A DNA stretch of 64,000 nt from Patescibacteria group bacterium (GTDB lineage Bacteria > Patescibacteriota > Microgenomatia > UBA1400 > PJMF01), in NCBI GenBank assembly GCA_016861205.1, contig BOKX01000001.1, forward strand, positions 1,076,589 to 1,140,588. Direction: 5' to 3'. The translations under genes were made by a program, and so were the position numbers. Below the pieces are notes generated by a model. That model was not told where the DNA came from and did not search any database. It saw only the letters and a list, made by a program, of their open reading frames with translations. This document shows, in pieces, positions 1 to 64,000 of the stretch; within the stretch, counting starts at the first letter, position 1, and every line of letters starts with the position of its first letter.

Positions 1-762
1 GCCTTTTTGAGCGTAGGGTTCAGCCTGTAACCAGTCTATGAATGCGTTGTACGCTGCTTGTTCACGGTTGGTAGGGAACCGTTGTTTTTCTTGAAAGTGC
101 AATGCTGGCTCGATGCAGAGTACGGCCGGTGACTTTAGGTAGCCTAAACTTGTCAAAAGTTCAGACCAGAAGGCGGTGTACATGAGCATCACAGGGGCTG
201 CGGCCAGATCCGTGAAAGCGGGAGCCCCAATTGCTTGGGCCAAAACTTGAACTTGGTCTCTCAAGGCAACTTCAATATCAGATGTTAGCACCATCTGGAT
301 ATCTAGTACGCCAATGCGGCGAGCTAATCGTTCTAAAAGTTTCTGCACTTGTTTGGCTTGCTGGGTGAACCTGGGGGTATCAAGACCGGTCAGCTGTGCA
401 AACAACGAGTCTTCGCTGACAAACAGAACACGACTGTCTTGGACGAAACCGACGGTTTCAAAAAGTTGGTCAAGTCTGACCAGTTCGCTGGCTTTTTGCC
501 AATTTTGGGCCGGCGATTTAAGGTCACCAGTGAAGAGCTGGCAAACGCCACCGATGATGGTCTCCCAGCGGTTACCCAAACAGGCGCGCTCGATAGTTTG
601 GGCGGCCGGCCAGAGTGACTGAGCTTGTTTCTCGGCAAGTGGTTTGGCAGATGGGGCATATGCCCACCGGGTACTATCGATAGCTGCCAAACGGCTGGGG
701 TCAAGTCGAGCGGCCCTGATTTTGCTGAGTTGATCGTAATTGTAAAGTTGTTCGTTTTTCAT
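1..762 (-). CDS. hypothetical protein (3' end truncated by window edge)
   Basis: An ATG at 762-760 on the minus strand opens a reading frame (MKNEQLYNYDQLSKIRAARLDP...) that runs uninterrupted to position 1. It is absent from the ORF track because no stop lies inside the window. An AGGAAA sequence sits 6 nt upstream of the ATG. Confidence 0.45.
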   Translation of the reverse strand, partial: MKNEQLYNYDQLSKIRAARLDPSRLAAIDSTRWAYAPSAKPLAEKQAQSLWPAAQTIERACLGNRWETIIGGVCQLFTGDLKSPAQNWQKASELVRLDQLFETVGFVQDSRVLFVSEDSLFAQLTGLDTPRFTQQAKQVQKLLERLARRIGVLDIQMVLTSDIEVALRDQVQVLAQAIGAPAFTDLAAAPVMLMYTAFWSELLTSLGYLKSPAVLCIEPALHFQEKQRFPTNREQAAYNAFIDWLQAEPYAQKG

Positions 763-802
763 AAAATTTCCTAAAAAAGTTGTTGATAATTGAGTGAGGG
801 GC

Positions 803-828
803 ACAAAAAAGCCCCGCCGGAGCGGGGC
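803..828 (-). terminator. putative rho-independent terminator (GC hairpin GCCCCGC-CGGA-GCGGGGC followed by TTTTTT on minus strand)
   Basis: A perfect 7-bp GC stem at 811-828 is followed on the minus strand by a T6 run (805-810). It lies downstream of the TrpR-like gene. Confidence 0.45.
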
Positions 829-919
829 AAACAGGCGTCAAAGTAACAACGCTAAATCACCCCGCAAGTTGCGTGGTGATGATGAAGAGCCAATGTTTGA
901 CGAATGAGCGTAACCATAC

Positions 920-972
920 CAGCATTATAATGCTGAAATAATGAATGTCAACATGTTAGCACGATAACATGT
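920..972. promoter_or_regulatory. two palindromic candidate operator sites (CAGCATTATAATGCTG 920-935; ACATGTTA-n6-TAACATGT 951-972)
   Basis: Both are perfect inverted repeats read directly from the sequence. They lie between the TrpR-like gene stop and the downstream gene. Confidence 0.3.
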
Positions 973-976
973 GTTA

Positions 977-1291
977 TTATCTGGTAGTGGGCGCGCCGTA
1001 GAGTTTTTTAAGAACCAACCTGTAGCCGCCCTGATTCTCTTTGAACAACCACTGTGCCACTCTGGTAACGGTAGTAGTGCTGGTGTCAGCTTGGCGGGCA
1101 ATTTCAAGGTACGGGAGAGATGTTGTCCAAAGCAGTCGGGCGATAAAGAATCGTTTTGAAAACTCAGCAATTTCAGCTGGTGTTAGCAAATCACGCAGAA
1201 AGTGTTGCACATCTGTTTCAGTTGGCAGAAGATGAAAAGCTTTTATGAGCTGTTTGGCATCTTTATCAGGGTAGGAGGTGTAGTTATTCAT
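977..1291 (-). CDS. TrpR-like DNA-binding protein, YerC/YecD family
   Basis: A 104-aa ORF. The C-terminal helix-turn-helix (TSTTTVTRVAQWL) and overall length match the small Trp-repressor-like YerC/YecD family. Confidence 0.65.
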   Translation of the reverse strand: MNNYTSYPDKDAKQLIKAFHLLPTETDVQHFLRDLLTPAEIAEFSKRFFIARLLWTTSLPYLEIARQADTSTTTVTRVAQWLFKENQGGYRLVLKKLYGAPTTR

Positions 1292-1378
1292 GGTAAATGG
1301 TGCTTTTTTTACTTTAAAGCTTAGTCAGATTATACCGTACCTTACATACTTTACGGTTGTGATCATTTACAAATCGAG

Positions 1379-2350
1379 GTGCCAGGATCTAGAGTAGAGG
1401 TCATGATTGAAACCGGACTTACTCCTGAAAACCAAGTTGTTTTGACGCGTGTTGCAGCTCAGATTGAAGAAGCCGCTCAACAAGCTTTGGATAGCAGTTT
1501 GACGCTAGAGCAGTTGATGGAAATTAAAAAAAAGCTGGATGCTATAAACGAAAAAATTACCGAATATGAATCTCTAGATGAGAAGAGTGTTTACCAGCTG
1601 CGAGTGTTTCGACTTAAGGTGGAAACCCAAGTCATTCGTTTACTTTTGGACAAAGCGCAGGCGAGACCATTTACCTCGTATACGCGAGATGAACAAATCG
1701 GCCTCTTAAACACGGCTGCCGAGCTAGATCAGCAGCCACAGATTCAGTATCAGACCGAGTATGTTGGATTTGGGTCAACTTTTCGGCCAATAGAGGGAAC
1801 CCCAAGGCACCGTGCGCGACAACTAAAAGAAGCTCTGCACCGTCAACCCAGACCTGTCACTGCCGATGAACTGCAGTTGCTCAAAACAGATCAGCAAAAA
1901 GTTCTCAAGGTCCACGCCCAGTTTCCCGTGGAGTTTGCCTTAGAGTTCCAGCGATTGATCGTGGAAGGGAAAGCCGCTGCCCAGCAGCTGTTTCAGCAAG
2001 GCAAAACTGGCCAGGAGGGGTTTGCCCAGGTGCCTTTGAATGTGATCTGGAGTTGGAAGATAAGTTTAGAGCCTAACACGACCAGTCCTCGGTTGGTCAT
2101 GTACCTGAATCCTGAACCAAGTATTGCCGCTGAAACCGCGCTATCAGCTGTTGCAGCCGATCTGAAGGCCAAGTGTCAGCATCTGGAGATTCCTGCTCCA
2201 GTTAACACACTCCCATATGACAAAGTTGAGCCAGATGCACCATGGTTATCCACCGCGCAAGGCGATCGGGACTTGAAAAATGCTTTGGCTCAGGTTGGGC
2301 AACTTGATGACTTGTTCGATGCCAGCACTGGCTACAGTCGGGTGAAGTAG
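1379..2350 (+). CDS. hypothetical protein (coiled-coil rich; start may be the internal ATG near 1403)
   Basis: A 323-aa ORF in an otherwise empty interval. No recognisable family motif. Confidence 0.5.
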   Translation: MPGSRVEVMIETGLTPENQVVLTRVAAQIEEAAQQALDSSLTLEQLMEIKKKLDAINEKITEYESLDEKSVYQLRVFRLKVETQVIRLLLDKAQARPFTSYTRDEQIGLLNTAAELDQQPQIQYQTEYVGFGSTFRPIEGTPRHRARQLKEALHRQPRPVTADELQLLKTDQQKVLKVHAQFPVEFALEFQRLIVEGKAAAQQLFQQGKTGQEGFAQVPLNVIWSWKISLEPNTTSPRLVMYLNPEPSIAAETALSAVAADLKAKCQHLEIPAPVNTLPYDKVEPDAPWLSTAQGDRDLKNALAQVGQLDDLFDASTGYSRVK

Positions 2351-2403
2351 TAACTATTTCCTGCAAAGCTTTCCGCACCTCACGAACTGGGGAAGTAGTC
2401 GAA

Positions 2404-2515
2404 TCTGAACAAACTGTCTTTTTGAACGCCTCACAAAGTGCGAAATGAGCAAAACCAAAGTGGAAGTGCCTACATCTGAACAAACTGTCTTTTTGAACGC
2501 CTCACGAAGTGCGAA
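2404..2515. repeat. tandem direct repeat, 2 copies of a ~41-nt core (period 71 nt) adjacent to tRNA-Ala
   Basis: The core tctgaacaaactgtctttttgaacgcctcac[a/g]aagtgcgaa occurs at 2404-2444 and again at 2475-2515. Confidence 0.6.
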
Positions 2516-2539
2516 GTGAAAAAAGACAGTTTGTGAAGA

Positions 2540-2613
2540 GTGGACCCGATCGGACTCGAACCGACTACCTTTGCAATGCGAATGCAACGCTCTACCAGGT
2601 GAGCTACGGGCCC
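2540..2613 (-). tRNA. tRNA-Ala (anticodon CGC)
   Basis: The reverse complement folds as a cloverleaf with a GGGCCCG acceptor stem, a G3:U70 wobble (the Ala identity element), a TTCGCAT anticodon loop, a GGTTCGAGTCC T-arm and discriminator A. Confidence 0.85.
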
Positions 2614-2649
2614 AAACAGACAGTTTGGACTGTCGAACAGACAAGGGGA

Positions 2650-3162
2650 TTATAACAAACGTAGCCGCATTTCGATCTCATCGAAATACTGACCTTGCCA
2701 CTTCACACTCTGTGGCCGGGTACCACACTGCTCAAAACCGTACTTTAGATATAACTCTAATGCTGGCTGGTTGCCACTAATGACGGTTAAGTAGACTTGT
2801 TCGATACCAGCTTTCTTTAGTTCAGCTGTGATGTGGTCGAGCAGTTCCTTGGCTCGGCCCTGATGACGCGCGTTTGGCGTCACATACAAACTAAACAATG
2901 AAACAATGTGCAGCTGTTTTGGCAGGTAGGACGAGGTAATTCGACAAAAAGCTACCAACTGATCCTCGTCGTCAAACATGCCCCAAAATCCAAAATGTGG
3001 TGGGGCATAGACGGCGTCCAGTTCTTGGCTGAAACTGTCTTCATGACGACTGCTTTCGTTATCAAAAGTTGCTAAAAACGCTTCAGGATTTTCCTGCAAA
3101 GCTTCAAGTCTCAGTTTCTGAAATTGTGAACCGTCTTGTGCCGTGAGCAACCTGATGTGCAT
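2650..3162 (-). CDS. GNAT family N-acetyltransferase
   Basis: A 170-aa ORF. It shows the acetyl-CoA-binding core pattern (HQGRAKELLDHI...GIEQVYLTV...N..A..LY.K.GF) typical of GNAT enzymes. Confidence 0.75.
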   Translation of the reverse strand: MHIRLLTAQDGSQFQKLRLEALQENPEAFLATFDNESSRHEDSFSQELDAVYAPPHFGFWGMFDDEDQLVAFCRITSSYLPKQLHIVSLFSLYVTPNARHQGRAKELLDHITAELKKAGIEQVYLTVISGNQPALELYLKYGFEQCGTRPQSVKWQGQYFDEIEMRLRLL

Positions 3163-3172
3163 ACGATTGTTG

Positions 3173-4312
3173 CTAACGTACCACGTCAGCAGTCAGATTC
3201 ACAACCCCGGTTTCCGTGAGCGCGAGCGTGTTTTCGTAGCGATAACCAAAGTCATGTTCAAAATAAACCCCAGGTTCGAGAGTAATCACAAGATTGAGCC
3301 GCAGTGGATCGTGGTTGGTAAAGTAAACAGACGGTGGCTCGTGAATGTCTAGGCCCACGCCGTGTCCAGTGGTGTGAATAAAGACTTTGTCAAACCCGGC
3401 CTCACGCAGGTAGGTGCGAACGATGGTATCGAGTTCGCCAACCGATGGGCCCGTTTTTTGTGTGGCCAACTTTGGTAACTGAGCTTGCAGCCACTCAAAA
3501 CCACGGGCATAGGCAGTATCAACGGCAGCTTTAGCGGCCGAGAATTCTGGACTGGGCTGTTTGCCATACCACATCGTTCTGGTCATATCACTGCGATAGC
3601 GTTGCCATGTCGCGCCAAAATCGATTAAGATTGGCATCTCTTTCTCAAGCGGTGTCTGATCAGGTTGGTGGTGGGGTAGGGCTGCATGGGCGCCAAAGGC
3701 GACAATTGTGGGAAACGCTACTCGTTCTGAACCCACTTTCTTCAACTCATTCTCTAGTCGCTCAGCCAACTCCAGCTCGGTTAAACCTGGTTTTAGCCAA
3801 CCTGGGACTTGAGACCAGACTTGGGCAGCTTGACGGCCAGCTACTTCAAGACACTTTAGTTCATACTCGTCTTTCATTTGCCGTACCTGCCAAAACCAAC
3901 TCGGATCAACTTCTGACCAGGTCAGGTCAGCTTGAGTCTCAGCCCGTAACTGACGAGCCTCGGTTACAGTGATGGATTGACCATCCAGCAAAACCTCGGT
4001 AATGCCAACTTGTTGATGCCATGTTGCAAGAGTTTGGGCTAGTACCTTCAGGTGTGTGCCAGCGATCACGGCTAGATCATGATCATGTGCGGCTGGTGCA
4101 AAGTCAGTAAAGCTAGCCCGATGCAGCTGGGCGGCGTGAGGAGCAATTAAGAGCCATGCTTCACGTTCTTCAGGCACCAAAAAAGGAAAGCCAGTGAAGT
4201 AGTGCAGATGGTTGGGTTGGGCAAGTAACACAACCTGATTTGGTTGGAGCTGACGAGCCAGTTCAGCTCGACGAGCAGCGAACAGGGGAGATTGATGAAC
4301 GTCGTTCGACAT
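3173..4312 (-). CDS. Xaa-Pro aminopeptidase / M24 family metallopeptidase
   Basis: The C-terminal pita-bread domain carries a signature HTTGHGVGLDIHE and an LEPGVY motif. Confidence 0.85.
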   Translation of the reverse strand: MSNDVHQSPLFAARRAELARQLQPNQVVLLAQPNHLHYFTGFPFLVPEEREAWLLIAPHAAQLHRASFTDFAPAAHDHDLAVIAGTHLKVLAQTLATWHQQVGITEVLLDGQSITVTEARQLRAETQADLTWSEVDPSWFWQVRQMKDEYELKCLEVAGRQAAQVWSQVPGWLKPGLTELELAERLENELKKVGSERVAFPTIVAFGAHAALPHHQPDQTPLEKEMPILIDFGATWQRYRSDMTRTMWYGKQPSPEFSAAKAAVDTAYARGFEWLQAQLPKLATQKTGPSVGELDTIVRTYLREAGFDKVFIHTTGHGVGLDIHEPPSVYFTNHDPLRLNLVITLEPGVYFEHDFGYRYENTLALTETGVVNLTADVVR

Positions 4313-5098
4313 CTATGGGGTGGCGGCGGTGCCTAGTAGTTGGACCAACGTCGCCGTCGTCACATTTGCATCGTTGGTGGTGCCGATGACTAACACAGAC
4401 ATACTGGTGGTGATATCTTTGAGGGCTACTTTATTGCCGGTTGAGTCTTGATACACGGTATTTTTGCCAAGGGTGTAAGTACGGGCTTCACCACCGGCTC
4501 GAGGAGAAACAACGACCTGGGTTTTGGTGACTGATTCAACATTGCCGAGAGTGATAACCCGAGGCACAGGTCGCAGTGATGTGCTGACGATAACTAAATG
4601 TTCAGGTACAAAGTCATCTTCTGGTTCTGAGCCAATGGCCACAATCCAGTCGCCAACAGCGACATCATCAACAGAGATTGGTTTTTTGCCTTTGACCATC
4701 GAAACGTCTTTGTTCAGCGGCAAGATGACGGTGGTCCGACTGGTTTTGACAGTGATGGTTTCGGCTGATACTCTGGTCACTTCGCCAACAATACCGCGAC
4801 GGCGGGTGCGTAATTGATCCAAAGCTCCTTTGACTTGCTCGCGTTTTTCTTCGACGATTCGCTCAATGCGCTCTTTAAGTTTCTGAGTGGTGACTTCGGC
4901 ACTTGGGCTGCTGATTGGTGATGACGCAGCTTGTGGCGTGGTTCTCGGTGAAGCTTTGGGCGTTGATGAAGGTGAGGGTGAAGGAGTGGGACTGGCTGCT
5001 AAAGCCAGTGTGGGGTAGATCAAACTCACCAGCACACTCAAAAACAAACCACCCAGCAGCTGGGAAAGTTTTGAAGGTGATGAGGTGATGTGTGACAT
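4313..5098 (-). CDS. membrane-anchored hypothetical protein with Pro/Ser/Thr-rich linker
   Basis: The start was trimmed to the MSHITSS ATG, 5 nt after the stop of the upstream gene. An N-terminal hydrophobic segment is followed by a PSPSPS low-complexity linker. Confidence 0.55.
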   Translation of the reverse strand: MSHITSSPSKLSQLLGGLFLSVLVSLIYPTLALAASPTPSPSPSSTPKASPRTTPQAASSPISSPSAEVTTQKLKERIERIVEEKREQVKGALDQLRTRRRGIVGEVTRVSAETITVKTSRTTVILPLNKDVSMVKGKKPISVDDVAVGDWIVAIGSEPEDDFVPEHLVIVSTSLRPVPRVITLGNVESVTKTQVVVSPRAGGEARTYTLGKNTVYQDSTGNKVALKDITTSMSVLVIGTTNDANVTTATLVQLLGTAATP

Positions 5099-5105
5099 AT
5101 GAGTT

Positions 5106-5663
5106 TTAGTTTGTTTTAGGACTGACTGTTGGTTTCGGGCTAACAGTAGTTTTGGGACTGGTGCTGGGTTTTGCGCTGCCCGCTGGTGAAGCGGCAGTTT
5201 TTGCCGAACTACTGCTGTCATCAATCGACAAAAATTCGTTAACTGCCAACACGACTGATCGCTCAACTGTTGTGGTTTGGCCGCTTGGATCAATTGAAGT
5301 TATCACAATAATGCTCCCACCAGGTGGCAAAGTGACAGTGGTGGAGAAGTGGCCACCATTGTCAGCGGTGGTGGTGATGTCCTGGGTGCCCAAGCTGATC
5401 ACAACTGTGGAGTCCGGAATGGTGGTACCAGCTACGGTGAGCTCACTTTCTGAAACCAACGACTCATCTTCCGGGCTGGAGATCACCAACGTGCTTGACG
5501 CAGTCACTGGACTGGCCATTGGGGTGGGCGTCGCGGCCATGTTAGAGTCGGAACTGAGCGAGTTGCTCGCCACGTAAATGCCGTAGGTCATGATGAGACC
5601 CAGCGTCACGCCGATTAGGATTGCTAAAATGACTTCCTTGCGCATACGTTCAGGAAACATCAT
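5106..5663 (-). CDS. membrane-anchored hypothetical surface protein (bacterial Ig-like region, Ser/Thr/Pro-rich tail)
   Basis: The start was chosen at MMFPERMRKEVILAILIG, a signal anchor preceded by TATAAT. An internal segment (DSTVVISLGTQDITTTADNGGHFSTTVTLPPGGSI) resembles an Ig-like fold. Its architecture is paralogous to the next gene. Confidence 0.5.
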   Translation of the reverse strand: MMFPERMRKEVILAILIGVTLGLIMTYGIYVASNSLSSDSNMAATPTPMASPVTASSTLVISSPEDESLVSESELTVAGTTIPDSTVVISLGTQDITTTADNGGHFSTTVTLPPGGSIIVITSIDPSGQTTTVERSVVLAVNEFLSIDDSSSSAKTAASPAGSAKPSTSPKTTVSPKPTVSPKTN

Positions 5664-5855
5664 TATAAATGAGATAGTTTGATTAGAAAACCCGCGCTTC
5701 AATCTGGAGTGCTTCTTGCAGAGTGCCTTCAGCTGCTGAGAAGGCATCTTCATGCACTCTGCAAAACGCATTTGATGAAAGTATGCTGCTGAAAGCGTGA
5801 ACTTGTTCTTCTGGAGTTGTTTTGGTATTCTCTAGCCAGAAAGTTCGAGGTGGAT

Positions 5856-6521
5856 ATGGATATCACATACTTGGGTCACTCCTGTTTCAAACTGCGGGGC
5901 ACCGATGGCACGGTGGTCATGGACCCGTACACCGACATGGTGGGTTTCTCACTGCCGACCGTCAGTGCTGATGTGGTAACTGTTTCCCATCAACACGCTG
6001 ACCACAATAACGTGGCCGTCGTGGGGGGAACAGCTCGTCGCGATAAGCCATTTGTAATTACTGAGCCAGGTGAGTATGAAGTGGGCGGAATTTCTGTTTT
6101 CGGCGTGCCGAGTTTTCACGATGAACATCAAGGTGTTGAACGAGGTTCCAACACCATGTTCACTGTCTTGTTGGATGGCGTTCGGATTTGTCACTTAGGT
6201 GACTTAGGTCACGAATTGAGTCCCGAGCAGCTGGAAGCTATTGGCGAGATAGACGTGTTGTTATGTCCAGTAGGTGGTAACTTTACCGTTGACCCAGTTA
6301 CGGCAATCAAAGTGATTCAAGCCCTCGAACCACGAATTCTAGTGCCTATGCATTATCGAACCGAGCTGCACAAGCCGGAAGTTTTTGGTGATGTCAAAAC
6401 CTTGACGGAGTTCATTAACGAGTACGGTAGCAATCCTGCCCCGGTTGAAAAACTAACTTTGGAGGCACATAAGTTGCCAGAAGAAACTGAGTTAGTGATC
6501 ATTCAGCCGCAGATCAAGTAA
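5856..6521 (+). CDS. MBL-fold metallo-hydrolase
   Basis: It has an HQHADH (HxHxDH) zinc-binding motif and a conserved histidine in the C-terminal region (PMHY). The start was set at MDITYLGHS. Confidence 0.8.
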   Translation: MDITYLGHSCFKLRGTDGTVVMDPYTDMVGFSLPTVSADVVTVSHQHADHNNVAVVGGTARRDKPFVITEPGEYEVGGISVFGVPSFHDEHQGVERGSNTMFTVLLDGVRICHLGDLGHELSPEQLEAIGEIDVLLCPVGGNFTVDPVTAIKVIQALEPRILVPMHYRTELHKPEVFGDVKTLTEFINEYGSNPAPVEKLTLEAHKLPEETELVIIQPQIK

Positions 6522-6530
6522 GGAATCTAC

Positions 6531-7841
6531 ATGCCATCGCGATTGCCACCACATGATAGTACGGTGGAAGCCTCTGTTTTAGGGTCGATCATGATTGACC
6601 CCGAAGCCATCATTAAGGTGGCTGATATTTTGCGCCCCGAGAGTTTTTACGATCCGCAACATCAGGCAATTTACGAAGCCATGCAGTCGCTGTTTGAAAA
6701 GCGACAGCCAATTGATGTGGTGACGTTAACTGCCCAGCTAAAGAAACTCAAAAAACTCGAAGCAGCCGGCGGCGCTTCAAAATTAACTGAACTAGCCAGC
6801 TTAATGGCCACTTCAGCCAATGTTTTAGATTACGCCAAAACCGTCAGTGAGATGGCTACCAAACGGTTTGTGATCAGTATGGCCGGTGATGTGAGTACCA
6901 TGGCTTTTGATGATTCTCAAGAAGCCCAGAATGTTTTGAGCGAGTTGGAGCAACGCGTGTTTGCGCTGTCACAGCGCAGTACAGCTAAAGCGTTTTTGCC
7001 GATTAAGGACACGCTAGCTGAGAGTTTTGAACGACTCGATGAACTGCAGCGCTTGGGTAGTGACATCCGCGGTTTGCCAACAGGTTTTCAGGATTTGGAC
7101 AAAATCTTGGCTGGCATGCAGAAGTCAAACTTGATTATCTTGGCTGCCCGGCCAGGTATGGGTAAAACTGCCTTTGCTTTAAACATCGCTCAACATGTGG
7201 CTGTGACTGCCCGCAAAAAAATTGGCGTGTTTTCGTTGGAAATGAGTCGGGAAGAGTTGGTGGATCGTTTGCTGGTCGGGCAGGCTGATATCGACGCTTG
7301 GCGGTTGAAAACTGGCCGTCTGGATCAACAAGATTTCCTCAAACTTTCAGACGCCATGGGTGTACTGGCTGATGCGCAAATTTTTATTGACGATACCCCC
7401 GGTATGTCGATCTTTGAGATGCGCACAAAAGCCCGCCGGCTGATGATTGAACACCACATTGACATGCTGATCGTCGACTACCTGCAGCTGGCACAAGGTC
7501 GGACCAAAGACAATCGCGTGCAAGAAGTGGCTGAAATTTCGCAGGGTCTGAAGAATATCGCTCGTGAACTGAAAGTCCCAGTTTTGGCTTTGTCACAGCT
7601 GTCTCGTGCCGTCGAGAGTCGGGGAGAGCGCATTCCGCAGTTATCTGACTTGCGCGAATCAGGCTCCATCGAGCAGGATGCCGACGTAGTTTTGTTCCTG
7701 TATCGCAAAGACGATGACATTCGTGAGGCAGTCAGCTTGAAAATTGCCAAACACCGGAACGGTGCTCTGGGCGACATCGATCTCTACTTCCGTGGAGAAC
7801 GCATTAAGTTTTACGGCATGGAAACCCGCCGCATGGGCTAG
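6531..7841 (+). CDS. dnaB: replicative DNA helicase DnaB
   Basis: A 436-aa protein with an N-terminal DnaB domain (EASVLGSIMIDPEAI), a Walker A motif (GMGKTAFALNIA) and a RecA-like C-terminal domain. No intein is inserted. Confidence 0.9.
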   Translation: MPSRLPPHDSTVEASVLGSIMIDPEAIIKVADILRPESFYDPQHQAIYEAMQSLFEKRQPIDVVTLTAQLKKLKKLEAAGGASKLTELASLMATSANVLDYAKTVSEMATKRFVISMAGDVSTMAFDDSQEAQNVLSELEQRVFALSQRSTAKAFLPIKDTLAESFERLDELQRLGSDIRGLPTGFQDLDKILAGMQKSNLIILAARPGMGKTAFALNIAQHVAVTARKKIGVFSLEMSREELVDRLLVGQADIDAWRLKTGRLDQQDFLKLSDAMGVLADAQIFIDDTPGMSIFEMRTKARRLMIEHHIDMLIVDYLQLAQGRTKDNRVQEVAEISQGLKNIARELKVPVLALSQLSRAVESRGERIPQLSDLRESGSIEQDADVVLFLYRKDDDIREAVSLKIAKHRNGALGDIDLYFRGERIKFYGMETRRMG

Positions 7842-7867
7842 TCAGGTCTGCAGATTTGACAGAGGAT

Positions 7868-8113
7868 CTACGCCTTGGTGTAGCTGAACAACAGGCCAAT
7901 CAGCCCACCGGATACTACCAAGAACATCAGGAAAAAGCCGAGATTAGCTTTGAGGCTGCGCATCGACTGCTCAGGATTGGGCCGATCAGTACTGATGATA
8001 ATCACTAGGGAAATGCCGAGCCAAATCACACCACGCAGCACAATTGACCAGATGCTATCGACAGCAATAGCTTGCTGGACCAGGTTGCGAAACAGCTCCA
8101 TAAATGAGTCCAT
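7868..8113 (-). CDS. small hypothetical membrane protein
   Basis: An 81-aa ORF with two hydrophobic helices that fills the gap between dnaB and tRNA-Leu. Confidence 0.4.
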   Translation of the reverse strand: MDSFMELFRNLVQQAIAVDSIWSIVLRGVIWLGISLVIIISTDRPNPEQSMRSLKANLGFFLMFLVVSGGLIGLLFSYTKA

Positions 8114-8248
8114 GCTTCAACTTTACGTGAGTCTCATCAAAAATGCAACGCAAGGCAGTTTTTGTGACAAGCAGATGTTTTAAAATTGGCACCAGCCTGA
8201 TATACTTACGGCCTGATCTCGCGAGTTCGCGAGCTCACTTCACCACCT

Positions 8249-8332
8249 GGCGCGGTGGCGGAATTGGTAGACGCGTAGGTCTCAAAAACCTATGAAGGCA
8301 ACTTCGTGAGGGTTCGATTCCCTCCCGCGCCA
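8249..8332 (+). tRNA. tRNA-Leu (anticodon CAA)
   Basis: The GGCGCGG/CCGCGCC acceptor stem, D-arm GCGG-AATTGGTAG-ACGC, CTCAAAA anticodon loop, long variable arm, GGTTCGATTCC T-arm and discriminator A are all present. It closely matches the canonical bacterial tRNA-Leu layout. Confidence 0.85.
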
Positions 8333-8375
8333 CTTTCCTGCCCGGAAAGTTACAAGTTCTTAACAAAGGAGCTGT

Positions 8376-9170
8376 ATGGTGACATCCCCCCAAGAGTTAG
8401 TGGCTGCAAAAGCCCGAGCCCGTGAAATAGAGGGATTAGTTGATGATCCGATTACTGCTGCGATTGCCTATGAGTTATTACTGGCGTTGGTCCAAGAACA
8501 GGTAGCAGGGCATGATCAGGGTTCCAGTAGGTTGCCAGCCAAGGTTGACGGGTTACGATCTTACAAGGATGGAGAGCGAGTTTGGTTAGATGTTGACTAT
8601 CTGCCTCATCCAGGATGGTCTGGTCCGGGTGCTGAAACAGTCGCGGTCCAGCGTAATGATTCTGATGTACTGCCACTGAGTACACTGCGAACTGGCAGTG
8701 GAATGAGGACAGTGTCACTCGATCCCACGCTACCAGGAGAGGTAGTAGTTAGCTTTAGGGGTCCAAAAGGTGTTGAAGGTCAAGCAGCTCAGTTTGCTAA
8801 TCATGCTTTTACACTTGGGCGGACGCTCGAGCAAACTGCTAGTGATGCCTTAGTTGAAAAAATTGAAGATCAGGTTGATGCGAGTCGAACCGGTGGATTT
8901 TTGACAGATTGGCTGAGGTATCAGATCCACACTTTGTCGGCTCAAGTGTTGGAAATGGCCACACCTCCAGATACAAACAAAACATCACTGTTGTTAGCCC
9001 TCAACGGTAACGAACGCCACAGTTTGCAACAGTACCTGATTCTGCTACATGAGATGTTATCTGACATTATTCAGGTCAAACCTATAGCCGAGTTAACAGA
9101 TGAACTTCATCTGCTGGCTGAATTGACCACTGCAGTTAAGACGGTGACTCAAAGCATTGAGAAACAATAG
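8376..9170 (+). CDS. hypothetical protein
   Basis: A 264-aa ORF with GGAG-like sequence upstream. No recognisable motif. Confidence 0.5.
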   Translation: MVTSPQELVAAKARAREIEGLVDDPITAAIAYELLLALVQEQVAGHDQGSSRLPAKVDGLRSYKDGERVWLDVDYLPHPGWSGPGAETVAVQRNDSDVLPLSTLRTGSGMRTVSLDPTLPGEVVVSFRGPKGVEGQAAQFANHAFTLGRTLEQTASDALVEKIEDQVDASRTGGFLTDWLRYQIHTLSAQVLEMATPPDTNKTSLLLALNGNERHSLQQYLILLHEMLSDIIQVKPIAELTDELHLLAELTTAVKTVTQSIEKQ

Positions 9171-9201
9171 CTCAAGATTTGTTCCCGTTACTCGCAGTTA
9201 C

Positions 9202-9648
9202 TCACCGTAGCCAAAAAATGGTAGCTAGTGTTACCGCTTGTGGTGTCAGTCCTAGCACCATATTTGGAGTGGAGTGGTGCCAGTTTTGGTGAAAATCGTT
9301 GAAAGGCTTTAAAAAAGCCGGCTCCCACTTGAGAAAATTGCGAGGGGCTTCCATGAAGTCAGGTACCAGACCGACAAACGCCCCGATCCAGATATGCCAG
9401 CTTGGTCCCTGGCTGTTTGTTCGCCAAAATAAATAGACCAAAATTACTGAGACAGCTAACTCAACCAACTCCAACCCAATGGCCGTGGTTCGCTTTCGCC
9501 GCCCAGTACTCAGGCCAGTTCCCACATCCCAGTGGGGGATCCAATCCTCGAGATAATGTGAAGCAAAAACGAGCGGAATATACAGAATGGGGTGAGGTAA
9601 CTGGCTAGCGATGAACGCCCCTGTCAAGCTGTGAGAAATGGACAGCAT
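9202..9648 (-). CDS. hypothetical membrane protein, possibly YdjM/DUF457-like metal-dependent hydrolase
   Basis: A 148-aa ORF. The N-terminal His/Asp-containing segment (HSLTG...HYLEDWIPHWD) and the hydrophobic helices give a weak family resemblance only. Confidence 0.4.
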   Translation of the reverse strand: MLSISHSLTGAFIASQLPHPILYIPLVFASHYLEDWIPHWDVGTGLSTGRRKRTTAIGLELVELAVSVILVYLFWRTNSQGPSWHIWIGAFVGLVPDFMEAPRNFLKWEPAFLKPFNDFHQNWHHSTPNMVLGLTPQAVTLATIFWLR

Positions 9649-9732
9649 AGACGATTAGTATACCGCACCGAGCGCCAATTTTGCCTCCACCCAGTCGTTC
9701 ACTACACAGAACGTGATAAGATTACATGGTCT

Positions 9733-10533
9733 ATGTGGCCAATTTTGATTCGTTTCGGAAATTTTCAATTTACCACGCTGAGCTTGTTCATGATCTTAGC
9801 GGTGCTGGTGATCGCGTTTGTATTTTGGCGTAAAACGAAAGATGAGCACTATCAAGAAGAAGAGGCCTTCGATGCTTTTTTGTTGGCTGGTGTCGTGGGA
9901 TTGCTTATTGGGCGAGTGGCCTACGTGCTGTTGCAGTTGCCACGCTGGGGTCTCGATATTGCTAAGTGGTTTGATGTCATTAGCTATCCTGGCAGTATTC
10001 TGATTGCAACGGTGGTGGGAGCGGCTTGGTATCTGCGTCGCCAGGCAATCAAGCAGAAGTGGGATCCCTTTGAGTTGCTCGATTTCTGGGTGACTGCGGT
10101 TGCAGCGGGTTTAAGTGTGGTGTGGTTGGGTCTATTTTTCGATGGTAGCTACATCGGCGATCCAACCCGGATGCCGTGGGGGATTACGTTCCCAGGTTTG
10201 TTCGAAAAACACCATCCAGTACAGCTCTACTTGGCAGCCTATTTTTGGTTGGTTTTCTGGTACTTGAGCCAGGTTGAGTATAAGTATCGGACGTACGCCT
10301 GGTATCAGGGCAATCGCAACACAGCCCAAACGGGTTTTATCACGGCGATGTTTGCCATTTTGGTCAGTTTGGGTGGCTTGGTTTTCAGTTTGGTAGCACC
10401 TAGTTACTTGGTTGTCTTTGGAGTGCCTTTAGACGAGTTGCTGGCCGTGGTTGGTATGTTGTTTGGAGCCGGGCTGTTGTTTGTACGGTCAGGTCGGTCA
10501 TTGCGGCTCGGTCGGTCTGGACGACGAGTTTGA
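9733..10533 (+). CDS. lgt: prolipoprotein diacylglyceryl transferase-like membrane protein (Lgt family, tentative)
   Basis: A polytopic membrane protein. Its segment FDGSYIGDPTRMPWGITFPGL resembles the Lgt signature (G..PT..PWG..FP). It lies immediately upstream of lspA, the usual gene order. The start was set at MWPILIRFGNF. Confidence 0.5.
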   Translation: MWPILIRFGNFQFTTLSLFMILAVLVIAFVFWRKTKDEHYQEEEAFDAFLLAGVVGLLIGRVAYVLLQLPRWGLDIAKWFDVISYPGSILIATVVGAAWYLRRQAIKQKWDPFELLDFWVTAVAAGLSVVWLGLFFDGSYIGDPTRMPWGITFPGLFEKHHPVQLYLAAYFWLVFWYLSQVEYKYRTYAWYQGNRNTAQTGFITAMFAILVSLGGLVFSLVAPSYLVVFGVPLDELLAVVGMLFGAGLLFVRSGRSLRLGRSGRRV

Positions 10534-10554
10534 CCGACTGATACCTAAAAAACC

Positions 10555-10983
10555 ATGAATTCATTGCAGAACTCCATTTCTAGCTTTCGTTGGCCGATTG
10601 CGGCTTTTTTGGCATTAATTGTTACTGATGTAACAACCAAGGAATGGGCAACGCAGCAAGGCTGGAGCCAGCTGAATACGGGGGTGTCGTTTGGTCTGGG
10701 TGCTGAGTACACGAGCGTTGGCTGGATTTTGGTGACAGCGGTTATCTTAGTTTGGTTGACAGTCGCTTGGTGGCGAGAATCTGACCGATGGCGTTGGCCG
10801 CTAACCTGGTTGATTGCTGGAGGTTTTGGCAATCTTCTTGATAGAGTGGTGTGGGGCGGAGTGCGGGACTGGATTCCGTTGTGGCACACCGGAATAAGCA
10901 ACAATGCTGCCGATTGGTTTATTGCCATAGGTCTTGGTTGGTGGTTTGCGGTGTGGTATATCTCAGGACTACCAAGAAGTTGA
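10555..10983 (+). CDS. lspA: lipoprotein signal peptidase II
   Basis: It has the GNLLDRVVWGGVRDWIPL motif and NNAADWFI, the catalytic Asp-containing boxes of LspA. It has the expected four transmembrane helices. Confidence 0.8.
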   Translation: MNSLQNSISSFRWPIAAFLALIVTDVTTKEWATQQGWSQLNTGVSFGLGAEYTSVGWILVTAVILVWLTVAWWRESDRWRWPLTWLIAGGFGNLLDRVVWGGVRDWIPLWHTGISNNAADWFIAIGLGWWFAVWYISGLPRS

Positions 10984-10989
10984 GAGAGT

Positions 10990-11838
10990 ATGAACATATT
11001 GCCGAACGACATTTTATTTGAAGATAAAGATATTTTAGTCCTGAACAAACCAGCTGGCCTGGTTGTAAATCGGGCCGATACTACCAGTGAAGAAACGCTC
11101 CAAGATTGGTTGGCTGAACAAGTTATTGGCGACTGGAGCCAAACTTCTCGGGAAGCATGGTTGCCTTTGGTGCCATCTGAGTTCGCTGCTGAGTATGGTA
11201 CCCCTGAAGAAATTTTTGCTGAACGACTTGGTCTCGTGCATCGACTGGACAAAGAAACGAGTGGCGCCTTGGTACTGGCTAAAAACCCTGGAGCACTGGT
11301 CAATTTACTGGCTCAGTTTAAAAACCGCCAAGTGACCAAGCAATACTTGGCTTTGTGCCACGGTAAATTCGGAGTAGAGCACGATACACTCCATCTGCCA
11401 CTCGGGCGGGCTAGTCACAATCGCCAGCAGTTTGCGGTGCGACCGGACGGCCGGACAGCCGAGACCGAGTACCAAGTCCAGACCTTTTTTCCACATCTGG
11501 ATATCGAAAAGGTGATGGCTTTACCAACTGCCCAAGGTAGTGATATTCGGCGCAAAGCTAAGGTCTATCAGGGGTTTTCGCTGGTAGCCTGTTGGCCGCA
11601 TACTGGTCGCACCCACCAAATTCGGGTGCACCTGGCCCATATCAAACATCCGTTGGTGGGGGATGCTGTCTACGTTGGCAAAAAACGCCAAAGTCTTGAC
11701 GCAGCCTGGTGCCCTCGCCACTTTTTGCACGCGGCCGAGCTGAGTTTTAAACACCCTAGGACGGACCAAACTGTGCATATCTCAGCGCCGCTGACGCCTG
11801 ATTTGGGAGCAGTTTTGGAGTTGTTACTTCGAGATTAA
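10990..11838 (+). CDS. RluA family pseudouridine synthase
   Basis: The catalytic motif HRLDKETSGALVLAKN (HRLD with the Asp nucleophile) is present. The gene length is typical of RluD/RluC-type enzymes. Confidence 0.85.
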   Translation: MNILPNDILFEDKDILVLNKPAGLVVNRADTTSEETLQDWLAEQVIGDWSQTSREAWLPLVPSEFAAEYGTPEEIFAERLGLVHRLDKETSGALVLAKNPGALVNLLAQFKNRQVTKQYLALCHGKFGVEHDTLHLPLGRASHNRQQFAVRPDGRTAETEYQVQTFFPHLDIEKVMALPTAQGSDIRRKAKVYQGFSLVACWPHTGRTHQIRVHLAHIKHPLVGDAVYVGKKRQSLDAAWCPRHFLHAAELSFKHPRTDQTVHISAPLTPDLGAVLELLLRD

Positions 11839-11897
11839 TTGACAGCCTTAGTTTTGGGACTTGCATACATCACGGATGTGCATTTATAATGCCCAAT

Positions 11898-11923
11898 CTA
11901 GTGCCAGTCACTAGTTTTTTTTT
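11898..11923 (+). terminator. rho-independent terminator (CTAGTG-ccagt-CACTAG followed by T9)
   Basis: A perfect 6-bp stem followed by a nine-T run, 60 nt after the rluA-family stop. Confidence 0.5.
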
Positions 11924-12032
11924 GCCAACTAAACTTCATCAAGAACTGATGACACCAATCAGTTCAAACTCAATGTTTATCCTCGCAGACCGCGGGGATT
12001 TTTTTTATCTAAAGAGACTAAGGTAACTCAGC

Positions 12033-12998
12033 ATGACTAACTCAGGCGAACATACCACCAACTTTTCTGCGGCCCAAATGACCGATTGGGTGGGAACCAC
12101 GGGCGCCCCGAACCGCAAGCGTGGTATCAGTCAGATGGTACGGAATTGGCACGGCGATCAGGCGCGAACGCATTTCTTTAATCCTGAAAAAGATTGCGGT
12201 GTGCCAGAGTCCAGCGAACGAGCTGCGGTGCAAGTAGCTTGGCAAAAACTGGGAGTGATTTTGGCAGCGCTTAATGTGCCAACAATCAGCACCTGGCCAC
12301 ACTGGCTCGATCAGGTCATTCCGATTTCTGATGAACGGCGAGCCGAGCTCAGATTGGGCGAGCTGCCAATCGGGTTTTGGGCAGGGGACATTGTCACAAT
12401 TCCTGGCCATAATCCTGACACCATTATGGAAGAGGCTGAGCTCGTTCGATTGGCATATGAACTCGATAAGTTGCCACCTGGCGATTACGCCGCGCGCTAC
12501 AACGCCATTTCGGCCGACAAGAAACGAATGCGCGAACTGTACTGCGAAAAACCCTACTTCTATACCTACTTTAACGTCGGTACAGCCTGGTGGGTGAACA
12601 TGGTTGATGGATCGGTGCCAGCGGCCATGGCTGGGGCTAGTAGTGTCGAGTTCATGGTCAAGTACCGACGCATTCCACATCGAGTTTTGAATGAAGCCTA
12701 CCGCCCAGGCGGATCAGTAGCCCAGTCAGGTCCACGACTTGATTTAGCTTCACTGGCAGCTGAGTACGCGGAAAGCATTATGATTCGAAATAGTGGTGAG
12801 AGCGATGCTGATTGGCAGCCAACCACGCCAGAAGTGTTGGTCATGTTTGCTCGAGCCAGTGTGATGCCTGAACCACAGCTGAGCCAGTTTTTGATAGGTG
12901 GTAGCCCATTTGAGATGTATCCTGCCTTAGCACCCAGTATTATGGCTCTAGACTGGTCACAGCCACCCATAACTGAGTCTGAGGTTGTGGCTGTATAA
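12033..12998 (+). CDS. hypothetical protein
   Basis: A 321-aa ORF after a 190-nt spacer. No recognisable family motif. The antisense 12042..12680 ORF was judged spurious. Confidence 0.5.
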   Translation: MTNSGEHTTNFSAAQMTDWVGTTGAPNRKRGISQMVRNWHGDQARTHFFNPEKDCGVPESSERAAVQVAWQKLGVILAALNVPTISTWPHWLDQVIPISDERRAELRLGELPIGFWAGDIVTIPGHNPDTIMEEAELVRLAYELDKLPPGDYAARYNAISADKKRMRELYCEKPYFYTYFNVGTAWWVNMVDGSVPAAMAGASSVEFMVKYRRIPHRVLNEAYRPGGSVAQSGPRLDLASLAAEYAESIMIRNSGESDADWQPTTPEVLVMFARASVMPEPQLSQFLIGGSPFEMYPALAPSIMALDWSQPPITESEVVAV

Positions 12999-13009
12999 TA
13001 GCCGGAATT

Positions 13010-13297
13010 ATGGATATGACCTACGAACGATTAGCCCAATACATTCCTGCGGAAAGTCGGGTGCTCCGCGATACATTGGACGGCGGATTTACCTGGATGC
13101 GATTGTTGTTACCCAGCTTAATGGGCGTGGATTGTGAAGTTGATCTAGGCGAACAATTGGAAATTGATAACTGGGGCGAAGCTATTGTGATTGTCTACTG
13201 TTTGCGACTCGGTTTGAGTGAAAATGAGGGTGCCCAAATTTGCAAGAAACTGAGAGAAGTTTTACCAACCAAACACATTACTGACGTAGCGGCTTAG
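13010..13297 (+). CDS. small hypothetical protein
   Basis: A 95-aa ORF that begins 12 nt after the previous gene, so it is likely co-transcribed. Confidence 0.35.
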   Translation: MDMTYERLAQYIPAESRVLRDTLDGGFTWMRLLLPSLMGVDCEVDLGEQLEIDNWGEAIVIVYCLRLGLSENEGAQICKKLREVLPTKHITDVAA

Positions 13298-13340
13298 CCA
13301 GCCGAGGCTAGCCGACTTCTAACAGGGAGGAAGGACAGGT

Positions 13341-13979
13341 ATGGCTAGTAGTTCTCGAGTCACCATTGTTGATCATCCTTTTGTCATTGATTCATTGTCA
13401 CATTTACGCGATAAGCAGACGAAAGTCGACAAGTTCCGTCGTCACAGTGACCGCATTTGTACGTTGCTCTTTGCCGAAGCGATTCGCGGTCTGGATTTCC
13501 AAACTGTAACTATCGAAACCCCGTTGAAAGCCATGCAGACGCAAAAACTGGCCGATGAAGTGGTGGTGGTACCAGTTTTGCGTTCTGGTATCTGCATGTT
13601 GTTCGGGGCACTGGAGTTGCTGCCCAAGTCCAAAATTGGCTTTGTGGGACTCGAGCGTGACGAGAAAACGGCAGTGGCTAGTGAGTATTACTGGAAGTTG
13701 CCCAAAATCACATCGAGTAGTGTGGTGATTGTGACTGACCCGATGTTGGCCACTGGTGGCTCGATTTTGCACCTTTTGCGCCGAGTGGCTCAGGAGAAAC
13801 CCAAGCAAATCCGCGTGGTATCAGTCATCGCAGCCCCTGAGGGCATCGCCGCAATTCACCAAGAGTTTCCGGAAGTTGAGATTTTTGTGGGGTCAGTTGA
13901 TGAGTCACTCAATGACCAAAAATACATTGTGCCAGGCCTAGGTGACTATGGTGATCGATATTTTGGTACCGTCGAATGA
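13341..13979 (+). CDS. upp: uracil phosphoribosyltransferase
   Basis: It has the PRPP-binding loop VVIVTDPMLATGGS and the C-terminal motif PGLGDYGDRYFGT, which is diagnostic of Upp. Confidence 0.85.
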   Translation: MASSSRVTIVDHPFVIDSLSHLRDKQTKVDKFRRHSDRICTLLFAEAIRGLDFQTVTIETPLKAMQTQKLADEVVVVPVLRSGICMLFGALELLPKSKIGFVGLERDEKTAVASEYYWKLPKITSSSVVIVTDPMLATGGSILHLLRRVAQEKPKQIRVVSVIAAPEGIAAIHQEFPEVEIFVGSVDESLNDQKYIVPGLGDYGDRYFGTVE

Positions 13980-14018
13980 GATTAGCCAACGCGCCAGTTT
14001 CTAAGGTATAGTGCAAGT

Positions 14019-14807
14019 ATGCACACCGAAAACCAAGCCACCTCTATCTTGCAACAACGTATCAAGTCCATGCCGAGTCAACTCGCTATTTTGGGGAGTG
14101 GCTGGAGTCGCGTGCTTGAAGGAGCTGAGATCGAGGCCGAGGTAGGTTTTCAAGAGTGGTTGGGGGTGTCAGCTAGTGTGCCAGGTCATGACGGCAAACT
14201 GGTGATTGCGAAGCTGAATGGTCACCGAGTTGCGATCATGGCTGGCCGTCTGCATACCTACGAAGGGTACACAGCCGAGCAAGTTACGTTGCCGATTCGA
14301 GTTTTGGCGGCTGCCGGAGTAACTGAACTCCTGGTTACAGCGGCCTGTGGAGGCTTAAATCCAGAGTACCAGGTGGGTGACTTTGTGATTCTCAATGATG
14401 TGATGACGCTGTTTTTGGCTTTGGATAATCCGTTGGTGGGGCCAAAATTCTTGGATATGTCGGCTGTCTTTGATGTCGAGCTGCGGGCAAAAGCCAAGGC
14501 CATCATGACTAAACACCAAATCCGTTTCCAAGAGGGAAGTTACTGTTACTACCACGGTCCCAACTACGAGAGCCCAGTCGACAAACGAGCGCTCCACATC
14601 TTGGGAGCCGATGTGGTTGGGATGAGTACCGTGCCGGAAGTCCTGGTGGCTCGATGGTTAAAGCTGAAAGTAACTGGACTCGCGTTTGTGACTAACCTGG
14701 CCTTTGTGAAACACGACCATAAAGAAGTTTTGGCTGCCGCTGAAGCAGCCAGTAGTCAGATGGTGACGGTGCTACAGGAATTTCTGACCTCAGCATCGGA
14801 AAACTAA
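14019..14807 (+). CDS. purine nucleoside phosphorylase family protein (PNP/MTAP-type)
   Basis: The PNP family-2 core is present (LAILGSGWS ... VPGHDGKLVIAKLNGHRVAIMAGRLHTYEGY ... TAACGGLN ... VGMSTVPE). Confidence 0.8.
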   Translation: MHTENQATSILQQRIKSMPSQLAILGSGWSRVLEGAEIEAEVGFQEWLGVSASVPGHDGKLVIAKLNGHRVAIMAGRLHTYEGYTAEQVTLPIRVLAAAGVTELLVTAACGGLNPEYQVGDFVILNDVMTLFLALDNPLVGPKFLDMSAVFDVELRAKAKAIMTKHQIRFQEGSYCYYHGPNYESPVDKRALHILGADVVGMSTVPEVLVARWLKLKVTGLAFVTNLAFVKHDHKEVLAAAEAASSQMVTVLQEFLTSASEN

Positions 14808-15050
14808 CGTATTTTCGCTACGTGTTGGAGAATGACTTTCTAAAATTCGAAAACACTTACCAAAAATGGTTCTGGTCAAATCCGGCAAAGTAGTGTTTAA
14901 TACACAACCAATACATAGAAAAGGCGAGAGCACCCGACTTTCGCTCCCAAGCTACGAACCCCGCCGGCCCAGTGGGGGGACACCAAGTCGAGCTGAACAG
15001 AACGGTGTTTTTTTTGTACACTGGTCTGTAGTAGCTGACACCAAGCTGAC

Positions 15051-15653
15051 ATGACATCGGCCACCAAACTAGCTTTCCTTCGTCAACGGTTTCTCGAAAC
15101 AGCGTTTATCAAAGATGCGGCCAAAGGCTATATTGTCGCGGCTGAGTTCAACGTCACGATCGATCCTGATATTTTGCAACTGGCCTCAGAATGCTGGGCC
15201 GATCACTTCCGGCAGTTGGGTCACATTGATGCCATTGCCGGCTTGCCAGATGCTGGAAATCGTCTAGTCTCTAAGCTTGCTGACATACTCCGCATTCCGG
15301 TAATTCTGCCTACTAAACGGGCTGCAGTCACACCAGGTTCGTGGGTGAATGTTGTCAGTTATCACAATGATTCTTTTACCACGGGCCAAACCCAAGTTCT
15401 GAGTCATATCGGTTTTGTAAAACCAGGTATGAAAGTGCTTTTGATTGATGATGTGATTGCACACGGTGATACCGCCATAGCTGCGATTTCTGCGCTCCAA
15501 GCAGCTGGGGCAGAGGTAGTGGGGCTGGGAGTCATGTTTGATAAAGCTTGGCAAGGTGGGCTAGCAGCGATTGAGTTACAAACCAAGCTCAAACCACACT
15601 CATTGATTAGTATTACAGAGCTAGCTGGTGAAAAAATAATTTTGGATACCTAA
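15051..15653 (+). CDS. phosphoribosyltransferase family protein (type I PRTase)
   Basis: It has the PRPP-binding motif KVLLIDDVIAHGDTAIAAI. Substrate specificity is not assignable. Confidence 0.65.
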   Translation: MTSATKLAFLRQRFLETAFIKDAAKGYIVAAEFNVTIDPDILQLASECWADHFRQLGHIDAIAGLPDAGNRLVSKLADILRIPVILPTKRAAVTPGSWVNVVSYHNDSFTTGQTQVLSHIGFVKPGMKVLLIDDVIAHGDTAIAAISALQAAGAEVVGLGVMFDKAWQGGLAAIELQTKLKPHSLISITELAGEKIILDT

Positions 15654-15654
15654 G

Positions 15655-16206
15655 ATGATCCGGGAACAAGCACCATATTCGCAACAGCTCAAGGATCAAC
15701 CTCAGGATTTAGCGCGATTATTTTTTGAAGTTAGCATGCAGCATCCGGCTAACGTTGTACAACAGGCACTCGCCATCACTCGAGCCAGCTTAGGCGCAGG
15801 AGTCACTTTTTCTCAAGACACATTTTCGCAAGCTGCAGACCTCATTGTTAGTCGCCAAAAAACCATCGAAAACGCGCATCAGGCCAAGGGTGTGAGCGTC
15901 AAGTTGTCAGCTACTAAAATCCAGGAGGTGTTCGAGGAAGTGATGAACCTGAGCCACATTCTGCGACGGCTGGCTGATCAAGATGCAGAAGTGCTGGCCG
16001 CTTTTACCCAAGAAATGGCTTCCCGTGAGGCTGCTTATCAGCAAGTCCGTTTAGACAGAGATCCAGTTAAGACTGGTGATGAGCACGAGTACTACGTCAG
16101 TATGGCCTACGAAAGCGCCAAAAAAATAGCTCGACAAGCGGGGGTATCGATCAGCGATCTGTTACCCCGAGAACCTGATATATATGATCCCGATGAGTAT
16201 CGGTAA
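15655..16206 (+). CDS. hypothetical protein
   Basis: A 183-aa ORF that starts 2 nt after the PRTase gene. Confidence 0.45.
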   Translation: MIREQAPYSQQLKDQPQDLARLFFEVSMQHPANVVQQALAITRASLGAGVTFSQDTFSQAADLIVSRQKTIENAHQAKGVSVKLSATKIQEVFEEVMNLSHILRRLADQDAEVLAAFTQEMASREAAYQQVRLDRDPVKTGDEHEYYVSMAYESAKKIARQAGVSISDLLPREPDIYDPDEYR

Positions 16207-16230
16207 CACCTGAGAAGGGGAAAAGACATT

Positions 16231-17745
16231 ATGATTCTGATCGTCGATTTTGGCTCTCAAACAGCCCACTTGATTGGTCGCCGACTGCGGCAGCTTGGGA
16301 TTGAGTATCGCTATATCGATCCAGAAACGGTGATGTCTGAGGTCAAGGCGCATCAACCGACCGGTCTGATTTTATCAGGCAGTCCAGCCTTTGTGACCAA
16401 TGAGACTCGAATTGATATTGATTCCAAAATCTATGATCTGGGGATTCCGATTCTCGGGATTTGTTATGGTTGGCAGTTAATGGCCGACCAACTGGGAGGT
16501 ACTGTTAGTGGGGCATATCGCGAATATGGTCCAGAAAAGTTACTGGTTAAAAAAGCCAAGCTTGGTTTGAAAGCACAGAATTATCAAGTCATTATGTCGC
16601 ATGGTAGCTCAGTCACGAAACTGCCAGCCGGCTTTAGTGTTGTCGGGCAAACTGAACAGGGTGAACACGCCATGGCCATGAACCCAACCAAAAAATGGTA
16701 CGGGGTCCAGTTTCATCCAGAAGCTGACCACACCGAAGGTGGCTTGGAGTTATTGGCTGACTTTGCGCTCAAAGAGTGCGGTGAAACAGCTCAACCGCTC
16801 GATTTGAACCCTGAGCACCTGATTGCTGAACTCAAGCAACAACTGGGCGACACCGCTCAAGTCTTATGCGCTGTGTCCGGTGGAGTGGACTCGACCGTGG
16901 CCGCTTTTCTCCTTGGCAAAGCTATTGGTAAGCGCTTAGTTCCAGTCTATGTGGAGAGTGGTTTAATGCGAGAAGGCACAGTCGAGCGAGTCAAGGCTAT
17001 TTTCACCAAACAAGTAAAGGCAAGTCTCGTGGTGATCGACGCCCGTAAAGAATTTATGACTGCACTCAAAGGGGTGACTGACCCCGAGCAGAAACGCAAG
17101 GCGATCGGTAAGCTTTACGTTGAGCTTTTTCAAAAAGAAGCAGCCAAACATCCGGCTGTCGAGTACTTGGGACAGGGGACTATTTACTCTGATGTCATCG
17201 AGTCCAAAGGTTCCAAACATGCCTCACAAATCAAGTCACATCACAACGTGGGTGGTTTGCCGAAAGACATGAAACTCAAACTGATCGAGCCACTACGGAG
17301 TTTTTACAAAGATGAAGTTAGAGAGTTGGGGCGAAGAGCCGGGTTGCCTGAAGAATTGGTGATGGAACAACCATTTCCTGGTCCAGGTTATGCCATTCGA
17401 GTGCGGGGTGAAGTGACGCCCGAGCGGTTGGCCCAAGTAAAGCAAGCTGACCAAATTGTGATCGAAGAAATCACAGCCGCCGGACTCTACGATAAAGTGT
17501 TTCAGTGTTTTGCCATTATGTCTGGAGCGATGAGCACCGCGGTCAAGGGTGATGAGCGAGTGTTTGCCGAAGTCGTTGCCATTCGGGCTTATGAATCCAA
17601 TGACATCATGACTTCCCAGTGGGCACACTTGCCCCATCAAGTTTTGGAGCGCCTATCCCGGCGAATTGTTAATGAAGTACCTCAAGTGTCGCGGGTGGTG
17701 TATGACATTACTACCAAACCACCTGCCACTATGGAGTGGGAGTAA
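16231..17745 (+). CDS. guaA: GMP synthase (glutamine-hydrolysing)
   Basis: An N-terminal class-I amidotransferase domain (ILGICYGWQLM) is followed by an ATP-pyrophosphatase P-loop SGGVDSTV and a C-terminal dimerisation domain. Total length is 504 aa. Confidence 0.9.
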   Translation: MILIVDFGSQTAHLIGRRLRQLGIEYRYIDPETVMSEVKAHQPTGLILSGSPAFVTNETRIDIDSKIYDLGIPILGICYGWQLMADQLGGTVSGAYREYGPEKLLVKKAKLGLKAQNYQVIMSHGSSVTKLPAGFSVVGQTEQGEHAMAMNPTKKWYGVQFHPEADHTEGGLELLADFALKECGETAQPLDLNPEHLIAELKQQLGDTAQVLCAVSGGVDSTVAAFLLGKAIGKRLVPVYVESGLMREGTVERVKAIFTKQVKASLVVIDARKEFMTALKGVTDPEQKRKAIGKLYVELFQKEAAKHPAVEYLGQGTIYSDVIESKGSKHASQIKSHHNVGGLPKDMKLKLIEPLRSFYKDEVRELGRRAGLPEELVMEQPFPGPGYAIRVRGEVTPERLAQVKQADQIVIEEITAAGLYDKVFQCFAIMSGAMSTAVKGDERVFAEVVAIRAYESNDIMTSQWAHLPHQVLERLSRRIVNEVPQVSRVVYDITTKPPATMEWE

Positions 17746-17747
17746 TT

Positions 17748-18050
17748 ATGAGTTTAAGTCACATGAACCGCATTGAAGGTGAAAAAAACATTGCCAAACA
17801 ATGTTTTGTAAAACAGACAGTTCTCGAACAGTATGAACACGTGTTGCCATGGATTCATGACGCCCTACAGGGAGTCAACTTAGTTGGCTTGCCGACTGAA
17901 ACAAAGTATGCTCTAGTTTGGTCACACGCCAAAAATGCTTTAAGTGAAGCAGGACTTGAACACCCAGAGGGACTGACTCGTCCCATTACGATGCTGTACT
18001 GTTTAGTGTATGGGTGGGTTCCTCCAGAGGAAATTGGGATAACTCTCTAA
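17748..18050 (+). CDS. hypothetical protein
   Basis: A roughly 100-aa ORF with its start trimmed to MSLSHMN. A weak hairpin with a T-run follows near 18091-18109. Confidence 0.3.
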   Translation: MSLSHMNRIEGEKNIAKQCFVKQTVLEQYEHVLPWIHDALQGVNLVGLPTETKYALVWSHAKNALSEAGLEHPEGLTRPITMLYCLVYGWVPPEEIGITL

Positions 18051-18132
18051 AGCTCCCACCGAGTTGAGCCAGCTCAGCACATAATGGCAGAACAGCCGCT
18101 GTTTTTTTTATAACTTCCGCTAGAATAACCTC

Positions 18133-19449
18133 ATGGTAGATCCTATTTTTGACCTCATTACCCAAGAAGAAACTCGCCAGCGGGAGATGATTGGCTTGAT
18201 TCCCTCGGAGAACCACATTTCGCCAGAGGTATCCTCGGTGCTTAGTTCTTGTTTGAACAGCAAGTACTCTGAAGGTTATTCTCGTCGTCGCTATTACGAA
18301 GGTAACCAAATCATCGACCAAATCGAAGATTTGGCGGTCAATCGGGTCAAAAAACTGTTTGACGTACCCTATGTGAATGTGCAGCCTTACTCAGGTTCGC
18401 CAGCCAACGGAGCTATCTACTTTGCGCTGATGCAGCCAGGGGAGACGCTGATGGGCTTGGCGCTCAGTTCTGGTGGACACCTGACACATGGCCATCCCAA
18501 CGTCACCTTTTCTGGCAGATACTTTAAAACGGTTCAGTATGGTTTGGACAGTCAGGCCAGAATTGATTTTGACCAGCTAGCTCGACTAGCTCGGGAACAC
18601 AAACCAAAGGTGATTGTAGCTGGGACGACTGCTTACCCATTTGTGTTGGACTTTGCCAAGTTTCGCCAGATTGCTGATGAAGTCGGAGCCTGGTTAGTCG
18701 CAGATATTTCGCACATTACTGGTCTAGTAGTTGCAGGGGAACATCCCTCGCCTGTGCCACACGTTGATGTCATCATGTCGACAACTCACAAAACCTTCCG
18801 TGGACCACGGGGTGCCATGATTATGGTTACCCAGCGCGGTTTGGATCGCGACAAAGATTTGGGTAAAAAGATTGACGCTGCCATTATTCCTGGTTTACAG
18901 GGTGGTCCGCACAACGCCACAACTGCCGGCATCGCTGTAGCAGCAGAGGAGGCGAGTCGGCCGGCTTTTATCAAGTATGCCAAACAAATTCGCACCAATG
19001 CCGACACGCTAGCTGAGGCTTTACAAGCCAAGGGTTTAATGCTGGTCGGGTCGGGGACGGAGAACCATTTGATGCTCATTGATTTAAGCGCTATCAGCCC
19101 TGGCTTGGGTGCCCAGGTCGCTTACGCCATGGATGTGGCTGGAATCTACGCCAATCGCAACACGGTCCCCAACGAGCCAGTCTCGCCATTCTATCCTTCA
19201 GGTATCCGCATCGGTACACCGTTGGTGACCACGCGAGGCATGAAGGCCAAGGACATGAAACAAATTGCGACTTGGATTCAACAAGTGGTTGAGTTGACCC
19301 AATCAGCTCGGTTACCAGAGGTCCAGGCTGAGCGCTCACCGTTTTTGAAAGAGTTCCGAGCCAAAGCTGACAAAGATAAAAAATTGCGAGCGATTCGCCA
19401 AGAAGTCAGCGCTTTTGCTCGTGAGTTCCCATTGTTTACTTGGAAGTAG
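18133..19449 (+). CDS. glyA: serine hydroxymethyltransferase
   Basis: The PLP-lysine region STTHKTFRGPRGAMI and the N-terminal motif YSEGYSRRRYYEG are present. The protein is 438 aa. Confidence 0.9.
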   Translation: MVDPIFDLITQEETRQREMIGLIPSENHISPEVSSVLSSCLNSKYSEGYSRRRYYEGNQIIDQIEDLAVNRVKKLFDVPYVNVQPYSGSPANGAIYFALMQPGETLMGLALSSGGHLTHGHPNVTFSGRYFKTVQYGLDSQARIDFDQLARLAREHKPKVIVAGTTAYPFVLDFAKFRQIADEVGAWLVADISHITGLVVAGEHPSPVPHVDVIMSTTHKTFRGPRGAMIMVTQRGLDRDKDLGKKIDAAIIPGLQGGPHNATTAGIAVAAEEASRPAFIKYAKQIRTNADTLAEALQAKGLMLVGSGTENHLMLIDLSAISPGLGAQVAYAMDVAGIYANRNTVPNEPVSPFYPSGIRIGTPLVTTRGMKAKDMKQIATWIQQVVELTQSARLPEVQAERSPFLKEFRAKADKDKKLRAIRQEVSAFAREFPLFTWK

Positions 19450-19468
19450 CGCACCGGTGGCCCGAGCA

Positions 19469-20206
19469 TCAAGCGCGGTCGCTACGGGCAGCGCGGATCA
19501 TGACGAGGCCATTGCCGGCGGCAGCTATGCTGACCGGTTTGCCTTTTTTCCAAACACTGACTGTAAAACCAAGATTGGTCAGGTACTTGCACAAGGTGCT
19601 GAGCGATTGTTTAGGATGAGGGTGAAACTCGATCAGTAGCTGTCGTACTTTAACCAATTCTAATCCAGCGGACATCAGGATAGCTTGCTCCGCACCTTCA
19701 ATATCCATTTTTAACAAGTCTATTGAGTCAGTTAAAAACTCGCGAAGTCCCTTCATGGGGACAGTCAAAGGATAGGTAGCCTGATCACCTGTCCAGGCAG
19801 CGGGGAGGAGGCTGGCCGTACTCCACCATTGATCAGGGCTGCTATCGATGTACAGCTCTGTTTGCCCTGACTCAGTGCCGACCGCTACTTTCTCAACGGT
19901 GACCTGGTCATCAACTTGGTTTTGCCACAAGTTGCGCTCCAGAACTTCCGCTACGTACGGATTGGGTTCTACCGCAGTAATGTGCGCTCCTGGGGCTTGG
20001 GTCAAAAAGTATAGACTGGCCATGCCGATGTGGGCGCCAATGTCCAGGATGCGAGGTGAGGGAGTATCTGGTTCAAAAGAGTAGATATCACGGCCAAAAA
20101 TTTCCTGCTTCAAAACATGATACTCACGTTCATTGAGGTACTCGATTTGCCAGCCATGGAGTTTCGTTATCGGCACCTGCCTAGTATACTTCAGTCCATG
20201 ACCCAT
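19469..20206 (-). CDS. FkbM family methyltransferase
   Basis: It has a DIGAHIGMASLYF SAM-binding motif and the FkbM-type fold. The start is uncertain: the ORF extends to 20254 and overlaps the divergent nfo start. Confidence 0.6.
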   Translation of the reverse strand: MGHGLKYTRQVPITKLHGWQIEYLNEREYHVLKQEIFGRDIYSFEPDTPSPRILDIGAHIGMASLYFLTQAPGAHITAVEPNPYVAEVLERNLWQNQVDDQVTVEKVAVGTESGQTELYIDSSPDQWWSTASLLPAAWTGDQATYPLTVPMKGLREFLTDSIDLLKMDIEGAEQAILMSAGLELVKVRQLLIEFHPHPKQSLSTLCKYLTNLGFTVSVWKKGKPVSIAAAGNGLVMIRAARSDRA

Positions 20207-21091
20207 CACGACCCACACTCTCACGTTGCAGCCGACCGACGCATTGGAGCCCATGTTTCGGCGGCAGGGGGACTGGACAAAGCCATTGAACGGGCAGCTG
20301 CGATCGGCGCCAACTGTGTGCAGGTCTTTTCGGGCAGTCCTCGGGTTTGGGCACGGTCACCTCTAGAAAAAGTTGATACCGCCAAAGTGTTCTCAAAACA
20401 GCAAGAATTGTCTATCAATCCAATTTTTACGCATACCATCTATTTGACAAACGTGGCTTCAGACAACCCGAACCTCGTCCAAAAGTCTGCAGAGGTTCTG
20501 AAGTATGATTTGCAGTTTGATAGTTTGGTTAAAGGTTCGGGAGTGGTGGTGCATTTAGGTAGCCACCAAGGTCGCGGTTGGGAAGCGGTCAAAGATCAGA
20601 CTGCGCGGGTGATTAGTGAAGTTTTGCAAAACACACCTGATGATTCACATCTGCTCATTGAGAACTCGGCTGGCCAACAGGGCAAGTTGTGTAGTGACTT
20701 AAGTGAAGTGCGTTGGTTGTTTGACGCCGTCAAATCAACGCGGTTGCGTTGGTGCCTCGATACCTGTCACGCTTGGTGTGCAGGGCTTTCCCTAGGTAAA
20801 GTTGGTCGAGACGGTCAAAAAACAGCGATCGAAGTGATTGAAGAACTGGATTTAGCTGATAAGTTGACTTTGGTTCATGTTAACGACAGCCGCGACCCTT
20901 TTGCTTCTGGTCGAGATAGGCACGCCAATCTTGGAGATGGGGAAATTCCACCAGCGGAGCTAGCTTACTTTTTAACGCATCCGTTCATCAAAGATAAACC
21001 ACTGGTCTTGGAAGTGCCTGGTATTGAAGGCGATGGACCAGATGCTGAAAATATTCAGCGGCTGAGAACCTTAGCTGGCCTTGGGAAGTGA
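20198..21091 (+). CDS. nfo: deoxyribonuclease IV (endonuclease IV)
   Basis: The N-terminal segment RIGAHVSAAGGLDKAIERAAAIGANCVQVF is near-identical in pattern to Nfo. It has a TIM-barrel with conserved His/Asp metal ligands (HLGSH, HVNDS). Confidence 0.85.
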   Translation: MTHHDPHSHVAADRRIGAHVSAAGGLDKAIERAAAIGANCVQVFSGSPRVWARSPLEKVDTAKVFSKQQELSINPIFTHTIYLTNVASDNPNLVQKSAEVLKYDLQFDSLVKGSGVVVHLGSHQGRGWEAVKDQTARVISEVLQNTPDDSHLLIENSAGQQGKLCSDLSEVRWLFDAVKSTRLRWCLDTCHAWCAGLSLGKVGRDGQKTAIEVIEELDLADKLTLVHVNDSRDPFASGRDRHANLGDGEIPPAELAYFLTHPFIKDKPLVLEVPGIEGDGPDAENIQRLRTLAGLGK

Positions 21092-21970
21092 CAGTTCGGC
21101 TAAGAGTGGGGTAGCCATGGTTGCTACTTCGTCAGTGATAACGTGTGCCTGAACCAGGACACCAAGTATCTCGAGTGATAGCTGTCGGATTTGCTGGGGA
21201 AACTCCTCTTTACTCCAAGTAGCTGAGTTATCGATCACTAAATGGGACCGATTGCGAATCCCCTCTGCGGTGAAGTCGGTGGCATTTTGGCGTTTATAAC
21301 GGTCGGCATCTCGCAAGTGTCGTTCGGCGCGAATGCTAGCCACCTCTTCTATGGTGGTGTTCGAGTTTTTTTGGAGCTCGCGTTCAAGCATGCGTTGGGT
21401 GGCTTTGTCATCATCAGTTGTTACCCCGATGACGAGCATGTTGGGAAAAAGCTGGCGGTTGCGCTCAATGTCGGCGAAAACTTTTGAATCAACCACGACC
21501 ACTTGGCGCTCGGCCATTAGCTTGGCCACCTCGTCAGTAATCATCTGATCAAGTTCTGCGTCATGGTGATCATCGTTCTCGAGTTCAAGGTATGACCGCC
21601 AAGCATAAAATGCTTTGTGGAAGTTGCTATCTTCTTTGGCTTGCAGATAATCAAGATCAGGGTGGGCCAAGCTATACACTTGTTCAAAGAAGCGCCGACG
21701 CATCACTTCACCAGTTAAGACCAAACCAGGTTTAAAACGAATATCGGTTTCTGCCCGGGGGTTGAAACGCAAAAAGGATTCTTCCAGGGTGCTTGCTAGG
21801 GAAGTGGCAATTGAAGTACTACCAGTCCCGCCGCTGCGCAATACACCATCCTCACCCACGGTTGGCATGGCTCGGACCACAATCAGGAGCGTGTCAGTGT
21901 CGCTATACACCTCTACTTGGCGGTCAGCCAGTTCCTGAATAGATTGATAGTTTGCTTCAATTCTGCGCAT
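21071..21970 (-). CDS. hypothetical protein with degenerate P-loop-like segment (SGGTGSTSIA); possibly cytidylate-kinase-like family
   Basis: A 299-aa ORF that is convergent with nfo, overlapping it by 21 nt. Family assignment is weak. Confidence 0.45.
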   Translation of the reverse strand: MRRIEANYQSIQELADRQVEVYSDTDTLLIVVRAMPTVGEDGVLRSGGTGSTSIATSLASTLEESFLRFNPRAETDIRFKPGLVLTGEVMRRRFFEQVYSLAHPDLDYLQAKEDSNFHKAFYAWRSYLELENDDHHDAELDQMITDEVAKLMAERQVVVVDSKVFADIERNRQLFPNMLVIGVTTDDDKATQRMLERELQKNSNTTIEEVASIRAERHLRDADRYKRQNATDFTAEGIRNRSHLVIDNSATWSKEEFPQQIRQLSLEILGVLVQAHVITDEVATMATPLLAELSLPKAS

Positions 21971-22063
21971 GTTCTCGGGGATTATATCACCGTCGTGTGA
22001 CTTTTCTTATAATAATTAAGTTGTCGCTGGACCGAGACTACTTTGGACTTGGTACAATACACC

Positions 22064-22975
22064 ATGATTGTTTTTGACGGATACACCTACGCCGCTCGTC
22101 GTGAACGAGAGCTGTTGCCAGAAGTGGCTAAGCTTAAAACGCAAGGCGTCGTGCCCAAAGTCGTAGCCATTTTGTTTCAAGAAGACCAAGGTAGCCAGCT
22201 GTACACTCGGCTTAAAAGCGAAGCCGCTACTCGGCTGGGTATTGAGTATCAAGTTCAGTCATTCTCACTGCGGACTCCCGTTTCGGAAATTGCGGAAGCG
22301 GTCAAAGCTGCCAACGCCGACCCATTAGTCACTGGCATTATTATTCAGAAACCCTGGCGACAGACGTGGGTACAAGTTTCCAGCCCAAATCACCACGATG
22401 GTGACCAAGCCGGAGCATTTAAAGCCTGGTGGCACGAACTCGTATCACTGATTGATCCTGCCAAGGATGTCGATGGGTTACACCCCAGCACGCTGGAGCT
22501 GTTGGCTGCCAACGCCTGGTCTGCCACTGGCAAAGTTTTGCCAGCTACATGCTTGGCAGTTTGGGAAATTCTGGAAGAATCTAAACAGTTGTCACCGGAA
22601 AAGCAGATAGTAATTATTGGTAAATCTGATTTGTTGGGTTTGCCGTTGTATTACTGGTTGCGTCACCACAACTACAAGGTGGAGCTATGGGGCAAAGCTG
22701 AACTAGCTGCTCGGCGCGAGTCAGGCCAGCTGTTGCAAGATAAAGATATTGTTATCTCAGCCACCGGCCAGCCAGGCTTAATCACTGGTGACTTGCTCAA
22801 ACCAGGTGTGACTCTGGTGGATGTAGGGGAACCGCGGGCTGATATTGATCGGGCTAGCTTGAGCGAGACGGTGGCATTTTTGACACCCGTCCCAGGCGGA
22901 GTAGGGCCCGTGACAGTCAGTTGCCTAATGGCTAACGCTGTGACCTTAGCGAGCCAAAAGCTAACTACTCGCTAA
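22064..22975 (+). CDS. folD: bifunctional methylenetetrahydrofolate dehydrogenase/cyclohydrolase
   Basis: Motifs VVAILFQEDQGSQLY, DVDGLHP, IIGKSDLLGLPL and TPVPGGVGPVTV match FolD. The start was trimmed to MIVFDG. Confidence 0.85.
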   Translation: MIVFDGYTYAARRERELLPEVAKLKTQGVVPKVVAILFQEDQGSQLYTRLKSEAATRLGIEYQVQSFSLRTPVSEIAEAVKAANADPLVTGIIIQKPWRQTWVQVSSPNHHDGDQAGAFKAWWHELVSLIDPAKDVDGLHPSTLELLAANAWSATGKVLPATCLAVWEILEESKQLSPEKQIVIIGKSDLLGLPLYYWLRHHNYKVELWGKAELAARRESGQLLQDKDIVISATGQPGLITGDLLKPGVTLVDVGEPRADIDRASLSETVAFLTPVPGGVGPVTVSCLMANAVTLASQKLTTR

Positions 22976-23090
22976 ATTTTCTCTGGTGTGATATACTTCA
23001 CCTCTAGTAATTATATTGCGCTGTTTGCGGTCAGAGTCCTGATTCACCCAAACCAGCGCGCTCCTCACAAAGTGAGGGCAAACAAGGACA

Positions 23091-23810
23091 GTGATGATTG
23101 ATACCACCGCCTTACCTAACCATGCTCCAGAGTATGATCTGCAGCAGTTGTTTGATGCCGGTTGCCATTTTGGCCACCAAGCTCGCAAATGGCACCCAGC
23201 CATGGCGCAGTTCATTTACATGGAAAAAGATGGCGTGCACATCTTTGACCTGGCCAAAACCGCCGCTCAACTGCAACAAGCTTACAACTACGTTTACGAG
23301 TTAGGTCGCACTGGTGGCACTTTGGTTATGGTTGGGACCAAACGCCAAGCCAAAGAGTTAGTTAAAGCTGCCGCTGAGCCAGCGGGCGTGATGTTCATCA
23401 CATCTCGATGGTTGGGTGGTCTGTTGACCAACTGGGAACAGGTGCAAAAATCTCTCAAACGCATGATCGAGATCGAGACTGGTTTGCAGAATGACACTTT
23501 CAAAGGATACACCAAGTTTGAACGAGTTCAGCTCGAGAAAGAGCAAGGCCGATTGGAGCGTTTCTTCATCGGTATCAAGAACCTCAAGAAACGTCCTGAT
23601 TGCTTGTTCGTGATCGATCCAGCTCGAGAAAAGAACGTGATTCGCGAAGCCCAAAGTATGGGTGTGCCAGTCATTGCCTTGATCGACTCAAACGCCGATC
23701 CTCGCCAAGTTGACATCGCGATTCCCGCCAACGACGACGCTATGAGTAGTATCCAACTCATCGTCAACGAAATTGCCAAAGCCTACCAGGCTGGCAAAGC
23801 TGCCAAGTAA
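23091..23810 (+). CDS. rpsB: 30S ribosomal protein S2
   Basis: It has FDAGCHFGHQARKWHP and TSRWLGGLLTNW, the classic S2 signatures. Confidence 0.9.
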   Translation: MMIDTTALPNHAPEYDLQQLFDAGCHFGHQARKWHPAMAQFIYMEKDGVHIFDLAKTAAQLQQAYNYVYELGRTGGTLVMVGTKRQAKELVKAAAEPAGVMFITSRWLGGLLTNWEQVQKSLKRMIEIETGLQNDTFKGYTKFERVQLEKEQGRLERFFIGIKNLKKRPDCLFVIDPAREKNVIREAQSMGVPVIALIDSNADPRQVDIAIPANDDAMSSIQLIVNEIAKAYQAGKAAK

Positions 23811-23857
23811 TTTGGTAGTCTAGATAGAGACTTTTATTAATGAGTAGATGAAGGAGT

Positions 23858-23909
23858 GTTTTGTAGTTTTGAGTCCGACTTTTCTCTGGAGGAGGAAAAA
23901 CTACAAAAC
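23858..23909 (+). promoter_or_regulatory. long perfect hairpin in tsf leader (13-bp stem GTTTTGTAGTTTT / AAAACTACAAAAC, 25-nt loop containing GGAGGAGG)
   Basis: The stem arms at 23858-23870 and 23897-23909 are exact reverse complements. AAGGAG sits immediately 5' of the stem, and the ATG follows 8 nt after it. Confidence 0.4.
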
Positions 23910-23917
23910 AGACAATT

Positions 23918-24376
23918 ATGAGTTACACCGCTGCAGACGTTAAACAACTTCGTGAAGAAACCGGTGCTGGCATGATGGACTGTAAAAAAGCCCTCGACGA
24001 AGCCGGCGGCGACTACGCCAAAGCTCGCGACTTAGTGCGAGAGCGTGGCTTAGCCAAAGCTGAGAAGAAAGCTGACCGCGAAACCAAAGAAGGTTACATC
24101 GCTAGTTATGTTCACGCCACCGGCAAGAATGCCGTGATGGTTGAACTGCTGTGCGAAACCGACTTTGTCGGCCGCAACGAAGAGTTCCGCGCTTTGGGTC
24201 GGGATATCGCCATGCAAGTTTCTGCCATGGCCCCTGAGACCGTTGAAGAACTGTTAGCTCAAGAGTTTATTAAAGATGGCTCACAAACCATTGAGCAAAT
24301 GCTCAAGGCTTTGAGTGGCAAAATCGGCGAAAAGCTGATGGTTGGCCGCTTTGTGCGCTACGTAGTGGGCGAGTAA
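23918..24376 (+). CDS. tsf: elongation factor Ts (short form)
   Basis: It has an N-terminal UBA-like domain (VKQLREETGAGMMDCKKAL) and an EF-Ts core. It follows rpsB, the conserved rpsB-tsf order. Confidence 0.85.
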   Translation: MSYTAADVKQLREETGAGMMDCKKALDEAGGDYAKARDLVRERGLAKAEKKADRETKEGYIASYVHATGKNAVMVELLCETDFVGRNEEFRALGRDIAMQVSAMAPETVEELLAQEFIKDGSQTIEQMLKALSGKIGEKLMVGRFVRYVVGE

Positions 24377-24402
24377 ATCGTACCTACAGTATGAAAATGA
24401 AA

Positions 24403-24425
24403 GCCCTCGGAAACGAGGGCTTTTT
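24403..24425. terminator. bidirectional rho-independent terminator between convergent tsf and queA (GCCCTCG-GAAA-CGAGGGC + T5)
   Basis: A perfect 7-bp GC stem with a T-run on the plus side and a T-rich tail on the minus side. Confidence 0.6.
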
Positions 24426-24429
24426 GGTG

Positions 24430-25512
24430 TCAGGTAATCAGCATCGCATCACCAAAACTGAGGAATCGGTAGTCTTGTTGCAAGGCCACTTGGTAAGCAG
24501 CACCCAACGTGGTGTCGGCGAACGAAGTGAACGAGTGGGCGGTGTTGGGTTGGGTGACAAAGGCGGAAACAAGCATCAGTAACGTTGAGTCTGGTTCGTG
24601 GAAGTTGGTGATTAAGCCATCAATAGCCTCGAATCGATAGGGCGGATAAATGAAGATCCTGGTTTCACCACTGCCAGCTACAAATTGATGGCGTTCGTGA
24701 TCGAAGCAGGTTTCCAACACGCGAGTGGTGGTAGTTCCAACTGAGATGATACGTCGACCGGCCTGGCGAGCAGCATTGAGGGCGGCCGCGGTGTCAGCCG
24801 AGAACGAGTAGGTCTCAGCGTGCATCTCGTGCTGCGTGATGTCATCAACTTTGACACGCAGGAATGTGCCCAGCCCAACGTGCAAGGTAACTTCGTGAAT
24901 CTCAACACCCAGCTGTGTTAGCGCCTGGTCAACCGCTGGCGTAAAGTGCAGACCAGCCGTTGGTGCAGCGGCTGAGCCAGCCACTTTGGCGTAGAGGGTC
25001 TGGTACAACTGACGTAGTTCCTGTGGGTCATCACCGTGCCACTCGAGGTAGGGAGGTAGGGGAGTATGACCAATTTTCTCGAGGCTTTCGAACAGTTCGG
25101 TATGTGACTGGTTAAACTCAATCGTCCGACTAAAACCGGTGATCTCGGCACAACTTCCTTCAAGGTCCACATTGTCAAAGACGACTGTTTGGCCAGGTTT
25201 GAGACCGGGCTTGGTCAGACACTCCCAGCGCTCAGTCGCTGAGCCACTGCTTAGTCGTTTGGCGAGCAGGATTTCGACTTCACCACCGGACTTTTTTCGC
25301 CCGAAAATCCGAGCCGGAATTACTTTGGTGTTGTTGCGCACCAAGATGTCGGTGGGCCAGAGCAGGCTGGGCAACTCCCGAAAGTGGTGGTGATGCAGCT
25401 CGCCAGTCTCACGGTTGACGACCAGCAACCGGCTGCTGTCTCGAGGTACAGCTGGAGTCTGTGCAATTCGCTCAGCAGGGAGGTCATAGTGGAAATCTCG
25501 AGGTGAGAGCAT
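24430..25512 (-). CDS. queA: S-adenosylmethionine:tRNA ribosyltransferase-isomerase
   Basis: The N-terminus matches QueA (FHYDLPAERIAQTPAVPRDSSRLLVV). The start was trimmed to MLSPRDFHYDLP. Confidence 0.85.
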   Translation of the reverse strand: MLSPRDFHYDLPAERIAQTPAVPRDSSRLLVVNRETGELHHHHFRELPSLLWPTDILVRNNTKVIPARIFGRKKSGGEVEILLAKRLSSGSATERWECLTKPGLKPGQTVVFDNVDLEGSCAEITGFSRTIEFNQSHTELFESLEKIGHTPLPPYLEWHGDDPQELRQLYQTLYAKVAGSAAAPTAGLHFTPAVDQALTQLGVEIHEVTLHVGLGTFLRVKVDDITQHEMHAETYSFSADTAAALNAARQAGRRIISVGTTTTRVLETCFDHERHQFVAGSGETRIFIYPPYRFEAIDGLITNFHEPDSTLLMLVSAFVTQPNTAHSFTSFADTTLGAAYQVALQQDYRFLSFGDAMLIT

Positions 25513-25584
25513 AACCATGTATTATACTGCACCGGTTTTGAGCGCTCGGCTGGCTTGGCAGATAGAGTACAATAGCTGTTCAAG

Positions 25585-26739
25585 ATGCCAAACTCAACTT
25601 TTAGCTTTCATCTAGAGAAAACTGTCGGCCGAGCCAGAATTGGCTGGTTTGAGACACCACATGGCCGAGTTGAGACGCCGATTTTTATGCCAGTTGGGAC
25701 CTTGGCCACAGTTAAAGCCTTGGACACTCAGGATATTGCTGCTACCCAAGCCCAGATCATTTTAGCCAACACCTACCACCTGTACTTGCGACCCGGCATG
25801 GAAAGGCTGCAAGCGATGGGGGGAGTGCATCAGTTCATGAACTGGTCGAAACCCATGTTGACTGACTCAGGTGGTTTTCAAGTTTTTTCGCTCGGCAAAA
25901 CAGACGGCGGAGTCAAGATTACCGAAGAAGGCGTTGGCTTTACTTCGCACTTGGATGGTTCAAAACACTTCTTTACACCCGAGCGGGCGATCGAGATTCA
26001 GCAGCAAATTGGGGCCGACATCATGATGGCCTTTGATGAGTGCACACCAGATCAAGCTGACAGCCGATATGCTCGGGAAGCTTTGGATCGGACGCATCGA
26101 TGGGCCGATCAATGTCTGATGGCCTGGGAAGCGCGCGATCGACACAGCGTGTATGGTCAGTATCAAGCTTTGTTTGGCATTGTCCAAGGAGCCATGATTC
26201 CGGAGCTCCGGCGTGAGTCGGCTGAGTTTATGGTGGCGCGTCCCTTCGACGGTATTGCCGTGGGTGGCGAGACCATCGGCTACAACATGGCTGGAACGGC
26301 TGAGGTGATGGGCTGGATCGAGCAGTTGTTGCCTGCTGATAAGCCGCGCTATGCCATGGGTCTGGGTCTCAACCCCAGTGATTTAGTGGCAGCGGTGAAA
26401 CTGGGTTTTGATATGTTTGACTGTGTGGCGCCAACGCGACTGGCTCGCAACGGAGCCATCTACGTGGGTGAAATCCAAGGTACCGGTGAAAACGTGGAGT
26501 TCGTCAGCGAGTGGCCGAAAGGTCGCCTGAGCATTGGTAACTCGCGGTTTGCGACTGACCAGTCTGTGATTCAACCTGGGTGCGACTGTCACACCTGCCA
26601 GATGGGGTACAGCCGAGCCTACCTTCACCATCTCTACAAATGCGGCGAATTGACGTACTATCGATTAGCATCGATTCATAACGTCCGATGTATGGTACGC
26701 TTAACTGAGCAGTTGCGAACCCAGCTCAAGCTTGGGTAA
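25585..26739 (+). CDS. tgt: queuine tRNA-ribosyltransferase (tRNA-guanine transglycosylase)
   Basis: It has a DSGGFQ active site, the Zn site CDCHTC...H, and is 384 aa. It is divergent from queA. Confidence 0.9.
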   Translation: MPNSTFSFHLEKTVGRARIGWFETPHGRVETPIFMPVGTLATVKALDTQDIAATQAQIILANTYHLYLRPGMERLQAMGGVHQFMNWSKPMLTDSGGFQVFSLGKTDGGVKITEEGVGFTSHLDGSKHFFTPERAIEIQQQIGADIMMAFDECTPDQADSRYAREALDRTHRWADQCLMAWEARDRHSVYGQYQALFGIVQGAMIPELRRESAEFMVARPFDGIAVGGETIGYNMAGTAEVMGWIEQLLPADKPRYAMGLGLNPSDLVAAVKLGFDMFDCVAPTRLARNGAIYVGEIQGTGENVEFVSEWPKGRLSIGNSRFATDQSVIQPGCDCHTCQMGYSRAYLHHLYKCGELTYYRLASIHNVRCMVRLTEQLRTQLKLG

Positions 26740-26759
26740 AGTAGAACTACTCACAATTT

Positions 26760-27806
26760 ATGTCCCGTCGTGTCGCCGCCCACCGCCGTGGAACCAAGTA
26801 TGACTATGCTGCCTCAGGTCGCTCTACGCGACGCTCGGGGTCTGTAGTTGTCAGGCGAACCCGCCCTTCGAACCAGTCAAAGAGACCAAGTCACAAATCA
26901 AGTTCTGGTCCCATGAAGTTGTTGGGAGCGATTGTCACTGCCATGATCGGTTTACTGGCAATTGGTTGGTTGTCTTGGACACTTGCCCCGAACTGGTTGG
27001 GTTTTAAGCAAGATAGCCAAACATTATTCATTTCATCAGAAAAAGATGGACACAACAAGAGAATAATATACGCAGTATATTTAAAGGATGCCAACAGAAT
27101 TCACTTGTGGGAGCTCGACTCTCAAACACCGGTGCATTTGATTGGTGGATATGGTGAGTATCCGCTCAGTGCAGTAAACAGGTTGTTGGGTCTAGAGAAA
27201 AAATCGCCTGATTTCGTGCGAGCTGCCTACAGCCAAGCAATTGGGGTGGGGGCAAGTGACATTATCACAACTGTTGAGCCGACGTCAGATCTGACCACCT
27301 TAGAGGCCACCAGGAAATGGTGGTGGCAGACTGCTTGGGCCAATGTATCTCATCATTGGCAAGCGTGGCAATGGTATTGGGCAGCTGATCAAGTTGGGTC
27401 GTATGGCGTCACCTTCCATGGCCAGGTGCCAGTGGCCAATTTGGGTCGAGAAGTGAGGCTGTTGCCCGATTGGCTGGACAGTGAGTGTTCAATTGCTGTG
27501 GTGAACACCACGGCTGTCAGCGGGTTGGCCAGCCAGTTGGCCAGAGTTTTAGAAAACGGGCAGTTGCGAGTCATCCGAGTTACCGATAGTAAGCAACCGT
27601 CCGATGTGACACAGTTGGTGATGAATAACCAGGCGGCAGGACGTTGTCAGCGGGCAATGCATGGGGTTGAAACAGTGCTGCCACTTGAGCCTCATGCAGT
27701 GGAAAATCAAGAAGCGGCTAACCAATATCGTGCAGATATTGTGGTACTACTTGGCAAAGATGTTGAGCCTTTGTTCATGGGCCAGACTAGTGGCCCAAGT
27801 CGCTAG
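26760..27806 (+). CDS. membrane-anchored protein with LytR C-terminal (LytR_C)-like domain
   Basis: A basic N-terminus and one TM helix are followed by a C-terminal segment AVVNTTAVSGLASQLARVLENGQLRVIRV, which resembles the LytR_C domain. Confidence 0.45.
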   Translation: MSRRVAAHRRGTKYDYAASGRSTRRSGSVVVRRTRPSNQSKRPSHKSSSGPMKLLGAIVTAMIGLLAIGWLSWTLAPNWLGFKQDSQTLFISSEKDGHNKRIIYAVYLKDANRIHLWELDSQTPVHLIGGYGEYPLSAVNRLLGLEKKSPDFVRAAYSQAIGVGASDIITTVEPTSDLTTLEATRKWWWQTAWANVSHHWQAWQWYWAADQVGSYGVTFHGQVPVANLGREVRLLPDWLDSECSIAVVNTTAVSGLASQLARVLENGQLRVIRVTDSKQPSDVTQLVMNNQAAGRCQRAMHGVETVLPLEPHAVENQEAANQYRADIVVLLGKDVEPLFMGQTSGPSR

Positions 27807-28543
27807 TTCTCGTTCTCTTGATCAGAGATTTCGTAGCTACCCTTTTCCTCATCGAGGTCAGTGTCGAGCATTTGAACTGGGATGTTGTCTTCAAACAACA
27901 AATCTTGGTCAATATCATTAATTGTAGCTAAGTTAGACTTCACCAACGGGAATGAGTGTACGTCTTGGTTCTCATCTGAGCGGAATGTTTCGCGCAGGTA
28001 GACGCTGCAACTGTTACCGTTTGATGAGTAAACGTAACACTCGTATTGGTTGCCATGTTTCATCAGTTTGGTGAGGCGGAAAGATAAGTCTTCTGGCAGG
28101 GCTCCGATATAGGCCTTACCACTTTCAATTGAGATATAGCGATTTTTGGGTTTAAGCTCACAAAGTTGTCCAACTGATAGCTGATCAAGTACATTTTTGC
28201 CGGCTAGCCGGTGCAGGTCGATGATCTTAGTTTTACCTGGTTCTTCGATGAAGTATACGTGGTTGAAGTTGGGCGAAGTAGGAGCTTGGTTCGATTTTAG
28301 GCGAGCCAGATGTTTCTTGGCGATGGTGTTGGACTTGTCAATTTCGAGCACTTTTTGAAAACTGGTTTTAGCAGCCGAGCTTTCACCGAGCTGTAAATGA
28401 GCTACCCCTAAGCGATTGAGTGCCCCGACATCGGTCGGATTGAGTTCAATTAACTCAGTGTTAATTCTGACAGCTAGCGCCCAATCTTGCTGTTTAGCCG
28501 CGCTAATTGCTTGTTGTTGGAGTGAGTGGAATGTATTCATATG
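27803..28543 (-). CDS. TPR repeat-containing protein
   Basis: N-terminal TPR-like repeats (ALNRLGVAHLQLGESSAAKTSFQKVLEID) and an acidic C-terminal tail. The start was trimmed to MNTFHSL. Confidence 0.55.
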   Translation of the reverse strand, partial: HMNTFHSLQQQAISAAKQQDWALAVRINTELIELNPTDVGALNRLGVAHLQLGESSAAKTSFQKVLEIDKSNTIAKKHLARLKSNQAPTSPNFNHVYFIEEPGKTKIIDLHRLAGKNVLDQLSVGQLCELKPKNRYISIESGKAYIGALPEDLSFRLTKLMKHGNQYECYVYSSNGNSCSVYLRETFRSDENQDVHSFPLVKSNLATINDIDQDLLFEDNIPVQMLDTDLDEEKGSYEISDQENEN

Positions 28544-28607
28544 TAAATCGATATGCAAGGATACGCGGCCACCCTTCGCTTGTCAATGTGCGATATAATC
28601 AAGCCAT

Positions 28608-29171
28608 ATGTCAGGTCACAGCAAGTGGAACAATATCAAGCAGCGCAAAGGTGCAGCCGATGCCCAAAAGGCAAAGGTTTTTAGCTACATGGCAAAGGCG
28701 ATTCGGATAGCCGTCAAAGAAGGCAAGTCCGGTGACCCTAAATTTAATCCGACGTTGCGACTGGCTGTCGATAAGGCTCGCGCAGCTAACATGACCAAAG
28801 ATAAAATTCAGCGGGCTATTGATGCCGGTTTGGGTAAACGAGACGGCAAGACTATTTCTGAAATTGTTTACGAGGGCTATGGCCCAGGTGGGGTAGGCTT
28901 GCTGATTGTGACGATGACTGATAATCCCCAACGAACGAGTGCCGAGCTGCGGTCAACCCTGAGTAAGGCCGGTGGCAGTTTGGGTAGTCCGGGCTCAGTC
29001 CAGTTCTTGTTTACTCGAGAAGCGGATGGCAACTATGTGCCACAAATGCCGTTTGATGTTAGTGATCCAGCAACCGCAGCTCAGCTGACTGACTTAGTGG
29101 CTGATTTGCGCGATAATGAAGATGTTGATGATGTATATGCGGCTGCCACCTGGATAGAGCCGAGCGAGTAG
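28608..29171 (+). CDS. YebC/PmpR family DNA-binding regulatory protein (short variant)
   Basis: It starts MSGHSKWNNIKQRKGA, has EGYGPGGV, and ends DDVDDVYAAA. At 187 aa it is shorter than typical members, but both termini match. Confidence 0.75.
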   Translation: MSGHSKWNNIKQRKGAADAQKAKVFSYMAKAIRIAVKEGKSGDPKFNPTLRLAVDKARAANMTKDKIQRAIDAGLGKRDGKTISEIVYEGYGPGGVGLLIVTMTDNPQRTSAELRSTLSKAGGSLGSPGSVQFLFTREADGNYVPQMPFDVSDPATAAQLTDLVADLRDNEDVDDVYAAATWIEPSE

Positions 29172-29183
29172 AGTGATCTGATT

Positions 29184-29951
29184 ATGCGTCGACGAGAAAA
29201 ATTTGTAATCGCATCCATTTTGTTGAGTCTTGGTTTGCTGGCCATGCAGTACGTGTCACTGGAGTGGCGATACTTGGCAGTCGGGGTGCTGACCATGATT
29301 TCATTTGCGGTGTCAGGTTGGGCTTTGGCAGATGATTTGCAACGACATGAGTGGCTGACCATTGTGCCGTTTCCGGCTTTGTACACGATGGCGGTAGGAT
29401 TATTTTACTTTTTGTTACCAACAAACTTGGTAAGTAAATTTGCTATTTTAGCCTTGTTTTCAGTGGGCATGTACGGTCTGTACTTGACCTCAAATATTTT
29501 TTCGGTAGCGAAGGGGAGAACAATCCAGTTGTTGCACGCGGCTCATGCCATTGGTCTGCTGTTCACCTTACTGACTTCGCTGTTGTTTACGAATACCTTG
29601 TTTTCGCTGCGGTTTCCGTTTTACATCAATGGCTTGGGAATTGGGCTCGTGCATTTTCCATTGATTTTGATGTCATTATGGTCGGTTCAACTCGATAAAC
29701 GGTTGAGTGCCCAAGTAACCGGACTTACATCGTTGTTAACGTTGGTGCTAGTCGAGGTCGGCATCGTCATTTCGCTCTATCCGCTGTCAGCTTGGAACCA
29801 GGCGTTGTTTATCATGGCATTGGCCTATATTGGATTGGGAATTTTCCATAACTACCTCAAGGGGAGACTGTTTGCTAACACCTTGACGGAGTACTCATTG
29901 GTGGCTGTGTTTGTCGGAGCCATTTTTGTGTTGTTATTTCCAGGTAAATAA
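29184..29951 (+). CDS. hypothetical polytopic membrane protein
   Basis: A 255-aa ORF with at least seven hydrophobic helices. Confidence 0.5.
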   Translation: MRRREKFVIASILLSLGLLAMQYVSLEWRYLAVGVLTMISFAVSGWALADDLQRHEWLTIVPFPALYTMAVGLFYFLLPTNLVSKFAILALFSVGMYGLYLTSNIFSVAKGRTIQLLHAAHAIGLLFTLLTSLLFTNTLFSLRFPFYINGLGIGLVHFPLILMSLWSVQLDKRLSAQVTGLTSLLTLVLVEVGIVISLYPLSAWNQALFIMALAYIGLGIFHNYLKGRLFANTLTEYSLVAVFVGAIFVLLFPGK

Positions 29952-31638
29952 AAATCAGCTTTTGAAGCATCTTGGTCGTTTTTTTTAAACAAAAACGGAT
30001 TTTGTGGGCAGAAAAAAACTGTGTTGGCTGGACGAGGGGAGAGACCAGGCTAAAAAGGGGTAGATGATATAGTTTGATGCAGTATATCAAACTATATCAT
30101 GATTGTGGAAAACTTTCGTAAATTATAGGACATAATCTCGGGCTACCAGGCTAAAATAAATGTTTCACGCGTGAAAACAAATGTCAGGTTAACCAAACGC
30201 GACCAGGCAGTTTTCAGGCTGTCTCCTCTGGGGAGAGCAGCAGAAAAGAAAACCCGAATGCCTGTTTAGCCTGGTGCAAGAATAATTAGCCTGGTACCAG
30301 GCTACATAGTACGAGAGACCCAAGAGGGGTCAAAATGCCTGTCATCAGTGATGATGGGAATAGTCCAGATTAAATGCAGTGTGGCACACTGATTTCACCA
30401 GATAAAAAAACTGTGAGTTGGAAATTTCCTCGGTCTACTCCGTCGGGCGAGGGAGCAAGAATCAGAGCATAGATTATGTCGCACAATATTACTTTTACGA
30501 CATTAACTAAAAATACTCGAGGTAGGTCTGATTAGCTGTCTTGCCTTACAACTGGTTATTTTTGGTGCTGATTTTATCTGTATTATTCTTTTTGCTCTCA
30601 AATCAATCCATTTCCCCACATCTGTTAACTGTCTTTAAATCTGCCCGTTGTGACCAGATCTGACCAGGCTTGATTCTTGAGGGTGTCTCGCCTCTTCTTG
30701 GCCAACTTTAGCCTGGTGTAATCTGGAGAAGGGTGTGGTTACCAGCTTCAAATTGGCGGCAGAATAGATTTGAGCCACAACGACCGAGTTTTAGCTGGTT
30801 AGAGCTAACACACCAATGACCACTAGGTCGGATTTGAAATAAAAAGCCGATTTTGGGCGTTTAGGAGGCTTAATTTTTAGCCTGGAGATTTATATTAACA
30901 TTGATGTATCAATCTTTGATCGTTGGGGGTAAAAATTAGTTGAAAAGGCGGCGGTTGGGATTGGTCACCCAGGCATCAGTACGAGCTGCCAGACTAGGTA
31001 CACTGGTTGCAGCTAAGTACAGACATGTCATGTGACAGTTGGTTGCAATCTGTCACACCGCATAGTTTGTTTGTCCGTTTTGAGCGCCGAGCAAAACTCG
31101 ACCACCGTACAAGCCTGAACTCATAGCCATGAGGGATGTGTCTACAAACCAACCGCGGTGCCTTATGTCGCACAATTTTTTTGGCACTCGCCAATTTTTT
31201 GCCAAGCTAGCTGGCGATGCGTGTGTGCTACACATCGACATATGTACTAAGGTTGGTTTGTAATAGTAGCTAGCCTGTCCAAACCACTAGTACGGCGCTG
31301 TTTCATAATCGAATCGAAGTTCGAAGGGTGTTTTTTTGTTTTTTTAAAGTTGGTAAGCAACTGCCGAAACCATTCGGCCGTTATAGTGTACAGTTGACCT
31401 TTTTTTGCCTGGACTCAGTTTTAGGTTCGACCTTATTTTTTATTGATATATCAATCCCCACATCAAGATGATGGTTTTAGCAGAATTTAAGAAGTTCTGC
31501 CAAAGACTTATAGTATTTGAACTTGAGGTGATCTTGAGAGAGGTGGGTAGGGGGTGTGCCCTCCCCTGTCGCCGAACCAAGCTCAAAAGGTGAGCTTTCT
31601 GATATGGTTTTGGCGTAGCTGCATGATACCATGAAAGC
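29952..31638. other. 1.7-kb AT-rich non-coding island with repeated TTAGCCTGGT motifs, palindromes and direct repeats
   Basis: No ORF of 60 aa or more lies in 29952-30993, and only three short, implausible ones follow. The island is visibly lower in GC than its flanks. The individual repeats are listed in the findings. Confidence 0.6.
30287..30304. repeat. 18-bp perfect palindrome TAGCCTGGTACCAGGCTA
   Basis: Read directly from the sequence. It contains two back-to-back copies of the island's recurring TTAGCCTGGT motif. Confidence 0.7.
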
Positions 31639-32574
31639 ATGGCTGTCTCGACTAAACCTGCAGTAGCGTTAGTGACCTTTCTTGAGCATCTCGAGGTTGA
31701 GCGAAATGTCAGCCGACTGACGATTCGAAACTATGGTCACTATCTGCGCCGTTTTTGTGACTGGTTCGCAACACAAGGCGGTCAGGACCTCAAGACCCTT
31801 GATGCTGATGTGATTCGCCAGTATCGCGTCTACTTGGCTCGATATGTGGATGATCAAGGCAGGACACTTTCCAAGAAAACCCAGAGCTACTATGTGATTG
31901 CACTAAGATCTTGGCTCAAGTGGTTGACCAAGCAGGATGCTCCTGTGCTCAATCCAACTAAGATTGATCTGCCGAAAGCTGAGTCGCAATCAATGAAGTT
32001 TTTAAATGTTGAGCAGGTTGAACGGTTGTTGGCGCAACCAAAGTTGTCGAGTAAAACCGGACTGCGAGACAAGGCGCTACTAGAAGTCTTGTTTTCAACC
32101 GGATTACGGGTTAGTGAACTGGTGTCACTCAATCGGGATCAAGTTGATACTAGTCGTCGTGAGTTTGGAGTGATTGGAAAAGGTCGCCGACCACGGGTGG
32201 TTTTCTTAAGTGACCGGGCCGCTGATTGGGTTAACAAATGGTTAGCGAGTCGTGAAGATAATTGGAGACCGGTATTTATTCGGCTAAGTCGCAATAAACC
32301 TGATTTGCTCAGCGATGGTGAGGATATGCGTTTAACAACTCGCAGTGTGCAGAGGTTGGTAGATACATACTGTCGGCAAGCTCGGCTGCCCGTCAAAATT
32401 AGTCCGCACGGTTTGCGGCACAGTTTTGCCACTGATCTTCTGTCGAACGGAGCTGGTCTGCGCGACGTGCAAGAAATGCTCGGTCACAAGAGTATTGCTA
32501 CCACCCAAATTTATACGCATGTCACCCGGCCACAACTTCGCAAGATTCATGGTGAGTACCATAGCAAACTATGA
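31639..32574 (+). CDS. site-specific tyrosine recombinase, XerC/XerD family
   Basis: The N-terminal core-binding domain resembles XerD. Catalytic motifs LLEVLFSTGLRVSELVSL and HGLRHSFAT...LGHKSIATTQIYTHV carry the conserved R..H..R.Y residues. Confidence 0.85.
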   Translation: MAVSTKPAVALVTFLEHLEVERNVSRLTIRNYGHYLRRFCDWFATQGGQDLKTLDADVIRQYRVYLARYVDDQGRTLSKKTQSYYVIALRSWLKWLTKQDAPVLNPTKIDLPKAESQSMKFLNVEQVERLLAQPKLSSKTGLRDKALLEVLFSTGLRVSELVSLNRDQVDTSRREFGVIGKGRRPRVVFLSDRAADWVNKWLASREDNWRPVFIRLSRNKPDLLSDGEDMRLTTRSVQRLVDTYCRQARLPVKISPHGLRHSFATDLLSNGAGLRDVQEMLGHKSIATTQIYTHVTRPQLRKIHGEYHSKL

Positions 32575-32842
32575 TTTTTTGTTTAATACAGTTGTTTTCT
32601 GTATCATATTAAATTGGCAGTCATCGTCCAATATTGCTAGGATTGAAGATCCAAAATAAAGATTGATCTATAGATATAAAAATAGGCATCGTTTTTTGTC
32701 CTTCTCTCCCCTCTTTTTTAGCCACCAAACTATATCAATTTTTATCAAAACATATTTTTAACGTGCTTTATATGTCGAATAACTATAGATGGGTCGAGAC
32801 AGTGTGTGTAACGTGTGATAAAATAAATCTCTTAAAATCAGT

Positions 32843-32916
32843 GGGCCGATAGCTCAGTTGGCTAGAGCGCCTGCATGGCATGCAGGAGGCCAGGGGTTCG
32901 AGTCCCCTTCGGTCCA
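32843..32916 (+). tRNA. tRNA-Ala (anticodon GGC), CCA encoded at 32917-32919
   Basis: GGGCCGA acceptor stem with a G3:U70 wobble, D-arm GCTC/GAGC, anticodon loop ATGGCAT, T-arm AGGGG-TTCGAGT-CCCCT, and discriminator A followed by CCA. Confidence 0.85.
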
Positions 32917-32939
32917 CCAGATATATCCCCTGATTTTTT

Positions 32940-34163
32940 TCAATTGGTTGGTAGTGAGCTGATAACTTGGTCGAGTTGTGCCAAGCTTGTGGCAGTCAGG
33001 AATGGTTGCAGTGTTCGGTGATTCCGGGCGGAAAACTTACGGCGTAATGAGATGTTGCTCGCCAGCTGTCTGAGTTTTTTTGCTAGATCATTGGCCCGAT
33101 GAGGTGTAAAAAGTAAGCCAGTAGTGACGCCATCGACCACCTCAAGTTGTGGGCCGAATCGAGATGTGATGACGGGTAAACCAGCTGCCATCGCCTCAAT
33201 GGTAGTCATCCCAAAGCCATCTAGTTCCCACGCGCGAGTAAAAACAAACACCTGGCTGGCTGCCAGCAGGCTAAATTTCTCAGTTTCACTAACAAAACCA
33301 GCCCAGGTAAGGTGATCTTGAATTCCCAGCTGATTGGCCAGACGCTGATACTGTTGTCGTTCTGGACCGTCGCCAATGATTACAACCTGGATTTTGCCGA
33401 GCGTTTGGTCGCGCTTGAGTTTGGCTACGGCATGAAGTAGTACTTCAAGTTCGTTTTCATTTGCCAACCGCCCTACCCAAGCTACTACCAGCTTGTGGTC
33501 AAGTTGGTGATCACGTAGCCAGCTCTGACCTTGTTTGTGCCACTGTTGCAGCTGATTCAGACTGGGCACTGACACGTTGGGATAAACAAGCGTGATTTTA
33601 TTGGCCGGCAAGCCGGCTCGCACCATACTTTTGAGGGTGAAGCGCGAGGTTGTGACCAAGTGATTGGGCAGGTGTTGAACCCGACGGTACAACCAGCGTG
33701 GGAAGCCCCAGTTTTTGGCAAAAGTTGGTTCCAGCGGGCCAATCTCGATCCAAACCAGATGACAGCCTAACCACTTAGCCAGCGGTGAGAATACGAGTCG
33801 ATCAGAAAATCCAGCCCAGTAACAGACAATCGTGCGGTGCTCTTGTTTGAGATGACGTAGCTGGTGCCAGCACCACCAGAGAGCAGCCGGAACCGACCAG
33901 AAAAACTTGAGTAATCCTTTCCAGTTGCCAATGGCATCCAAGAGATAAGGGGCATCGATAACGTTGAAGTTTGAGAGCTGACGCTGTTTAATCCGGTCAT
34001 TAAAAATGCTTTTGACTTGGGTATTGTTGCTGGCTACCACGACTGGGTGGCCGCAGCGGTTTAAATGCTCAAGATGAGCCCAGAGATACTGCTCTGCTCC
34101 ACCGAAGGCCGGTGAGTCAAGTAAGCTGAAAATGAGCGGTCGTGGTGCGTGATGACGAGGCAT
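32940..34163 (-). CDS. glycosyltransferase family 4 protein
   Basis: It has the GT-B fold with a C-terminal EX7E-type motif region (FGMTTIEAMAAGLPVITS). The protein is 407 aa. Confidence 0.75.
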   Translation of the reverse strand: MPRHHAPRPLIFSLLDSPAFGGAEQYLWAHLEHLNRCGHPVVVASNNTQVKSIFNDRIKQRQLSNFNVIDAPYLLDAIGNWKGLLKFFWSVPAALWWCWHQLRHLKQEHRTIVCYWAGFSDRLVFSPLAKWLGCHLVWIEIGPLEPTFAKNWGFPRWLYRRVQHLPNHLVTTSRFTLKSMVRAGLPANKITLVYPNVSVPSLNQLQQWHKQGQSWLRDHQLDHKLVVAWVGRLANENELEVLLHAVAKLKRDQTLGKIQVVIIGDGPERQQYQRLANQLGIQDHLTWAGFVSETEKFSLLAASQVFVFTRAWELDGFGMTTIEAMAAGLPVITSRFGPQLEVVDGVTTGLLFTPHRANDLAKKLRQLASNISLRRKFSARNHRTLQPFLTATSLAQLDQVISSLPTN

Positions 34164-34166
34164 ACA

Positions 34167-35354
34167 TTAGGTGGTGGGCCGCGAGCCGAAAACCTCAGCC
34201 AAAGTTCGGAGTTCGGCAGTCGTAAGCTCAGGATTATTCCCAAAATAAAAACCTTGGCGGTGAATCAGTTTGGCGTTGGGGGTTGGGAGCCAATACTTGG
34301 CTGGCACGTACTTTTTGAAAAAAGGCTGATCAACCATGTTGCCACCGACGATAGGTCGAATCTCAACTCGACGAGCGCAGCGTTTGACCAAGGCGGCCCG
34401 GTCAGCTGGATTTTGGCAGATCAATGGCACTGCAAAGTTTGATACCTTGTCGAGATGATCAAAGCGAAGCTGGTGGTATTGGGGCAAGGTGTAGAGACGT
34501 TTAGCTAACCAAGTAAAATTGCGCTCTCGCTTGGTACAGATTTCGTCAGCAAACTGTAACTGGAACTGGCCTAAGAAACCAGCTAGCTCAGTCGGGCGTA
34601 AGTTGTAACCCAGGTCGTAAAACGTGTAGCGGGAGTAAAACGACGAGTTTACTTTGAACTGCGACCGAACTTTGGCTTGATCAGCTTCAGCTAGATTCCG
34701 ATCCCAGCCGTGGGCTCGCACAATGCGCAACATCACAGCTAGTTCTTCATCATTTGTACAGATCATGCCACCTTCAATGGTCGACATGTGATGGCCAACA
34801 TAAAAAGAAAATGTACTGGCCAGGCCAAAGTTGCCTAGTTTTTTACCTTGATAGACACTACCCATGGCTTCGCAGGTATCTTCCAGCAGAATGAGGTTGC
34901 GATCTTGGCAAAGTTTGGCGATGCCCGCCATGTCATCACAAAAACCCAGTAAGTGAGTGATAAACACTGCTTTGAGGGGGATTTTTGTGAGGGTTTTTTC
35001 CAACTGCTGGGGTGAAATGTTGAGCGTATCCAACTCCACGTCGATAGGGACGGGGTTGAGTCCCAACTGAATGAGTGGCATGACATTGGTTGACCAAGTC
35101 ACGGCTGAGAAGCCTACCGCATCACCTTTTTTTAGTCTGCCGAGATTGAGTAATGCTTGAATGATCGCCAGGTTTGCAGAACTGCCGCTGTTGACGAAAA
35201 CAGCCTGCTGGGTGCCCTGCCACTTGGCGAACGCAGTCTCAAAGCCTTGACAGTGCGTGTTGAAACTCAGGATGGGGGCTTGACCCAGAAACTGTTTTAA
35301 CGCTCGGGTGGTAGTCGCTTCGCGATAAAAAGTAGATTTAATGAGTTTGATCAT
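34167..35354 (-). CDS. DegT/DnrJ/EryC1/StrS family sugar aminotransferase
   Basis: It has the PLP-fold with the lysine region [17 protein letters not shown]. The gene overlaps the gyrA stop by 4 nt. Confidence 0.85.
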
Positions 35355-38101
35355 TCTTTGTAGGTCAACGCCACTGCAGCCACTTTGCTACCTGGCTTGA
35401 GCCGCATTAAAATCACACCTTGAGTTGGTCGTGTTAGGACCGGAATTGACTCAGGGGTGATGGGCAGTTTGATGGTCTGACCGTCGGTAGTGGTGATTAC
35501 AACTTCATTGTGCTCGTGTGTGACTGTCCGGGCACTTGAGATTTGGCCGGTCCGCTTGGTGATTTCAGACACCTTTACTCCCATGCCAGAGCGTTTTTGA
35601 AGTGGGTACTCACTCAACGCTGTGCGCTTGCCAAGACCATTTTCAGTCACGACCAATAGATGTTTGAAGTGATCGGCTGTTTGTTTATTTTCAGCCACCT
35701 CTGCCGGGGTAAATGCTTCAACGCCAACCACGTAGTCACCTTGGCGCAAAGTGATCCCTTTGACACCTTTGGTGTCACGGTTGGAGGCTTTAACTTCTTC
35801 TTCAGTAAAGCAGATTGACTTGCCTTGGAACGTGATCAGCATGATGTGGTCATGGCCAGTGGTGAGTTGACCCCAAACCAACTGGTCACCATCATTCAGA
35901 CTGATGGCCACAATGCCGTTCTGGCGAATGTTTTGGTACAACTTGACGGCGGTTTTCTTGATCAAACCATCGCGGGTGGCCAAGGTAATGAACTTGTCTT
36001 GGTCGGCGTTTTCATCGAGGACCAGCATGGCTTGGACGTTCTCGTTCGGTTTCAGGTTAACCAAGTTGACCACGGCTGTGCCTTTCGCTTGTCGACTGGT
36101 GTCTGGCAGTTCGAAAACGCGGAGTTTAAAGACTCGACCTTGGTTGGTGAACAATAACAAGGTGTCATGGGTGTTGGCGGTTAGCAGCGAAGCGACGGCA
36201 TCTTCATCACGCATCTTGAGACCAGTCATACCTTTGCCTCCCCTACCCTGCGAGCGGAACTGACCGGGGCTCAAGCGTTTGATGTAGCCGGTGGCAGTTA
36301 AGGTGATGACCGTTTCTTCATTTGCGACCAGGTCTTCTTCTGAGAACTCGCCGGCTTTGCCTTTGACCAGTTTGGTGCGACGATCGTCACCATATTGAGT
36401 AATCAGATCTTCTGTCTCTTGTGTGATCACCCCAAGAATTGCTTGTGGGCTTTCCAACAGTGTCAAAAGGCGGTCGATGGTTTGCTTGATGGCCTTGAAC
36501 TCATCCTCGATTTTTTGACGTTCGAGGGCGGCCAAGCGCTTGAGTTGCATATCGAGAATAGCGACCGCTTGGACTTCAGACAAACCAAACTTGCTCATCA
36601 AGGCTGCTTTGGCAGTTTCAGTGTCGGCTGATCGGCGGATGGTTTCGATCACATCATCTAAGTTATTGAGCGCAATCAACAAACCCTCGAGGATATGGGC
36701 GCGGTCACGAGCTTCACTCAACTCAAACTGGCTGCGACGGACGACCACCAGCTGTCGGTGAGCGACATACTCGCGCAAGATCTGCTTGATGTTCATGAGT
36801 TGCGGAGTGCCTTCACTGTTGAGGGCCACCATGTTCATGGCAAAACTAGTTTGGAGTTCGGTGTACTTGAACAGTTTGTTCAAGACAACCTTTGGCATAG
36901 CGTCACGCTTGAGATCAATGGTGATCTGGAGACCCGTCCGGTCTGAGTCGTCGTTAAGATCGCGAATGCCAACCAACTTTTTGTCACGAACTAGGTCGGC
37001 AATTTTCATCAGCAGCCGAGCTTTGTTTACTTGGTATGGCAACTCAGTGACGATGATTTGGAAGCCACCTTTTTTGGTTTCTTCGATGGATGTTTTAGCG
37101 CGGACGACGACTTTGCCTTTGCCTGTCTGGTACGCTTCTTTAATACTCTTGAAGTCATACATGATGCCACCAGTTGGAAAGTCTGGCCCTTGGATGTGCG
37201 TCATGATGTCGTCAAAAGTGATTTCGGTACTGAATTCACCAGCTAGCTGGGTGGGTGGTGTGGCTAGGACGCGGTCGATGTGATGAGTTAAGGTTTCAGT
37301 TACCGCCTTTGAGGTGGTGCTAGCTGATTTGGATTGATCGGCAGGTTCGGTAGCGGCTGGCGCTTCAAAAGGCTTGAGTTCCGCCTTACCAGCTTTGATC
37401 ATAGCAATGATGGCGTGACAGACTTCAGTTAAATTATGAGGCGGAATCTTGGTGGCCATACCTACCGCAATACCTTCTGATCCCATCAGGAGCAGATTTG
37501 GCAAACGACCAGGCAGAACAGTTGGTTCTTGTAGCGAGCCGTCAAAGTTGTCGACGAACTCAACGGTGTTTTTGTTGAGGTCAAGCAAAAGTTCTTGGGT
37601 AATTTTGCCGAGCCGAGCCTCGGTGTAACGCATAGCGGCTGGGCTGTCGCCATCGATAGAGCCAAAGTTACCTTGCCCATCGATTAACAAGTAGCGCATG
37701 CTAAAGTCTTGGGCTAAACGGACCAAGGCCATGTACACGGCTGAGTCACCGTGCGGGTGATACCGACCAAGCACGTCACCGACAATACGAGCTGACTTCT
37801 TGTAGCCACTGGTGTGGTGAATACCGCTCTTGTACATGGAGTACAAAATCCGGCGGTGTACTGGCTTGAGGCCATCGCGCACATCTGGCAAGGCCCGAGC
37901 CACGATAACACTCATGGCGTAGTCGAGATAACTCTTCTCCATCTCTGAGACAATCGAGATGTACTTGAGTTTGCCAAACTTGGTTTCTTCGATGGTGCCG
38001 ATCGCAACTTCTGACTCGGAGTTCACCACCGCAGATTCAGACACCTCAGTTTCTGGGGTTTCAGTTGTTTCGACTGGTGGGGTTAGTTCAGTATCAGTCA
38101 T
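35351..38101 (-). CDS. gyrA: DNA gyrase subunit A
   Basis: It has [27 protein letters not shown], the active-site region, GPDFPTGG, and C-terminal beta-pinwheel repeats. It also carries a roughly 35-aa acidic N-terminal extension and a roughly 55-aa low-complexity insertion before GPDFPTGG. Confidence 0.9.
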
Positions 38102-38109
38102 GATTACAC

Positions 38110-38418
38110 CTATCTAGACAAACCTTGTAACGCGAGAGACATAGGGCTGTTGGCTTTCCAGCGAAGCTCAGCATTTGGGGCTTTCTGGGTAGCTTGGGCG
38201 GCCAAATCACGCATGAACAGGTGATCATGCTGATGGTTATCGAGTTTGTGCTGGGTCGCATGGTCAAGCACAGTAAACCACGGACTGGTTTCCAGTTGGG
38301 TTGACGGTGTCAAAGCTAAAACCGCTTGAAGGATTGTTTCAGGTCTTTGATCGGCAGTCACTTCAATCGATTCCAACAACTGCTGGTAGCTAACTCGGCC
38401 ATTTTCCATAGGTCTCAA
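38110..38418 (-). CDS. hypothetical protein
   Basis: A 102-aa ORF between ppa and gyrA on the same strand. Confidence 0.4.
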
Positions 38419-38436
38419 GTCTTTCTAACTGGGCGC

Positions 38437-38934
38437 TTAGGCCGCGTGTTTAGCGAAAGCTTCCTCTAGTTCCTTGACAGCTTCAGCCTTGCCAACGAAC
38501 TTATTGATCTTGACCCATTTGCCTGGCTCGAGATCTTTGTAATGTTCAAAAAAGTGCTTTAAACGATCCAGACGCCACTGAGGCACGTCACTTAAATCTT
38601 GCCAACCACCACACTGGATGTCTTGCTTGGTTTTTTCTGGAACACATAAGAGCTTGTGATCAATGCCCTCTTCGTCTTCCATTTCTAACATGCCGATGAC
38701 GCGAGCTTTGATCCAGGTACCTGGGGCCATTGGCTGGCTGGTCAGAACTAATGCGTCGAGTAAGTCACCATCTTTACCCTGCGCACCCTCAATAGAACCG
38801 TAGTTCTCGGGGTAAAACATGGGAGTTGGGACGAACCGATCGACGTAAATTCGACCATTTGACTCATCTTGTTCGTACTTAATGTTTGAGCCGGCTGGGA
38901 TTTCAACCAGTATATGTAATGTTTGGTCTGACAT
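38437..38934 (-). CDS. ppa: inorganic pyrophosphatase (family I)
   Basis: The acidic metal-binding core DGDLLDALVL and the overall 165-aa length match family I pyrophosphatases. Confidence 0.85.
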   Translation of the reverse strand: MSDQTLHILVEIPAGSNIKYEQDESNGRIYVDRFVPTPMFYPENYGSIEGAQGKDGDLLDALVLTSQPMAPGTWIKARVIGMLEMEDEEGIDHKLLCVPEKTKQDIQCGGWQDLSDVPQWRLDRLKHFFEHYKDLEPGKWVKINKFVGKAEAVKELEEAFAKHAA

Positions 38935-38973
38935 ACTGCTCCTTTTTACTTGCTTTAACTAATTCTCCTGTTG

Positions 38974-41150
<2,177 letters not shown>

Positions 41151-41174
41151 AGCTGTCAAGTCGTCATGTAGGAA

Positions 41175-41951
41175 TCATGTACTCGTGGTTTGACTGAGTT
41201 GGAAGAAGGCCTGCTCGAGAACCAGCTTGACGTTGCCATTTGCCACTAAGTTTTGGTAGGCCTGCAAGAGCACTTGCTGGTGTTGGGTGGTCAGGCGAGT
41301 TGGTGGCAAGCCATGAACATATGTCACCAAAGTGTGGAGCGCGGTAACGGCTGTTTCCCGATCTGGGTACTGGCCAGCTAACTCAATGCTCTGCCAAGCT
41401 GGTGCGGTACGCAGTGTTTGATAGAGATCAGCCGGTGGCAGTTGGTCTGTTTTACTCTCTTTTTCAGGTGACATGATGGTGGTTTGAGACCAAGTGATCA
41501 GACGACAGCGACTGTGAATGGTTGGTAGCACCAAAGTGGGGTTGGCAGTGGTCAAAAGGAGTAGCGTTCGGACGGGTGGTTCCTCGAGCAACTTGAGTAA
41601 TGCGTTTTGGGCTGGAATTGAAGCCTGATCGAGCTTAGCCAAACCAATGACTCTGACTTGGCCAGGGTCGACACTGTAGCTAGTACTCATCAACAGTTCT
41701 CGAACTTGATCGATGCTAGGTGGAGTTTCACCGTTGTTGAGCCACTCGACTGCCTGGGTGGTTGGCAAATCAAACTGCTCTGTTAGCCAGGAGTGCAGTA
41801 AGTCAACATCTGGTAGGTTACTCGTAACCAGTAGTTGAGGTAAGAAAGTGGCGGATGACAGGACTCGAGTCATACCAGTATTATAGATGGTAGTTATGAC
41901 GGACACTGCCCCGGAAACTGTGGTGCCTAGCTCCACCCCTGATCCGGTCAC
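41175..41951 (-). CDS. holB: DNA polymerase III delta-prime-like subunit
   Basis: The motif ALLKLLEEPP ... TLLLLTTANPTLVLPTIHSRCRLI matches the delta/delta-prime clamp-loader signature. The N-terminus is divergent and the start is uncertain. Confidence 0.6.
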   Translation of the reverse strand: MTGSGVELGTTVSGAVSVITTIYNTGMTRVLSSATFLPQLLVTSNLPDVDLLHSWLTEQFDLPTTQAVEWLNNGETPPSIDQVRELLMSTSYSVDPGQVRVIGLAKLDQASIPAQNALLKLLEEPPVRTLLLLTTANPTLVLPTIHSRCRLITWSQTTIMSPEKESKTDQLPPADLYQTLRTAPAWQSIELAGQYPDRETAVTALHTLVTYVHGLPPTRLTTQHQQVLLQAYQNLVANGNVKLVLEQAFFQLSQTTST

Positions 41952-43902
41952 TACTGCCAGCCCCTCCTCTGCCTCACCTGTTCAGACAGCTGGCGTACCT
42001 GTTCCAACATTGGAGCCAATCAAGATCGAGCCGACGGTGCCGACTCCTGTTCCGGCTGAGCCAGTAGCGTCACCAGTCCCGCCGATTTCTGCCCCGCCCA
42101 TTACTCCCGCCGCGCCGCTGACGAATCCACTTTTAGCCAGCCAACCAGCGGCTGCAACAACGCCAGACCAACCCCCACAGAGTGTCGGCGAAATTTTGTT
42201 AGCCAAAGGTTTGCTGACGAAAGAACAGTACAACCAGCTCGAGTTGGAAAACATAAACGGTGGCTCTTCCCTCGAGGCGCTCATTGAAGAGAAAAAGCTG
42301 GTTCCAGAAGAAGCCCTGACAGAGGCTCGCTCCGCGCTCAACAACATCCCCTATATTAAGTTAGAAGAAGTTGGTGTTTCCCCTGAGGCGTTGACCCAGT
42401 TGCCCGAAGGTGTCGCTCGACGCTACTTCATGTTGCCATTTGCGCTGAATAAGCAGGATCACACGTTGTCAGTGGCCATGCGTGATCCGATGGATATTTT
42501 GGCTATCGATTTTGCCGAGCAAAAAAGTGGCTATCACCTGATCCCCTACTACGCCACGCCATCCGAGCTTGAGCGCATGATTGCCGAGCGCTACGCACAA
42601 AGTCTATCGACAGAGGTGACGCAAGCATTGGAAGAGACAAAACAAGTTGCCGATGACAAACGTCAGCTACAAGACTTGTCGGTGCTGTCTGGTGAAGTGG
42701 TCAAACAAGCCCCAATTACGAAAATTGTGGAGACAGTTTTGGCATTTGCCATGAAAGCCCGAGCCTCAGATATTCATATCGAGCCACAGCCCTCCAAAAC
42801 CCGTGTTCGATATCGGATCGATGGTATTTTGGTTGAAAAATTAATTTTGCCAAAGTCTGTTCACGAAGCGGTGGTTTCCAGAATCAAGATTCTATCTGAC
42901 CTGAAAATCGACGAGAAACGGGTGCCTCAGGATGGTCGGTTCACGTTTATGTCGTCAGGCGAAGAAGTTGACTTGCGTGTTTCGACGCTGCCGACTATTC
43001 ATGGTGAAAAAGTGGTGATGCGGTTGTTGAAGAAAAACTCGACAGTTCCCAGTTTGAACGAACTAGGGCTGCGTGACTTAGCACTGCGCAAGGTTGAAGA
43101 TTCAATCAAAGTACCCCATGGCATCGTACTGGTAACCGGTCCAACTGGCTCCGGTAAAACTACTACGCTCTACTCGGTGCTGCACAAAATTAACACACCC
43201 AAAGTCAACATTGTGACTTTGGAGGATCCAGTTGAGTACCAAATGGCTGGTATCAACCAAGTTCAGATCAACCCGCAGGCTGGTTTGACGTTTGCATCGG
43301 GTCTCCGTTCATTCTTGCGGCAAGATCCCAACATTATCATGGTGGGAGAAATCCGGGATGGCGAAACAGTTGAGCTAGCTATCCAGGCGTCGTTAACTGG
43401 TCACTTGGTCTTCTCTACTCTGCACACTTCCTCGGCTGCAGGTGCTATTCCTCGTATGATTGATATGGGAGCGGAACCTTTCCTGCTGGCGTCATCTATG
43501 ACCCTAACCATGGCACAGCGGGTGGTGCGCAAGATTAATGAAGCTTACATTGAGCAATACACTCCCGAGCCACCGGTGGTTCAGGACGTTAAAAACGTCT
43601 TGGGTGATCGCTATTCAGCCTGGTGCAAACAGAACAACAAGGATCCCAACCAAATGATTCTGTACCGAGCAAAAGCGGATCGGCCGCAAACAGAACCTGA
43701 GTACAAGGGCCGAGTAGCTATTTTTGAAGTCATGCCGATTACGGAAGAAATTAGCAAGCTCATCCTTGAGCGAAAAAGTGCGGCTGACCTTGAAAAGGTA
43801 GCCATCCGAGATGGTATGCTGTTAATGAAGCAGGATGGTTATTTGAAAGCGTTAGACGGTATTACCACTATTGAGGAAGTACTGCGTGTGGCGCAGGTGT
43901 AA
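41887..43902 (+). CDS. pilB: type IV pilus assembly ATPase PilB (GspE family) with Pro/Ala-rich N-terminal extension
   Basis: It has Walker A GPTGSGKTTT, Asp/His boxes, a GspE N-terminal domain and a tetra-Cys region. The first roughly 110 aa are Pro-rich low complexity. Confidence 0.85.
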   Translation: MVVMTDTAPETVVPSSTPDPVTTASPSSASPVQTAGVPVPTLEPIKIEPTVPTPVPAEPVASPVPPISAPPITPAAPLTNPLLASQPAAATTPDQPPQSVGEILLAKGLLTKEQYNQLELENINGGSSLEALIEEKKLVPEEALTEARSALNNIPYIKLEEVGVSPEALTQLPEGVARRYFMLPFALNKQDHTLSVAMRDPMDILAIDFAEQKSGYHLIPYYATPSELERMIAERYAQSLSTEVTQALEETKQVADDKRQLQDLSVLSGEVVKQAPITKIVETVLAFAMKARASDIHIEPQPSKTRVRYRIDGILVEKLILPKSVHEAVVSRIKILSDLKIDEKRVPQDGRFTFMSSGEEVDLRVSTLPTIHGEKVVMRLLKKNSTVPSLNELGLRDLALRKVEDSIKVPHGIVLVTGPTGSGKTTTLYSVLHKINTPKVNIVTLEDPVEYQMAGINQVQINPQAGLTFASGLRSFLRQDPNIIMVGEIRDGETVELAIQASLTGHLVFSTLHTSSAAGAIPRMIDMGAEPFLLASSMTLTMAQRVVRKINEAYIEQYTPEPPVVQDVKNVLGDRYSAWCKQNNKDPNQMILYRAKADRPQTEPEYKGRVAIFEVMPITEEISKLILERKSAADLEKVAIRDGMLLMKQDGYLKALDGITTIEEVLRVAQV

Positions 43903-43955
43903 GTACAGTTTTGTAGTAAGCGAATTGGAAGTTAGGAGACTAGAACAATTAAGGA

Positions 43956-44013
43956 GTTTTAAACTTGTCTTTTGCCTGATTTCTCTCTGGAAGGTAAAAG
44001 ACAAGTTTAAAAC
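43956..44013 (+). promoter_or_regulatory. long perfect hairpin in pilT leader (18-bp stem GTTTTAAACTTGTCTTTT / AAAAGACAAGTTTAAAAC, 22-nt loop)
   Basis: The arms are exact reverse complements. AAGGAG sits immediately 5' of the stem. The loop contains tttctctctggaagg, and the ATG follows 8 nt after the stem. Confidence 0.4.
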
Positions 44014-44021
44014 GAACTTTT

Positions 44022-45080
44022 ATGAACATTCACGACATTCTCCAACTAGCGGTTGATAAAGATGCTTCAGATATTCACTTGATCACTAAAATTCCGATCA
44101 TGCTGCGGGTTCACGGCCAACTGTCACCCGTGGAGGGATCGCCTCCCCAGCTGACTCCGGAACAAGCTGAGGCGCTGATTTTTCCGCTCATGACCCAGGA
44201 GCAAAAAGACTATGTTTTGGTAAACAAGGAAATTGACTTTGGGTACCAGTACAAAGATCTCGGTCGGTTCCGTATCAATGTGTACCACCAACAAGGTGCC
44301 ATGGCAGCCGCTTTGCGGTTGATTCCGTCGCGGGTCAAGAGCATCGAAGAACTGCAGTTACCGCAAGTTTTTTACCAGTTTACTGAGTACAAACAGGGCT
44401 TAGTGTTAGTGACCGGTCCGACTGGTGAAGGTAAGTCAACAACCTTAGCTGCGCTGATTGAACATATTAACGCCAACCGAAGTGAACACATCCTGACAAT
44501 TGAAGACCCTATCGAGTTTGTCTACACCCCACGCAACAGTATCGTGTCTCAACGGGAGATCAATCATGACACCAACGGCTGGGAAGTTGCGTTGCGGTCT
44601 GCTTTGCGCGAGGACCCTGACGTAGTACTCGTTGGTGAGTTACGCGACTACGAAACGATCGCATCGGCCATGACGATTGCTGAAACCGGACACTTAGTGT
44701 TTGCCACACTTCATACTTCGACGGCGGCCCAAACAATCGATCGTATCATCGATGTGTTCCCTGCCCATCAACAGGGCCAGGTTCGGCAACAGTTGGCCTC
44801 GTCTTTACAGGCAGTAGTGTCGCAGCGCTTGATCCCTAAAGTGGATGGCGGCCGAGTTCCGGCATTCGAGATCATGTTGGCAACGCCAGCTATTCGCAAC
44901 CTGATCCGTGAACAGAAGACCTTCCAAATCGACAACGTCATTCAGACCTCAGCTGAGCAAGGTATGTCACTGATTGAAACCTACTTGTGGAACCTCGTGC
45001 AACGAGGCGCAGTTAACCACGATAAAGCCCGTGAACATGCGTTTCGCCCTGATGAGTTTGATCGCCTAGGAGGTAGATAA
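44022..45080 (+). CDS. pilT: twitching motility ATPase PilT
   Basis: It has Walker A GPTGEGKSTT, the PilT signature region AIRNLIRE, and is 352 aa. Confidence 0.85.
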   Translation: MNIHDILQLAVDKDASDIHLITKIPIMLRVHGQLSPVEGSPPQLTPEQAEALIFPLMTQEQKDYVLVNKEIDFGYQYKDLGRFRINVYHQQGAMAAALRLIPSRVKSIEELQLPQVFYQFTEYKQGLVLVTGPTGEGKSTTLAALIEHINANRSEHILTIEDPIEFVYTPRNSIVSQREINHDTNGWEVALRSALREDPDVVLVGELRDYETIASAMTIAETGHLVFATLHTSTAAQTIDRIIDVFPAHQQGQVRQQLASSLQAVVSQRLIPKVDGGRVPAFEIMLATPAIRNLIREQKTFQIDNVIQTSAEQGMSLIETYLWNLVQRGAVNHDKAREHAFRPDEFDRLGGR

Positions 45081-46282
45081 TGGCATTGTTTGCTTACTCT
45101 GCCAAGAACGATCACGGTGAGCCGGTAAAGGGCAAGGTTGAAGCCCAAACCAAACAACAAGCGGTGGCGGCCTTGCGTGGCCGAAACTTGCTGGTGATTA
45201 GTATTCGCCCAGTTAGTGAAGAGTCATTCGCCATTCTCAAAACCCTGATGTTTGGGATTAAGGCAGATGATGTGGTGAACTTAACTCGTCAACTTTCAAC
45301 CATGATTACCGCTGGTCTGCCGTTGACGCAGGCCTTGGCCATCTTGGAACAACAGGGCAAGCCAGCCTTGATTAAGGTTGTTGGTCAAGTGAAAGCAGAC
45401 ATTGAAGGTGGCAGTACGTTTGCGGCAGCTCTGGCCAAGCATCCCAAGGTTTTTTCTCGCGTCTATATACAGTTAGTGCGGGCTGGCGAAACCGGTGGTG
45501 TCCTCGATGAGGTGTTGCTTCGGTTAGCAGACAACATGGAAAAGGACAAAGAGTTTCGTGCCAAGACTAAAGGTGCGTTGATCTATCCAGTGATTGTGGT
45601 GATTGCGATGATCATCGTCGCCATGGTCATGATGATTTTTGTAATTCCCAAACTGACCGAAATGTACAAGGATTTCGGGGCAGATTTGCCATTGGCTACC
45701 CAACTCCTAATTGACACCTCAACCCTCGTTTCCCGTTTTTGGTGGTTGCTGGGCGTTTTCGGTGCAGTTGGAGTGATGTTTTTCCGCAGCTGGGGTAAAA
45801 CGCACGCCGGCCAAGTTGCCATCGACAGTTTTTTGCTGAGAATGCCGGTCTTTGGTGTTCTGCGTCAAAAAGCCATGCTCACTGAGTTGACACGGACATT
45901 AGCTTTGTTGCTTGGGGCGGGTATCTCACTGCTGCAGGCTTTAGAAATTGTGTCAGATTCGGCAAATAATATCCTGTACCGTGAAGCTTTGGCCGATATT
46001 GCCAAACAAGTTGAGAAAGGTATTTCTCTCGCTCAGGCGGTCGGGGTGCATGCCATTTTCCCCCCACTCCTCTATCAAATGGTGGCGGTGGGTGAAGAGA
46101 CCGGTAAACTCGACGATGTATTGATGAAGTTATCAGCGTACTTTCAGTCGGAAAGTGAACACGCGATTAAAAATCTGACAACAGCCTTAGAGCCAATTAT
46201 CATGATTGTGCTGGGGTTGGGTGTGGGTTTGATGGTCATTGCGATCATCATGCCAATTTACAATCTCACCAGTCAGTTCTAG
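45080..46282 (+). CDS. pilC: type IV pilus platform protein PilC (GspF family)
   Basis: Two GspF repeats with conserved membrane helices. The protein is 400 aa. Confidence 0.85.
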   Translation: MALFAYSAKNDHGEPVKGKVEAQTKQQAVAALRGRNLLVISIRPVSEESFAILKTLMFGIKADDVVNLTRQLSTMITAGLPLTQALAILEQQGKPALIKVVGQVKADIEGGSTFAAALAKHPKVFSRVYIQLVRAGETGGVLDEVLLRLADNMEKDKEFRAKTKGALIYPVIVVIAMIIVAMVMMIFVIPKLTEMYKDFGADLPLATQLLIDTSTLVSRFWWLLGVFGAVGVMFFRSWGKTHAGQVAIDSFLLRMPVFGVLRQKAMLTELTRTLALLLGAGISLLQALEIVSDSANNILYREALADIAKQVEKGISLAQAVGVHAIFPPLLYQMVAVGEETGKLDDVLMKLSAYFQSESEHAIKNLTTALEPIIMIVLGLGVGLMVIAIIMPIYNLTSQF

Positions 46283-46327
46283 CTCTGTTACTGTTAACGT
46301 GAATCTAGTTGCTCTGGAATATTGATT

Positions 46328-46384
46328 GTTTTCAGGATAAGTTAGAGAGCGCCTTTTTAGCGCTCGAGAACTTATCCTGAAAAC
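46328..46384 (+). promoter_or_regulatory. long perfect hairpin upstream of pilin gene (16-bp stem GTTTTCAGGATAAGTT / AACTTATCCTGAAAAC, 25-nt loop with internal GAGCGC/GCGCTC hairpin)
   Basis: The arms are exact reverse complements and lie 43 nt upstream of the pilin ATG. Confidence 0.4.
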
Positions 46385-46426
46385 AACCCTTGCAATCAAC
46401 TTAAAAAATGGTGTACCCTGGAGAAT

Positions 46427-47035
46427 ATGAAACGAATTGCTTCCTACGCTCAGCGGTACCTCAATCAATGTTTGTCAGTCGCTTCCCAAGCAGCTGGTTT
46501 TACCATGATCGAGTTGCTGGTGGTTATCTCGGTAATTGGTGTTTTGGCGGTGGCTGTGCTCTCCTCCATCAACCCTATCGAGCAGATTAACAAAGGTCGA
46601 GACACTCGAACCCGTTCAGACGCAGCACAATTGATCAACGCTGTCGACCGCTACTACGCTATTCACGAAGTGTATCCTTGGAACACTGACAATGGTGCTT
46701 ACACCGCTGCTTCAGCTTTGCCAGAAGATGCCTTTGAAGAGGCTGGTGGCCAAGCTGGTTGGGGCTGGGTCCAGATCTTGGAAGACACCGCTGAAGTCAA
46801 GCAAGGTTTTGTGAACCGCGTGATTGCTGATGACGAGATCCGTATCTTCAAGGCGCAAGGTGCCAACGAAACCATGTACGCTTGTTTCGAGCCGACCTCA
46901 CAAGCTTTCCAACAAGAGGCCGTCACCAACTGTACCAACGGGACAACTCCCGCTGATGGCAGTGCCAACGTTGACCCATGTCCGCCAACTCCGACGCTCA
47001 ATGTTGACCCGCCAGAGCTAATCTGTCTCCCGTAA
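46427..47035 (+). CDS. type IV pilin (major pilin candidate) with long leader peptide
   Basis: The prepilin cleavage/methylation motif G|FTMIELLVVISVIGVLAV follows a 24-aa leader. GGAGA lies 5 nt before the ATG. Confidence 0.75.
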   Translation: MKRIASYAQRYLNQCLSVASQAAGFTMIELLVVISVIGVLAVAVLSSINPIEQINKGRDTRTRSDAAQLINAVDRYYAIHEVYPWNTDNGAYTAASALPEDAFEEAGGQAGWGWVQILEDTAEVKQGFVNRVIADDEIRIFKAQGANETMYACFEPTSQAFQQEAVTNCTNGTTPADGSANVDPCPPTPTLNVDPPELICLP

Positions 47036-47118
47036 TCGAGACACTCACCAAGAAACTGAAACCCCCTCGCCTAGGCGAGGGGGTTTGCGTTTCGGAGGAA
47101 AAGTTTTTATACTCAGGC

Positions 47119-47925
47119 ATGACCTTTTTATTGGTGTCTGGTTTGTTGTTTTTGATTGGAGCTATCTTTGGTAGTTTTTTAAATGTGATTATTTACCGGA
47201 CAGTCAACGATGAGTCTTGGGTTTGGGGCCGGTCAAAGTGTGAAAACTGTCTCAAGCAAATTGCTTGGTATGACAACATTCCGGTGATTTCTTTTTTGAT
47301 TCTAAGAGCTCGCTGTCGGTGGTGCCGAAAACCTATTTCTTTCACGCACCCGGTTTTGGAGTTTTTAACCGGTGCTTTGTTCGTCTGGTGGTACTGGGCG
47401 GGCTCGTTCTTTTTTCAGCTGACGCAACGGCCCTTTCAGACACTGCAACCACTCTTTTGGTTAACAGTGGGAGTCATCTTGCTGGCGATCTTTTTTGCCG
47501 ATCTGCTGTATTATCAGATTCCCGACATTTTGAGTGGTAGTCTGCTGATTATTACGATTGCATATCGGGTGGCATTAACTCTTTTTGGAGTGATGCAGCT
47601 GAGAGACTTGGGATTTGCAGTAATGGCGGTGGTTTTAGGCGTACTGTTTTTTGGAAGTCTTTTCCTCATTACGAAAGGTAAGGGAATGGGGTTGGGAGAC
47701 GTTAAAATTGCTGCTCCCCTAGCGCTGCTGGTGGGATGGCCTGGTTTTCTGGTGACAGTGTTTGGAGCTTTCGTGATGGGCGCGGTGGTGGCGCTGAGCT
47801 TAGTTGTGGCCAAACGACGCAAGTTTGGGCAGGTAGTACCGTTTGGGCCTTTTTTGATCGTAGGCACGTTTGTGGCTTTGCTCTGGGGTGATCAACTGGT
47901 GGCCTGGTACCTTACTTTAATTTAA
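47119..47925 (+). CDS. pilD: prepilin peptidase (A24 family)
   Basis: It has an N-terminal tetra-Cys zinc motif (CENC...CRWC) and a polytopic peptidase A24 domain with the conserved Asp residues. Confidence 0.8.
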   Translation: MTFLLVSGLLFLIGAIFGSFLNVIIYRTVNDESWVWGRSKCENCLKQIAWYDNIPVISFLILRARCRWCRKPISFTHPVLEFLTGALFVWWYWAGSFFFQLTQRPFQTLQPLFWLTVGVILLAIFFADLLYYQIPDILSGSLLIITIAYRVALTLFGVMQLRDLGFAVMAVVLGVLFFGSLFLITKGKGMGLGDVKIAAPLALLVGWPGFLVTVFGAFVMGAVVALSLVVAKRRKFGQVVPFGPFLIVGTFVALLWGDQLVAWYLTLI

Positions 47926-47928
47926 ATT

Positions 47929-48041
47929 CCTGAAACCTTCCAACCTCTGATTGGCGACAGCGAAGACTGTGAAGTAGCACTATTTAGTGGAGGCAAACTG
48001 CAGAGTTTGGTGGTGGTGCCAAACGTTTAGAAGGTTTCAGG
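47929..48041 (+). promoter_or_regulatory. long-range inverted repeat CCTGAAACCTTC ... GAAGGTTTCAGG (12 bp) enclosing an 89-nt structured loop
   Basis: Read directly from the sequence. The interior contains further small palindromes (CAAACTGCAGAGTTTG). It lies between pilD and the PKD-domain gene. Confidence 0.35.
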
Positions 48042-48069
48042 AGTTAAGATTTGTTCTATACTGAGTGGT

Positions 48070-48981
48070 ATGCGAGTACTGCGCACTTTTTTGAGTTCAT
48101 TGATTTTACTGGGATTGGCAGCTGGCATCGTTGGCTTAATTGCTCGTGAAGTACTGCTGGTTATGGCAGTTGGGGTGGTGCGAGAGGCAGTTTCAGAAAT
48201 TCGAAATCAGTCTGTCCAACAAGGTAATTTTGTTCAGGAGTGCCTGAGCCGAGGCGGTGGGAGTGATGGTGAATCTCCCGTCAGTGCTATTCAACTCCGC
48301 TTCACTTCGGATACCGAGTTTGTAACTGAGGTCGTCTGTTCCCAGACGCAGTTTGAATCACTCATTACCAGCACCCGCGAGCTGCCGTGGATGGTCCGAA
48401 AAGTGCCAGGTACATCAGGTATTATTTGGAGTGATGCACGGTCTGGTATTGAGCTGGAAGTGTTTGGTCGTCACCGAGCTGTCATTATTGAGAATCGGAC
48501 GGTTGAGTATAGTTCGGACGAGAATGTTGACCTGGGTATCGGTCCGGTTACGACTTGCGAGGGCTACGGGTTTACTTGTTGTGCACTCGATAGCCAGGTG
48601 GGATTGGATAGTCAGTGGAATCAAGCTACAAACTGTCCCCGCTCGTGTTACAGCCGCTGTGTATCAAGACCGGTGGTTTTGTCGGTGGCAACGGACCCAT
48701 ACTATGAACTGGAAACTCGACGTGTAGCTATCAGCTCAGGTCAGTCGGTGGTGTTCACGGTTTTAGTGGAGGTTGGGCAAGCTAGCCCCGCGCAAGTTCA
48801 CCTCGACTTTGGTGATGGGCAAAGTGAAACAGGTAACGAGAACACGGAAACATACACACACACCTACACTTGTTCGCAGCCGAGTTGTGAGTACCGAGCT
48901 AAGGTTTTGATTACTGACTCAAAAGGCATCACTTCAACCGAGACGCTATCGAGTTCCTTAACCGTAGTGGTCACACCGTAA
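48070..48981 (+). CDS. membrane-anchored secreted protein with PKD-like domain
   Basis: An N-terminal TM anchor is followed by a C-terminal PKD-like signature VHLDFGDGQSE...YTHTY...YRAKVLITDSKG. Confidence 0.5.
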   Translation: MRVLRTFLSSLILLGLAAGIVGLIAREVLLVMAVGVVREAVSEIRNQSVQQGNFVQECLSRGGGSDGESPVSAIQLRFTSDTEFVTEVVCSQTQFESLITSTRELPWMVRKVPGTSGIIWSDARSGIELEVFGRHRAVIIENRTVEYSSDENVDLGIGPVTTCEGYGFTCCALDSQVGLDSQWNQATNCPRSCYSRCVSRPVVLSVATDPYYELETRRVAISSGQSVVFTVLVEVGQASPAQVHLDFGDGQSETGNENTETYTHTYTCSQPSCEYRAKVLITDSKGITSTETLSSSLTVVVTP

Positions 48982-49002
48982 AAAATGCGTTATGCTGAGG
49001 AT

Positions 49003-49476
49003 ATGAAGAGTCTTTTCTCCCGCTTGTCGGTCTGGTCTCCCCAACCAAAAATTGCCTCGCGACGTGGATTTACGTTGCTGGAGTTGTTGGTCGTGATTGC
49101 CATTTTGGGTATCTTAATGGCCATGGGAGCAGTCGCCTTCTCTACTGCGCAACGGCAAGGTCGAGATGCCAAGCGACGCGCTGATATGAAAGCGCTGCAG
49201 GGTGCATTCGAGCAGTATTACGCCGAAAATAACTCCAGTTACGGTGCGAACTGTGCAGCTATGGCGGTGAGTCCCTACATTCCTAGTGGTATGCCGGTTG
49301 ATCCACAGTCACCCAACTTAGATTACACTTGTACGTTAAATGTGAACTTAACCAGTTACTGTTCGTGTGCTGAGTTAGAAAATGCTGGGACAGGTAATGC
49401 CAACTCAGCTGGGGCGGCTGGCGTCTGTAGTTTTGCGACTGGTGGCAACTTTTACTGCGTCACTAATTTACAGTAA
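49003..49476 (+). CDS. type IV pilin-like protein (minor pilin)
   Basis: RRG|FTLLELLVVIAILGIL prepilin motif after a roughly 22-aa leader. The start was trimmed to MKSLF. Confidence 0.6.
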   Translation: MKSLFSRLSVWSPQPKIASRRGFTLLELLVVIAILGILMAMGAVAFSTAQRQGRDAKRRADMKALQGAFEQYYAENNSSYGANCAAMAVSPYIPSGMPVDPQSPNLDYTCTLNVNLTSYCSCAELENAGTGNANSAGAAGVCSFATGGNFYCVTNLQ

Positions 49477-49504
49477 GACTAGCTTAAGGGCGGAGGCCCT
49501 GTGT

Positions 49505-49912
49505 ATGTCACACTTTTTTACCCGAACTACCCGTCCAACTTACCAACGTGGTTTTACCATGATCGAGTTGCTGGTGGTGACAACCATTATCATTGTGTTA
49601 TCAACGATTGGCTTAGTCAGTTATCGCCAAGCTACCATGCGGACACGCAACAGCAAGCGACAAGGTGACATGGAGACAGTGCGCCAAGCTTTGGTTTTGT
49701 ATCGGACTGACAACTCAACCTATCCAGCGTCCATCAACTGGAACACCATGAGTCCCATCGAGTCTTACTTGAGTGTGACATCGATGACTGATCCCAAAAA
49801 CACCAACCCATACACCTATACCTACACCCAAACGAATAGTGGGACTGGTTTTACGTTGTGCTACTACTTGGAGCCTGATCCAGGCTCACAGCGGTGTTTA
49901 GCGAATCCGTAG
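49505..49912 (+). CDS. type IV pilin-like protein (minor pilin)
   Basis: QRG|FTMIELLVVTTIIIVL prepilin motif after a 16-aa leader. The start was trimmed to MSHFF. Confidence 0.6.
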   Translation: MSHFFTRTTRPTYQRGFTMIELLVVTTIIIVLSTIGLVSYRQATMRTRNSKRQGDMETVRQALVLYRTDNSTYPASINWNTMSPIESYLSVTSMTDPKNTNPYTYTYTQTNSGTGFTLCYYLEPDPGSQRCLANP

Positions 49913-49919
49913 GTTTGTT

Positions 49920-50420
49920 ATGAATATTTTGGCCAGCCCGTCTACCCGCTCCACGTCACAAGGTGGTTTTACGTTACTGGAAATGTTGATTGCCACAGTG
50001 GTGATGATGATGATGACTGGCATTGGTCTGGCTTCGTACCTTCGGTTTACCGAACGTCAAACGTTGAGAAATGCCGGAAAAGAGTTGCAAACGTACATGC
50101 GAGCAGCTCAAAGTCGAGCGCGCTCGGGAGATCGTCCCACCGGCTGTGCGCAACTGTTTGGTTATGCGGTGACAGGCGCAAATGGGGGTGTTCAGATTCA
50201 GCTGTCAGCTGTCTGTGAGAACGGGGTGGAAGTGGTGACTGACACTTACACGCTTCCCTCGGGATCAACATTGGGTGGAGCTTTAGATATGACGTTTGGT
50301 AGTTTAAAAGGTGGCGTGACGGGTGCTGGCACAGTAACGCTCATTTCTGGTGCTCAAGAGTACGAATTCACAGTTAGCCAAGGAGGAGAGATCGGCGATG
50401 GTGACATTGTGGCCCAGTAA
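49920..50420 (+). CDS. pseudopilin / minor pilin
   Basis: QGG|FTLLEMLIATVVMMMM prepilin motif after a 16-aa leader. Confidence 0.6.
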   Translation: MNILASPSTRSTSQGGFTLLEMLIATVVMMMMTGIGLASYLRFTERQTLRNAGKELQTYMRAAQSRARSGDRPTGCAQLFGYAVTGANGGVQIQLSAVCENGVEVVTDTYTLPSGSTLGGALDMTFGSLKGGVTGAGTVTLISGAQEYEFTVSQGGEIGDGDIVAQ

Positions 50421-50886
50421 ACAAGTTGTCAGGCGGTTCACTGCTTCATCAGGCCAAAGTATCGTCGAGGTGCTGATTGCAGTGGCGGTGGTAGCGGTAG
50501 TACTAACCACGGTGGCTGCTGGGCTCACCTACTCCGTCAAAACGACTTCTGAAGCTCGCTATCGCGCCTTCGCTACTAACTATGCTCAGGATGCCATAGA
50601 GGTGTTTAGGCGAGAACGAGCGACTTTGGGCTGGGAGTTATTCCGAGACAACATTGAAGCTGGAACCACTTGTTTGAATACCCTGCCAGCAACGACCGAC
50701 GCTTTTGTCAACTTAACCCCGGCGGCTTGTACGGTAGGTGTCCCGATGCTTGGCATGGATTTCCGCAGAGAGGTGGTTGTCACCTTTTTGAGTCCCGATG
50801 AAATCCAAGTTGAAGCGGTGGTGAGTTGGACTGATGGGAACCGTAGCCCAGAGATTAGTGTGGTTCAACAGTTCCGGGCTTACTAG
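50398..50886 (+). CDS. pilin-like protein (atypical cleavage motif)
   Basis: SSGQSIVEVLIAVAVVAVVL is a hydrophobic pilin-type N-terminal helix with an Glu at the position corresponding to prepilin Glu+5. It overlaps the previous gene by 23 nt. The start was trimmed to MVTLWPSK. Confidence 0.45.
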   Translation: MVTLWPSKQVVRRFTASSGQSIVEVLIAVAVVAVVLTTVAAGLTYSVKTTSEARYRAFATNYAQDAIEVFRRERATLGWELFRDNIEAGTTCLNTLPATTDAFVNLTPAACTVGVPMLGMDFRREVVVTFLSPDEIQVEAVVSWTDGNRSPEISVVQQFRAY

Positions 50887-50929
50887 TCAAAAAAACAGCC
50901 TTTTTTGTGGATGTTATATCTACAAATTG

Positions 50930-51913
50930 TTAAACAGGCAGTTTGTATGTCACCCAACCTTGAGCAGCTTCTCGCCGCAACCAAATACTGAGTGTTTGGG
51001 TTGCGGTGTTAACCACAATTTTGGCAACACTTCGCTCATTGTGAAGACTATGATCAGGCCCGAGAGATTCATCGAGCAGTAGTTTTTTCAAATGTTCAGG
51101 TGTCAAGTAATTTGCGACGTGTTGTTTTGCAAATTGAAGGCGCGTATGTGTGCCCCAGATTTCCCTGCTAGAATGCCGAGAGCCGAGCAAGCAATGATTT
51201 GTGTGACAAAATGGACTCGAGGGGTTGGCAATATGTGCTGAAGAGGCTGTCAATTCAGCGTGCCAGAGCTGCCCGGTTGGACTAGCAAGTAAATGACTAA
51301 AACCAGAAGTCCTGGAAATTTGGGTTAGTTTAGCTAAGTCATGATTAGGATCATGACTGTCTAATAAATATCGTGCTTGGATTAGTTTCGGAACACCCAA
51401 CTGTTTTCGAGTGAATAACAGTGTATTTACAGCATGAACATAGCCTGCAGAATTGATCCCAATAGCCGATCCACCAGGTGTATTGTAGTAGAACAATTCC
51501 AATGTGCGATGTGAACCAATTCTCTTTTGAACAATGCAGACATCATCTTCTCCGCCAAGTACGTGATCTTCACTGTGACCGATCAGTTGTCCATCATTGG
51601 TTACTATTGTTGTGCATTTGGCACGAGCTGGTTTGTGAGGTCCGAACGCATCATCTTCAATTGAGATTGTCCATAAGTCATCGAATGACACTTCTGCCCC
51701 ATCAGCATATCCTCTAAGTTCAGAAACATACTGAGGGAAGTGCTTCTGGGCGTATGTCAGTTGTGCGTGGGCAATCTGGCAGTGGACCGGCCACTGTGTG
51801 TGCTGGTGTGCGGTTTTAATTGCTTGGTATGCTTGGGCAGCAAACTGACGGCCTATCTTGATACCTAAGTCAAAGTGATTGCGCGCGCTAAAGGCATAAA
51901 AGTGCTGATGCAT
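50930..51913 (-). CDS. C45 family peptidase / acyl-CoA:6-aminopenicillanic-acid acyltransferase-like Ntn hydrolase
   Basis: It has a candidate autoprocessing and nucleophile site AKC|TTIV, a GHSEDH box and an NTPGGSAIGIN segment typical of the C45/AAT fold. The protein is 327 aa. Confidence 0.55.
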   Translation of the reverse strand: MHQHFYAFSARNHFDLGIKIGRQFAAQAYQAIKTAHQHTQWPVHCQIAHAQLTYAQKHFPQYVSELRGYADGAEVSFDDLWTISIEDDAFGPHKPARAKCTTIVTNDGQLIGHSEDHVLGGEDDVCIVQKRIGSHRTLELFYYNTPGGSAIGINSAGYVHAVNTLLFTRKQLGVPKLIQARYLLDSHDPNHDLAKLTQISRTSGFSHLLASPTGQLWHAELTASSAHIANPSSPFCHTNHCLLGSRHSSREIWGTHTRLQFAKQHVANYLTPEHLKKLLLDESLGPDHSLHNERSVAKIVVNTATQTLSIWLRREAAQGWVTYKLPV

Positions 51914-51935
51914 ATTTCAGTATACGATACTAGGA

Positions 51936-52940
51936 TTGAGTGGTACTATCAAAAACATGCAATATCGCATATTAGGTAAAACAGGCTTGAAGGTGTCTTC
52001 AATCGGGTGTGGTACTTGGGGATTTGCTAACGACACAGACGCTTGGGTCGGTGCTACAAAAAAGGAGAGTGAGGCAGCGTTATTCTTGGCTTTAGATCAA
52101 GGTGTTAATTTCATTGATACAGCGCGCGTCTATGGTGAGGGTTTGGCGGAAGAGTGGCTCGGTGAAATGTTACAAAAAACATCACAGAAGCAAGTATTGG
52201 TTGCCACAAAGATGACACCACTTAATCAACAGTGGTCAGGTATGGTGGGTACACCAATCAGTGAGGCTTTCCCCAAACAACATATTATTGATCAAGTAGA
52301 TGCTAGTTTGCGAGCACTTCGGCGCGACTATTTGGATGTGGTTTACTTTCATGTTTGGGAAGATGAATGGAGTGATGTACCGAGTTGGAAAGAAGCAGTT
52401 ACAGAATTAACGCAGGCAGGCAAGGTTAGATTCTGGGGTATTTCTACAAATGATTTTCAACCCACTAACTGCCTGAAAGCATGCCAAACAGGACTTATCT
52501 CAGTGATTATGACTATTTTCAACATTTTTGCTCAAGAACCAATTTCAGAGCTTTTGCCAGCTGTTAAGAAAATGAATCTCGGCTTAGTAAGTCGCGTTCC
52601 TTTGGATGAAGGTGGTCTGAGTGGTTCTTACACGCATGACACAGAGTTTCCTGAGGGTGATTTTCGCCAAACCTATTTTTCCAAAGACAGATTAGTACAA
52701 CTTAATAAACATCTCGATGCTTTACGGCCACTGATCAAAAAAAGTAACGCTAAAAATGTAGCTGAGTTTGCATTGCGTTATGTTCTATCATTTCCGGAAG
52801 TCACAGTTGCGGTTCCAGGCATGCGCAGACAAAAGTATGTGATTGCCAACACTAAGGTTTCTGATTTACCGCCATTACCTCAAGGTGTCCTCGAGGAGAT
52901 GCCGAAACATGCTTGGTTCAGAAATTTTTACGATGCGTAG
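51936..52940 (+). CDS. aldo/keto reductase
   Basis: The AKR N-terminus is present (ILGKTGLKVSSIGCGTWGF ... FIDTARVYGEG) on a (beta/alpha)8 fold. Composition is visibly AT-rich relative to flanking core genes. Confidence 0.8.
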   Translation: MSGTIKNMQYRILGKTGLKVSSIGCGTWGFANDTDAWVGATKKESEAALFLALDQGVNFIDTARVYGEGLAEEWLGEMLQKTSQKQVLVATKMTPLNQQWSGMVGTPISEAFPKQHIIDQVDASLRALRRDYLDVVYFHVWEDEWSDVPSWKEAVTELTQAGKVRFWGISTNDFQPTNCLKACQTGLISVIMTIFNIFAQEPISELLPAVKKMNLGLVSRVPLDEGGLSGSYTHDTEFPEGDFRQTYFSKDRLVQLNKHLDALRPLIKKSNAKNVAEFALRYVLSFPEVTVAVPGMRRQKYVIANTKVSDLPPLPQGVLEEMPKHAWFRNFYDA

Positions 52941-55780
52941 GGATGTAGGAATCGCCTGACATAGTTTTGTAATAGGTCAAGGCTAGAAATAGAAGCAAAT
53001 TGAAGGGAATAGCCGGGACTTACTGCATTGGTTTCTGTCTCAAAAAAATGTATGCCTTTTTCTTTGAGGGCAGAGAAAAAAGGAGCTAGTTGCTTTCCTT
53101 TACCTTGCTTCAGTTGGTCCTCAAGTGTTTTCAGCCAAAGTTCAAAGGAGAGTACGCCGAGTCTTAAATTGGCTTCATCGGAGATGGTTGCAACCGCATC
53201 CGACAACTGTAGTGGCCGCTGATTCTTAAACAATATTTTCTGGTCATTGGATTGTCTTGGTGCTGTTATTGCTTGACTGACTTCATCAACAGGTACTAGA
53301 TCTAACCACCAGTTTACATTGGGAAAGTAGCCAATTTCTAGACAGCTTTGGATAAAAGACCAAAAGAAATCGTGTTCACCAAAAACTGGTCGTTCTAGTC
53401 TGGGTGTTATGGTGGCAGGTGCGACAATGTTTTGCCGATAACCCAGTTTCGAGTAATGCGCAAGTTTCTCTTCATTAATGTACTTCGTTAATTCATATCC
53501 ATCAAAATCACTCAACCTTGCCGATGAAGTTATTGATGCAGTACTGGATGATGATACGAAGGTTACCAAACTGTTTTTTATTTTTCCCGCCAAACGTAAG
53601 ATCTCGTCGAAACTTTGGACATTGACCTTTTTCAAGTCAAAATAGTCCAATAAAAAATTGACCCAGTACCCGACATGATAAATGTACTCCACTTGGTCTA
53701 CTATGATTTGTTCTGATTCTCGACTGATACCCAAATTTGGTTCAGATAAATCACCTAAAATTGGCGTGACTAGTTCCTGTGGATACCGGTCATCAAAGTA
53801 TTTGCGCCAGGTTTTTATGATTTTTTCTTCAGCAAGTGCCAATGAATTTGCTCGCGTTAAACAGTAAACGGGAGTGTCGGCACTGGTAAGCTGATGTAGT
53901 ACATGTATTCCCAGAAAACCAGTTGCACCTGTTAAAAAATGACCGGAACCAGTGCTATCTTTAGTATTTGATTTATTTGATATGAAGTCTGAGGGAAGTA
54001 AAGCATCAGATACTATGTCACGAACTAACGTTGGTTGGGTATCGGGGTTTATTGTTAGCCATGTTCTTATTTTTGATAATGAACGACCGCCATAAAACGC
54101 CTTAAGTGGAATCGGCTCCAAACCAGCGGCTTGCAGATCAAGGTTTATCATTTCAATTGTTAGGGAGTCAGCGCCATGCAGAAAAATATCATCATCAGGA
54201 TTAGTGTCAAACCTAATGTTTTTACGAAAAATTTCCAGATACGTATCAATGTTGGTTCCCGGTGTGGTTTTTGGTAATGCTTGACTTTGTAAGGTTGACC
54301 AAAGTATTTTGCCATCTGCTCGCCTTGGTATCTCATCAACAAAAACAAATTTAATTGGAAGTGTCGGAATACCACTGACGTCAACAGCTTTTTGATACAG
54401 GTTACTTATCCGTTCTGATTTTTCTGATAAAGGAGACACAATAAAACACATTAACATGGTACTCGGTGGCCGATTGACGTGTGATATGGCGATATCAATG
54501 ATCTCGGGGTCATTCCTGAAGGCTTGTTCTAACTTATATAGATCTACTCGGGTGCCATGAATTTTGACCTCTTGGTTGCTTCGGCCTGCTAATTTGTATA
54601 GACCGTTCATGCCTTTTACCACTAAGTCGCCTGTCTTCACTACACGAACGCCTTGATATTCACGAAAGTTTGTTTGTTCCATAGCTGAGAAGTACCCTGG
54701 TGAGAGACCTGCCGAAGAAATATGCAGTTCCCCAATTGTGCCGTCTGGGACCAGATTTTGTTCTTCATCAAGAACAAAAAAACGGGTCGTTCCGAAAGGC
54801 TCACCAATTGGAACAAGCTCATCCGGGGAAAGTGATTCTTCACGAATATCATGGGCAAAGAAAAGACCGTTATCGACAATAGACTCCGTAAGACCATATG
54901 AATTAAGTATCATTGCTTGTGGCCAGGTTGTCCTCAAATCTCTCATTTCTTGAACAAACCATGCTTCAGAACCAACTACGACCAGCTTAGGTTGGTGATG
55001 GTTGGCTTCTGGATTTTCACGTAAATGCCTGATAAGTTGTCGAACGTATGCGGGTGTTATGTCCAGAAAGTCAAGTTTATGCAGATTGATGTATGTAACT
55101 AGTTGATTAATGTTTCGTCTGACCGCCATGGGCACAATATGCATTGTTGCCCCGACTGAATTAACCATAAACATATCATCAAAAAAACCGGCTACGTCAA
55201 AGCCAGACATTACCAAAAACTGCTTGTAGTCTGAAATTGACATTACTTGTTGCCAAGTTTTGACCATTTCGACCCAGCCAGAATAGCTGATCAAAACACC
55301 TTTAGGGATACCGCTTGAGCCTGAGGTAAAAATAATGGCTGCAATGTCTTCGGGTAATTCAATCTGAAGTGATCTCTTGGCATTTTCACTAAATGTGCCA
55401 GTGTCAGTTTGTAGTGTTGTTATGTCTCCAACTCTTCTGACATGCTGAGCAGTGGTTAGTACAATATCGGGGTTAGTCTGGCTCAGTAGCGCATCAATTT
55501 TCTCTTGCGAAGCGGTTGGAGAGATAGGTACAAATGGCCTGCGAAGACGGGTGCAAGCCTGGGTTGCCACGAAAGCTTCAATAGAGGCCTCAAATAACAA
55601 GCCTATGATATGTCGATCCGTTCCGAGATGTTTTTCAAGGGTTGTTGCTAATTTGCTGACTCTTTCGTCTAGTTCTTGGTAGGTGAAAGATTGACCATGA
55701 TCAACGAGGGCAATGCCAGCTGGATTTTTTTTTGCAGACTGCGATAACAAATGTTCTAAATGCATATTCTGTAATTGCAA
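52928..55780 (-). CDS. NRPS-like adenylation-thiolation-reductase (A-T-R) enzyme / carboxylic-acid-reductase-like
   Basis: An adenylation domain carries cores A3 (FTSGSSGIPKGV) and A7/A8 (YKTGDLV ... GRSNQEVKIHGTRVDLYKLE). A carrier-protein domain has a Ser in LHGADSLTIEMI. A C-terminal thioester-reductase NAD-binding motif FLTGATGFLGIH follows. Composition is AT-rich. Confidence 0.75.
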   Translation of the reverse strand: MQLQNMHLEHLLSQSAKKNPAGIALVDHGQSFTYQELDERVSKLATTLEKHLGTDRHIIGLLFEASIEAFVATQACTRLRRPFVPISPTASQEKIDALLSQTNPDIVLTTAQHVRRVGDITTLQTDTGTFSENAKRSLQIELPEDIAAIIFTSGSSGIPKGVLISYSGWVEMVKTWQQVMSISDYKQFLVMSGFDVAGFFDDMFMVNSVGATMHIVPMAVRRNINQLVTYINLHKLDFLDITPAYVRQLIRHLRENPEANHHQPKLVVVGSEAWFVQEMRDLRTTWPQAMILNSYGLTESIVDNGLFFAHDIREESLSPDELVPIGEPFGTTRFFVLDEEQNLVPDGTIGELHISSAGLSPGYFSAMEQTNFREYQGVRVVKTGDLVVKGMNGLYKLAGRSNQEVKIHGTRVDLYKLEQAFRNDPEIIDIAISHVNRPPSTMLMCFIVSPLSEKSERISNLYQKAVDVSGIPTLPIKFVFVDEIPRRADGKILWSTLQSQALPKTTPGTNIDTYLEIFRKNIRFDTNPDDDIFLHGADSLTIEMINLDLQAAGLEPIPLKAFYGGRSLSKIRTWLTINPDTQPTLVRDIVSDALLPSDFISNKSNTKDSTGSGHFLTGATGFLGIHVLHQLTSADTPVYCLTRANSLALAEEKIIKTWRKYFDDRYPQELVTPILGDLSEPNLGISRESEQIIVDQVEYIYHVGYWVNFLLDYFDLKKVNVQSFDEILRLAGKIKNSLVTFVSSSSTASITSSARLSDFDGYELTKYINEEKLAHYSKLGYRQNIVAPATITPRLERPVFGEHDFFWSFIQSCLEIGYFPNVNWWLDLVPVDEVSQAITAPRQSNDQKILFKNQRPLQLSDAVATISDEANLRLGVLSFELWLKTLEDQLKQGKGKQLAPFFSALKEKGIHFFETETNAVSPGYSLQFASISSLDLLQNYVRRFLHPYAS

Positions 55781-55808
55781 AATAGTATAAAGGAGTTAGG
55801 ATGGGCTC

Positions 55809-56078
55809 ATGCAAGAAAAAATCACACCTACTGGTCCCGAAGTACTCCATGCTGAACCTGGTAATTTTATTACCAACCAAATGATGACCCTTGATGACGG
55901 CAGAATAGTACCATCTGGGACCGTTTTGGTCGATGGTGCAAATATCCTACAACTTGAAAAGGGCTTTTACCACTTTCGTGTTGCCCAATTGCCAGGTGGT
56001 GTCCATGAAAACTGTGTGGCAGTAGGTGATGAGTTCGTGTACAAAATTGTTGACAGTCCGGTAAAGCTTGTCAAGTAA
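55809..56078 (+). CDS. small hypothetical protein
   Basis: An 89-aa ORF divergent from the NRPS-like gene. Confidence 0.3.
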   Translation: MQEKITPTGPEVLHAEPGNFITNQMMTLDDGRIVPSGTVLVDGANILQLEKGFYHFRVAQLPGGVHENCVAVGDEFVYKIVDSPVKLVK

Positions 56079-56111
56079 AAAGCTAATCGGTTCCAGTTCA
56101 TTGGTTACCAA

Positions 56112-56702
56112 CTACAAACTCCTGATTTGCACTCCAGTGGAAAAGGTTTGCTCAACGATGTCTCGTGGTTGATCCACGCCGGGTGTCCCCTTGCGCAAGG
56201 TGAAGGTAACTGTCACATACTGTGAGGTAAAGTCTGAGCCGCGAGTGCAGTTGAACGTGGGTCCGCTGGTCAAAGTAATAGCCCCTGAGGTGAGGTAGCT
56301 GGAGTTCGAAGCAATTTTAGGTCGGTTGTCGCTTGGGTCGGTGGCGCGAGTCAGAATGGTGGTCTCACCGTCAATTGACTTAAGTGCCAAAGTGCCCATG
56401 CCACTTTCACAGGTTTTAATGACGTTGCCGGGTGGGGTGACAGTGTCAGTGGTTGACTCAAGTTCGATAGCATTGCGGATGAGAAAAGCCATTTGGTTGA
56501 GTGCAAAGTCACCTTCAGCTTTGACTAGCTTGGCCGTGGAAGTTTTGGTGTTACCGATCAGAAAGGTCATGAACATCGCGGTGGCTGTTAACATAATCAT
56601 GACTGACAACGTAGTTACCATCAGCAGCTCGACCAATGTAAACCCCGCCTGGCGGCGGCGGTGCGGCGAGTGGCTGCGGTGAGCTAGTTGGTTTCTTGCC
56701 AT
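56112..56702 (-). CDS. pseudopilin / minor type IV pilin
   Basis: RRQAG|FTLVELLMVTTLSVMIML prepilin motif after a roughly 20-aa basic leader. It overlaps the upstream Cys-rich gene by 19 nt. Confidence 0.65.
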   Translation of the reverse strand: MARNQLAHRSHSPHRRRQAGFTLVELLMVTTLSVMIMLTATAMFMTFLIGNTKTSTAKLVKAEGDFALNQMAFLIRNAIELESTTDTVTPPGNVIKTCESGMGTLALKSIDGETTILTRATDPSDNRPKIASNSSYLTSGAITLTSGPTFNCTRGSDFTSQYVTVTFTLRKGTPGVDQPRDIVEQTFSTGVQIRSL

Positions 56703-59065
56703 AGTGAGTAGGCTCGGGTCATGCGGGCCGGAATGTTTTCAATGAAGTCTGGTCGGAACACAAAAACTTCGGACGGGTTGGTGGCGTTTTGAGAGCCAGT
56801 GCCACCAGTTCGTAAATCACGGCTTAACGTTACGCCGGACCAGCCGATAAAGTTGCCGGCGCCCACAAATTGGCGGTCCCCACCTGTGCCGGAGGCTTGG
56901 ATGTTGATAGTGCCATTAGCAATGTAGACACCATCAAGTACCGGGCTGTTATTGGCAACTGGATTGCCAACGGTAGCATTAACAATGATGTCGCCCGAAA
57001 CGATGAAGGCTAAGAAACCACCTGGTTCCACTTCGATTAAGTGATCAACGCCAGCGGCGTTGGTGATGGTTAAATCGCCATTGATGAACACTACAATCGA
57101 TTCATCTGCTGCCACCAACCAGTCGTTGATGATTGTCACATCACCGTTGTAAGCATACGCCCGACCGTTGTCAGGGGCGGTCGCAGCATTATTGGGATCG
57201 GGTTTGACGAAATCATAAACTTGAACAGAGTCGTCATTGGTGACGATTGGTGAGCTGGTACCCATGCTGTAGAGCCGGTAAAAGTAATCATAGTTCTCTC
57301 GCAAACGAGTGGTGGCGGTTCCCCTAGCAATGAGGGCGGTGCCATCCTGATTGATGTTGGCGGTGTTCTGATTGCCCTGGGTATCTTCGACGTCTACTTC
57401 TCCTCCCGCACTGACCGCAATGCCAGCGGTGCCGGCGGTGTCATTCAAATCGCGCGCTGCTAAGTATGGGATGCAACCTACACCTGTGTCACACGTGTCG
57501 GCGGGAATATTGGAGTAAAACGATGTCCCAGTTGTGGCTCCGGTGTACGCGTTGCCGCCGCGGAACTGCCACCAAGCGGTGGTGTTTAAAACCAAGTTGG
57601 TGATGAAGTAGTTGACGCCACTTTGCGGTGAGGTCAAGCCGGCGTAACCGCAGCCTACTGTAGCCGGACATGTACAGGCATAGTTTGCACCTGGATTGAG
57701 TCCAGCGTAATTATTGGGACTTGGCCAGGATGCCCAAGGAATCCAATACGGGACAGGTTCAGAGAAGGTCCCATCATTATTGATAGCTACCACATGTGGA
57801 GCTGCATTTCTATCAAAAATACCCACAAATGACCCACTGCCGCCTTGCGTCCCGGTAGTGGTGGGACCAATACAAACTGCCCCCGGTGTAGGTTGATAGG
57901 CAGTTGCGTCGTTATCTAAATAAACCCGACCAGACAGGATTCCCGTGGCGGTGATAGTGCCTGTCACGTATGCGCCATACTCATAGGGTGGTCCACAAGA
58001 GATGTTGATTGGGCGTATGCTAAAAACGTATTCTGCGTATGGCCCTGGATAGATACTGACTGAGTTGGTGAAATTGACATTGCCACAATAGGCAACCCCG
58101 TAAATATCAAGCGAACAGTCACCGCCGACTGGATACAACTCAACCTCATATACATCAGCTGTCGAGCTGGCTGTCCAGCTAAAAGTGATGGTTCCATTAT
58201 TAGCTACAGCCACCGTCCCGTTATTAGCTGGAGTAGTGCTCAGAATACTTGGGACTCCGGTATCTGTACTGGCGCAGGTACCACCACAGCCATCAGTTTG
58301 GCCACAGGCAGACGTGCAGTTGGGGGTACAAACACCACAATTAGGGCAAGTATTATCAGCCACACAGACACTATCACAGAATTGGCCGGTGGAAATTGAT
58401 CGGTAATAGCCACTTTGTCTCTGGCAGTCATTACAAACGTCAACAGGACCACACCAATTGGTAGCAACATATTCACGATCGGCACCTTGGCAGACAGTCC
58501 CGGGATTGCTACATGATTGGGTGTTACAACTGCGAGAAGTAGAGGCACAGCCAGACGGGTTGCAACTGCGCGTTTGGATACCACCACCGCAGCTGGCGCT
58601 GCAAGCTGACCAGGCCGTGCAGTTACAAGTAGCTGGTGGGGGTTCGCAGCCGTAAGGGCTAGGTGGGTTCCACTGACAGTTCCCACCCAAAGTACCCGGG
58701 TAACAGTCCCCGGTGTTAAAGTCAGTTGCAACGCACTGACGGGCAGCATTCGTGGTGCACAGCCGACGCATTAATGTGTTGCCGCGACAGTTGTTGGAGT
58801 TGTTGCGACAACTGGGGTTAGGATGATTGGGACGACAAGAGCCATTACAAGGTGCGCCGGCTGGGCAACATGAAACCATTGGGTAACAATAAATTTCGCC
58901 ACCACAAGTACTAGTTGTGCCATCATTTTCACAGGGATCTGCGCCAGCGGTAGCCGCACTAAGTTTTCCTCTAGCACAGAAAAAAGTGAGCAGGAGTACA
59001 AACAAAGCGAAATATACCTTTTTTCTCACAGAAGTAACTATACCAGTTAAAAAATAGTCAGGCAA
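56684..59065 (-). CDS. large Cys-rich secreted protein with thrombospondin type-1-like motif and C-terminal parallel beta-helix repeats
   Basis: A signal peptide is followed by about 300 aa with more than 50 Cys, including CTAWSACSASCGGGIQTRSC, which matches the TSP1 repeat WSxCSxSCGxGxxxR. The C-terminus has Gly/Asn/Thr/Val-rich repeats (NGDVTIINDW ... FINGDLTITNAAG ... IVSGDIIVNATVGN) typical of right-handed beta-helices. Confidence 0.6.
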   Translation of the reverse strand: MPDYFLTGIVTSVRKKVYFALFVLLLTFFCARGKLSAATAGADPCENDGTTSTCGGEIYCYPMVSCCPAGAPCNGSCRPNHPNPSCRNNSNNCRGNTLMRRLCTTNAARQCVATDFNTGDCYPGTLGGNCQWNPPSPYGCEPPPATCNCTAWSACSASCGGGIQTRSCNPSGCASTSRSCNTQSCSNPGTVCQGADREYVATNWCGPVDVCNDCQRQSGYYRSISTGQFCDSVCVADNTCPNCGVCTPNCTSACGQTDGCGGTCASTDTGVPSILSTTPANNGTVAVANNGTITFSWTASSTADVYEVELYPVGGDCSLDIYGVAYCGNVNFTNSVSIYPGPYAEYVFSIRPINISCGPPYEYGAYVTGTITATGILSGRVYLDNDATAYQPTPGAVCIGPTTTGTQGGSGSFVGIFDRNAAPHVVAINNDGTFSEPVPYWIPWASWPSPNNYAGLNPGANYACTCPATVGCGYAGLTSPQSGVNYFITNLVLNTTAWWQFRGGNAYTGATTGTSFYSNIPADTCDTGVGCIPYLAARDLNDTAGTAGIAVSAGGEVDVEDTQGNQNTANINQDGTALIARGTATTRLRENYDYFYRLYSMGTSSPIVTNDDSVQVYDFVKPDPNNAATAPDNGRAYAYNGDVTIINDWLVAADESIVVFINGDLTITNAAGVDHLIEVEPGGFLAFIVSGDIIVNATVGNPVANNSPVLDGVYIANGTINIQASGTGGDRQFVGAGNFIGWSGVTLSRDLRTGGTGSQNATNPSEVFVFRPDFIENIPARMTRAYSLWQETN

Positions 59066-59079
59066 TTATTCAGATACAG

Positions 59080-61971
59080 CTATTTAATAGGGATGATACG
59101 GTCGAACTCTGGGCTCCAAGGGTCAGCCAAATTAGTCCTTAAAGACATATGGGGACTGTCTTGACCAAATACTAGCTCATTAAAAGCATCAAAATCGGGA
59201 CCACCCCAATTACCAGTAGAAAACTGTTCGATTTTACCTTGAGGGACAAGGAACATGTTTAAAATATTTCCAGAAATGCCACCAACAAAGGAAGAAAACT
59301 GGCTATTTAACCCAAATTGGAAAATATGAATGATATTTTTACCATCTGGTGTTGTTTCCACATCAGCAAATGATGTTGAACCCTGGTTATGAAGCAATCT
59401 GGATTCAGGGGTTTCCTCTCCAGCAATTGACATGCCTTGCAAGGTATCAAACACGATTTGGTCTTCGAATGGATCAAACTGAATCGTCTTAATCTCACCT
59501 TTGAAATTCATGATTCTCAATTCAAATGTTCCTCTAAACTGGAACTCGCCTGACAGAATCTGGTCAAAGGCTGGGATTTCACTACCGTCAGTTCCTCGCT
59601 CAATGTGGTCGCGAACGAGAAGGTAGTAAATAGTCTGCGCTCGCAGGTATCTCATTAACAACGCTGATTGCTCAGGATTAGCAGTGAAATCAGGGGTTAG
59701 ATTAGCCTGGTTCGAATTTGTGAACGAAATGCCGGCATCAGGGAAGTACACTAAACTGTTAGGGTTTAATGTCTCAGTAGTTTTCATGGGTACCTCAAGA
59801 CTTTGATAAGCCATGTCAGCACTAGTGAGCAGGATATCCTTTGAAATAGGTTCAACAGTAATGCCAGTCGCATCCGTTTCAGAAGGTTGGATGTTTTCTG
59901 AGGGGACTACTGGCGCTGGTGGCGTAGCCTCAGCCGACACCAAACTGGCAGGATCTGGATTTTGTTCACCTTCGCTGACCAACTCCATATTCACCCAGAC
60001 AATGCGGCCCTGTGGTTCGACCACCAAGACCCACTCGCCGTTGGCGACAATGCGACCGGTACTGGTGTCAATTTCGGTAGCAGCATCAAATAACTCACCA
60101 CGCTCAGCTTGAAGACTATCCAGCTCAGACACAGGGACAGGCCAGGCAGTTTCGTGAGGTTTGAGTGAGCCAACCGGCGTGTTGCCGGCGGCTTCTGGGG
60201 TTTCGCGCAAGTTAACTGAAGTAGTTTTGGCGTTGATCAGTGGTGTGACCCCCTCAGGATTTAGCAACATGGTATTGCTGGCGGCTAGGGCTTCATTCGG
60301 ACCATTGGGTCCGATGACCAACAATACTTTACCAGTTGAGGCTGTGCCAAGGACTTGGCGGTCTTTACTAAACAAGTGAGGTTTGACTTGCTCTAGGTCC
60401 CAGATCTCAACTCGCTCACTAGCCTCTGGTGACAGATAGCGCCACTCACCGGCTTGGTTGAACAACATGACTGTGCCAGCTGGCAGTACGAAGTCGTTAT
60501 TAAAGCGAATGGGAGTATCAGTTTGCCAGATAATGGTAGCTTTCATTTCTCCATTTTGATTGTCAAAGTACAGTCCAATTTTTTGGTCGGCGACTTGTTC
60601 AGGACTCATGACTTTTTGGTCAACAACCAGCTGCAAAATACCTTGAGCCACTTCCATAATCTCAGCGTGCAGCTGTGAGTTTTCATTGAATTTAGGCAAG
60701 CCAGCTAACGTAGTTCCGTCTTCCAGCATGTGCAGATCGCCGTACCAAAGTAAACCTTGGTCGCGATTGACAAACTCTGGCTCAGTAAGCACATGACTGC
60801 TCATGGTGTCTTTGTCGGCTTGATCAATTAAAAACTCCTGCAACAGCTGTGGTAACTGAGCGCCGTTCTGCTCTGGACTTGGGGTGCCAATTTCAGTTTT
60901 AGTTTCAGTAGCAAATTGACTGTCAAACGTGCTGGTATCTCCAGCTGATGAGCCGTCAACGATGCCGCCAAAAGTCGGTGACTCAACCTCTAGTTTTTCG
61001 CCCAGAAGTATTTCGCAGCGAGCGATGTAGTCTCGCAAAGCTGTAACATCAATACCCAGCACGGCTCGCAGGTCTTTGATAATCTGGTTGATCGTGGCGT
61101 TGTCTTGGCCATCTGGACAGACGTCAGCTTCGGTTAAGTGCTCTGCCACCTGACCTGGCATCTCTGAGCCAGCCATAGCAGTAGTAGCGATGGCGCCCGC
61201 GGCGAAGGTAGCTCCCCCGGCGGCTAGCTTTCTAGCTGTTCGACCGGTCATTAAACCACGCAGTTGGCTCAATCGATAGCGAGCCAGGCTCGGCTCGACT
61301 GGAGTTTTGAGTTGAGCTTCAACAGGTGGTTTGAGATTGGCAAAACGAGCTAGTAGTTTCTTCTCTCGGTTAGTAATATCTTGCCAGACTCCCCTTCTAA
61401 TTTGATAAATGACTTTTACAATTCGACGAAGGTAATCTTGACGTGAGTGCAACAATTTGGCAGTCACTTCTCTGCCCGACTCAATTTTGCTGATTAAGTC
61501 TTCGAGCTCTTGAGCGAGTTCGAGCTGATCAGAACTGCCTGAGTCACGAAGCCGGGCCGTATAAGCGTCGACATACATTTTGAGGGTGTCAAAATTGTCA
61601 TGAACAAACTCGACGTGTCGCAGTAGCTCTGCAGATAGATCGCGAGCTACTTCGATATCACTCAAGGTTGTCTCAGTGTTTTCCAGATCGGGAAATAGGC
61701 CAGTCAGATCCATGTGGCCTTTGAGGGCTTGCTGGAGTTCTGCTTTTAGTTGCAAAGCGAATTTTTTGAGTTCTTCAGGAGTTAAGGCATCAATTTTGTC
61801 TTTGGGGCTCAGATCAGAGCGTTGTTCAGAACCTTCAAGATTAAGGAGTCCAGTCATAACCACACCCTCTTCAGAGCCAAACCGTGTAACTTGCTGATCC
61901 GGCCCGTACCCTTTACGTTCATGTGTACTGGCATTTTTATAGACCATATCGTTTTGCCAAGCAACTGCCAC
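59080..61971 (-). CDS. large hypothetical membrane-anchored protein (963 aa)
   Basis: An N-terminal roughly 250-aa coiled-coil-like region and one TM helix (LAAGGATFAAGAIATTAMAG) are followed by a large C-terminal domain. It lies 14 nt upstream of the Cys-rich gene on the same strand. Confidence 0.55.
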   Translation of the reverse strand: MAVAWQNDMVYKNASTHERKGYGPDQQVTRFGSEEGVVMTGLLNLEGSEQRSDLSPKDKIDALTPEELKKFALQLKAELQQALKGHMDLTGLFPDLENTETTLSDIEVARDLSAELLRHVEFVHDNFDTLKMYVDAYTARLRDSGSSDQLELAQELEDLISKIESGREVTAKLLHSRQDYLRRIVKVIYQIRRGVWQDITNREKKLLARFANLKPPVEAQLKTPVEPSLARYRLSQLRGLMTGRTARKLAAGGATFAAGAIATTAMAGSEMPGQVAEHLTEADVCPDGQDNATINQIIKDLRAVLGIDVTALRDYIARCEILLGEKLEVESPTFGGIVDGSSAGDTSTFDSQFATETKTEIGTPSPEQNGAQLPQLLQEFLIDQADKDTMSSHVLTEPEFVNRDQGLLWYGDLHMLEDGTTLAGLPKFNENSQLHAEIMEVAQGILQLVVDQKVMSPEQVADQKIGLYFDNQNGEMKATIIWQTDTPIRFNNDFVLPAGTVMLFNQAGEWRYLSPEASERVEIWDLEQVKPHLFSKDRQVLGTASTGKVLLVIGPNGPNEALAASNTMLLNPEGVTPLINAKTTSVNLRETPEAAGNTPVGSLKPHETAWPVPVSELDSLQAERGELFDAATEIDTSTGRIVANGEWVLVVEPQGRIVWVNMELVSEGEQNPDPASLVSAEATPPAPVVPSENIQPSETDATGITVEPISKDILLTSADMAYQSLEVPMKTTETLNPNSLVYFPDAGISFTNSNQANLTPDFTANPEQSALLMRYLRAQTIYYLLVRDHIERGTDGSEIPAFDQILSGEFQFRGTFELRIMNFKGEIKTIQFDPFEDQIVFDTLQGMSIAGEETPESRLLHNQGSTSFADVETTPDGKNIIHIFQFGLNSQFSSFVGGISGNILNMFLVPQGKIEQFSTGNWGGPDFDAFNELVFGQDSPHMSLRTNLADPWSPEFDRIIPIK

Positions 61972-62186
61972 CAGAGAAATTGAGGCAGTGCGGTATGAAT
62001 TGATATAGAAACCAATAGTTTTTACTATCGGCCTGTTTGGGGAATTATAAAATTAGCCTGGTAGTACTCTCAATGTGTAACAGATAAGTAAACTATAGGC
62101 TTATGAACGAAGAGCTAAAATATAGCAACACCCTATCTCGGTTGCAATAGGAAAAAAACAGGTTCCGACTTGGCTGAGTAACAGAT

Positions 62187-62792
62187 GTGCGTTACAATAC
62201 ATTTTTAATGCATATCTTTTTAGCTGCTTCAATTCACGGTAAAAGCCACTCGCTCGCTATTTATCAGGATATCGTCAATCAGGTTACGGCAGCTGGCCAT
62301 ACCATCCAGGCCGATCACTTGCTCAAAACCAGTCATGATGAGCTACAAGCTTTGCCGCATGCCGATCAGATGGCGTTTTACCAGGGTGTGATTGATGGCA
62401 TCAAACAGGCCGATGCGGTGTTCGCGGAAGTGTCTTACCCCAGTACCAGTGTCGGTTACTTGATGAGTGTGGCCATGCAGGCCAACAAACCGACGGTGGC
62501 TTTTTACAATGGCGACAAAGAACCGCACCTATTCCACTACTTGGAAAAAAACACCGATAAGCTGCAAGTGGCGCGTTACAGTAACCCTGCCGAACTCAAG
62601 CAAGAGATCAAGTTTGGGCTGGAGTTTATCACCAGCAGCCAAGATGTTCGCTTCAACTTTTTTATTTCTCCACCCCTCTCGAGCTACCTCGACTGGATTG
62701 CTCGGAGCCAAAAAGTCCCGCGCTCGGTGTACTTGCGCCAGTTGATCGACGAGGACATGGCTCACCAAGCCGAGTATCAACGGGAAGCTTAA
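62187..62792 (+). CDS. nucleoside 2-deoxyribosyltransferase-like domain fused to C-terminal ribbon-helix-helix (CopG-like) domain
   Basis: The N-terminal half (HIFLAASIHGKS ... IKQADAVFAEVSYPSTSVGYLMSVAMQANKPTVAFY) follows the NDT/Rossmann-like pattern. The C-terminal RFNFFISPPLSSYLDWIARSQKVPRSVYLRQLIDEDM matches an RHH beta-strand plus two helices. Confidence 0.45.
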   Translation: MRYNTFLMHIFLAASIHGKSHSLAIYQDIVNQVTAAGHTIQADHLLKTSHDELQALPHADQMAFYQGVIDGIKQADAVFAEVSYPSTSVGYLMSVAMQANKPTVAFYNGDKEPHLFHYLEKNTDKLQVARYSNPAELKQEIKFGLEFITSSQDVRFNFFISPPLSSYLDWIARSQKVPRSVYLRQLIDEDMAHQAEYQREA

Positions 62793-62888
62793 CGTTCACT
62801 TTTAGGCCAGCCGTTAGGCACCGACTCTTTCTTATAGGACACCGATGAGATATAATACGCATTCAATACTTATAGCAAGTTTGAGTTT

Positions 62889-63944
62889 ATGTTTTTGAGA
62901 AGTCCACGACCATCGAGCCCTGAGAATGGACCAAGCCGGTACCAGTATCTGCAAGAGACTGGGTCATTGAGTGATTGGCAAGTTGAGTTGACGTTGATGG
63001 CCTATATGTTAGCAGCCCAGAAATACTCAGAAATTGAGTATCAGGCGAGCAGTATTGAGGCGGTAGTGAAGCAAGTCATCAAAGAAGTGGCTGAGTATGT
63101 GGTGAGCTTACCGCCAGGATCCAAAATAAGTTTACCGGCTGTGGCTTCAGGTCGCGATCTGATTCTGTTGGGGTTGCTCAAAAAAGAAGTTCACCTGTAT
63201 GGCTACGATATTACCCAGAACTTGCTAGAGTTGGGTCGTCAGCTGCTCTTTCCGGACGTTGCCGCCAGTGACATGCGGGATTTAAATAGGCAGTTGAACG
63301 AGCTGCCGATCAGCGACGTTATCGAACAAGCCATCATGACCATGCTCAAGAATAGTATGCCGGCTAATGGTTGGGTGGTGTTTTTCAAAGAGGTTTTAGA
63401 TAGCGCCAAACAGAACCTGAGTGATGAGGATCCTTATGCCATAGTTCGTGATAACATCCGTGGCAACATGGCTAGCATTGTGGCTGATTTGCAACGACGG
63501 GTACACCTTGTCCAGGGAAAAATGCAAGATAGCTTTTACGCGCCAGAATCATTTGATCTGACTCTGGTGGTAGCTGCATATCCGAACCTGACTGACGAGA
63601 GTTTCATCACGAGTTTGGACAAAGCTATGCTGCAACTGAAGCCAGGTGGTAAGTTATTTTTTAACGTGCGCTTTGATGGCAGTCCAGTTGTAGTCGGGGG
63701 TGATTTTGAGGGGCGTATTTTTACTGATAGCGTGCTGACGAGTCCAGAATCAGGAACACATAAAAAGCAGAACTTACCTCGTTACTTCCGTACTTTTTCA
63801 AAAGATGACTTGGAAAAGCTGGAGTTTTTCATTGCTGAGCGCTACGGGTGTCACATTGAAGACAAAGGCATTAGTCCCCACTGGGACAAAAACAAACCTA
63901 TGTTTGCCAAGTTCCTGATCACAAAAGCCAACGACAGAGAGTAA
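62889..63944 (+). CDS. methyltransferase-like protein (class I SAM-MTase fold, degenerate motif I)
   Basis: FDLTLVVAAYPNLTDESFITSLDKAMLQLKPGGKLFF matches the post-II/III region of class I MTases. No canonical GxGxG motif is present. Confidence 0.4.
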   Translation: MFLRSPRPSSPENGPSRYQYLQETGSLSDWQVELTLMAYMLAAQKYSEIEYQASSIEAVVKQVIKEVAEYVVSLPPGSKISLPAVASGRDLILLGLLKKEVHLYGYDITQNLLELGRQLLFPDVAASDMRDLNRQLNELPISDVIEQAIMTMLKNSMPANGWVVFFKEVLDSAKQNLSDEDPYAIVRDNIRGNMASIVADLQRRVHLVQGKMQDSFYAPESFDLTLVVAAYPNLTDESFITSLDKAMLQLKPGGKLFFNVRFDGSPVVVGGDFEGRIFTDSVLTSPESGTHKKQNLPRYFRTFSKDDLEKLEFFIAERYGCHIEDKGISPHWDKNKPMFAKFLITKANDRE

Positions 63945-64000
63945 TGGCTGCGGTGGGTGGCTTGGCCCAGTTGCCTCTTTCCCCTGGTAGTGTATAATCT

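Follow-up and report, generated by a model that had tools for sequence, protein, structure and literature searches.

The window analysed here is a stretch of 64,000 nucleotides (64 kb) from a Patescibacteria genome. It contains a gene-free island located between a gene for a DUF5656-like membrane protein and xer, which encodes a tyrosine recombinase and is followed by a tRNA gene. The 10-mer TTAGCCTGGT, which recurs in the island, is referred to as the P motif. The features of the locus are, in window coordinates:

29184-29951, + strand: gene of a DUF5656-like membrane protein, conserved on the left side of the island
29952-31638: gene-free island, flanked by the DUF5656 gene and xer
30036-30043: purine-rich tract GGGGAGAG, preceding the M1 pair
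30044-30053, - strand: exact P motif copy, reading tACCAGGCTAAa on the + strand
30065-30099: two inverted copies of the M1 motif TGATATAGTTTGATA, M1 being TGATATAG twice, 10 bp apart
30104-30112, - strand: DnaA-box consensus match TTTTCCACA, which is TTATCCACA in most relatives
30123-30131, + strand: conserved motif TTATAGGAC, 9-11 nt past the DnaA box
30145-30154, - strand: exact P motif copy, at a conserved position after TTATAGGAC
30162-30177: palindrome GTTTCACG/CGTGAAAC, in which the weak DnaA-box-like motif (n)TTTTCAC(G/A) occurs twice, head to head
30251-30258, + strand: single-copy conserved block AACCCGAA, present in 58/59 gaps
30266-30305: three P motif copies, at 30266 (+ strand), 30286 (+ strand) and 30296 (- strand, one mismatch), the last two fused into the palindrome TTAGCCTGGTACCAGGCTAc
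30476-30503, - strand (canonical dif orientation): dif-like Xer core site ATGTCGCACAA/TATTAC/TTTTACGACAT, recognised by its 11-6-11 dyad, its match to a dif PWM and its near-invariance
30654-30726: inverted pair of a composite motif, CCAGAT-N4-ACCAGGCT / AGCCTGGT-N4-ATCTGG
30831-30913: block C, AAAAAGCCGATTTTGGGC...GGCTT (terminator-like), with the palindrome ATTGATGTATCAAT
30877-30886, + strand: P motif copy with one mismatch
31165-31175, + strand: lone left arm ATGTCGCACAA, a half-site without partner arm that has equivalents in distant relatives
31477-31514, + strand: probable xer promoter and operator, TTAGCAGA-N11-TCTGCCAA followed by a TATAGT -10 element at 31509-31514, found in 31 genomes
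31639-32574, + strand: Xer-family tyrosine recombinase gene, identified by HMM, PDB match and catalytic motifs
32843-32919, + strand: tRNA-Ala(GGC), a neighbour kept in synteny rather than an attachment site

The island contains no open reading frame longer than 77 aa, and gene callers placed zero genes in it across five independent assemblies of the same species. A tblastx comparison with approximately 65 related gaps gave matches in all six frames that were confined to nucleotide-conserved blocks, and the island therefore shows no protein-level conservation. This bears out a preliminary description of the locus, made from the DNA letters, which had seen no credible ORF here. That description also had the GC content below that of the flanks, which is correct, though the dip is modest (0.43 versus approximately 0.49 for the window, or approximately 6 points under the flanks).

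The gene order yebC, DUF5656 gene, island, xer and tRNA-Ala(GGC) is ancestral. It is kept in approximately 190 related genomes, which answers the question, raised in the preliminary description, of whether relatives carry the island between the membrane gene and xer, and it persists even where the neighbouring proteins share only 29-35% identity. The arrangement at the right end, where the island stops at a tyrosine recombinase gene followed by tRNA-Ala(GGC), had been recognised correctly. The conserved core of the island spans positions 30036 to 30913 approximately, and the remainder up to xer differs among genomes. In related genomes inserted genes are found on either side of this core element, never inside it.

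The 28-bp core site consists of two 11-bp inverted arms, ATGTCGCACAA at 30476-30486 and TTTTACGACAT at 30493-30503, separated by the 6-bp centre TATTAC at 30487-30492. This is the layout of a dif site, which has a length of approximately 28-31 bp, two inverted arms of approximately 11 bp and a central region of 6-11 bp. The arms are symmetric at 7-10 of 11 positions across 62 unique 28-mers. The core is almost invariant among 173 unique sequences, whereas the neighbouring membrane protein falls to 29% identity and Xer to 47%. An exact 14-mer direct repeat, with copies at 30474 and 31163, had been reported previously, and both copies were verified. This repeat is the left arm of the 28-bp site plus a lone second arm; that the 14-mer is an arm of a dif-like site had been missed.

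We derived a dif PWM from 20 proteobacterial dif sites in the literature (PMC2731167). With this PWM, 30476-30503 ranks first of approximately 128,000 positions in the window, scoring 13.3 bits, and the runner-up scores 10.2. Among 141 other related loci the site came first in 116 and within the top three in 138, in the exact register. By this 20-site model, the core thus resembles established dif sites in sequence as well as in layout. The 28-bp site occurs once in the 64-kb window, once per contig in at least 120 metagenome contigs, and in full once per locus in 1.77 Mb of related loci. We found no IMEX-style duplicated sites in these 1.77 Mb, no canonical CATAA-N6-TTATG site elsewhere, and no copy of the 28-bp site in the viral contigs searched. 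Many metagenome contigs terminate within approximately 100 nt of the site, and for this reason the invariant sequence seems to break metagenome assemblies.

The genome encodes a Xer-family tyrosine recombinase next to the site, and this xer is the one Xer gene seen in the window; a second Xer gene, or a second dif at the terminus, may lie elsewhere in the genome. In brief, the protein has 311 aa, intact catalytic motifs and XerD (1a0p) as its best PDB match. It scores approximately 250 bits against both the XerC and the XerD HMM, 206 bits against the XerA model and only 114 bits against the XerS model; judged on these scores, it cannot be assigned to XerC or to XerD specifically. Xer is among the best-conserved proteins of the locus, with 72-80% identity within the order. 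In 145/145 loci the xer gene is located downstream of the core site on the same strand, 238-5495 nt away (median 983 nt), so that site and recombinase gene stay linked throughout the lineage. An extended -10-like element directly precedes xer in many genomes. In distant relatives, lone arms comparable to that at 31165 are located at the xer promoter: the half-site GTCGCACAA lies at most 220 nt from the xer start in 43 of 64 distant genomes, and in 15 distant genomes it is fused to TTGAC-N17-TAnnnT.

Conserved motif arrays are located 170-450 bp upstream of the core site. From genome to genome, the motifs of the island recur in differing numbers, order and orientation, which agrees with one of the explanations first offered, a cluster of protein-binding sites. 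M1 gave 111 matches within the gaps and 6 outside, and is present in 1-3 copies per genome, direct or inverted. A 13-bp inverted repeat had been placed at 30066-30098; the repeat is there, but its arms are longer, 15 bp each at 30064-30100. The 16-bp palindrome at 30162-30177 was found as described. In distant relatives the TTATAGGAC motif is duplicated and inverted (CCTATAA), and at the position of the composite CCAGAT pair relatives have one copy, in one orientation or the other. The module formed by block C and ATTGATGTATCAAT is wholly inverted in some clades. We considered parS for GTTTCACGCGTGAAAC and rejected it; the centre of the sequence is two bases too long, and in relatives the half-motif forms direct repeats.

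The P motif was the main subject of the preliminary description. The copies it listed are all present, including an exact one on the + strand at 30708 and the one at 30877 with one mismatch, as is the 18-bp palindrome at 30287-30304. The motif is not confined to the island, however, and also occurs at 59702 (within an ORF) and at 62053 (intergenic). The latter copy, beside which we looked for a regulator gene and found none, is flanked by a nucleoside deoxyribosyltransferase-like gene and an unknown gene. Allowing up to one mismatch, the window holds 12 matches to the P motif against 3.3 +/- 1.9 expected, and 0 of 100 shuffles reach 12. The 8-mer AGCCTGGT occurs 15 times against 1.9 expected, with 7 of the occurrences inside the island. 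TTAGCCTGGT is a lineage-wide repeat with 0-8 copies per genome in either orientation; it is real but not the most important element of the island.

Neither GC skew nor third-codon-position skew changes sign across the island over -30/+33 kb, whichever strand the genes are on. The sign is likewise constant across the flanks of the locus in 34-39 of 40 related genomes. There being no sign change, the 28-bp site lies at least 30 kb (2.6% of approximately 1.15 Mb) from any skew shift point. An origin or a terminus at the locus was accordingly rejected on GC skew, on GC3 skew of either strand and on the flanks of the 40 relatives. To our knowledge, published complete genomes of this radiation show a V-shaped cumulative skew. 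In CP011212.1 and BOKR01000001.1, both probably origin-anchored, the locus is found approximately 13% of the genome from the start and oriented as for an outward fork, and in four Mb-scale records its distance to the record end is apparently 110-155 kb. The possibility of a replication or partition locus, which had been raised earlier, thus comes close as far as chromosome maintenance is concerned (a probable Xer/dif site with DnaA-box-like motifs) and fails for an origin or terminus within +/-30 kb. Bacterial dif sites are usually found within approximately 3% of the skew shift point (PMC3025954), with published sites up to 3-5% of the genome away, and for archaeal dif the terminus location does not hold (PMC3020120). 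The lack of a sign change within 30 kb of the 28-bp site is atypical of bacterial dif, and a shift point may lie farther out. The flanking genes of the site are constant, unlike those of classical dif.

From its sequence, the island appears to be a deeply conserved DNA control region of Patescibacteria chromosomes. We suggest that 30476-30503 is probably the dif-type site of the neighbouring Xer and serves to resolve chromosome dimers. The island as a whole would then act as DNA rather than RNA, and we think it reasonably likely that it forms the non-coding half of a linked module of recombination site and recombinase. In brief, two Xer subunits, four in the synapse, would bind the arms of the 28-bp site. 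Xer would cut where the central TATTAC meets the arms and swap strands between the sister copies, resolving chromosome dimers or catenanes. The lone arms, at 31165 and fused to the xer -35 element in distant relatives, may each bind one Xer subunit, and most likely they autoregulate xer. The upstream 100-450 bp would be a binding-site array for accessory or regulatory proteins, composed of directly repeated TGATATAG, a consensus DnaA-box-like motif with one to three weak ones, and TTATAGGAC, to which 0-8 copies of tACCAGGCTAAa are added in this sub-lineage. By analogy with cer and psi, this region could govern when or how the core site recombines.

Alternatively, the upstream region, and perhaps the whole element, could be an extra-origin DnaA-binding locus of replication control that titrates or modulates DnaA, with the dif-like site as a separate neighbour or a regulatory operator. 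Such loci are known as datA and DARS1/2 in E. coli and as DBCs in B. subtilis, and they are non-coding DnaA-box loci at conserved origin-relative positions. A consensus DnaA box is conserved here across very deep divergence, with 1-3 weaker nTTTTCAC(A/G) motifs 10-25 bp off. The consensus reaches 1.45/kb over the 600 nt that precede the core site versus 0.024/kb elsewhere (60-fold), and (n)TTTTCAC(G/A) reaches 2.05/kb upstream of the core site versus 0.065/kb elsewhere (31-fold). The conserved distance to the ends of the four records also fits a locus of this kind. However, there is one strong box per genome, the weak motif deviates from the consensus at two positions, and the window has just 4 relaxed DnaA-box matches, of which one is in the island. 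The locus differs from datA, DARS and the DBCs in having one consensus box and weak ones, coupled to a dif-like site. A DnaA-binding locus leaves the invariant 28-bp dyad and its linkage to xer unexplained, and we regard it as possible rather than likely; it is compatible with the dif reading of the core site.

A bolder version of the Xer/dif reading joins both sets of elements. The locus could be a terminus-independent dimer-resolution site similar to cer and psi, where a single Xer acts on the 28-bp core and is licensed by an upstream nucleoprotein complex with DnaA and a tACCAGGCTAAa-binding protein as accessory factors. We put this forward as speculation and consider it doubtful. If true, DnaA and the tACCAGGCTAAa protein would couple chromosome unlinking to replication status in episymbionts with tiny genomes.

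It has also to be considered that the island may encode one or more ncRNAs on the + strand, with block B as a hairpin and blocks A and C as promoter and terminator. The stem beside GTCG/CGAC shows U-A, U-G and C-G pairs, and covariation exceeds that of shuffled alignments (0.176 versus 0.135 and 0.164 versus 0.122, the observed value being matched by 0/500 shuffles). Different clades have small hairpins of unlike sequence at equivalent positions, and the core is an uninterrupted unit with approximately 1.7x more long inverted repeats than shuffled sequence. However, covariation at slid registers is as high as at the proposed block B register, the G-U versus A-C ratio was not above that of shuffled sequence in two tests, and a Y in the second position of each arm accounts for the seeming wobble pair. 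Rfam searches, gathering and permissive for the window and gathering for 11 related loci, gave only tRNAs, and ARAGORN found no tmRNA. Mean sliding-window folding z-scores are -0.8 (+ strand) and -1.0 (- strand) versus -0.4 in coding DNA, without strand preference, and RNAalifold on a clade of 9 genomes gave almost no covariation, with a term of -1.1 kcal/mol over 978 columns. The tRNA promoters of the lineage are of the TGnTAAAAT type, and no TGnTAnAAT promoter resembling the local ones is conserved inside the core. The motifs shift in copy number, order and orientation, with the whole module inverted between clades. We therefore find an ncRNA unlikely.

Three specific RNA candidates were rejected. 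A block B hairpin with a 16-nt loop was discarded since the loop extends the dyad, giving the 11-6-11 site. For a pairing of this loop with AAAGTTATAGG in block A, the variants track clade and are not compensatory. A large structured ncRNA (OLE, GOLLD, ROOL, HEARO, RNase P or tmRNA), which had been among the early proposals, is without a covariance-model match or strand-specific signal, and this proposal is abandoned in view of the Rfam, folding, G-U and promoter results given above.

The palindromes and repeats could instead be operators or promoters of xer or its neighbours, with the 28-bp dyad as a repressor operator. The arm motif does lie on the -35 element of the xer promoter in distant relatives, and in this sub-lineage the palindrome TTAGCAGA-N11-TCTGCTAA overlaps the xer promoter. 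Yet 238-5495 nt separate the full dyad from xer, and in some genomes this interval contains entire genes. A 28-bp, 11-6-11 sequence of rRNA-like invariance is unlike ordinary operators, and it is the top match of an independent dif model. We consider a purely regulatory role of the dyad improbable.

A chromosomal replication origin at the locus would require unidirectional replication, which would place origin and dif or terminus side by side and leave no skew sign change. The DnaA-box cluster, the iteron-like repeats, the lowered GC, the dif-like site 370 bp away and the same-sign skew could all be accommodated in this way. Against it, the skew rules out a bidirectional origin or terminus, with no sign change of GC skew at the locus, the 64-kb window contains no dnaA or dnaN gene, and there is one strong box. 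The location of the locus approximately 13% from the start of the two probably origin-anchored records, in an orientation that fits bidirectional replication, also speaks against it, and side-by-side origin and dif are very unlikely.

The suggestion of an integrative or mobilisable remnant, here a decayed element inserted beside tRNA-Ala via the tyrosine recombinase, draws on the presence of a tyrosine recombinase and a tRNA gene beside AT-richer non-coding DNA, but is hardly credible given the ancestral gene order in approximately 190 genomes with a neighbour down to 29% identity, blocks under purifying selection, a Xer 72-80% identical within the order, and neither a direct repeat of the tRNA 3' end at the locus nor similarity to plasmid, phage or other viral contigs.

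In the literature that we searched, we found no dif site or chromosome-dimer-resolution system described for Patescibacteria. If the Xer/dif reading is true, the 28-bp site marks one fixed chromosome point in hundreds of uncultured genomes, and the locus offers a candidate single-Xer system amenable to tests in vitro or in E. coli. It would possibly also be a bacterial dif that, like that of Sulfolobus, is independent of the terminus. The adjacent conserved DnaA-box cluster suggests that replication control may be connected with chromosome unlinking. The invariant site may further be useful for curating metagenome genomes, since it seems to break assemblies.

Linked modules of a site and its recombinase are known from xerS/difSL and xerH/difH (PMC5357621, PMC2731167). 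Like these, the locus has a dif-type dyad with nearly symmetric arms linked to one Xer-family gene in non-coding, low-GC DNA. It differs in that the recombinase has 311 aa and is of the XerC/D type, XerS and XerH having approximately 355 aa. Instead of directly adjoining the gene, the site lies 0.24-5.5 kb away from it, and a conserved upstream region of a few hundred bp is added. The centre is 6 bp here and 11 bp in difSL, and difSL is located at the terminus, whereas there is no skew shift within 30 kb of the present site.

The core shares with classical XerCD/dif of Proteobacteria and Firmicutes its 28 bp, the 11-6-11 layout, the inner arm sequence AA/N6/TTnTG and the top PWM match. Some individual sites from the literature come very close to it, for example that of Magnetospirillum, CGTCGCCATAA TATACA TTATGCGACAA. 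Unlike the classical system, the locus shows one Xer gene, which is linked to the site, more symmetric arms, constant flanks and no sign of a terminus. In Sulfolobus, dif is found outside the termination zones and has a neighbouring half-site for one subunit (PMC3020120). With the one recombinase seen, its 11-6-11 layout, apparent off-terminus position and lone arms, the locus resembles archaeal XerA/dif, especially that of Sulfolobus solfataricus, but here the lineage is bacterial, presumably with one origin.

The plasmid sites cer and psi combine a Xer core with accessory DNA and need neither FtsK nor a particular chromosomal position (PMC5357621). Their accessory sequences of approximately 180 bp are bound by ArgR/PepA or ArcA/PepA. 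As in cer and psi, the putative Xer core is flanked on one side by a few hundred bp of non-coding DNA full of candidate protein-binding sites. Unlike them, the locus is chromosomal, its motifs (DnaA-box-like, TGATATAG and tACCAGGCTAAa) are unrelated to theirs, and their distance to the core, 170-450 bp, is larger and variable. We suggest that the locus is a variant of the linked single-recombinase Xer/dif module, extended by an as yet unexplained accessory region.

The island (29952-31638), located between a DUF5656-like membrane gene and the recombinase gene xer, contains no ORF longer than 77 aa, and gene callers predict nothing in it in any of five assemblies made independently for this species. 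The preliminary description of the region as free of credible ORFs is thereby confirmed, and all the repeats listed there are found at the coordinates given. The GC content of the island is 0.43, compared to approximately 0.49 for the window. Matches in tblastx are confined to blocks conserved at the nucleotide level and occur in all six frames, and thus nothing is conserved as protein.

The window belongs to a Patescibacteria genome of the "Pacebacteria" kind, whose longest contig is 1.15 Mb. Using the DUF5656-like membrane protein left of the island as query, we retrieved 80 related genomes. In all of these yebC, the membrane gene, an ORF-free gap (the equivalent of the island), xer and tRNA-Ala(GGC) follow one another in this order, and the neighbour set is retained even at 29-35% identity for the membrane protein and 47-60% for Xer. 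The gap has a median length of 1689 nt (951-2000 nt in most genomes), and its GC content is in every case lower by a few points than the GC content of the locus. Between clades the greater part of the gap is too diverged for alignment, and the following colinear blocks persist:

Approximately 30036-30131, block A: a purine-rich tract followed by TGATATAGTTTGATA (two copies of TGATATAG, 10 bp apart), TGTGGAWAA and finally TTATAGGAC
30251: conserved AACCCGAA
30473-30508, block B: contains the 28-bp core site
30831-30886: block C
Directly before xer in a subset of genomes, block D: the palindrome TTAGCAGA-N11-TCTGCTAA, then a TATAGT -10 element

The core formed by blocks A to C is never interrupted, although accessory genes, a GNAT-like acetyltransferase among them, have been inserted on both of its sides. 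In two clades the acetyltransferase-like gene (approximately 200 aa, GNAT-type as judged by eye) separates block C from xer, lying on the positive strand approximately 1000 nt into the gap (L019, L023, L028, L038, L046, L049, L072 and L084). Other unrelated genes are inserted ahead of block A in L010, L020, L029, L061 and L083. Many metagenome contigs stop within approximately 100-1200 nt of the membrane gene or within approximately 100 nt of the 28-bp site (L007, L015, L016, L021, L027, L045, L064, L070; L099, L102, L110-L112, L133, L138, L150, L155, L156); it seems that this ultra-conserved site interrupts assemblies as rRNA genes do.

The core site, at 30476-30503, reads ATGTCGCACAA / TAWWAC / TTTTRCGACAT, a 6-bp centre between two 11-bp inverted arms, which is the defining core architecture of Xer/dif sites (PMC5357621, PMC2731167). 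We first took block B for a stem of 8 bp closed by an invariant loop of 16 nt, showing U-A, U-G and C-G variation and covariation exceeding that of shuffles. Because the block is invariant across contigs and distant relatives, its architecture was re-examined and the stem was dropped: the "loop" extends the dyad, and the "wobble" pair is a pyrimidine at position 2 of either arm. In an exact-pattern scan, at least 120 metagenome contigs had a single copy of the block B core each, and viral contigs had none. As an independent test, a weight matrix made from 20 proteobacterial dif sites in Table 1 of Carnoy and Roten (PMC2731167) was run over both strands of the window (approximately 128,000 positions) and gave its top score at exactly 30476-30503, with 13.3 bits against 10.2 for the runner-up. 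Of 141 other loci of approximately 10 kb, 116 had the core site as their best hit and 138 had it among their three best, in exact register, and across the 1.77 Mb searched there is just one full site per locus. The 28-mer is likely to be the Xer target; in the literature searched we found dif nowhere described for this radiation.

Purine-rich motifs flank the 28-bp site on the positive strand in distant relatives (e.g. L092, L100, L106 and L117), with GGGAAG approximately 20 nt upstream and GGGAGAAGTGG approximately 35-45 nt downstream. They do not converge on the site, and we take them to resemble FtsK/SpoIIIE-type polar motifs (KOPS/SRS).

In all 145 loci xer is located downstream of the core site, on the same strand and 238-5495 nt off. 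The Xer protein scores approximately 250 bits with XerC and XerD models alike, below the equivalog cut-offs; among solved structures E. coli XerD is the closest, and the catalytic motifs of the protein are preserved. The PDB chain 9i5v_14 (401 residues) is a full-length match (E = 2e-28), and its label, "Ribosome-associated translation inhibitor RaiA", seems to be an error unless the chain is a fusion. In 43 of the 64 distant genomes a lone arm, GTCGCACAAT, lies at most 220 nt from where xer starts; in 15 of these it is fused to a TTGAC-N17-TAnnnT promoter. This argues that the arm alone is a DNA motif bound by protein, the simplest role being that of a putative site for Xer autoregulation. 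Both copies of the 14-mer described as a direct repeat are present, with the second (31163) being such a lone arm of the dif-like site.

Upstream of the core site, DnaA-box-like motifs accumulate. The consensus TTWTCCACA occurs at 1.45/kb in the 600 nt upstream vs 0.024/kb elsewhere, and the weaker nTTTTCAC(A/G) at 2.05/kb vs 0.065/kb. Distant relatives have two weak motifs and one strong motif inside approximately 60 bp. The palindrome GTTTCACGCGTGAAAC of the preliminary description is present and is a head-to-head pair of weak motifs, and the inverted repeat given there as 13 bp extends to 15 bp and consists of two copies of TGATATAG. Since each genome has a single strong DnaA box and no dnaA gene is found near the island, we reject the upstream region as an origin and read it as a predicted DnaA-responsive accessory or regulatory region.

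Several genomes carry a degenerate TGATATAGTTTGATA on the negative strand, 70-140 nt upstream of tRNA-Ala(GGC), and a putative TGATATAGTTTGATA-binding protein may also act at the tRNA promoter. In this lineage, tRNA-Ala promoters have an extended -10 element (TGnTAAAAT or TGATACAAT), and their -35 elements are weak.

32723-32747, negative strand: degenerate TGATATAGTTTGATA between xer and tRNA-Ala; also at 10053 in L019, 9383 in L054 and 9371 in L085
32796-32824: tRNA-Ala promoter; also at equivalent positions in 24 loci

The 10-mer TTAGCCTGGT, first reported as an island motif, is real and enriched: allowing one mismatch, the window has 12 occurrences where 3.3 are expected, a count reached in none of 100 shuffles. 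Two exact copies are located beyond the island, at 59702 (within an ORF) and 62053 (intergenic). The latter (62053-62062) lies in a divergent intergenic region, 61972-62186, flanked on one side by a 963-aa gene that lacks annotation and on the other by a nucleoside 2-deoxyribosyltransferase-like gene, and a putative TTAGCCTGGT-binding protein may have targets beyond the island. The motif (consensus tACCAGGCTAAa) occurs 174 times among 67 gaps; in the flanks, much longer than the gaps, CCAGGCTA is found at about the chance rate only. Copies number 0-8 per genome, with the maximum in the window, use both strands (79 vs 95), stand singly or as head-to-head or tail-to-tail palindromes, are won and lost among close relatives and are mostly missing from distant lineages. 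Thus, the motif is sub-lineage-specific, orientation-independent and turns over fast. It is most likely the site of a putative dimeric DNA-binding protein, and is of lesser rank than the dif-like core.

A lineage-specific replication or partition locus had also been proposed. The positive strand is G-rich left and right of the island, the third-codon-position skew has the same sign on both sides for genes of either strand, and the flanks of 34-39 of 40 relatives have same-sign skew. As the sign of the skew does not change across the island, the core site is neither origin nor terminus within 30 kb (2.6% of the genome). In two probably origin-anchored records it is located approximately 13% of the genome from the start, oriented as expected for a fork leaving the origin. 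A location at the terminus or skew shift, a feature of dif, was not seen in the window or the flanks of the 40 relatives. Published predictions of dif sites include one in Rickettsia that is 33 kb away from the skew maximum and one in Helicobacter that is 90 kb away (PMC2731167), and the Sulfolobus dif is far from termination zones (PMC3020120); the position therefore lowers, without refuting, the claim of a classical dif.

Large structured ncRNAs were another option. Long inverted repeats are 1.7 times commoner than in shuffled sequence, and mean folding z-scores in 120-nt windows are -0.8 (positive strand) and -1.0 (negative strand) vs -0.4 for coding DNA, with no strand preference. Rfam gave tRNAs only for the window and 11 related loci, the RNAalifold covariation term for the 978 columns of a nine-genome clade is only -1.1 kcal/mol, G-U mismatches are no more frequent relative to A-C mismatches than in shuffles, and no promoter of the local type, TGnTAAAAT, is conserved inside the core. 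The motifs change in copy number, order and orientation from genome to genome: TGATATAGTTTGATA is single, tandem or inverted, the block C module (approximately 85 bp) is flipped in two clades, and distant relatives have both TATAGGAC and TTTTCACG in inverted orientation. Such variation does not fit the helices of a folded RNA and is consistent with arrays of protein-binding sites in DNA, one of the initial options. A recently acquired element is ruled out by the conservation of gene order and gap throughout the relatives, and an integrative or mobilisable remnant is not supported, with neither a repeat of the tRNA-Ala 3' end nor plasmid or viral-contig similarity found.

Elsewhere in the window, low-GC stretches (0.40-0.44) at 51000-56000 and 59000-60000 may be laterally acquired; one encodes, on the negative strand, a 950-aa protein that combines AMP-binding with terminal reductase (NAD_binding_4) domains. 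A type IV pilus cluster (41887-47925), downstream of the gyrB-gyrA region, encodes two T2SSE ATPases, a T2SSF platform protein, a prepilin and a prepilin peptidase.

The explanation that we favour for the whole, with moderate confidence, is a conserved chromosomal maintenance locus made up of a predicted Xer/dif-like core, the recombinase gene and an upstream array of binding motifs. The core site would serve as the target of the recombinase from the linked xer, and the array, with DnaA-box-like and other motifs, would be accessory or regulatory. The single-recombinase systems XerS/difSL and XerH/difH are distinguished by modules in which site and gene are linked (PMC5357621, PMC2731167), and this locus resembles them in having the site linked to the recombinase gene. 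In Sulfolobus, a half-site binding one Xer subunit is documented beside dif, comparable to the lone arm near xer, and that dif is off-terminus, as apparently is the core site here (PMC3020120). The layout of the upstream region is comparable to that of the accessory sequences of cer and psi, and to that of DnaA-box clusters outside oriC.

Follow-up and report, generated by a model that had tools for sequence, protein, structure and literature searches.

Short self-complementary elements such as Correia/NEMIS, REP/BIME, ERIC, RUP/BOX, and MIRU occupy intergenic and intra-operon spacers and are variably present between close relatives. Small palindromic repeats fold in mRNA and affect stability or translation, MIRUs sitting between the genes of operons with downstream translation preserved, and the families have conserved termini and a high copy number, with target duplications in the case of MITEs. 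Long near-perfect duplexes between cistrons or flanking stable RNAs are also characteristic of RNase III processing hairpins. At translation starts, structure in the mRNAs of phage T4 genes 38 and 25 cuts the spacing between the Shine-Dalgarno (SD) sequence and the AUG from 22 to 5 nt and from 27 to 11 nt, respectively (PMC3014915), and at the split ribosome-binding site of thrS the ribosome accommodates a long hairpin (PMC3936740).

The stretch of DNA analyzed here (the window) comprises 64,000 nt of contig BOKX01000001.1 of a Patescibacteria group bacterium (positions 1,076,589–1,140,588, forward strand). The four perfect inverted repeats reported in a first-pass annotation of this DNA, H1–H4, are all present, with stems of 14–18 bp and loops of 22–26 nt, and all lie between genes. 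H1 has a 15-bp stem (arms 2480–2494 and 2520–2534) and a 25-nt loop, H2 a 14-bp stem (23857–23870 and 23897–23910) and a 26-nt loop, H3 an 18-bp stem (43956–43973 and 43996–44013) and a 22-nt loop, and H4 an 18-bp stem (46326–46343 and 46369–46386) and a 25-nt loop; the H3 stem is lengthened to 22 bp by four more pairs (GCCT/AGGT), and the H4 loop has a GAGCGC/GCGCTC helix of its own. The arm coordinates given earlier are exact for H3 and 1–2 nt off for H1, and the description of the stems as beginning with GTTTT fits H2, H3, and H4 but not H1, which begins with ACAAAC. Perfect stems with loops of 3–40 nt were counted in the window and in 100 dinucleotide-preserving shuffles of it, which yielded five stems of at least 14 bp against 0.0 in the shuffles and five of at least 13 bp against an expected 0.03. 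All five are intergenic; the earlier statement that the hairpins are not random is thus borne out, and an origin of the long perfect stems by chance is excluded. A hairpin of 11 bp at 5716–5764 is at chance level (0.5 expected) and was left out. Predicted hairpin energies range from −25 to −41 kcal/mol, with folding z-scores of −4.0 to −12, and the same hairpins were found again in independent assemblies from at least eight sequencing runs, so they are not assembly artefacts. H1–H4 are placed ~44–54 nt past the upstream stop codon, or directly after a tRNA, regardless of the distance to the next start. An ATG follows H2, H3, and H4, as had been noted, at distances from the 3′ arm of 7, 8, and 40 nt. 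Only H2 and H3, the copies next to a start codon, have an SD sequence at the 5′ foot, which H1 and H4 lack; the AAGGAG already reported directly 5′ of these two stems is confirmed at 23851–23856 and 43951–43956.

At the pilB-pilT junction, all features of which are on the plus strand, the spacer of the allele in the window (allele A) starts right after the pilB stop with an upstream part (43903–43950) containing GTTTTGTAGT, which is identical to the 5′ arm of H2. Next comes the AAGGAG (43951–43956), which overlaps the 5′ foot of H3 by one base, the final G opening the stem; it is kept in the second allele (B) as AGAGGAG and is predicted to be mostly unpaired. The 5′ arm, GTTTTAAACTTGTCTTTT (43956–43973), covaries with the 3′ arm between the alleles. 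It leads into the conserved loop (43974–43995; 91% identity between the two alleles), which contains an apical helix (43974–43977 with 43992–43995), a GA/GA at 43978–79 and 43990–91, a U·G pair (43980 with 43989), and a pyrimidine loop, UUCUCUCU (43981–43988), together with an SD-like GGAAGG. The 3′ arm, AAAAGACAAGTTTAAAAC (43996–44013), is followed by the 8-nt spacer GAACTTTT and the pilT ATG at 44022 (44014–44024), from which the N-terminus reads MNIHDIL as in relatives; an earlier pilT start is excluded by an in-frame stop at 43995. From the end of the AAGGAG to the ATG, the linear distance is 65–66 nt.

The rpsB-tsf junction is built in the same order on the plus strand: the AAGGAG (23851–23856) ends directly at the 5′ arm of H2 (23857), and the hairpin (23857–23910), with the loop GAGTCCGACTTTTCTCTGGAGGAGGA, is followed by the 7-nt spacer GACAATT and the tsf ATG at 23918 (23911–23920), which lies 61 nt from the end of the AAGGAG in linear terms. 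A weak TTGGTA-N17-TATTAA upstream of H2 is below the threshold of the promoter scanner, which made no gene-strand call at the hairpins. The gene tsf is normally essential and carries the insertion in every strain seen, such that its translation must cope with the hairpin; in other strains, H2 contains a U bulge and a U·G pair.

Both junctions resemble T4 genes 38 and 25 in that the linear SD-AUG distance is too long, the foot of a stem-loop abuts the SD, and the functional spacing is short (7–8 nt here versus 5 and 11 nt in T4), and also in being lineage-restricted and intercistronic (PMC3014915). Three marks of a split SD are found at H2 and H3, namely a linear SD-AUG distance above ~15 nt, a hairpin that leaves ~5–11 nt, and comparative support. 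In H2 and in both alleles of H3 alike, 0–1 nt separate the SD from the stem and 7–8 nt separate the stem from the ATG; the three have minimum free energies of −25 to −32 kcal/mol, the stable hairpin leaving an effective spacing of 7–8 nt, and the GGAG core of the foot SD and the AUG are predicted to be largely unpaired. We tentatively favor the reading that these are co-transcribed palindromic insertions acting as a hairpin-bridged “split” SD site, which is quite possible if somewhat short of probable. H2 and H3 would be copies of a young, species-specific palindromic insertion in the rpsB-tsf and pilB-pilT operons, transcribed together with the neighboring genes and folding in the mRNA in vivo into an AU-rich basal stem, a short apical helix, and the conserved pyrimidine/GGA loop. 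The hairpin would fill the entire interval from the strong SD at its 5′ foot to the start codon, its folding would shrink the SD-AUG distance from a linear 61–66 nt to an effective 7–8 nt, and the 30S subunit would use the SD across the looped-out hairpin as a split ribosome-binding site. In this model, tsf and pilT can most likely be translated only by virtue of the hairpin folding aside; the pairing would be kept by selection because unfolding would disconnect the SD from the AUG, and arm-to-arm template switching at the DNA level probably aids its upkeep.

The first-pass annotation had envisaged a structured initiation region that presents the GGAGG of the loop, which is unlikely given that the 13 nt after this word contain no start codon; a better SD candidate is the AAGGAG bordering the looped-out hairpin on its 5′ side. 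Further candidates were set aside: a loop-to-SD pseudoknot is unconserved, pairing being possible only in allele B, the frame of ORFs that run through the hairpin from upstream changes between strains, and a fourU or ROSE RNA thermometer does not fit an SD that is outside the stem and predicted to be largely unpaired. At the operator of E. coli thrS, too, a long stable hairpin stays folded while the ribosome binds around it, but that hairpin is a ThrRS-binding site ahead of the SD/AUG, which it separates from a single-stranded standby region, whereas the hairpins here separate the SD from the AUG (PMC3936740). The T4 cases differ in size as well, with a hairpin of ~16–17 nt there versus 54–58 nt and a stem of 14–22 bp here, and H2 and H3 have a conserved loop of their own with a second SD-like word and occur in two unrelated operons of a cellular, CPR-like genome. 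That the hairpins are so much larger than in T4 counts against bridging, and the bridging model leaves unexplained the conservation of the loop sequence and the position of H1 and H4 away from start codons. Use of SD sequences is poor in this genome, with an SD-like word at ~14 of 59 starts and many genes that look leaderless, so initiation may not depend on the foot SD; the same genes are expressed in close relatives that lack the element, which is therefore dispensable in principle.

The nearest of these relatives (PilT 90% and Tsf 78–81% identical) have short spacers and no hairpin: GCA_964421945.1 and other relatives lack it in each of the pilB-pilT, pilC-pilin, and rpsB-tsf spacers. Among 80 pilT loci from GTDB, CPR relatives yielded no AT-rich long-loop hairpins. 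In one relative, the PilT of which is 83% identical, the pilB-pilT spacer holds a GC-rich hairpin unrelated to these. Conserved structure in orthologous leaders, on which the first-pass annotation had staked its proposal, is thus lacking in the closest relatives, and the hairpins are young species-specific insertions rather than conserved regulatory leaders.

Within the species, the pilT spacer occurs as two deep alleles, A and B, between flanking genes that are ~99% identical. The alleles share 33% identity in the upstream spacer and 59% in the arms, where the changes are complementary, as against 91% in the loop; six of 16 stem pairs differ, and both stems are still perfect. All 17 modeled pairs are paired (100%) and eight are changed on both sides, two of these eight in the apical helix (between H2 and H3), a level reached by none of 500 shuffles. 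H4 displays the series G-C, A·C, A-T across strains. Because strain variants with a bulge, a U·G pair, an A·C mismatch, and a T·T mismatch are tolerated, pairing is not under absolute constraint, and strain polymorphisms in the elements occur at a roughly neutral rate. Searches with blastn-short found no donor for the upstream part of either allele among the sequences compared. Mutagenesis of the A-specific DGR type was rejected as a source of the A/B difference since the changes have no adenine specificity, as was inversion (flip-flop) of the loop, the orientation of which is identical in all alleles.

H2 and H3 are clear homologues that share the order AAGGAG, stem, conserved loop, stem, 7–8 nt, and ATG. 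The loop motif that had been noticed in both is real, with the consensus GAYUUYUCUCUGGARG and a 3-bp apical helix, and it is strand-specific, scoring 70–73 bits on the gene strand versus 25–32 bits on the opposite strand. A covariance model built from the two gave 72.7 bits for H2 and 70.5 bits for H3, but 19.9 bits for H1 and 10.4 bits for H4; of the single family of four proposed in the first-pass annotation, what stands is the kinship of H2 and H3 and their tie to translation starts. Judged by these comparisons, H1–H4 are not one uniform family, H1 and H4 appearing to be looser relatives of the same kind, which gives two clear and two loose copies in the 64-kb window. H1 has only stem sequence in common with H3 (z = 3.6), including the word AAACT(T)GTCTTTT, the sharing of which had been correctly reported, and H4 has in common with H2 and H3 the GTTTT foot and a nearby CTCTGGAA. 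The arms differ among H2, both H3 alleles, H1, and H4, with only the upper stem U.GU.UU and the loop in common. The rpsB-tsf spacer and the pilB-pilT spacer of allele B look paralogous over their full length (107 versus 108 nt; z = 2.8 for the upstream parts), and the H2/H3 loop resembles the plain rpsB-tsf spacer of a relative (z = 3.9). The loop pattern had 33 matches in viral contigs, all in coding sequence without stems, and a stricter version had one match in JGI metagenomes, also in coding sequence; the cores of H1 and H4 had none in viral collections.

The two looser copies have different surroundings. H1 (2480–2534) lies 6 nt downstream of a minus-strand tRNA-Ala(cgc) and 130 nt past the stop of a plus-strand gene (1379–2350), so that it follows a tRNA and a convergent gene and precedes no start codon. 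A partial tandem copy consisting of the 5′ arm and loop in plus-strand sense (2403–2444) lies within a 70-nt duplication that is missing in one strain, and the leader of the tRNA-Ala is complementary to the 3′ arm of H1, resembling a processing stalk. H4 (46326–46386, plus strand), with an 18-bp basal stem, an inner helix (46347–46352 with 46360–46365), and the loop CTTTTTA, is situated between pilC and the pilin gene, upstream of a promoter-like block, TTGCAATCAA ... GTGTACCCT (46390–46419, plus strand), that comes right after the hairpin and before the pilin ATG (46427); this block is conserved in relatives without H4, and a consensus promoter scanner made no call there. The loop word of H2 and H3, CTCTGGAA, is found on the plus strand at 46312–46319, 6 nt upstream of the 5′ arm of H4, and three of the four plus-strand occurrences of CTCTGGA in the window are at H2, H3, and H4.

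Several other explanations bear on the same observations. The hairpins could be intercistronic processing or stability elements, the duplexes of which RNase III would cut or which would block exonucleases, so that the cistrons on the two sides would no longer be coupled in stability and translation, the downstream gene being read after cleavage from a short A-rich leader without an SD. We consider this unlikely, though the hairpins are like RNase III substrates in being near-perfect duplexes between cistrons or next to a tRNA, and the complementarity of the tRNA-Ala leader to the 3′ arm of H1 is of the leader-trailer kind. The account also draws on the placement of the copies, which are ~44–54 nt behind a stop codon or close behind a tRNA however far away the next start is, on the many SD-less or leaderless-looking genes that are translated in this genome, and on the unrelated GC-rich hairpin in the same spacer of the relative with 83% PilT identity. 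Against a guide length of ~20 bp for RNase III, H3 of allele A (22 bp) and H4 (18 + 6 bp) are long enough, but H1 (15 bp) is marginal, as is H2, which with a stem of just 14 bp is short for a substrate; moreover, processing explains neither the conservation of the loop nor an SD at the 5′ foot with an ATG 7–8 nt off the 3′ foot in three diverged versions. Unusual factor-independent terminators or attenuators between genes would suit hairpins that each come after a stop codon, with H1 between convergent units and H4 past pilC but ahead of the promoter-like block that precedes the pilin ATG, but we hold them to be extremely improbable. As the first-pass annotation had recognized, the hairpins are unlike canonical terminators: none of H1–H4 was called in a terminator scan, they combine AT-rich stems with long loops (22–26 nt), and no U-tract follows the stem on either strand, while the genome has ordinary GC-rich, T-tailed terminators (e.g., 47052–47093) and no called promoter lies downstream of the hairpin for tsf or pilT.

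A doubtful explanation of another sort is that the hairpins are functionless selfish or neutral palindromes (REP-, MITE-, or Correia-like, or products of template switching) that arose or multiplied within this species and are tolerated only where their folding is harmless. Like Correia, REP, ERIC, RUP, and MIRU elements, they are self-complementary spacer insertions with presence/absence differences at orthologous sites of close relatives, being found in this species and missing at all three loci in its nearest relatives, and the mosaic sharing of sequence (the stem of H1 and H3, the H2 arm word in the H3 spacer, and the foot and CTCTGGAA of H4), the paralogous-looking spacers of 107 and 108 nt, and the near-neutral polymorphism rate fit as well. 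Template switching makes inverted repeats and keeps them perfect, and it would account for long Watson-Crick-perfect stems, joint changes of the arms, and a mismatched intermediate followed by restoration as at H4 (PMC5941160, PMC8794818), but it is a mutational mechanism without function and alone leaves the SD/AUG geometry and the conserved loop unexplained. In contrast to those repeat families, the conserved part here is the loop and not the ends; terminal inverted repeats are not conserved among the copies, the flanks (GGAG..GACA, AGGA..GAAC, GGAG..ACGA, and TTGA..CCCT) contain no consistent target-site duplication, two clear copies and at most four are visible in these 64 kb of the 1.15-Mb genome, and no further ones turned up when JGI metagenomes and viral collections were scanned for the patterns. 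The conserved orientation and SD/AUG geometry point instead to selection. It is distinctly unlikely that the unit is a self-copying intercistronic “RBS cassette” of ~105–120 nt, made up of spacer, SD, hairpin with conserved loop, and short leader. In that case, the loop would go back to the ancestral ribosome-binding region between rpsB and tsf, copies of the cassette would have reached other operon junctions, and the A/B alleles would imply a dedicated copying or diversifying mechanism that recognizes the loop and acts on the hairpin, instead of point mutation of the ordinary kind. A regulatory operator, in which the tandem GA, pyrimidine loop, and GGA would be bound by a protein or RNA (e.g., a CsrA-like GGA binder) or would serve as a 30S standby site and tune the translation of tsf and pilT, is highly unlikely. 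It could explain a strand-specific loop that is 91% conserved amid a spacer saturated with change, the covarying apical helix, and the two GGA motifs (foot and loop) ~35–40 nt apart. However, no candidate factor was identified, the element is missing in relatives, and Rfam 15 recognized only three tRNAs at gathering score, with no match at any hairpin even at E ≤ 5; moreover, the likeness of the loop to the plain rpsB-tsf spacer of a relative means that its conservation could reflect an inherited ribosome-binding sequence and not a binding site. A PyrR-like reading of the reverse-complemented loop (UCCAGAGAG) was rejected as being on the wrong strand and without an Rfam match, and a 1.7-kb ORF-free region was rejected as a replication origin for want of a GC-skew switch.

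If the hairpins are merely neutral palindromes, they are a minor point on repeat content. If the bridging of a split SD holds, H2 and H3 would be a natural cellular case far larger than those of T4, one of them directly ahead of the gene for a translation factor that cells normally cannot do without; the host genome is of the reduced CPR type and otherwise relies little on SD sequences. Initiation would then be possible across a looped-out hairpin of 55 nt, and self-folding insertions would be tolerable within the most sensitive few nucleotides of a gene. The pilT alleles, in which all stem differences are compensated while the neighboring genes are almost identical, constitute an unusually clean natural experiment on the creation of hairpins, the upkeep of their pairing, and their exchange.

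Four long perfect hairpins, H1 to H4, were confirmed by reading the sites, and a separate search for perfect inverted repeats recovered all of them. H1 (arms 2480-2494 and 2520-2534; 15-bp stem, 25-nt loop) is flanked by a tRNA-Ala on the minus strand and the 3' end of a plus-strand gene; H2 (23857-23870 and 23897-23910; 14-bp stem, 26-nt loop) lies in the rpsB-tsf spacer, H3 (43956-43973 and 43996-44013; 18-bp stem, 22-nt loop, four extra pairs possible) in the pilB-pilT spacer, and H4 (46326-46343 and 46369-46386; 18-bp stem, 25-nt loop forming GAGCGC/GCGCTC) between pilC and a pilin gene. With a fifth at 30064-30100, perfect stems of at least 14 bp (loop length 3-40 nt) number five in the window, and all five are intergenic; none arose in 100 dinucleotide-preserving shuffles, by which 0.03 stems of at least 13 bp are expected per window. 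Folded as RNA, the hairpins reach -25 to -41 kcal/mol (z-scores -4 to -12), and they recur in independently assembled contigs from at least eight sequencing runs. At 5716-5764, a shorter perfect hairpin has an 11-bp stem and a loop of 27 nt, and the start codons of a gene on the minus strand (5106-5747/5771) fall inside it; such short stems are about as frequent as chance predicts (0.5 per window).

With a GC content of 48.6%, the window derives from a CPR/Patescibacteria-like organism whose best named relatives are Pacebacteria/Patescibacteria MAGs; its EF-Ts has just 152 aa. The nearest GTDB relatives by PilT (L001-L003 and L035) group with the same MAGs and are labelled 'uncultured Pseudomonadales', which is probably a taxonomic mislabel. 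A Shine-Dalgarno (SD)-like word is present at about 14 of the 59 starts in the window, and TATAAT-like boxes stand 3-10 nt before the ATG of many genes (24430-25518 on the minus strand, 28608, 41887, 47119, and 48070); together these suggest that leaderless or SD-independent initiation is widespread in the organism.

The first-pass annotation had read the four hairpins as one family. A single architecture (AAGGAG, stem, loop, stem, 7-8 nt, ATG) does unite H2 and H3, but H1 and H4 score low (19.9 and 10.4 bits) in a covariance model of the structure common to H2 and H3, in which H2 and H3 score 72.7 and 70.5 bits on the gene strand. Their opposite strands reach merely 25-32 bits, and the loop is therefore strand-specific. 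The two loops can be aligned, with an apical helix of 3-4 bp above the basal stem (UCC/GGA in H2, CCU/AGG in H3) followed by GA opposite GA, one pair that is C-G or U.G, and a pyrimidine loop of 8 nt (UUUUCUCU). Other words are shared piecemeal: H1 and H3 have the stem sequence AAACT(T)GTCTTTT in common (z = 3.6), H4 and H2 the foot, or stem base, TGTTTT (z = 3.5); the loop word CTCTGGAA stands 6 nt 5' of the H4 5' arm; of the four plus-strand occurrences of CTCTGGA in the window, three are at H2, H3, and H4; and the H2 arm word GTTTTGTAGT is found again in the H3 spacer. Judged from this sharing of stem, foot, and loop words between different pairs, relationships among the four are mosaic, and no more than two of them stand out as clear copies.

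At the H1 locus (2403-2627), the minus-strand tRNA-Ala(cgc) has AAACTGTCTGTTT directly before it and the H1 arm ACAAACTGTCTTTTT 6 nt after it, and its leader is complementary to the H1 3' arm in 13 of 14 positions and could pair with it in the manner of a processing stalk. Adjoining H1 is a tandem duplication of 70 nt that carries a second copy of one H1 arm; this duplication is missing in one strain (L140).

The closest genome found (GCA_964421945.1; PilT 90% and Tsf 78% identical) has a pilB-pilT gap of 5 nt (TAG-tcact-ATG), a 28-nt rpsB-tsf spacer with a plain SD, and a 61-nt pilC-pilin spacer that keeps a TTGCAATCAA...GTGTACNCTGG block and has no hairpin. The corresponding loci of more distant relatives likewise yielded none of the hairpins, one of these relatives having an unrelated GC-rich hairpin 5' of a normal SD. 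By the criterion that the first-pass annotation itself set, the hairpins do not count as conserved leaders, and because both closest and more distant relatives are without the hairpins, these are species-specific insertions. The relative's 28-nt spacer resembles the H2 loop at z = 3.9, against z = 0.6 for the sequence 5' of H2, and the upstream parts of the rpsB-tsf and pilB-pilT (allele B, described below) spacers, of 107 and 108 nt, resemble each other at z = 2.8; these likenesses and lengths modestly suggest that the loop may descend from the ancestral tsf ribosome-binding region and that the whole spacer may have been copied to pilT. Compared with the pilin upstream regions of L122 and L125, the block TTGCAATCAA-N13/14-GTGTACNCTGG (46390-46426), just 5' of the pilin ATG, is kept in the 90% relative and in its second half in a 76% relative too; it is probably a pilin promoter with a very short leader, and a consensus promoter scanner made no call there.

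Contigs with an identical PilT protein carry two pilB-pilT spacer alleles, A (the window sequence) and B (AGAGGAG-TTGTACGTTTGTTTTG-AGCCTGACTTTTCTCTGGAAGGTG-CAAAACAAACGTACAA-ACGAATT-ATG), the stem of B differing from that of A and being likewise perfect. The flanking genes are about 99% identical, and identity between A and B is 33% in the upstream spacer, 75% in the SD, 59% in each arm, with complementary changes, and 91% in the loop. The difference between A and B is far beyond what point mutation at the background divergence would give, and it suggests that the spacer was replaced, was inserted independently, or changed at a locally accelerated rate; a search among the compared sequences found no donor. 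Across H2, the two pilT alleles (H3A and H3B), and one loop variant, all 17 modelled pairs were paired in every sequence, with both-sided changes at eight (two in the apical helix), which none of 500 shuffles matched. Pairing is favoured, not absolute, as strain comparison shows: at one H4 pair the window has G-C, two strains have A.C, and another has A-T; H2 in other strains has an additional U and a U.G pair; and H1 has a T.T mismatch in L138 and L139, contigs from different sequencing runs. In strains with an extra T in the H2 5' arm (L131-L135 and L137), an upstream ORF runs from an ATG before AAGGAG across the hairpin to a TGA overlapping the tsf ATG (ATGA); it is probably accidental, because the frame is different in the window strain. 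At about 45020-45520 (pilT end, pilC start), strain differences number 21-24 per 500-nt bin versus 1-6 in neighbouring bins, probably marking a recombination tract separate from the spacer alleles.

The fifth long stem belongs to a 1.7-kb region (29952-31638; 43% GC, 98% conserved between strains) with no ORF above 71 aa, no Rfam match, and no GC-skew switch, immediately 5' of a tyrosine recombinase gene (31639-32574). Six of the eight window copies of TTAGCCTGG fall within it, in both orientations (0.5 expected). At 30064-30100, the stem itself is a palindrome of 15 perfect base pairs around a spacer of 7 nt (ATGATATAGTTTGAT gcagtat ATCAAACTATATCAT), with inverted CCAGGCTAA copies on its flanks; its geometry resembles that of a lox/FRT-type recombinase core site, and the recombinase gene is nearby.

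What survives all the divergence is the geometry of SD, foot, and ATG: H2, H3A, and H3B each have a strong SD that runs up to the 5' foot and an ATG 7-8 nt beyond the 3' foot. No SD stands at the foot of H1 or H4, and neither of these adjoins a start. The simplest working model, held tentatively and at somewhat less than an even chance, is a hairpin-bridged, split ribosome-binding site, in which the folded hairpin would bridge the SD and the ATG into one site. Such a site has been shown experimentally for T4 genes 38 and 25 (PMC3014915), and the ribosome accommodates a long hairpin in thrS (PMC3936740). The SD core and AUG are predicted to be accessible, which is compatible with the model, and the pilT start is fixed by an in-frame stop. 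The loop GGAGG was also considered as an SD and has no start codon in reach. The stems may have been created and kept perfect through template switching between arms, a documented route to both (PMC5941160, PMC8794818), which the H4 strain series fits.

RNase III or stability elements would suit the tRNA context and the uniform spacing after upstream stops, but they leave the SD position unexplained and seem unlikely; functionless palindromic repeats match the youth and mosaicism of the elements, yet geometry, orientation, and loop conservation go unaccounted for, and we doubt this reading to a similar degree. A factor-binding loop is less probable still. Atypical terminators are very improbable: no terminator was called at the H1-H4 sites, and ordinary GC-rich, T-tailed terminators are present elsewhere in the genome (e.g. 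47052-47093). Promoter calls at these sites were confined to one promoter-like match at the start of tsf, on the opposite strand; no Rfam family matched even at E <= 5; and the only matches of pattern scans in viral and JGI metagenome collections were chance ones in coding sequence.

The finding of the first-pass annotation is real, although less uniform than claimed, and it goes further than was noted there, because the alleles are deeply diverged yet compensated and the relatives lack the hairpins. It is best filed as a combination of known kinds, a putative split SD site joined with small palindromic insertions.

What the first reader, a model, noticed from the sequence alone, without database searches (positions are those of the whole stretch)
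50930..55780. Low-GC three-gene island: C45/acyltransferase-like Ntn hydrolase, aldo/keto reductase, and an NRPS-like A-T-R reductase
A 950-aa single-module adenylation-thiolation-thioester-reductase enzyme is unexpected in an otherwise minimal, salvage-type gene complement. The genes at 51.9-55.8 kb are visibly more AT-rich than the flanking core genes (gyrA/B, pilB), which is consistent with horizontal acquisition. Partnering with an aldo/keto reductase and a C45/AAT-like acyltransferase suggests a compact pathway. Such a pathway would activate a carboxylic or amino acid, reduce it to an aldehyde or alcohol, and then further reduce or acylate it, giving a small secreted metabolite or a lipid/cell-envelope modifier. 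Its placement between the type IV pilus locus and the giant surface-protein operon points to a role at the cell surface or in host interaction.
Basis: partly seen in the sequence, partly recalled or inferred. Interest (0 to 1): 0.7.

Follow-up and report, generated by a model that had tools for sequence, protein, structure and literature searches.

The report
Imported NRPS-like acid-reducing gene cassette
A tiny-genome Patescibacteria bacterium carries, inserted into its pilus gene cluster, a very rare 5.2-kb imported cassette. The cassette encodes an NRPS-like enzyme that reduces an activated carboxylic acid, an aldehyde reductase and an amide-forming or amide-cleaving enzyme, which together look like a small pathway to an unknown, probably positively charged, aldehyde or alcohol.

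Summary
Window 50887-56111 is a 5.2-kb low-GC block (GC 0.423 against 0.492 elsewhere; GC3 0.36-0.38 against 0.44-0.60). It holds a C45/IAT-type Ntn enzyme, an AKR11-like aldo/keto reductase, a 945-aa A-T-R NRPS-like reductase and an 89-aa orphan ORF.

It is an insertion. In about 25 related Microgenomatia ('Pacebacteria') genomes the two flanking pilin genes abut, 12 bp apart in the closest one.

The A-T-R family is tiny: five clusters among 1.84 billion protein representatives. Every member examined has the AKR convergent beside it. The third gene is the C45 in three lineages and a GNAT acetyltransferase in a fourth, where the trio is again a low-GC island, this time between rpsO and infB.

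All catalytic motifs are intact. The A domain lacks the Asp235 that binds an alpha-amino group (Ala/Cys/Thr instead) and has invariant Asp at positions 239 and 331. Its code is AGDAVGSVDK, whose last six residues match an Orn/Lys code.

Best reading: a mobile three-enzyme pathway that turns a basic carboxylic acid without a free alpha-amine into an aldehyde and then an alcohol, with N-acyl transfer. The substrate is inferred, and no PPTase was found in the window. The pilus-locus position is incidental. I class it as a new variant of a known kind, of moderate interest.

The parts
50887..56111 (.). Inserted low-GC island: four genes on alternating strands (- + - +)
   Evidence: GC 0.423 against 0.492, z = -5.8. 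In L008 and about 25 other relatives the homologues of the flanking genes 50350-50886 and 56112-56702 are directly adjacent and convergent, 12 bp apart in L008. No flanking repeats or integrase were found.
50930..51913 (-). C45/IAT-family Ntn acyltransferase or amidase, 327 aa; nucleophile Cys100 at 51614-51616
   Evidence: NCBIfam C45_proenzyme 126 bits (cut-off 85); Pfam AAT. Cys100 aligns with Cys103 of P. chrysogenum IAT, PDB 2x1d, and is invariant in 18 homologues with consensus K-C-T-T.
51957..52940 (+). AKR11-like aldo/keto reductase, 327 aa; catalytic tetrad D54, Y59, K85, H132
   Evidence: Pfam Aldo_ket_red 8.9e-48. The closest structures are B. subtilis IolS and YhdN. The tetrad is invariant in four cassettes, which are 62-63% identical. 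Its 3' end overlaps the ATR 3' end by 13 bp, convergently.
52928..55765 (-). NRPS-like A-T-R enzyme, 945 aa (adenylation, carrier, thioester reductase)
   Evidence: Pfam and NCBIfam hits. PDB sequence hits to LgrA, GrsA and MxaA. Six-member family alignment. The AF2 model and Foldseek hits are to NRPS A-T modules.
54266..55765 (-). Adenylation domain (about aa 1-500). Specificity code A192-G193-D196-A239-V263-G265-S289-V297-D298-K486, that is AGDAVGSVDK
   Evidence: MAFFT alignment with 110 canonical A domains places Ala (Cys/Thr in relatives) at the Asp235 column. D239, D331 and K517 are invariant. Core motifs A3, A5, A7, A8 and A10 are present.
54041..54253 (-). Carrier (T) domain; phosphopantetheine-attachment Ser534 in GADSL, at 54164-54166
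   Evidence: GADSL is invariant in six family members. Pfam PP-binding scores 14.9 bits for the window copy (below the 20.8 cut-off) but 36.3 bits for orthologue P0002. In the AF2 model Ser534 is at the start of a helix.
52931..53944 (-). Thioester reductase (R) domain: SDR fold with TGxTGFLG (G613-G619), Y757 and K761
   Evidence: NAD_binding_4 3.5e-37; TIGR01746 169 bits. The closest structure is the MxaA R domain, 4u7w, 5e-27, with Tyr and Lys aligned. Motifs are invariant. AF2 pLDDT is 80-95 here.
55809..56078 (+). 89-aa orphan ORF inside the island, function unknown
   Evidence: GC3 0.378, like the island. Called as a gene in L001-L003. No Pfam or PADLOC hit. Absent from the other cassettes. 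The AF2 model is unusable, pLDDT 38.
50350..50886 (+). Left flank: minor pilin-like gene, last gene of the pilB-pilT-pilC-pilD-pilin run
   Evidence: Weak matches to N_methyl and Tt1218-like (E 0.003-0.004, below Pfam cut-offs). Syntenic in relatives.
56112..56702 (-). Right flank: pilin-like gene (N_methyl), followed by the 793-aa and 963-aa Pfam-less proteins
   Evidence: Homologues of this gene and of the 793-aa protein lie directly after the left-flank gene in relatives.

Best explanation
The block is a horizontally acquired, self-contained small-molecule cassette that circulates among Microgenomatia-type Patescibacteria.

Proposed mechanism:
1. The 945-aa NRPS-like enzyme adenylates a carboxylic acid.
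2. It loads the acid as a thioester on its phosphopantetheinylated carrier Ser534.
3. Its SDR-type R domain releases the acid with NAD(P)H as an aldehyde.
4. The always-linked AKR11-like reductase takes the aldehyde on to the alcohol. This is the same two-step logic as the fungal A-T-R1-R2 glycine-betaine reductase, but split over two proteins.
5. The third enzyme moves an acyl group onto, or off, an amino group of the substrate or product. It is a C45/IAT-type Cys-Ntn enzyme here and a GNAT in one sister cassette.

The substrate is probably not a free alpha-amino acid. It is probably an acid with a basic side chain and no free alpha-ammonium, for example an N-alpha-acylated Orn, Lys or Arg, or an omega-amino or guanidino acid. 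The product would then be a small cationic N-acyl amino aldehyde or amino alcohol.

What is shown: the domain architecture, intact catalytic residues, the insertion, the gene linkage and the non-canonical specificity code. What is inferred: the reaction order, the substrate class and the direction of the C45 reaction.
For: - Architecture and intact motifs of A, T and R.
- AKR catalytic tetrad invariant.
- C45 Cys100 aligned to IAT Cys103 and invariant.
- Insertion at an otherwise empty convergent junction in about 25 relatives, with strong GC and GC3 deviation.
- ATR and AKR are convergent neighbours in all five lineages. The ATR-AKR-C45 order recurs in lineages only 40-63% identical, with different flanks.
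- In L063/L064 a GNAT occupies the third slot and shares the island's GC3: 0.26 against 0.44-0.62 for rpsO, infB and nusA. This points to acyl transfer as the common third function.
- The Asp235 column holds Ala, Cys or Thr, and D239, D331 and K517 are invariant.
- A domains lacking D235 activate non-amino-acid substrates (bioRxiv 10.1101/559534; PMC11253843).
- The code half VGSVDK equals that of the Orn/Lys code DMEDVGSVDK. Arg codes also combine an acidic residue at 239 with D331 (PMC12283262).
- The R domain is closest to MxaA.
Against: - No substrate assay exists and no characterised close homologue; the next hits are only 26% identical.
- The A4 region of the AF2 model has pLDDT below 50, so the pocket register rests on sequence alignment only.
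- No PPTase gene was found in the 64-kb window. The rest of the genome could not be searched.
- The window's T domain is below the Pfam cut-off.
- The genes alternate strands, so co-expression is not given by operon structure.
- The closest C45 homologues (61% and 46% identical) lie outside any ATR/AKR context, so the C45 could act independently.
- The AKR could instead reduce a keto group of a precursor.
Confidence: 0.55

Rival explanations
1. Free amino-acid reductase of the PvfC, HqlA, LnaA or AusA type. The A-T-R enzyme would reduce an ordinary L-amino acid to an alpha-amino aldehyde, which dimerises spontaneously to pyrazine, pyrazinone or piperazine signalling molecules. The AKR and C45 would only tailor the product.
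For: The A domain is of the NRPS amino-acid type: TIGR01733 232 bits, and the best NCBIfam models are MxcG and AusA. The structural neighbours are amino-acid A domains. That stand-alone A-T-R enzymes make such products is established knowledge (my own, not tested here).
Against: The Asp235 that binds the alpha-ammonium is missing in all five full-length family members. TIGR01733 is below its cut-off of 317. A strictly linked aldehyde reductase would compete with the dimerisation.
Confidence: 0.12
2. CAR-like reduction of a fatty or aromatic acid scavenged from the host. The resulting aldehyde or alcohol would be used for lipid or envelope remodelling, with the C45 as an acyl-CoA-dependent acyltransferase.
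For: There is no D235, as in CARs and aryl-acid A domains (10.1101/559534; PMC11253843). The A-T-R plus aldehyde reductase logic matches CAR pathways. That Patescibacteria depend on host lipids is my own knowledge.
Against: The pocket carries two invariant Asp residues (196 and 298) and an Orn/Lys-like lower half, which is unfavourable for hydrophobic acids. The NCBIfam CAR model scores 89 bits against a cut-off of 1300, and only over the R domain.
Confidence: 0.12
3. Not a working pathway. The genes were co-transferred but are functionally unrelated, or the A-T-R enzyme is inert because the host lacks a PPTase. The island would then be passenger DNA.
For: The strands alternate. No PPTase was found in the window. 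The window's T domain is sub-threshold. The nearest C45 relatives occur without ATR or AKR. No mobility genes or repeats remain.
Against: All ORFs are intact and every catalytic residue is conserved across lineages that are 37-40% identical. The ATR-AKR linkage is kept in five lineages at four different genomic sites. The cassette was fixed independently in two higher-GC genomes.
Confidence: 0.1
4. Lys2-type alpha-aminoadipate reductase, meaning primary lysine metabolism.
For: The domain order matches Lys2, and TIGR03443 gives a partial hit. The fungal C45 enzyme IAT also handles an aminoadipyl amide (my own knowledge).
Against: TIGR03443 scores 149 bits against a cut-off of 1030. Position 239 is Asp, whereas my recollection is that Lys2 has Arg there to bind a carboxylate. 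The island is absent from all close relatives and there are no other lysine-pathway genes nearby.
Confidence: 0.03

Closest known systems
Fungal ATRR glycine-betaine reductase (A-T-R1-R2; bioRxiv 10.1101/559534)
   Same: It is an NRPS-like enzyme that activates a cationic, non-amino-acid carboxylate. It lacks Asp235. It carries out two successive two-electron reductions, from acid to aldehyde to alcohol.
   Different: In ATRR the second reductase is a fused SDR domain; here it is a separate AKR. ATRR recognises its substrate with an aromatic cage plus one Glu; here there are two Asp residues and an Orn/Lys-like pocket. There is no detectable close sequence relationship. The present cassette also has a linked acyl-transfer enzyme.
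Terminal-reductase NRPS modules: MxcG (Lys-activating, myxochelin), the MxaA R domain and AusA
   Same: These are the best HMM and structure matches. They share the A-T-R order, NAD(P)H-dependent reductive release and a lower pocket of the basic-amino-acid type.
   Different: The present enzyme has no condensation domain and stands alone as a single module. Asp235 is lost. Scores are far below the equivalog cut-offs: MxcG 248 against 2300, AusA 205 against 2500.
Carboxylic acid reductases (CAR; NF041592) and Lys2 (TIGR03443)
   Same: Both are stand-alone A-T-R enzymes that need a PPTase and turn a free acid into an aldehyde. In CAR pathways aldehyde reductases convert the product onward.
   Different: The A domain here is of the NRPS type, not the CAR type. 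Scores are 89 against 1300 for CAR and 149 against 1030 for Lys2. The pocket chemistry is different.
Isopenicillin-N acyltransferase (IAT, MEROPS C45), and the Drosophila Ebony (NRPS-like) / Tan (C45 hydrolase) pair (PMC1285064)
   Same: The C45 protein shares the Cys nucleophile in C-T-T and the Ntn family. As with Ebony and Tan, an NRPS-like enzyme is paired with a C45 amide-forming or amide-cleaving enzyme that acts on small amine conjugates.
   Different: The alignment to IAT is weak (E = 2.8e-10 over residues 55-262). Lys, not Gly, precedes the Cys. Whether this enzyme is an acyltransferase or a hydrolase is unknown. Ebony has an amine-selecting domain rather than an R domain.
AKR11 family (B. 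subtilis IolS and YhdN)
   Same: These are the best structural-sequence matches, 6e-39 and 2e-31. The D-Y-K-H tetrad is present. They are general aldehyde or ketone reductases.
   Different: This is a distinct subfamily that is 62-63% conserved within the cassettes and always convergent with the ATR gene.

Membership tests
NRPS-like A-T-R carboxylate reductase (architecture class) | Adenylation domain with core motifs, including the A10 catalytic Lys | tested here: met
   AMP-binding 2e-52. FTSGSSGIPKG, NSYGLTE, KTGD and GRSNQEVKIHG are present, and K486 is invariant.
NRPS-like A-T-R carboxylate reductase (architecture class) | Carrier domain with a phosphopantetheine-attachment Ser | tested here: met
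   GADSL with S534 is invariant in six members. PP-binding scores 36.3 bits in orthologue P0002 but only 14.9 bits in the window copy.
NRPS-like A-T-R carboxylate reductase (architecture class) | C-terminal SDR thioester reductase with a Rossmann motif and catalytic Tyr and Lys | tested here: met
   NAD_binding_4 3.5e-37. TGATGFLG, Y757 and K761 are aligned to MxaA and invariant. TIGR01746 scores 169 bits, below its 213 cut-off.
NRPS-like A-T-R carboxylate reductase (architecture class) | A cognate PPTase in the genome | not testable with these tools
   None among the ORFs of the 64-kb window.
Canonical alpha-amino-acid-activating A domain (TIGR01733) | Asp235 (GrsA numbering) that salt-bridges the alpha-amino group | tested here: not met
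   The column holds Ala in the window and Cys or Thr in relatives, in an alignment with 110 canonical domains. TIGR01733 scores 232 bits, below its 317 cut-off.
Carboxylic acid reductase equivalog (NF041592) | Score above the curated cut-off | tested here: not met
   89 bits against 1300, covering only the R domain.
Lys2 alpha-aminoadipate reductase (TIGR03443) | Score above the curated cut-off | tested here: not met
   149 bits against 1030.
C45 autoproteolytic acyltransferase/hydrolase (NF040521; Pfam AAT) | Family score above the cut-off and a nucleophilic Cys at the processing site | tested here: met
   126 bits against 85. Cys100 aligns with IAT Cys103 and is invariant in 18 homologues. 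Self-cleavage itself was not tested, and the preceding residue is Lys rather than Gly.
Aldo/keto reductase superfamily | TIM-barrel AKR profile and the Asp-Tyr-Lys-His tetrad | tested here: met
   Pfam 163 bits against 24. D54, Y59, K85 and H132 are invariant.
Genomic island (horizontally acquired) | Deviant composition together with an empty site in relatives | tested here: met
   z = -5.8 for GC and a clear GC3 shift. The flanking genes are adjacent in about 25 relatives.
Genomic island (horizontally acquired) | Mobility genes or flanking repeats | tested here: not met
   No integrase and no significant direct or inverted repeats at the borders. A large serine recombinase lies next to the cassette only in L049.

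The most novel reading that the evidence does not exclude
The cassette makes a host-directed effector. An episymbiotic, ultra-small Patescibacteria cell would convert an N-acylated basic amino acid into a cationic N-acyl amino aldehyde, a leupeptin-like argininal or lysinal warhead. The AKR would serve as self-protection or an off-switch. Alternatively, the product is an N-acyl amino alcohol used as a surface or lipid modifier. Either would be a first defined specialised metabolite pathway native to, and exchanged within, the CPR.
Probability: 0.1. Interest if true: 0.75.

Novelty: new variant of a known kind. Interest (0 to 1): 0.5.

Why it matters
Patescibacteria (CPR) are known for extreme metabolic reduction, and their chemistry toward hosts is almost unknown. 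This is a complete, motif-intact, three-enzyme small-molecule cassette. It is restricted, as far as public data show, to a handful of Microgenomatia lineages, and it has been inserted independently into at least two genomes. Its adenylation code is uncharacterised: no Asp235, and two invariant Asp residues in the pocket.

At only about 5 kb it is directly testable by heterologous expression. A result would give both a new A-domain specificity and a first handle on what a CPR bacterium makes or modifies. If the substrate turns out to be mundane, the finding is still a clean example of gene-cassette exchange within the CPR.

Tried and rejected
- An exact-sequence look-up with the TTG-start ORF failed. 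I had taken the wrong start and the wrong stop side. Protein P0001, which starts at the ATG at 55765, worked.
- The JGI metagenome scan with the family alignment returned only four unrelated NRPS loci. The GFFDDMF and HDFFWSF pattern hits were coincidental.
- In the exhaustive representative search the top list is swamped by multi-module NRPSs with summed scores. Only single-stretch full-length hits were taken as family members.
- The search for border repeats, att sites, promoters and terminators found nothing above shuffled expectation.
- The AF2 model of the 89-aa ORF had pLDDT 38 and was discarded without a fold search.
- The AF2 model of the ATR has pLDDT below 50 for residues 106-213, so it could not settle the pocket register. 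Foldseek only re-found NRPS A-T modules.
- The gapped alignment that matches the window's 'FD' to the canonical FD motif was rejected. The Asp is Asn in the four relatives that cover this region, and the multiple alignment prefers the ungapped register.
- A defence-system reading was checked against PADLOC, with no hits.
- A search for the A-domain code in the supplement of PMC12283262 found nothing.
- Literature searches for the source run accessions found only that ERR10905742/3 are anaerobic-digester sludge.
- No paper was found that describes this cassette or NRPS-like enzymes in CPR.

Full report
**1. What is there**

The region holds four ORFs on alternating strands:
- a 327-aa C45 protein at 50930-51913 (-);
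- an aldo/keto reductase (AKR) at 51936-52940 (+), whose real start is the ATG at 51957, giving 327 aa;
- a 950-codon ORF at 52928-55780 (-), whose real start is the ATG at 55765, giving 945 aa;
- an 89-aa ORF at 55809-56078 (+).

The corrected starts follow from orthologue alignments and from the genes called on identical Logan contigs.

Profile searches give these assignments:
- The first protein matches Pfam AAT (3.6e-13) and NCBIfam C45_proenzyme (126 bits, cut-off 85).
- The second matches Aldo_ket_red (8.9e-48).
- The large protein matches AMP-binding (2e-52) and NAD_binding_4 (3.5e-37). Its best NCBIfam models are MxcG, the amino-acid adenylation domain, AusA and the thioester-reductase domain.

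The 89-aa ORF matches nothing.

**2. Composition**

The block 50887-56111 has GC 0.423 against 0.492 for the rest of the window. It is the lowest of all 5.2-kb windows, z = -5.8. GC3 of the four genes is 0.355-0.384, against 0.44-0.60 for flanking genes. The block also includes the C45 gene and the small ORF.

**3. Organism and insertion**

The window encodes salvage enzymes (UPRTase, a purine/uridine phosphorylase-family protein, GMP synthase), SHMT, FolD, QueA and TGT. It also encodes gyrA, gyrB and a type IV pilus set: pilB, pilT, pilC, a pilin, pilD and minor pilins.

PilC relatives in GTDB genomes are Patescibacteria, variously labelled 'Pacebacteria', Microgenomates or Paceibacterota. 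The best matches are 85% and 75% identical.

In about 25 of these genomes the gene order pilB-pilT-pilC-...-(homologue of 50350-50886) is followed directly, and convergently, by the homologue of 56112-56702 and then of the 793-aa protein. The gap is 12 bp in L008, the closest long contig. None of these loci contains any of the island genes.

The island is thus an insertion exactly in a convergent intergenic junction, and it truncates neither neighbour. No integrase or border repeats remain. The same junctions are present in three independent assemblies, so it is not a chimera.

**4. Rarity and linkage**

Among 5.8 billion clustered proteins the A-T-R enzyme has only two relatives above 26% identity, besides itself: P0002 and P0003, both 40% identical.

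An exhaustive HMMER pass over 1.84 billion representatives adds P0142, P0156 and the partial P0188. That makes five family clusters in all. Everything else in the list is multi-module NRPS. The JGI metagenome scan found no member.

The contexts of the family members are as follows:

| Lineage | Arrangement | Neighbours |
|---|---|---|
| L004/L049/L050 | ATR, convergent AKR (63%), then C45 (51%) | large serine recombinase in L049 |
| L052-L054 | ATR 3' fragment (not confirmed by tblastn), AKR (62%), C45 (51%) | pyruvate kinase |
| L005/L006 (anaerobic digester sludge, PMC10541625) | ATR, then AKR; the contig ends there | not known |
| L065 | ATR, then AKR; the contig ends there | not known |
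| L063/L064 | ATR, AKR (62%), then a 171-aa GNAT in the third slot | between rpsO and infB-nusA |

In L064 the trio has GC3 of 0.27, 0.33 and 0.26, against 0.62, 0.50 and 0.44 for rpsO, infB and nusA. This is a second, independent low-GC insertion. Its host is again Microgenomatia, because the best named IF-2 hits are Pacebacteria, Woesebacteria and Patescibacteria. In L049 and L052 the cassette matches its 35-39% GC surroundings, which makes them plausible donor-like lineages.

The closest C45 homologue (61% identical) and another at 46% lie without ATR or AKR. More distant ones sit beside GNAT plus aminotransferase, or beside methyltransferase plus radical-SAM genes.

The conclusions are:
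- ATR plus AKR is an obligate pair.
- An acyl-transfer enzyme is a recurrent but exchangeable third member.
- The cassette moves between genomes.
- Its position in the pilus cluster here is incidental.

**5. Catalytic competence**

- **A domain.** Motifs A3 (FTSGSSGIPKG), A5 (NSYGLTE), A7 (KTGD), A8 and A10 (PRRADGK, K486) are present, and the key residues are invariant in the family.
- **T domain.** GADSL with S534 is invariant. The window copy scores 14.9 bits on PP-binding, below the 20.8 cut-off, while orthologue P0002 scores 36.3 bits. In the AF2 model S534 starts a helix, as expected, though at modest confidence.
- **R domain.** TGATGFLG, Y757 and K761 are invariant and align with the MxaA R domain (4u7w, 5e-27). 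AF2 pLDDT here is 80-95.
- **AKR.** D54, Y59, K85 and H132 are invariant. The nearest structures are AKR11 IolS and YhdN.
- **C45.** Cys100 aligns with the IAT nucleophile Cys103 and is invariant in 18 homologues. The preceding residue is Lys rather than Gly.

**6. Specificity code**

The family A4 region reads GF[D/N][V/F][A/C/T]GF[F/V]DDM[F/L]. The 'FD' that the eye picks out is Asn in the four relatives that cover this region. It also lies two residues upstream of the canonical position.

An L-INS-i alignment with 110 canonical A domains, and the ungapped phmmer alignment to LgrA-A1, both put Ala192 (Cys or Thr in relatives) in the Asp235 column.

The full code is A-G-D-A-V-G-S-V-D-K in the window and [A/C/T]-G-D-A-[V/I]-G-S-[V/I]-D-K for the family.

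The published literature bears on this in three ways:
- A domains without Asp235 activate non-amino-acid substrates such as aryl, keto, hydroxy or betaine acids (bioRxiv 10.1101/559534; PMC11253843).
- The lower half, VGSVDK, is identical to that of the Orn/Lys signature DMEDVGSVDK.
- Arg codes combine an acidic residue at 239 with Asp331 (PMC12283262).

I therefore infer a substrate with a basic side chain but without a free alpha-ammonium. This is an inference from alignment only. The AF2 model is unreliable for residues 106-213.

**7. Mechanism proposed**

The proposed steps are adenylation, thioesterification on holo-S534, and NAD(P)H-dependent release as an aldehyde by the R domain. These steps follow from the established chemistry of the A-T-R architecture.

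The AKR then reduces the aldehyde to the alcohol. This is inferred from the invariant linkage, and from analogy with the fused R1-R2 of ATRR and with CAR plus aldehyde-reductase pathways.

The C45 or GNAT transfers or removes an N-acyl group. This is inferred from the non-homologous replacement in L063 and from the known chemistry of IAT and of Tan (PMC1285064). If N-acylation happens before activation, that would also explain the loss of Asp235.

**8. Rivals**

- A free amino-acid reductase that gives pyrazines or piperazines is disfavoured by the missing Asp235 and by the linked aldehyde reductase.
- CAR-like reduction of fatty or aryl acids is disfavoured by the two invariant Asp residues and by the model scores (89 against 1300).
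- A Lys2-type function is disfavoured by the score (149 against 1030) and by the accessory distribution.
- An inert passenger remains possible until a PPTase is shown to exist. It is disfavoured by full motif conservation and by the repeated linkage.

**9. Comparison and novelty**

The cassette works like known A-T-R carboxylate reductases. It fails the curated cut-offs of every named equivalog (MxcG, AusA, CAR, Lys2) and also a defining feature of amino-acid A domains. I found no paper that describes it.

It is best described as a new variant of a known kind: an orphan, CPR-restricted A-T-R family with an uncharacterised code, fixed partnership with an AKR, and an exchangeable acyl-transfer partner.

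Interest is moderate. The chemistry class is familiar. What raises the interest is the host lineage, the rarity, the clean evidence of transfer and the ease of testing.

Noticed in passing
window 29951-31639: About 1.7 kb without any ORF of 75 aa or more on either strand. GC is 0.43-0.45, the second-lowest region of the window. There is no Rfam hit at gathering score and only a chance-level hit at E = 0.33. It lies just upstream of a XerC/D-like tyrosine recombinase (31639-32574) and tRNA-Ala(ggc) at 32843-32919. It could be a degraded insertion or an undescribed RNA.
   Followed up: partly
window 56684-59065 and 59080-61971: Two large proteins (793 and 963 aa) with no Pfam domain. The 793-aa protein has homologues (26-38% identical) directly next to the pilin genes in about 25 related genomes, so it belongs to the conserved pilus cluster (possibly a tip or adhesin component) rather than to a separate surface-protein operon. 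The 963-aa protein found no homologue in those loci.
   Followed up: partly
L049:2828-5216 (Logan SRR26638130): In one sister lineage the ATR-AKR-C45 cassette lies next to a large serine recombinase (Resolvase, Recombinase and Zn_ribbon domains), an HTH_17 excisionase-like gene and a SpoVG gene. This may be the mobile element or prophage that carries or neighbours the cassette.
   Followed up: no
L055:8450-11347 and L057:9397-12664: More distant C45 homologues (37-39% identical) in other Patescibacteria-like contigs sit in different small-molecule-looking neighbourhoods. One has an aminotransferase, a GNAT, the C45, a cupin and an ABC transporter. The other has a methyltransferase, the C45 and a radical-SAM enzyme. 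This suggests the C45 family is a recurrent tailoring enzyme in these bacteria.
   Followed up: no
L008 (DASPLQ010000012.1), and many CAY*/CAZ* loci among L007-L043: Public record titles call these contigs 'Vitreimonas sp.' or 'uncultured Pseudomonadales'. Their pilus locus and IF-2 are clearly Patescibacteria-like, which suggests mislabelled taxonomy in the source records.
   Followed up: no
window 62187-62792, and L001:1175-1756: Two nucleoside 2-deoxyribosyltransferase-like genes (weak Pfam hits) flank a 351-aa protein with weak methyltransferase matches, downstream of the pilus cluster. This is a nucleoside-salvage feature that was not examined further.
   Followed up: no
window 977-1291 (-): A small ORF of 104 aa with a clear Trp-repressor family hit (4.9e-15). 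This is unexpected in a genome that presumably lacks tryptophan biosynthesis.
   Followed up: no
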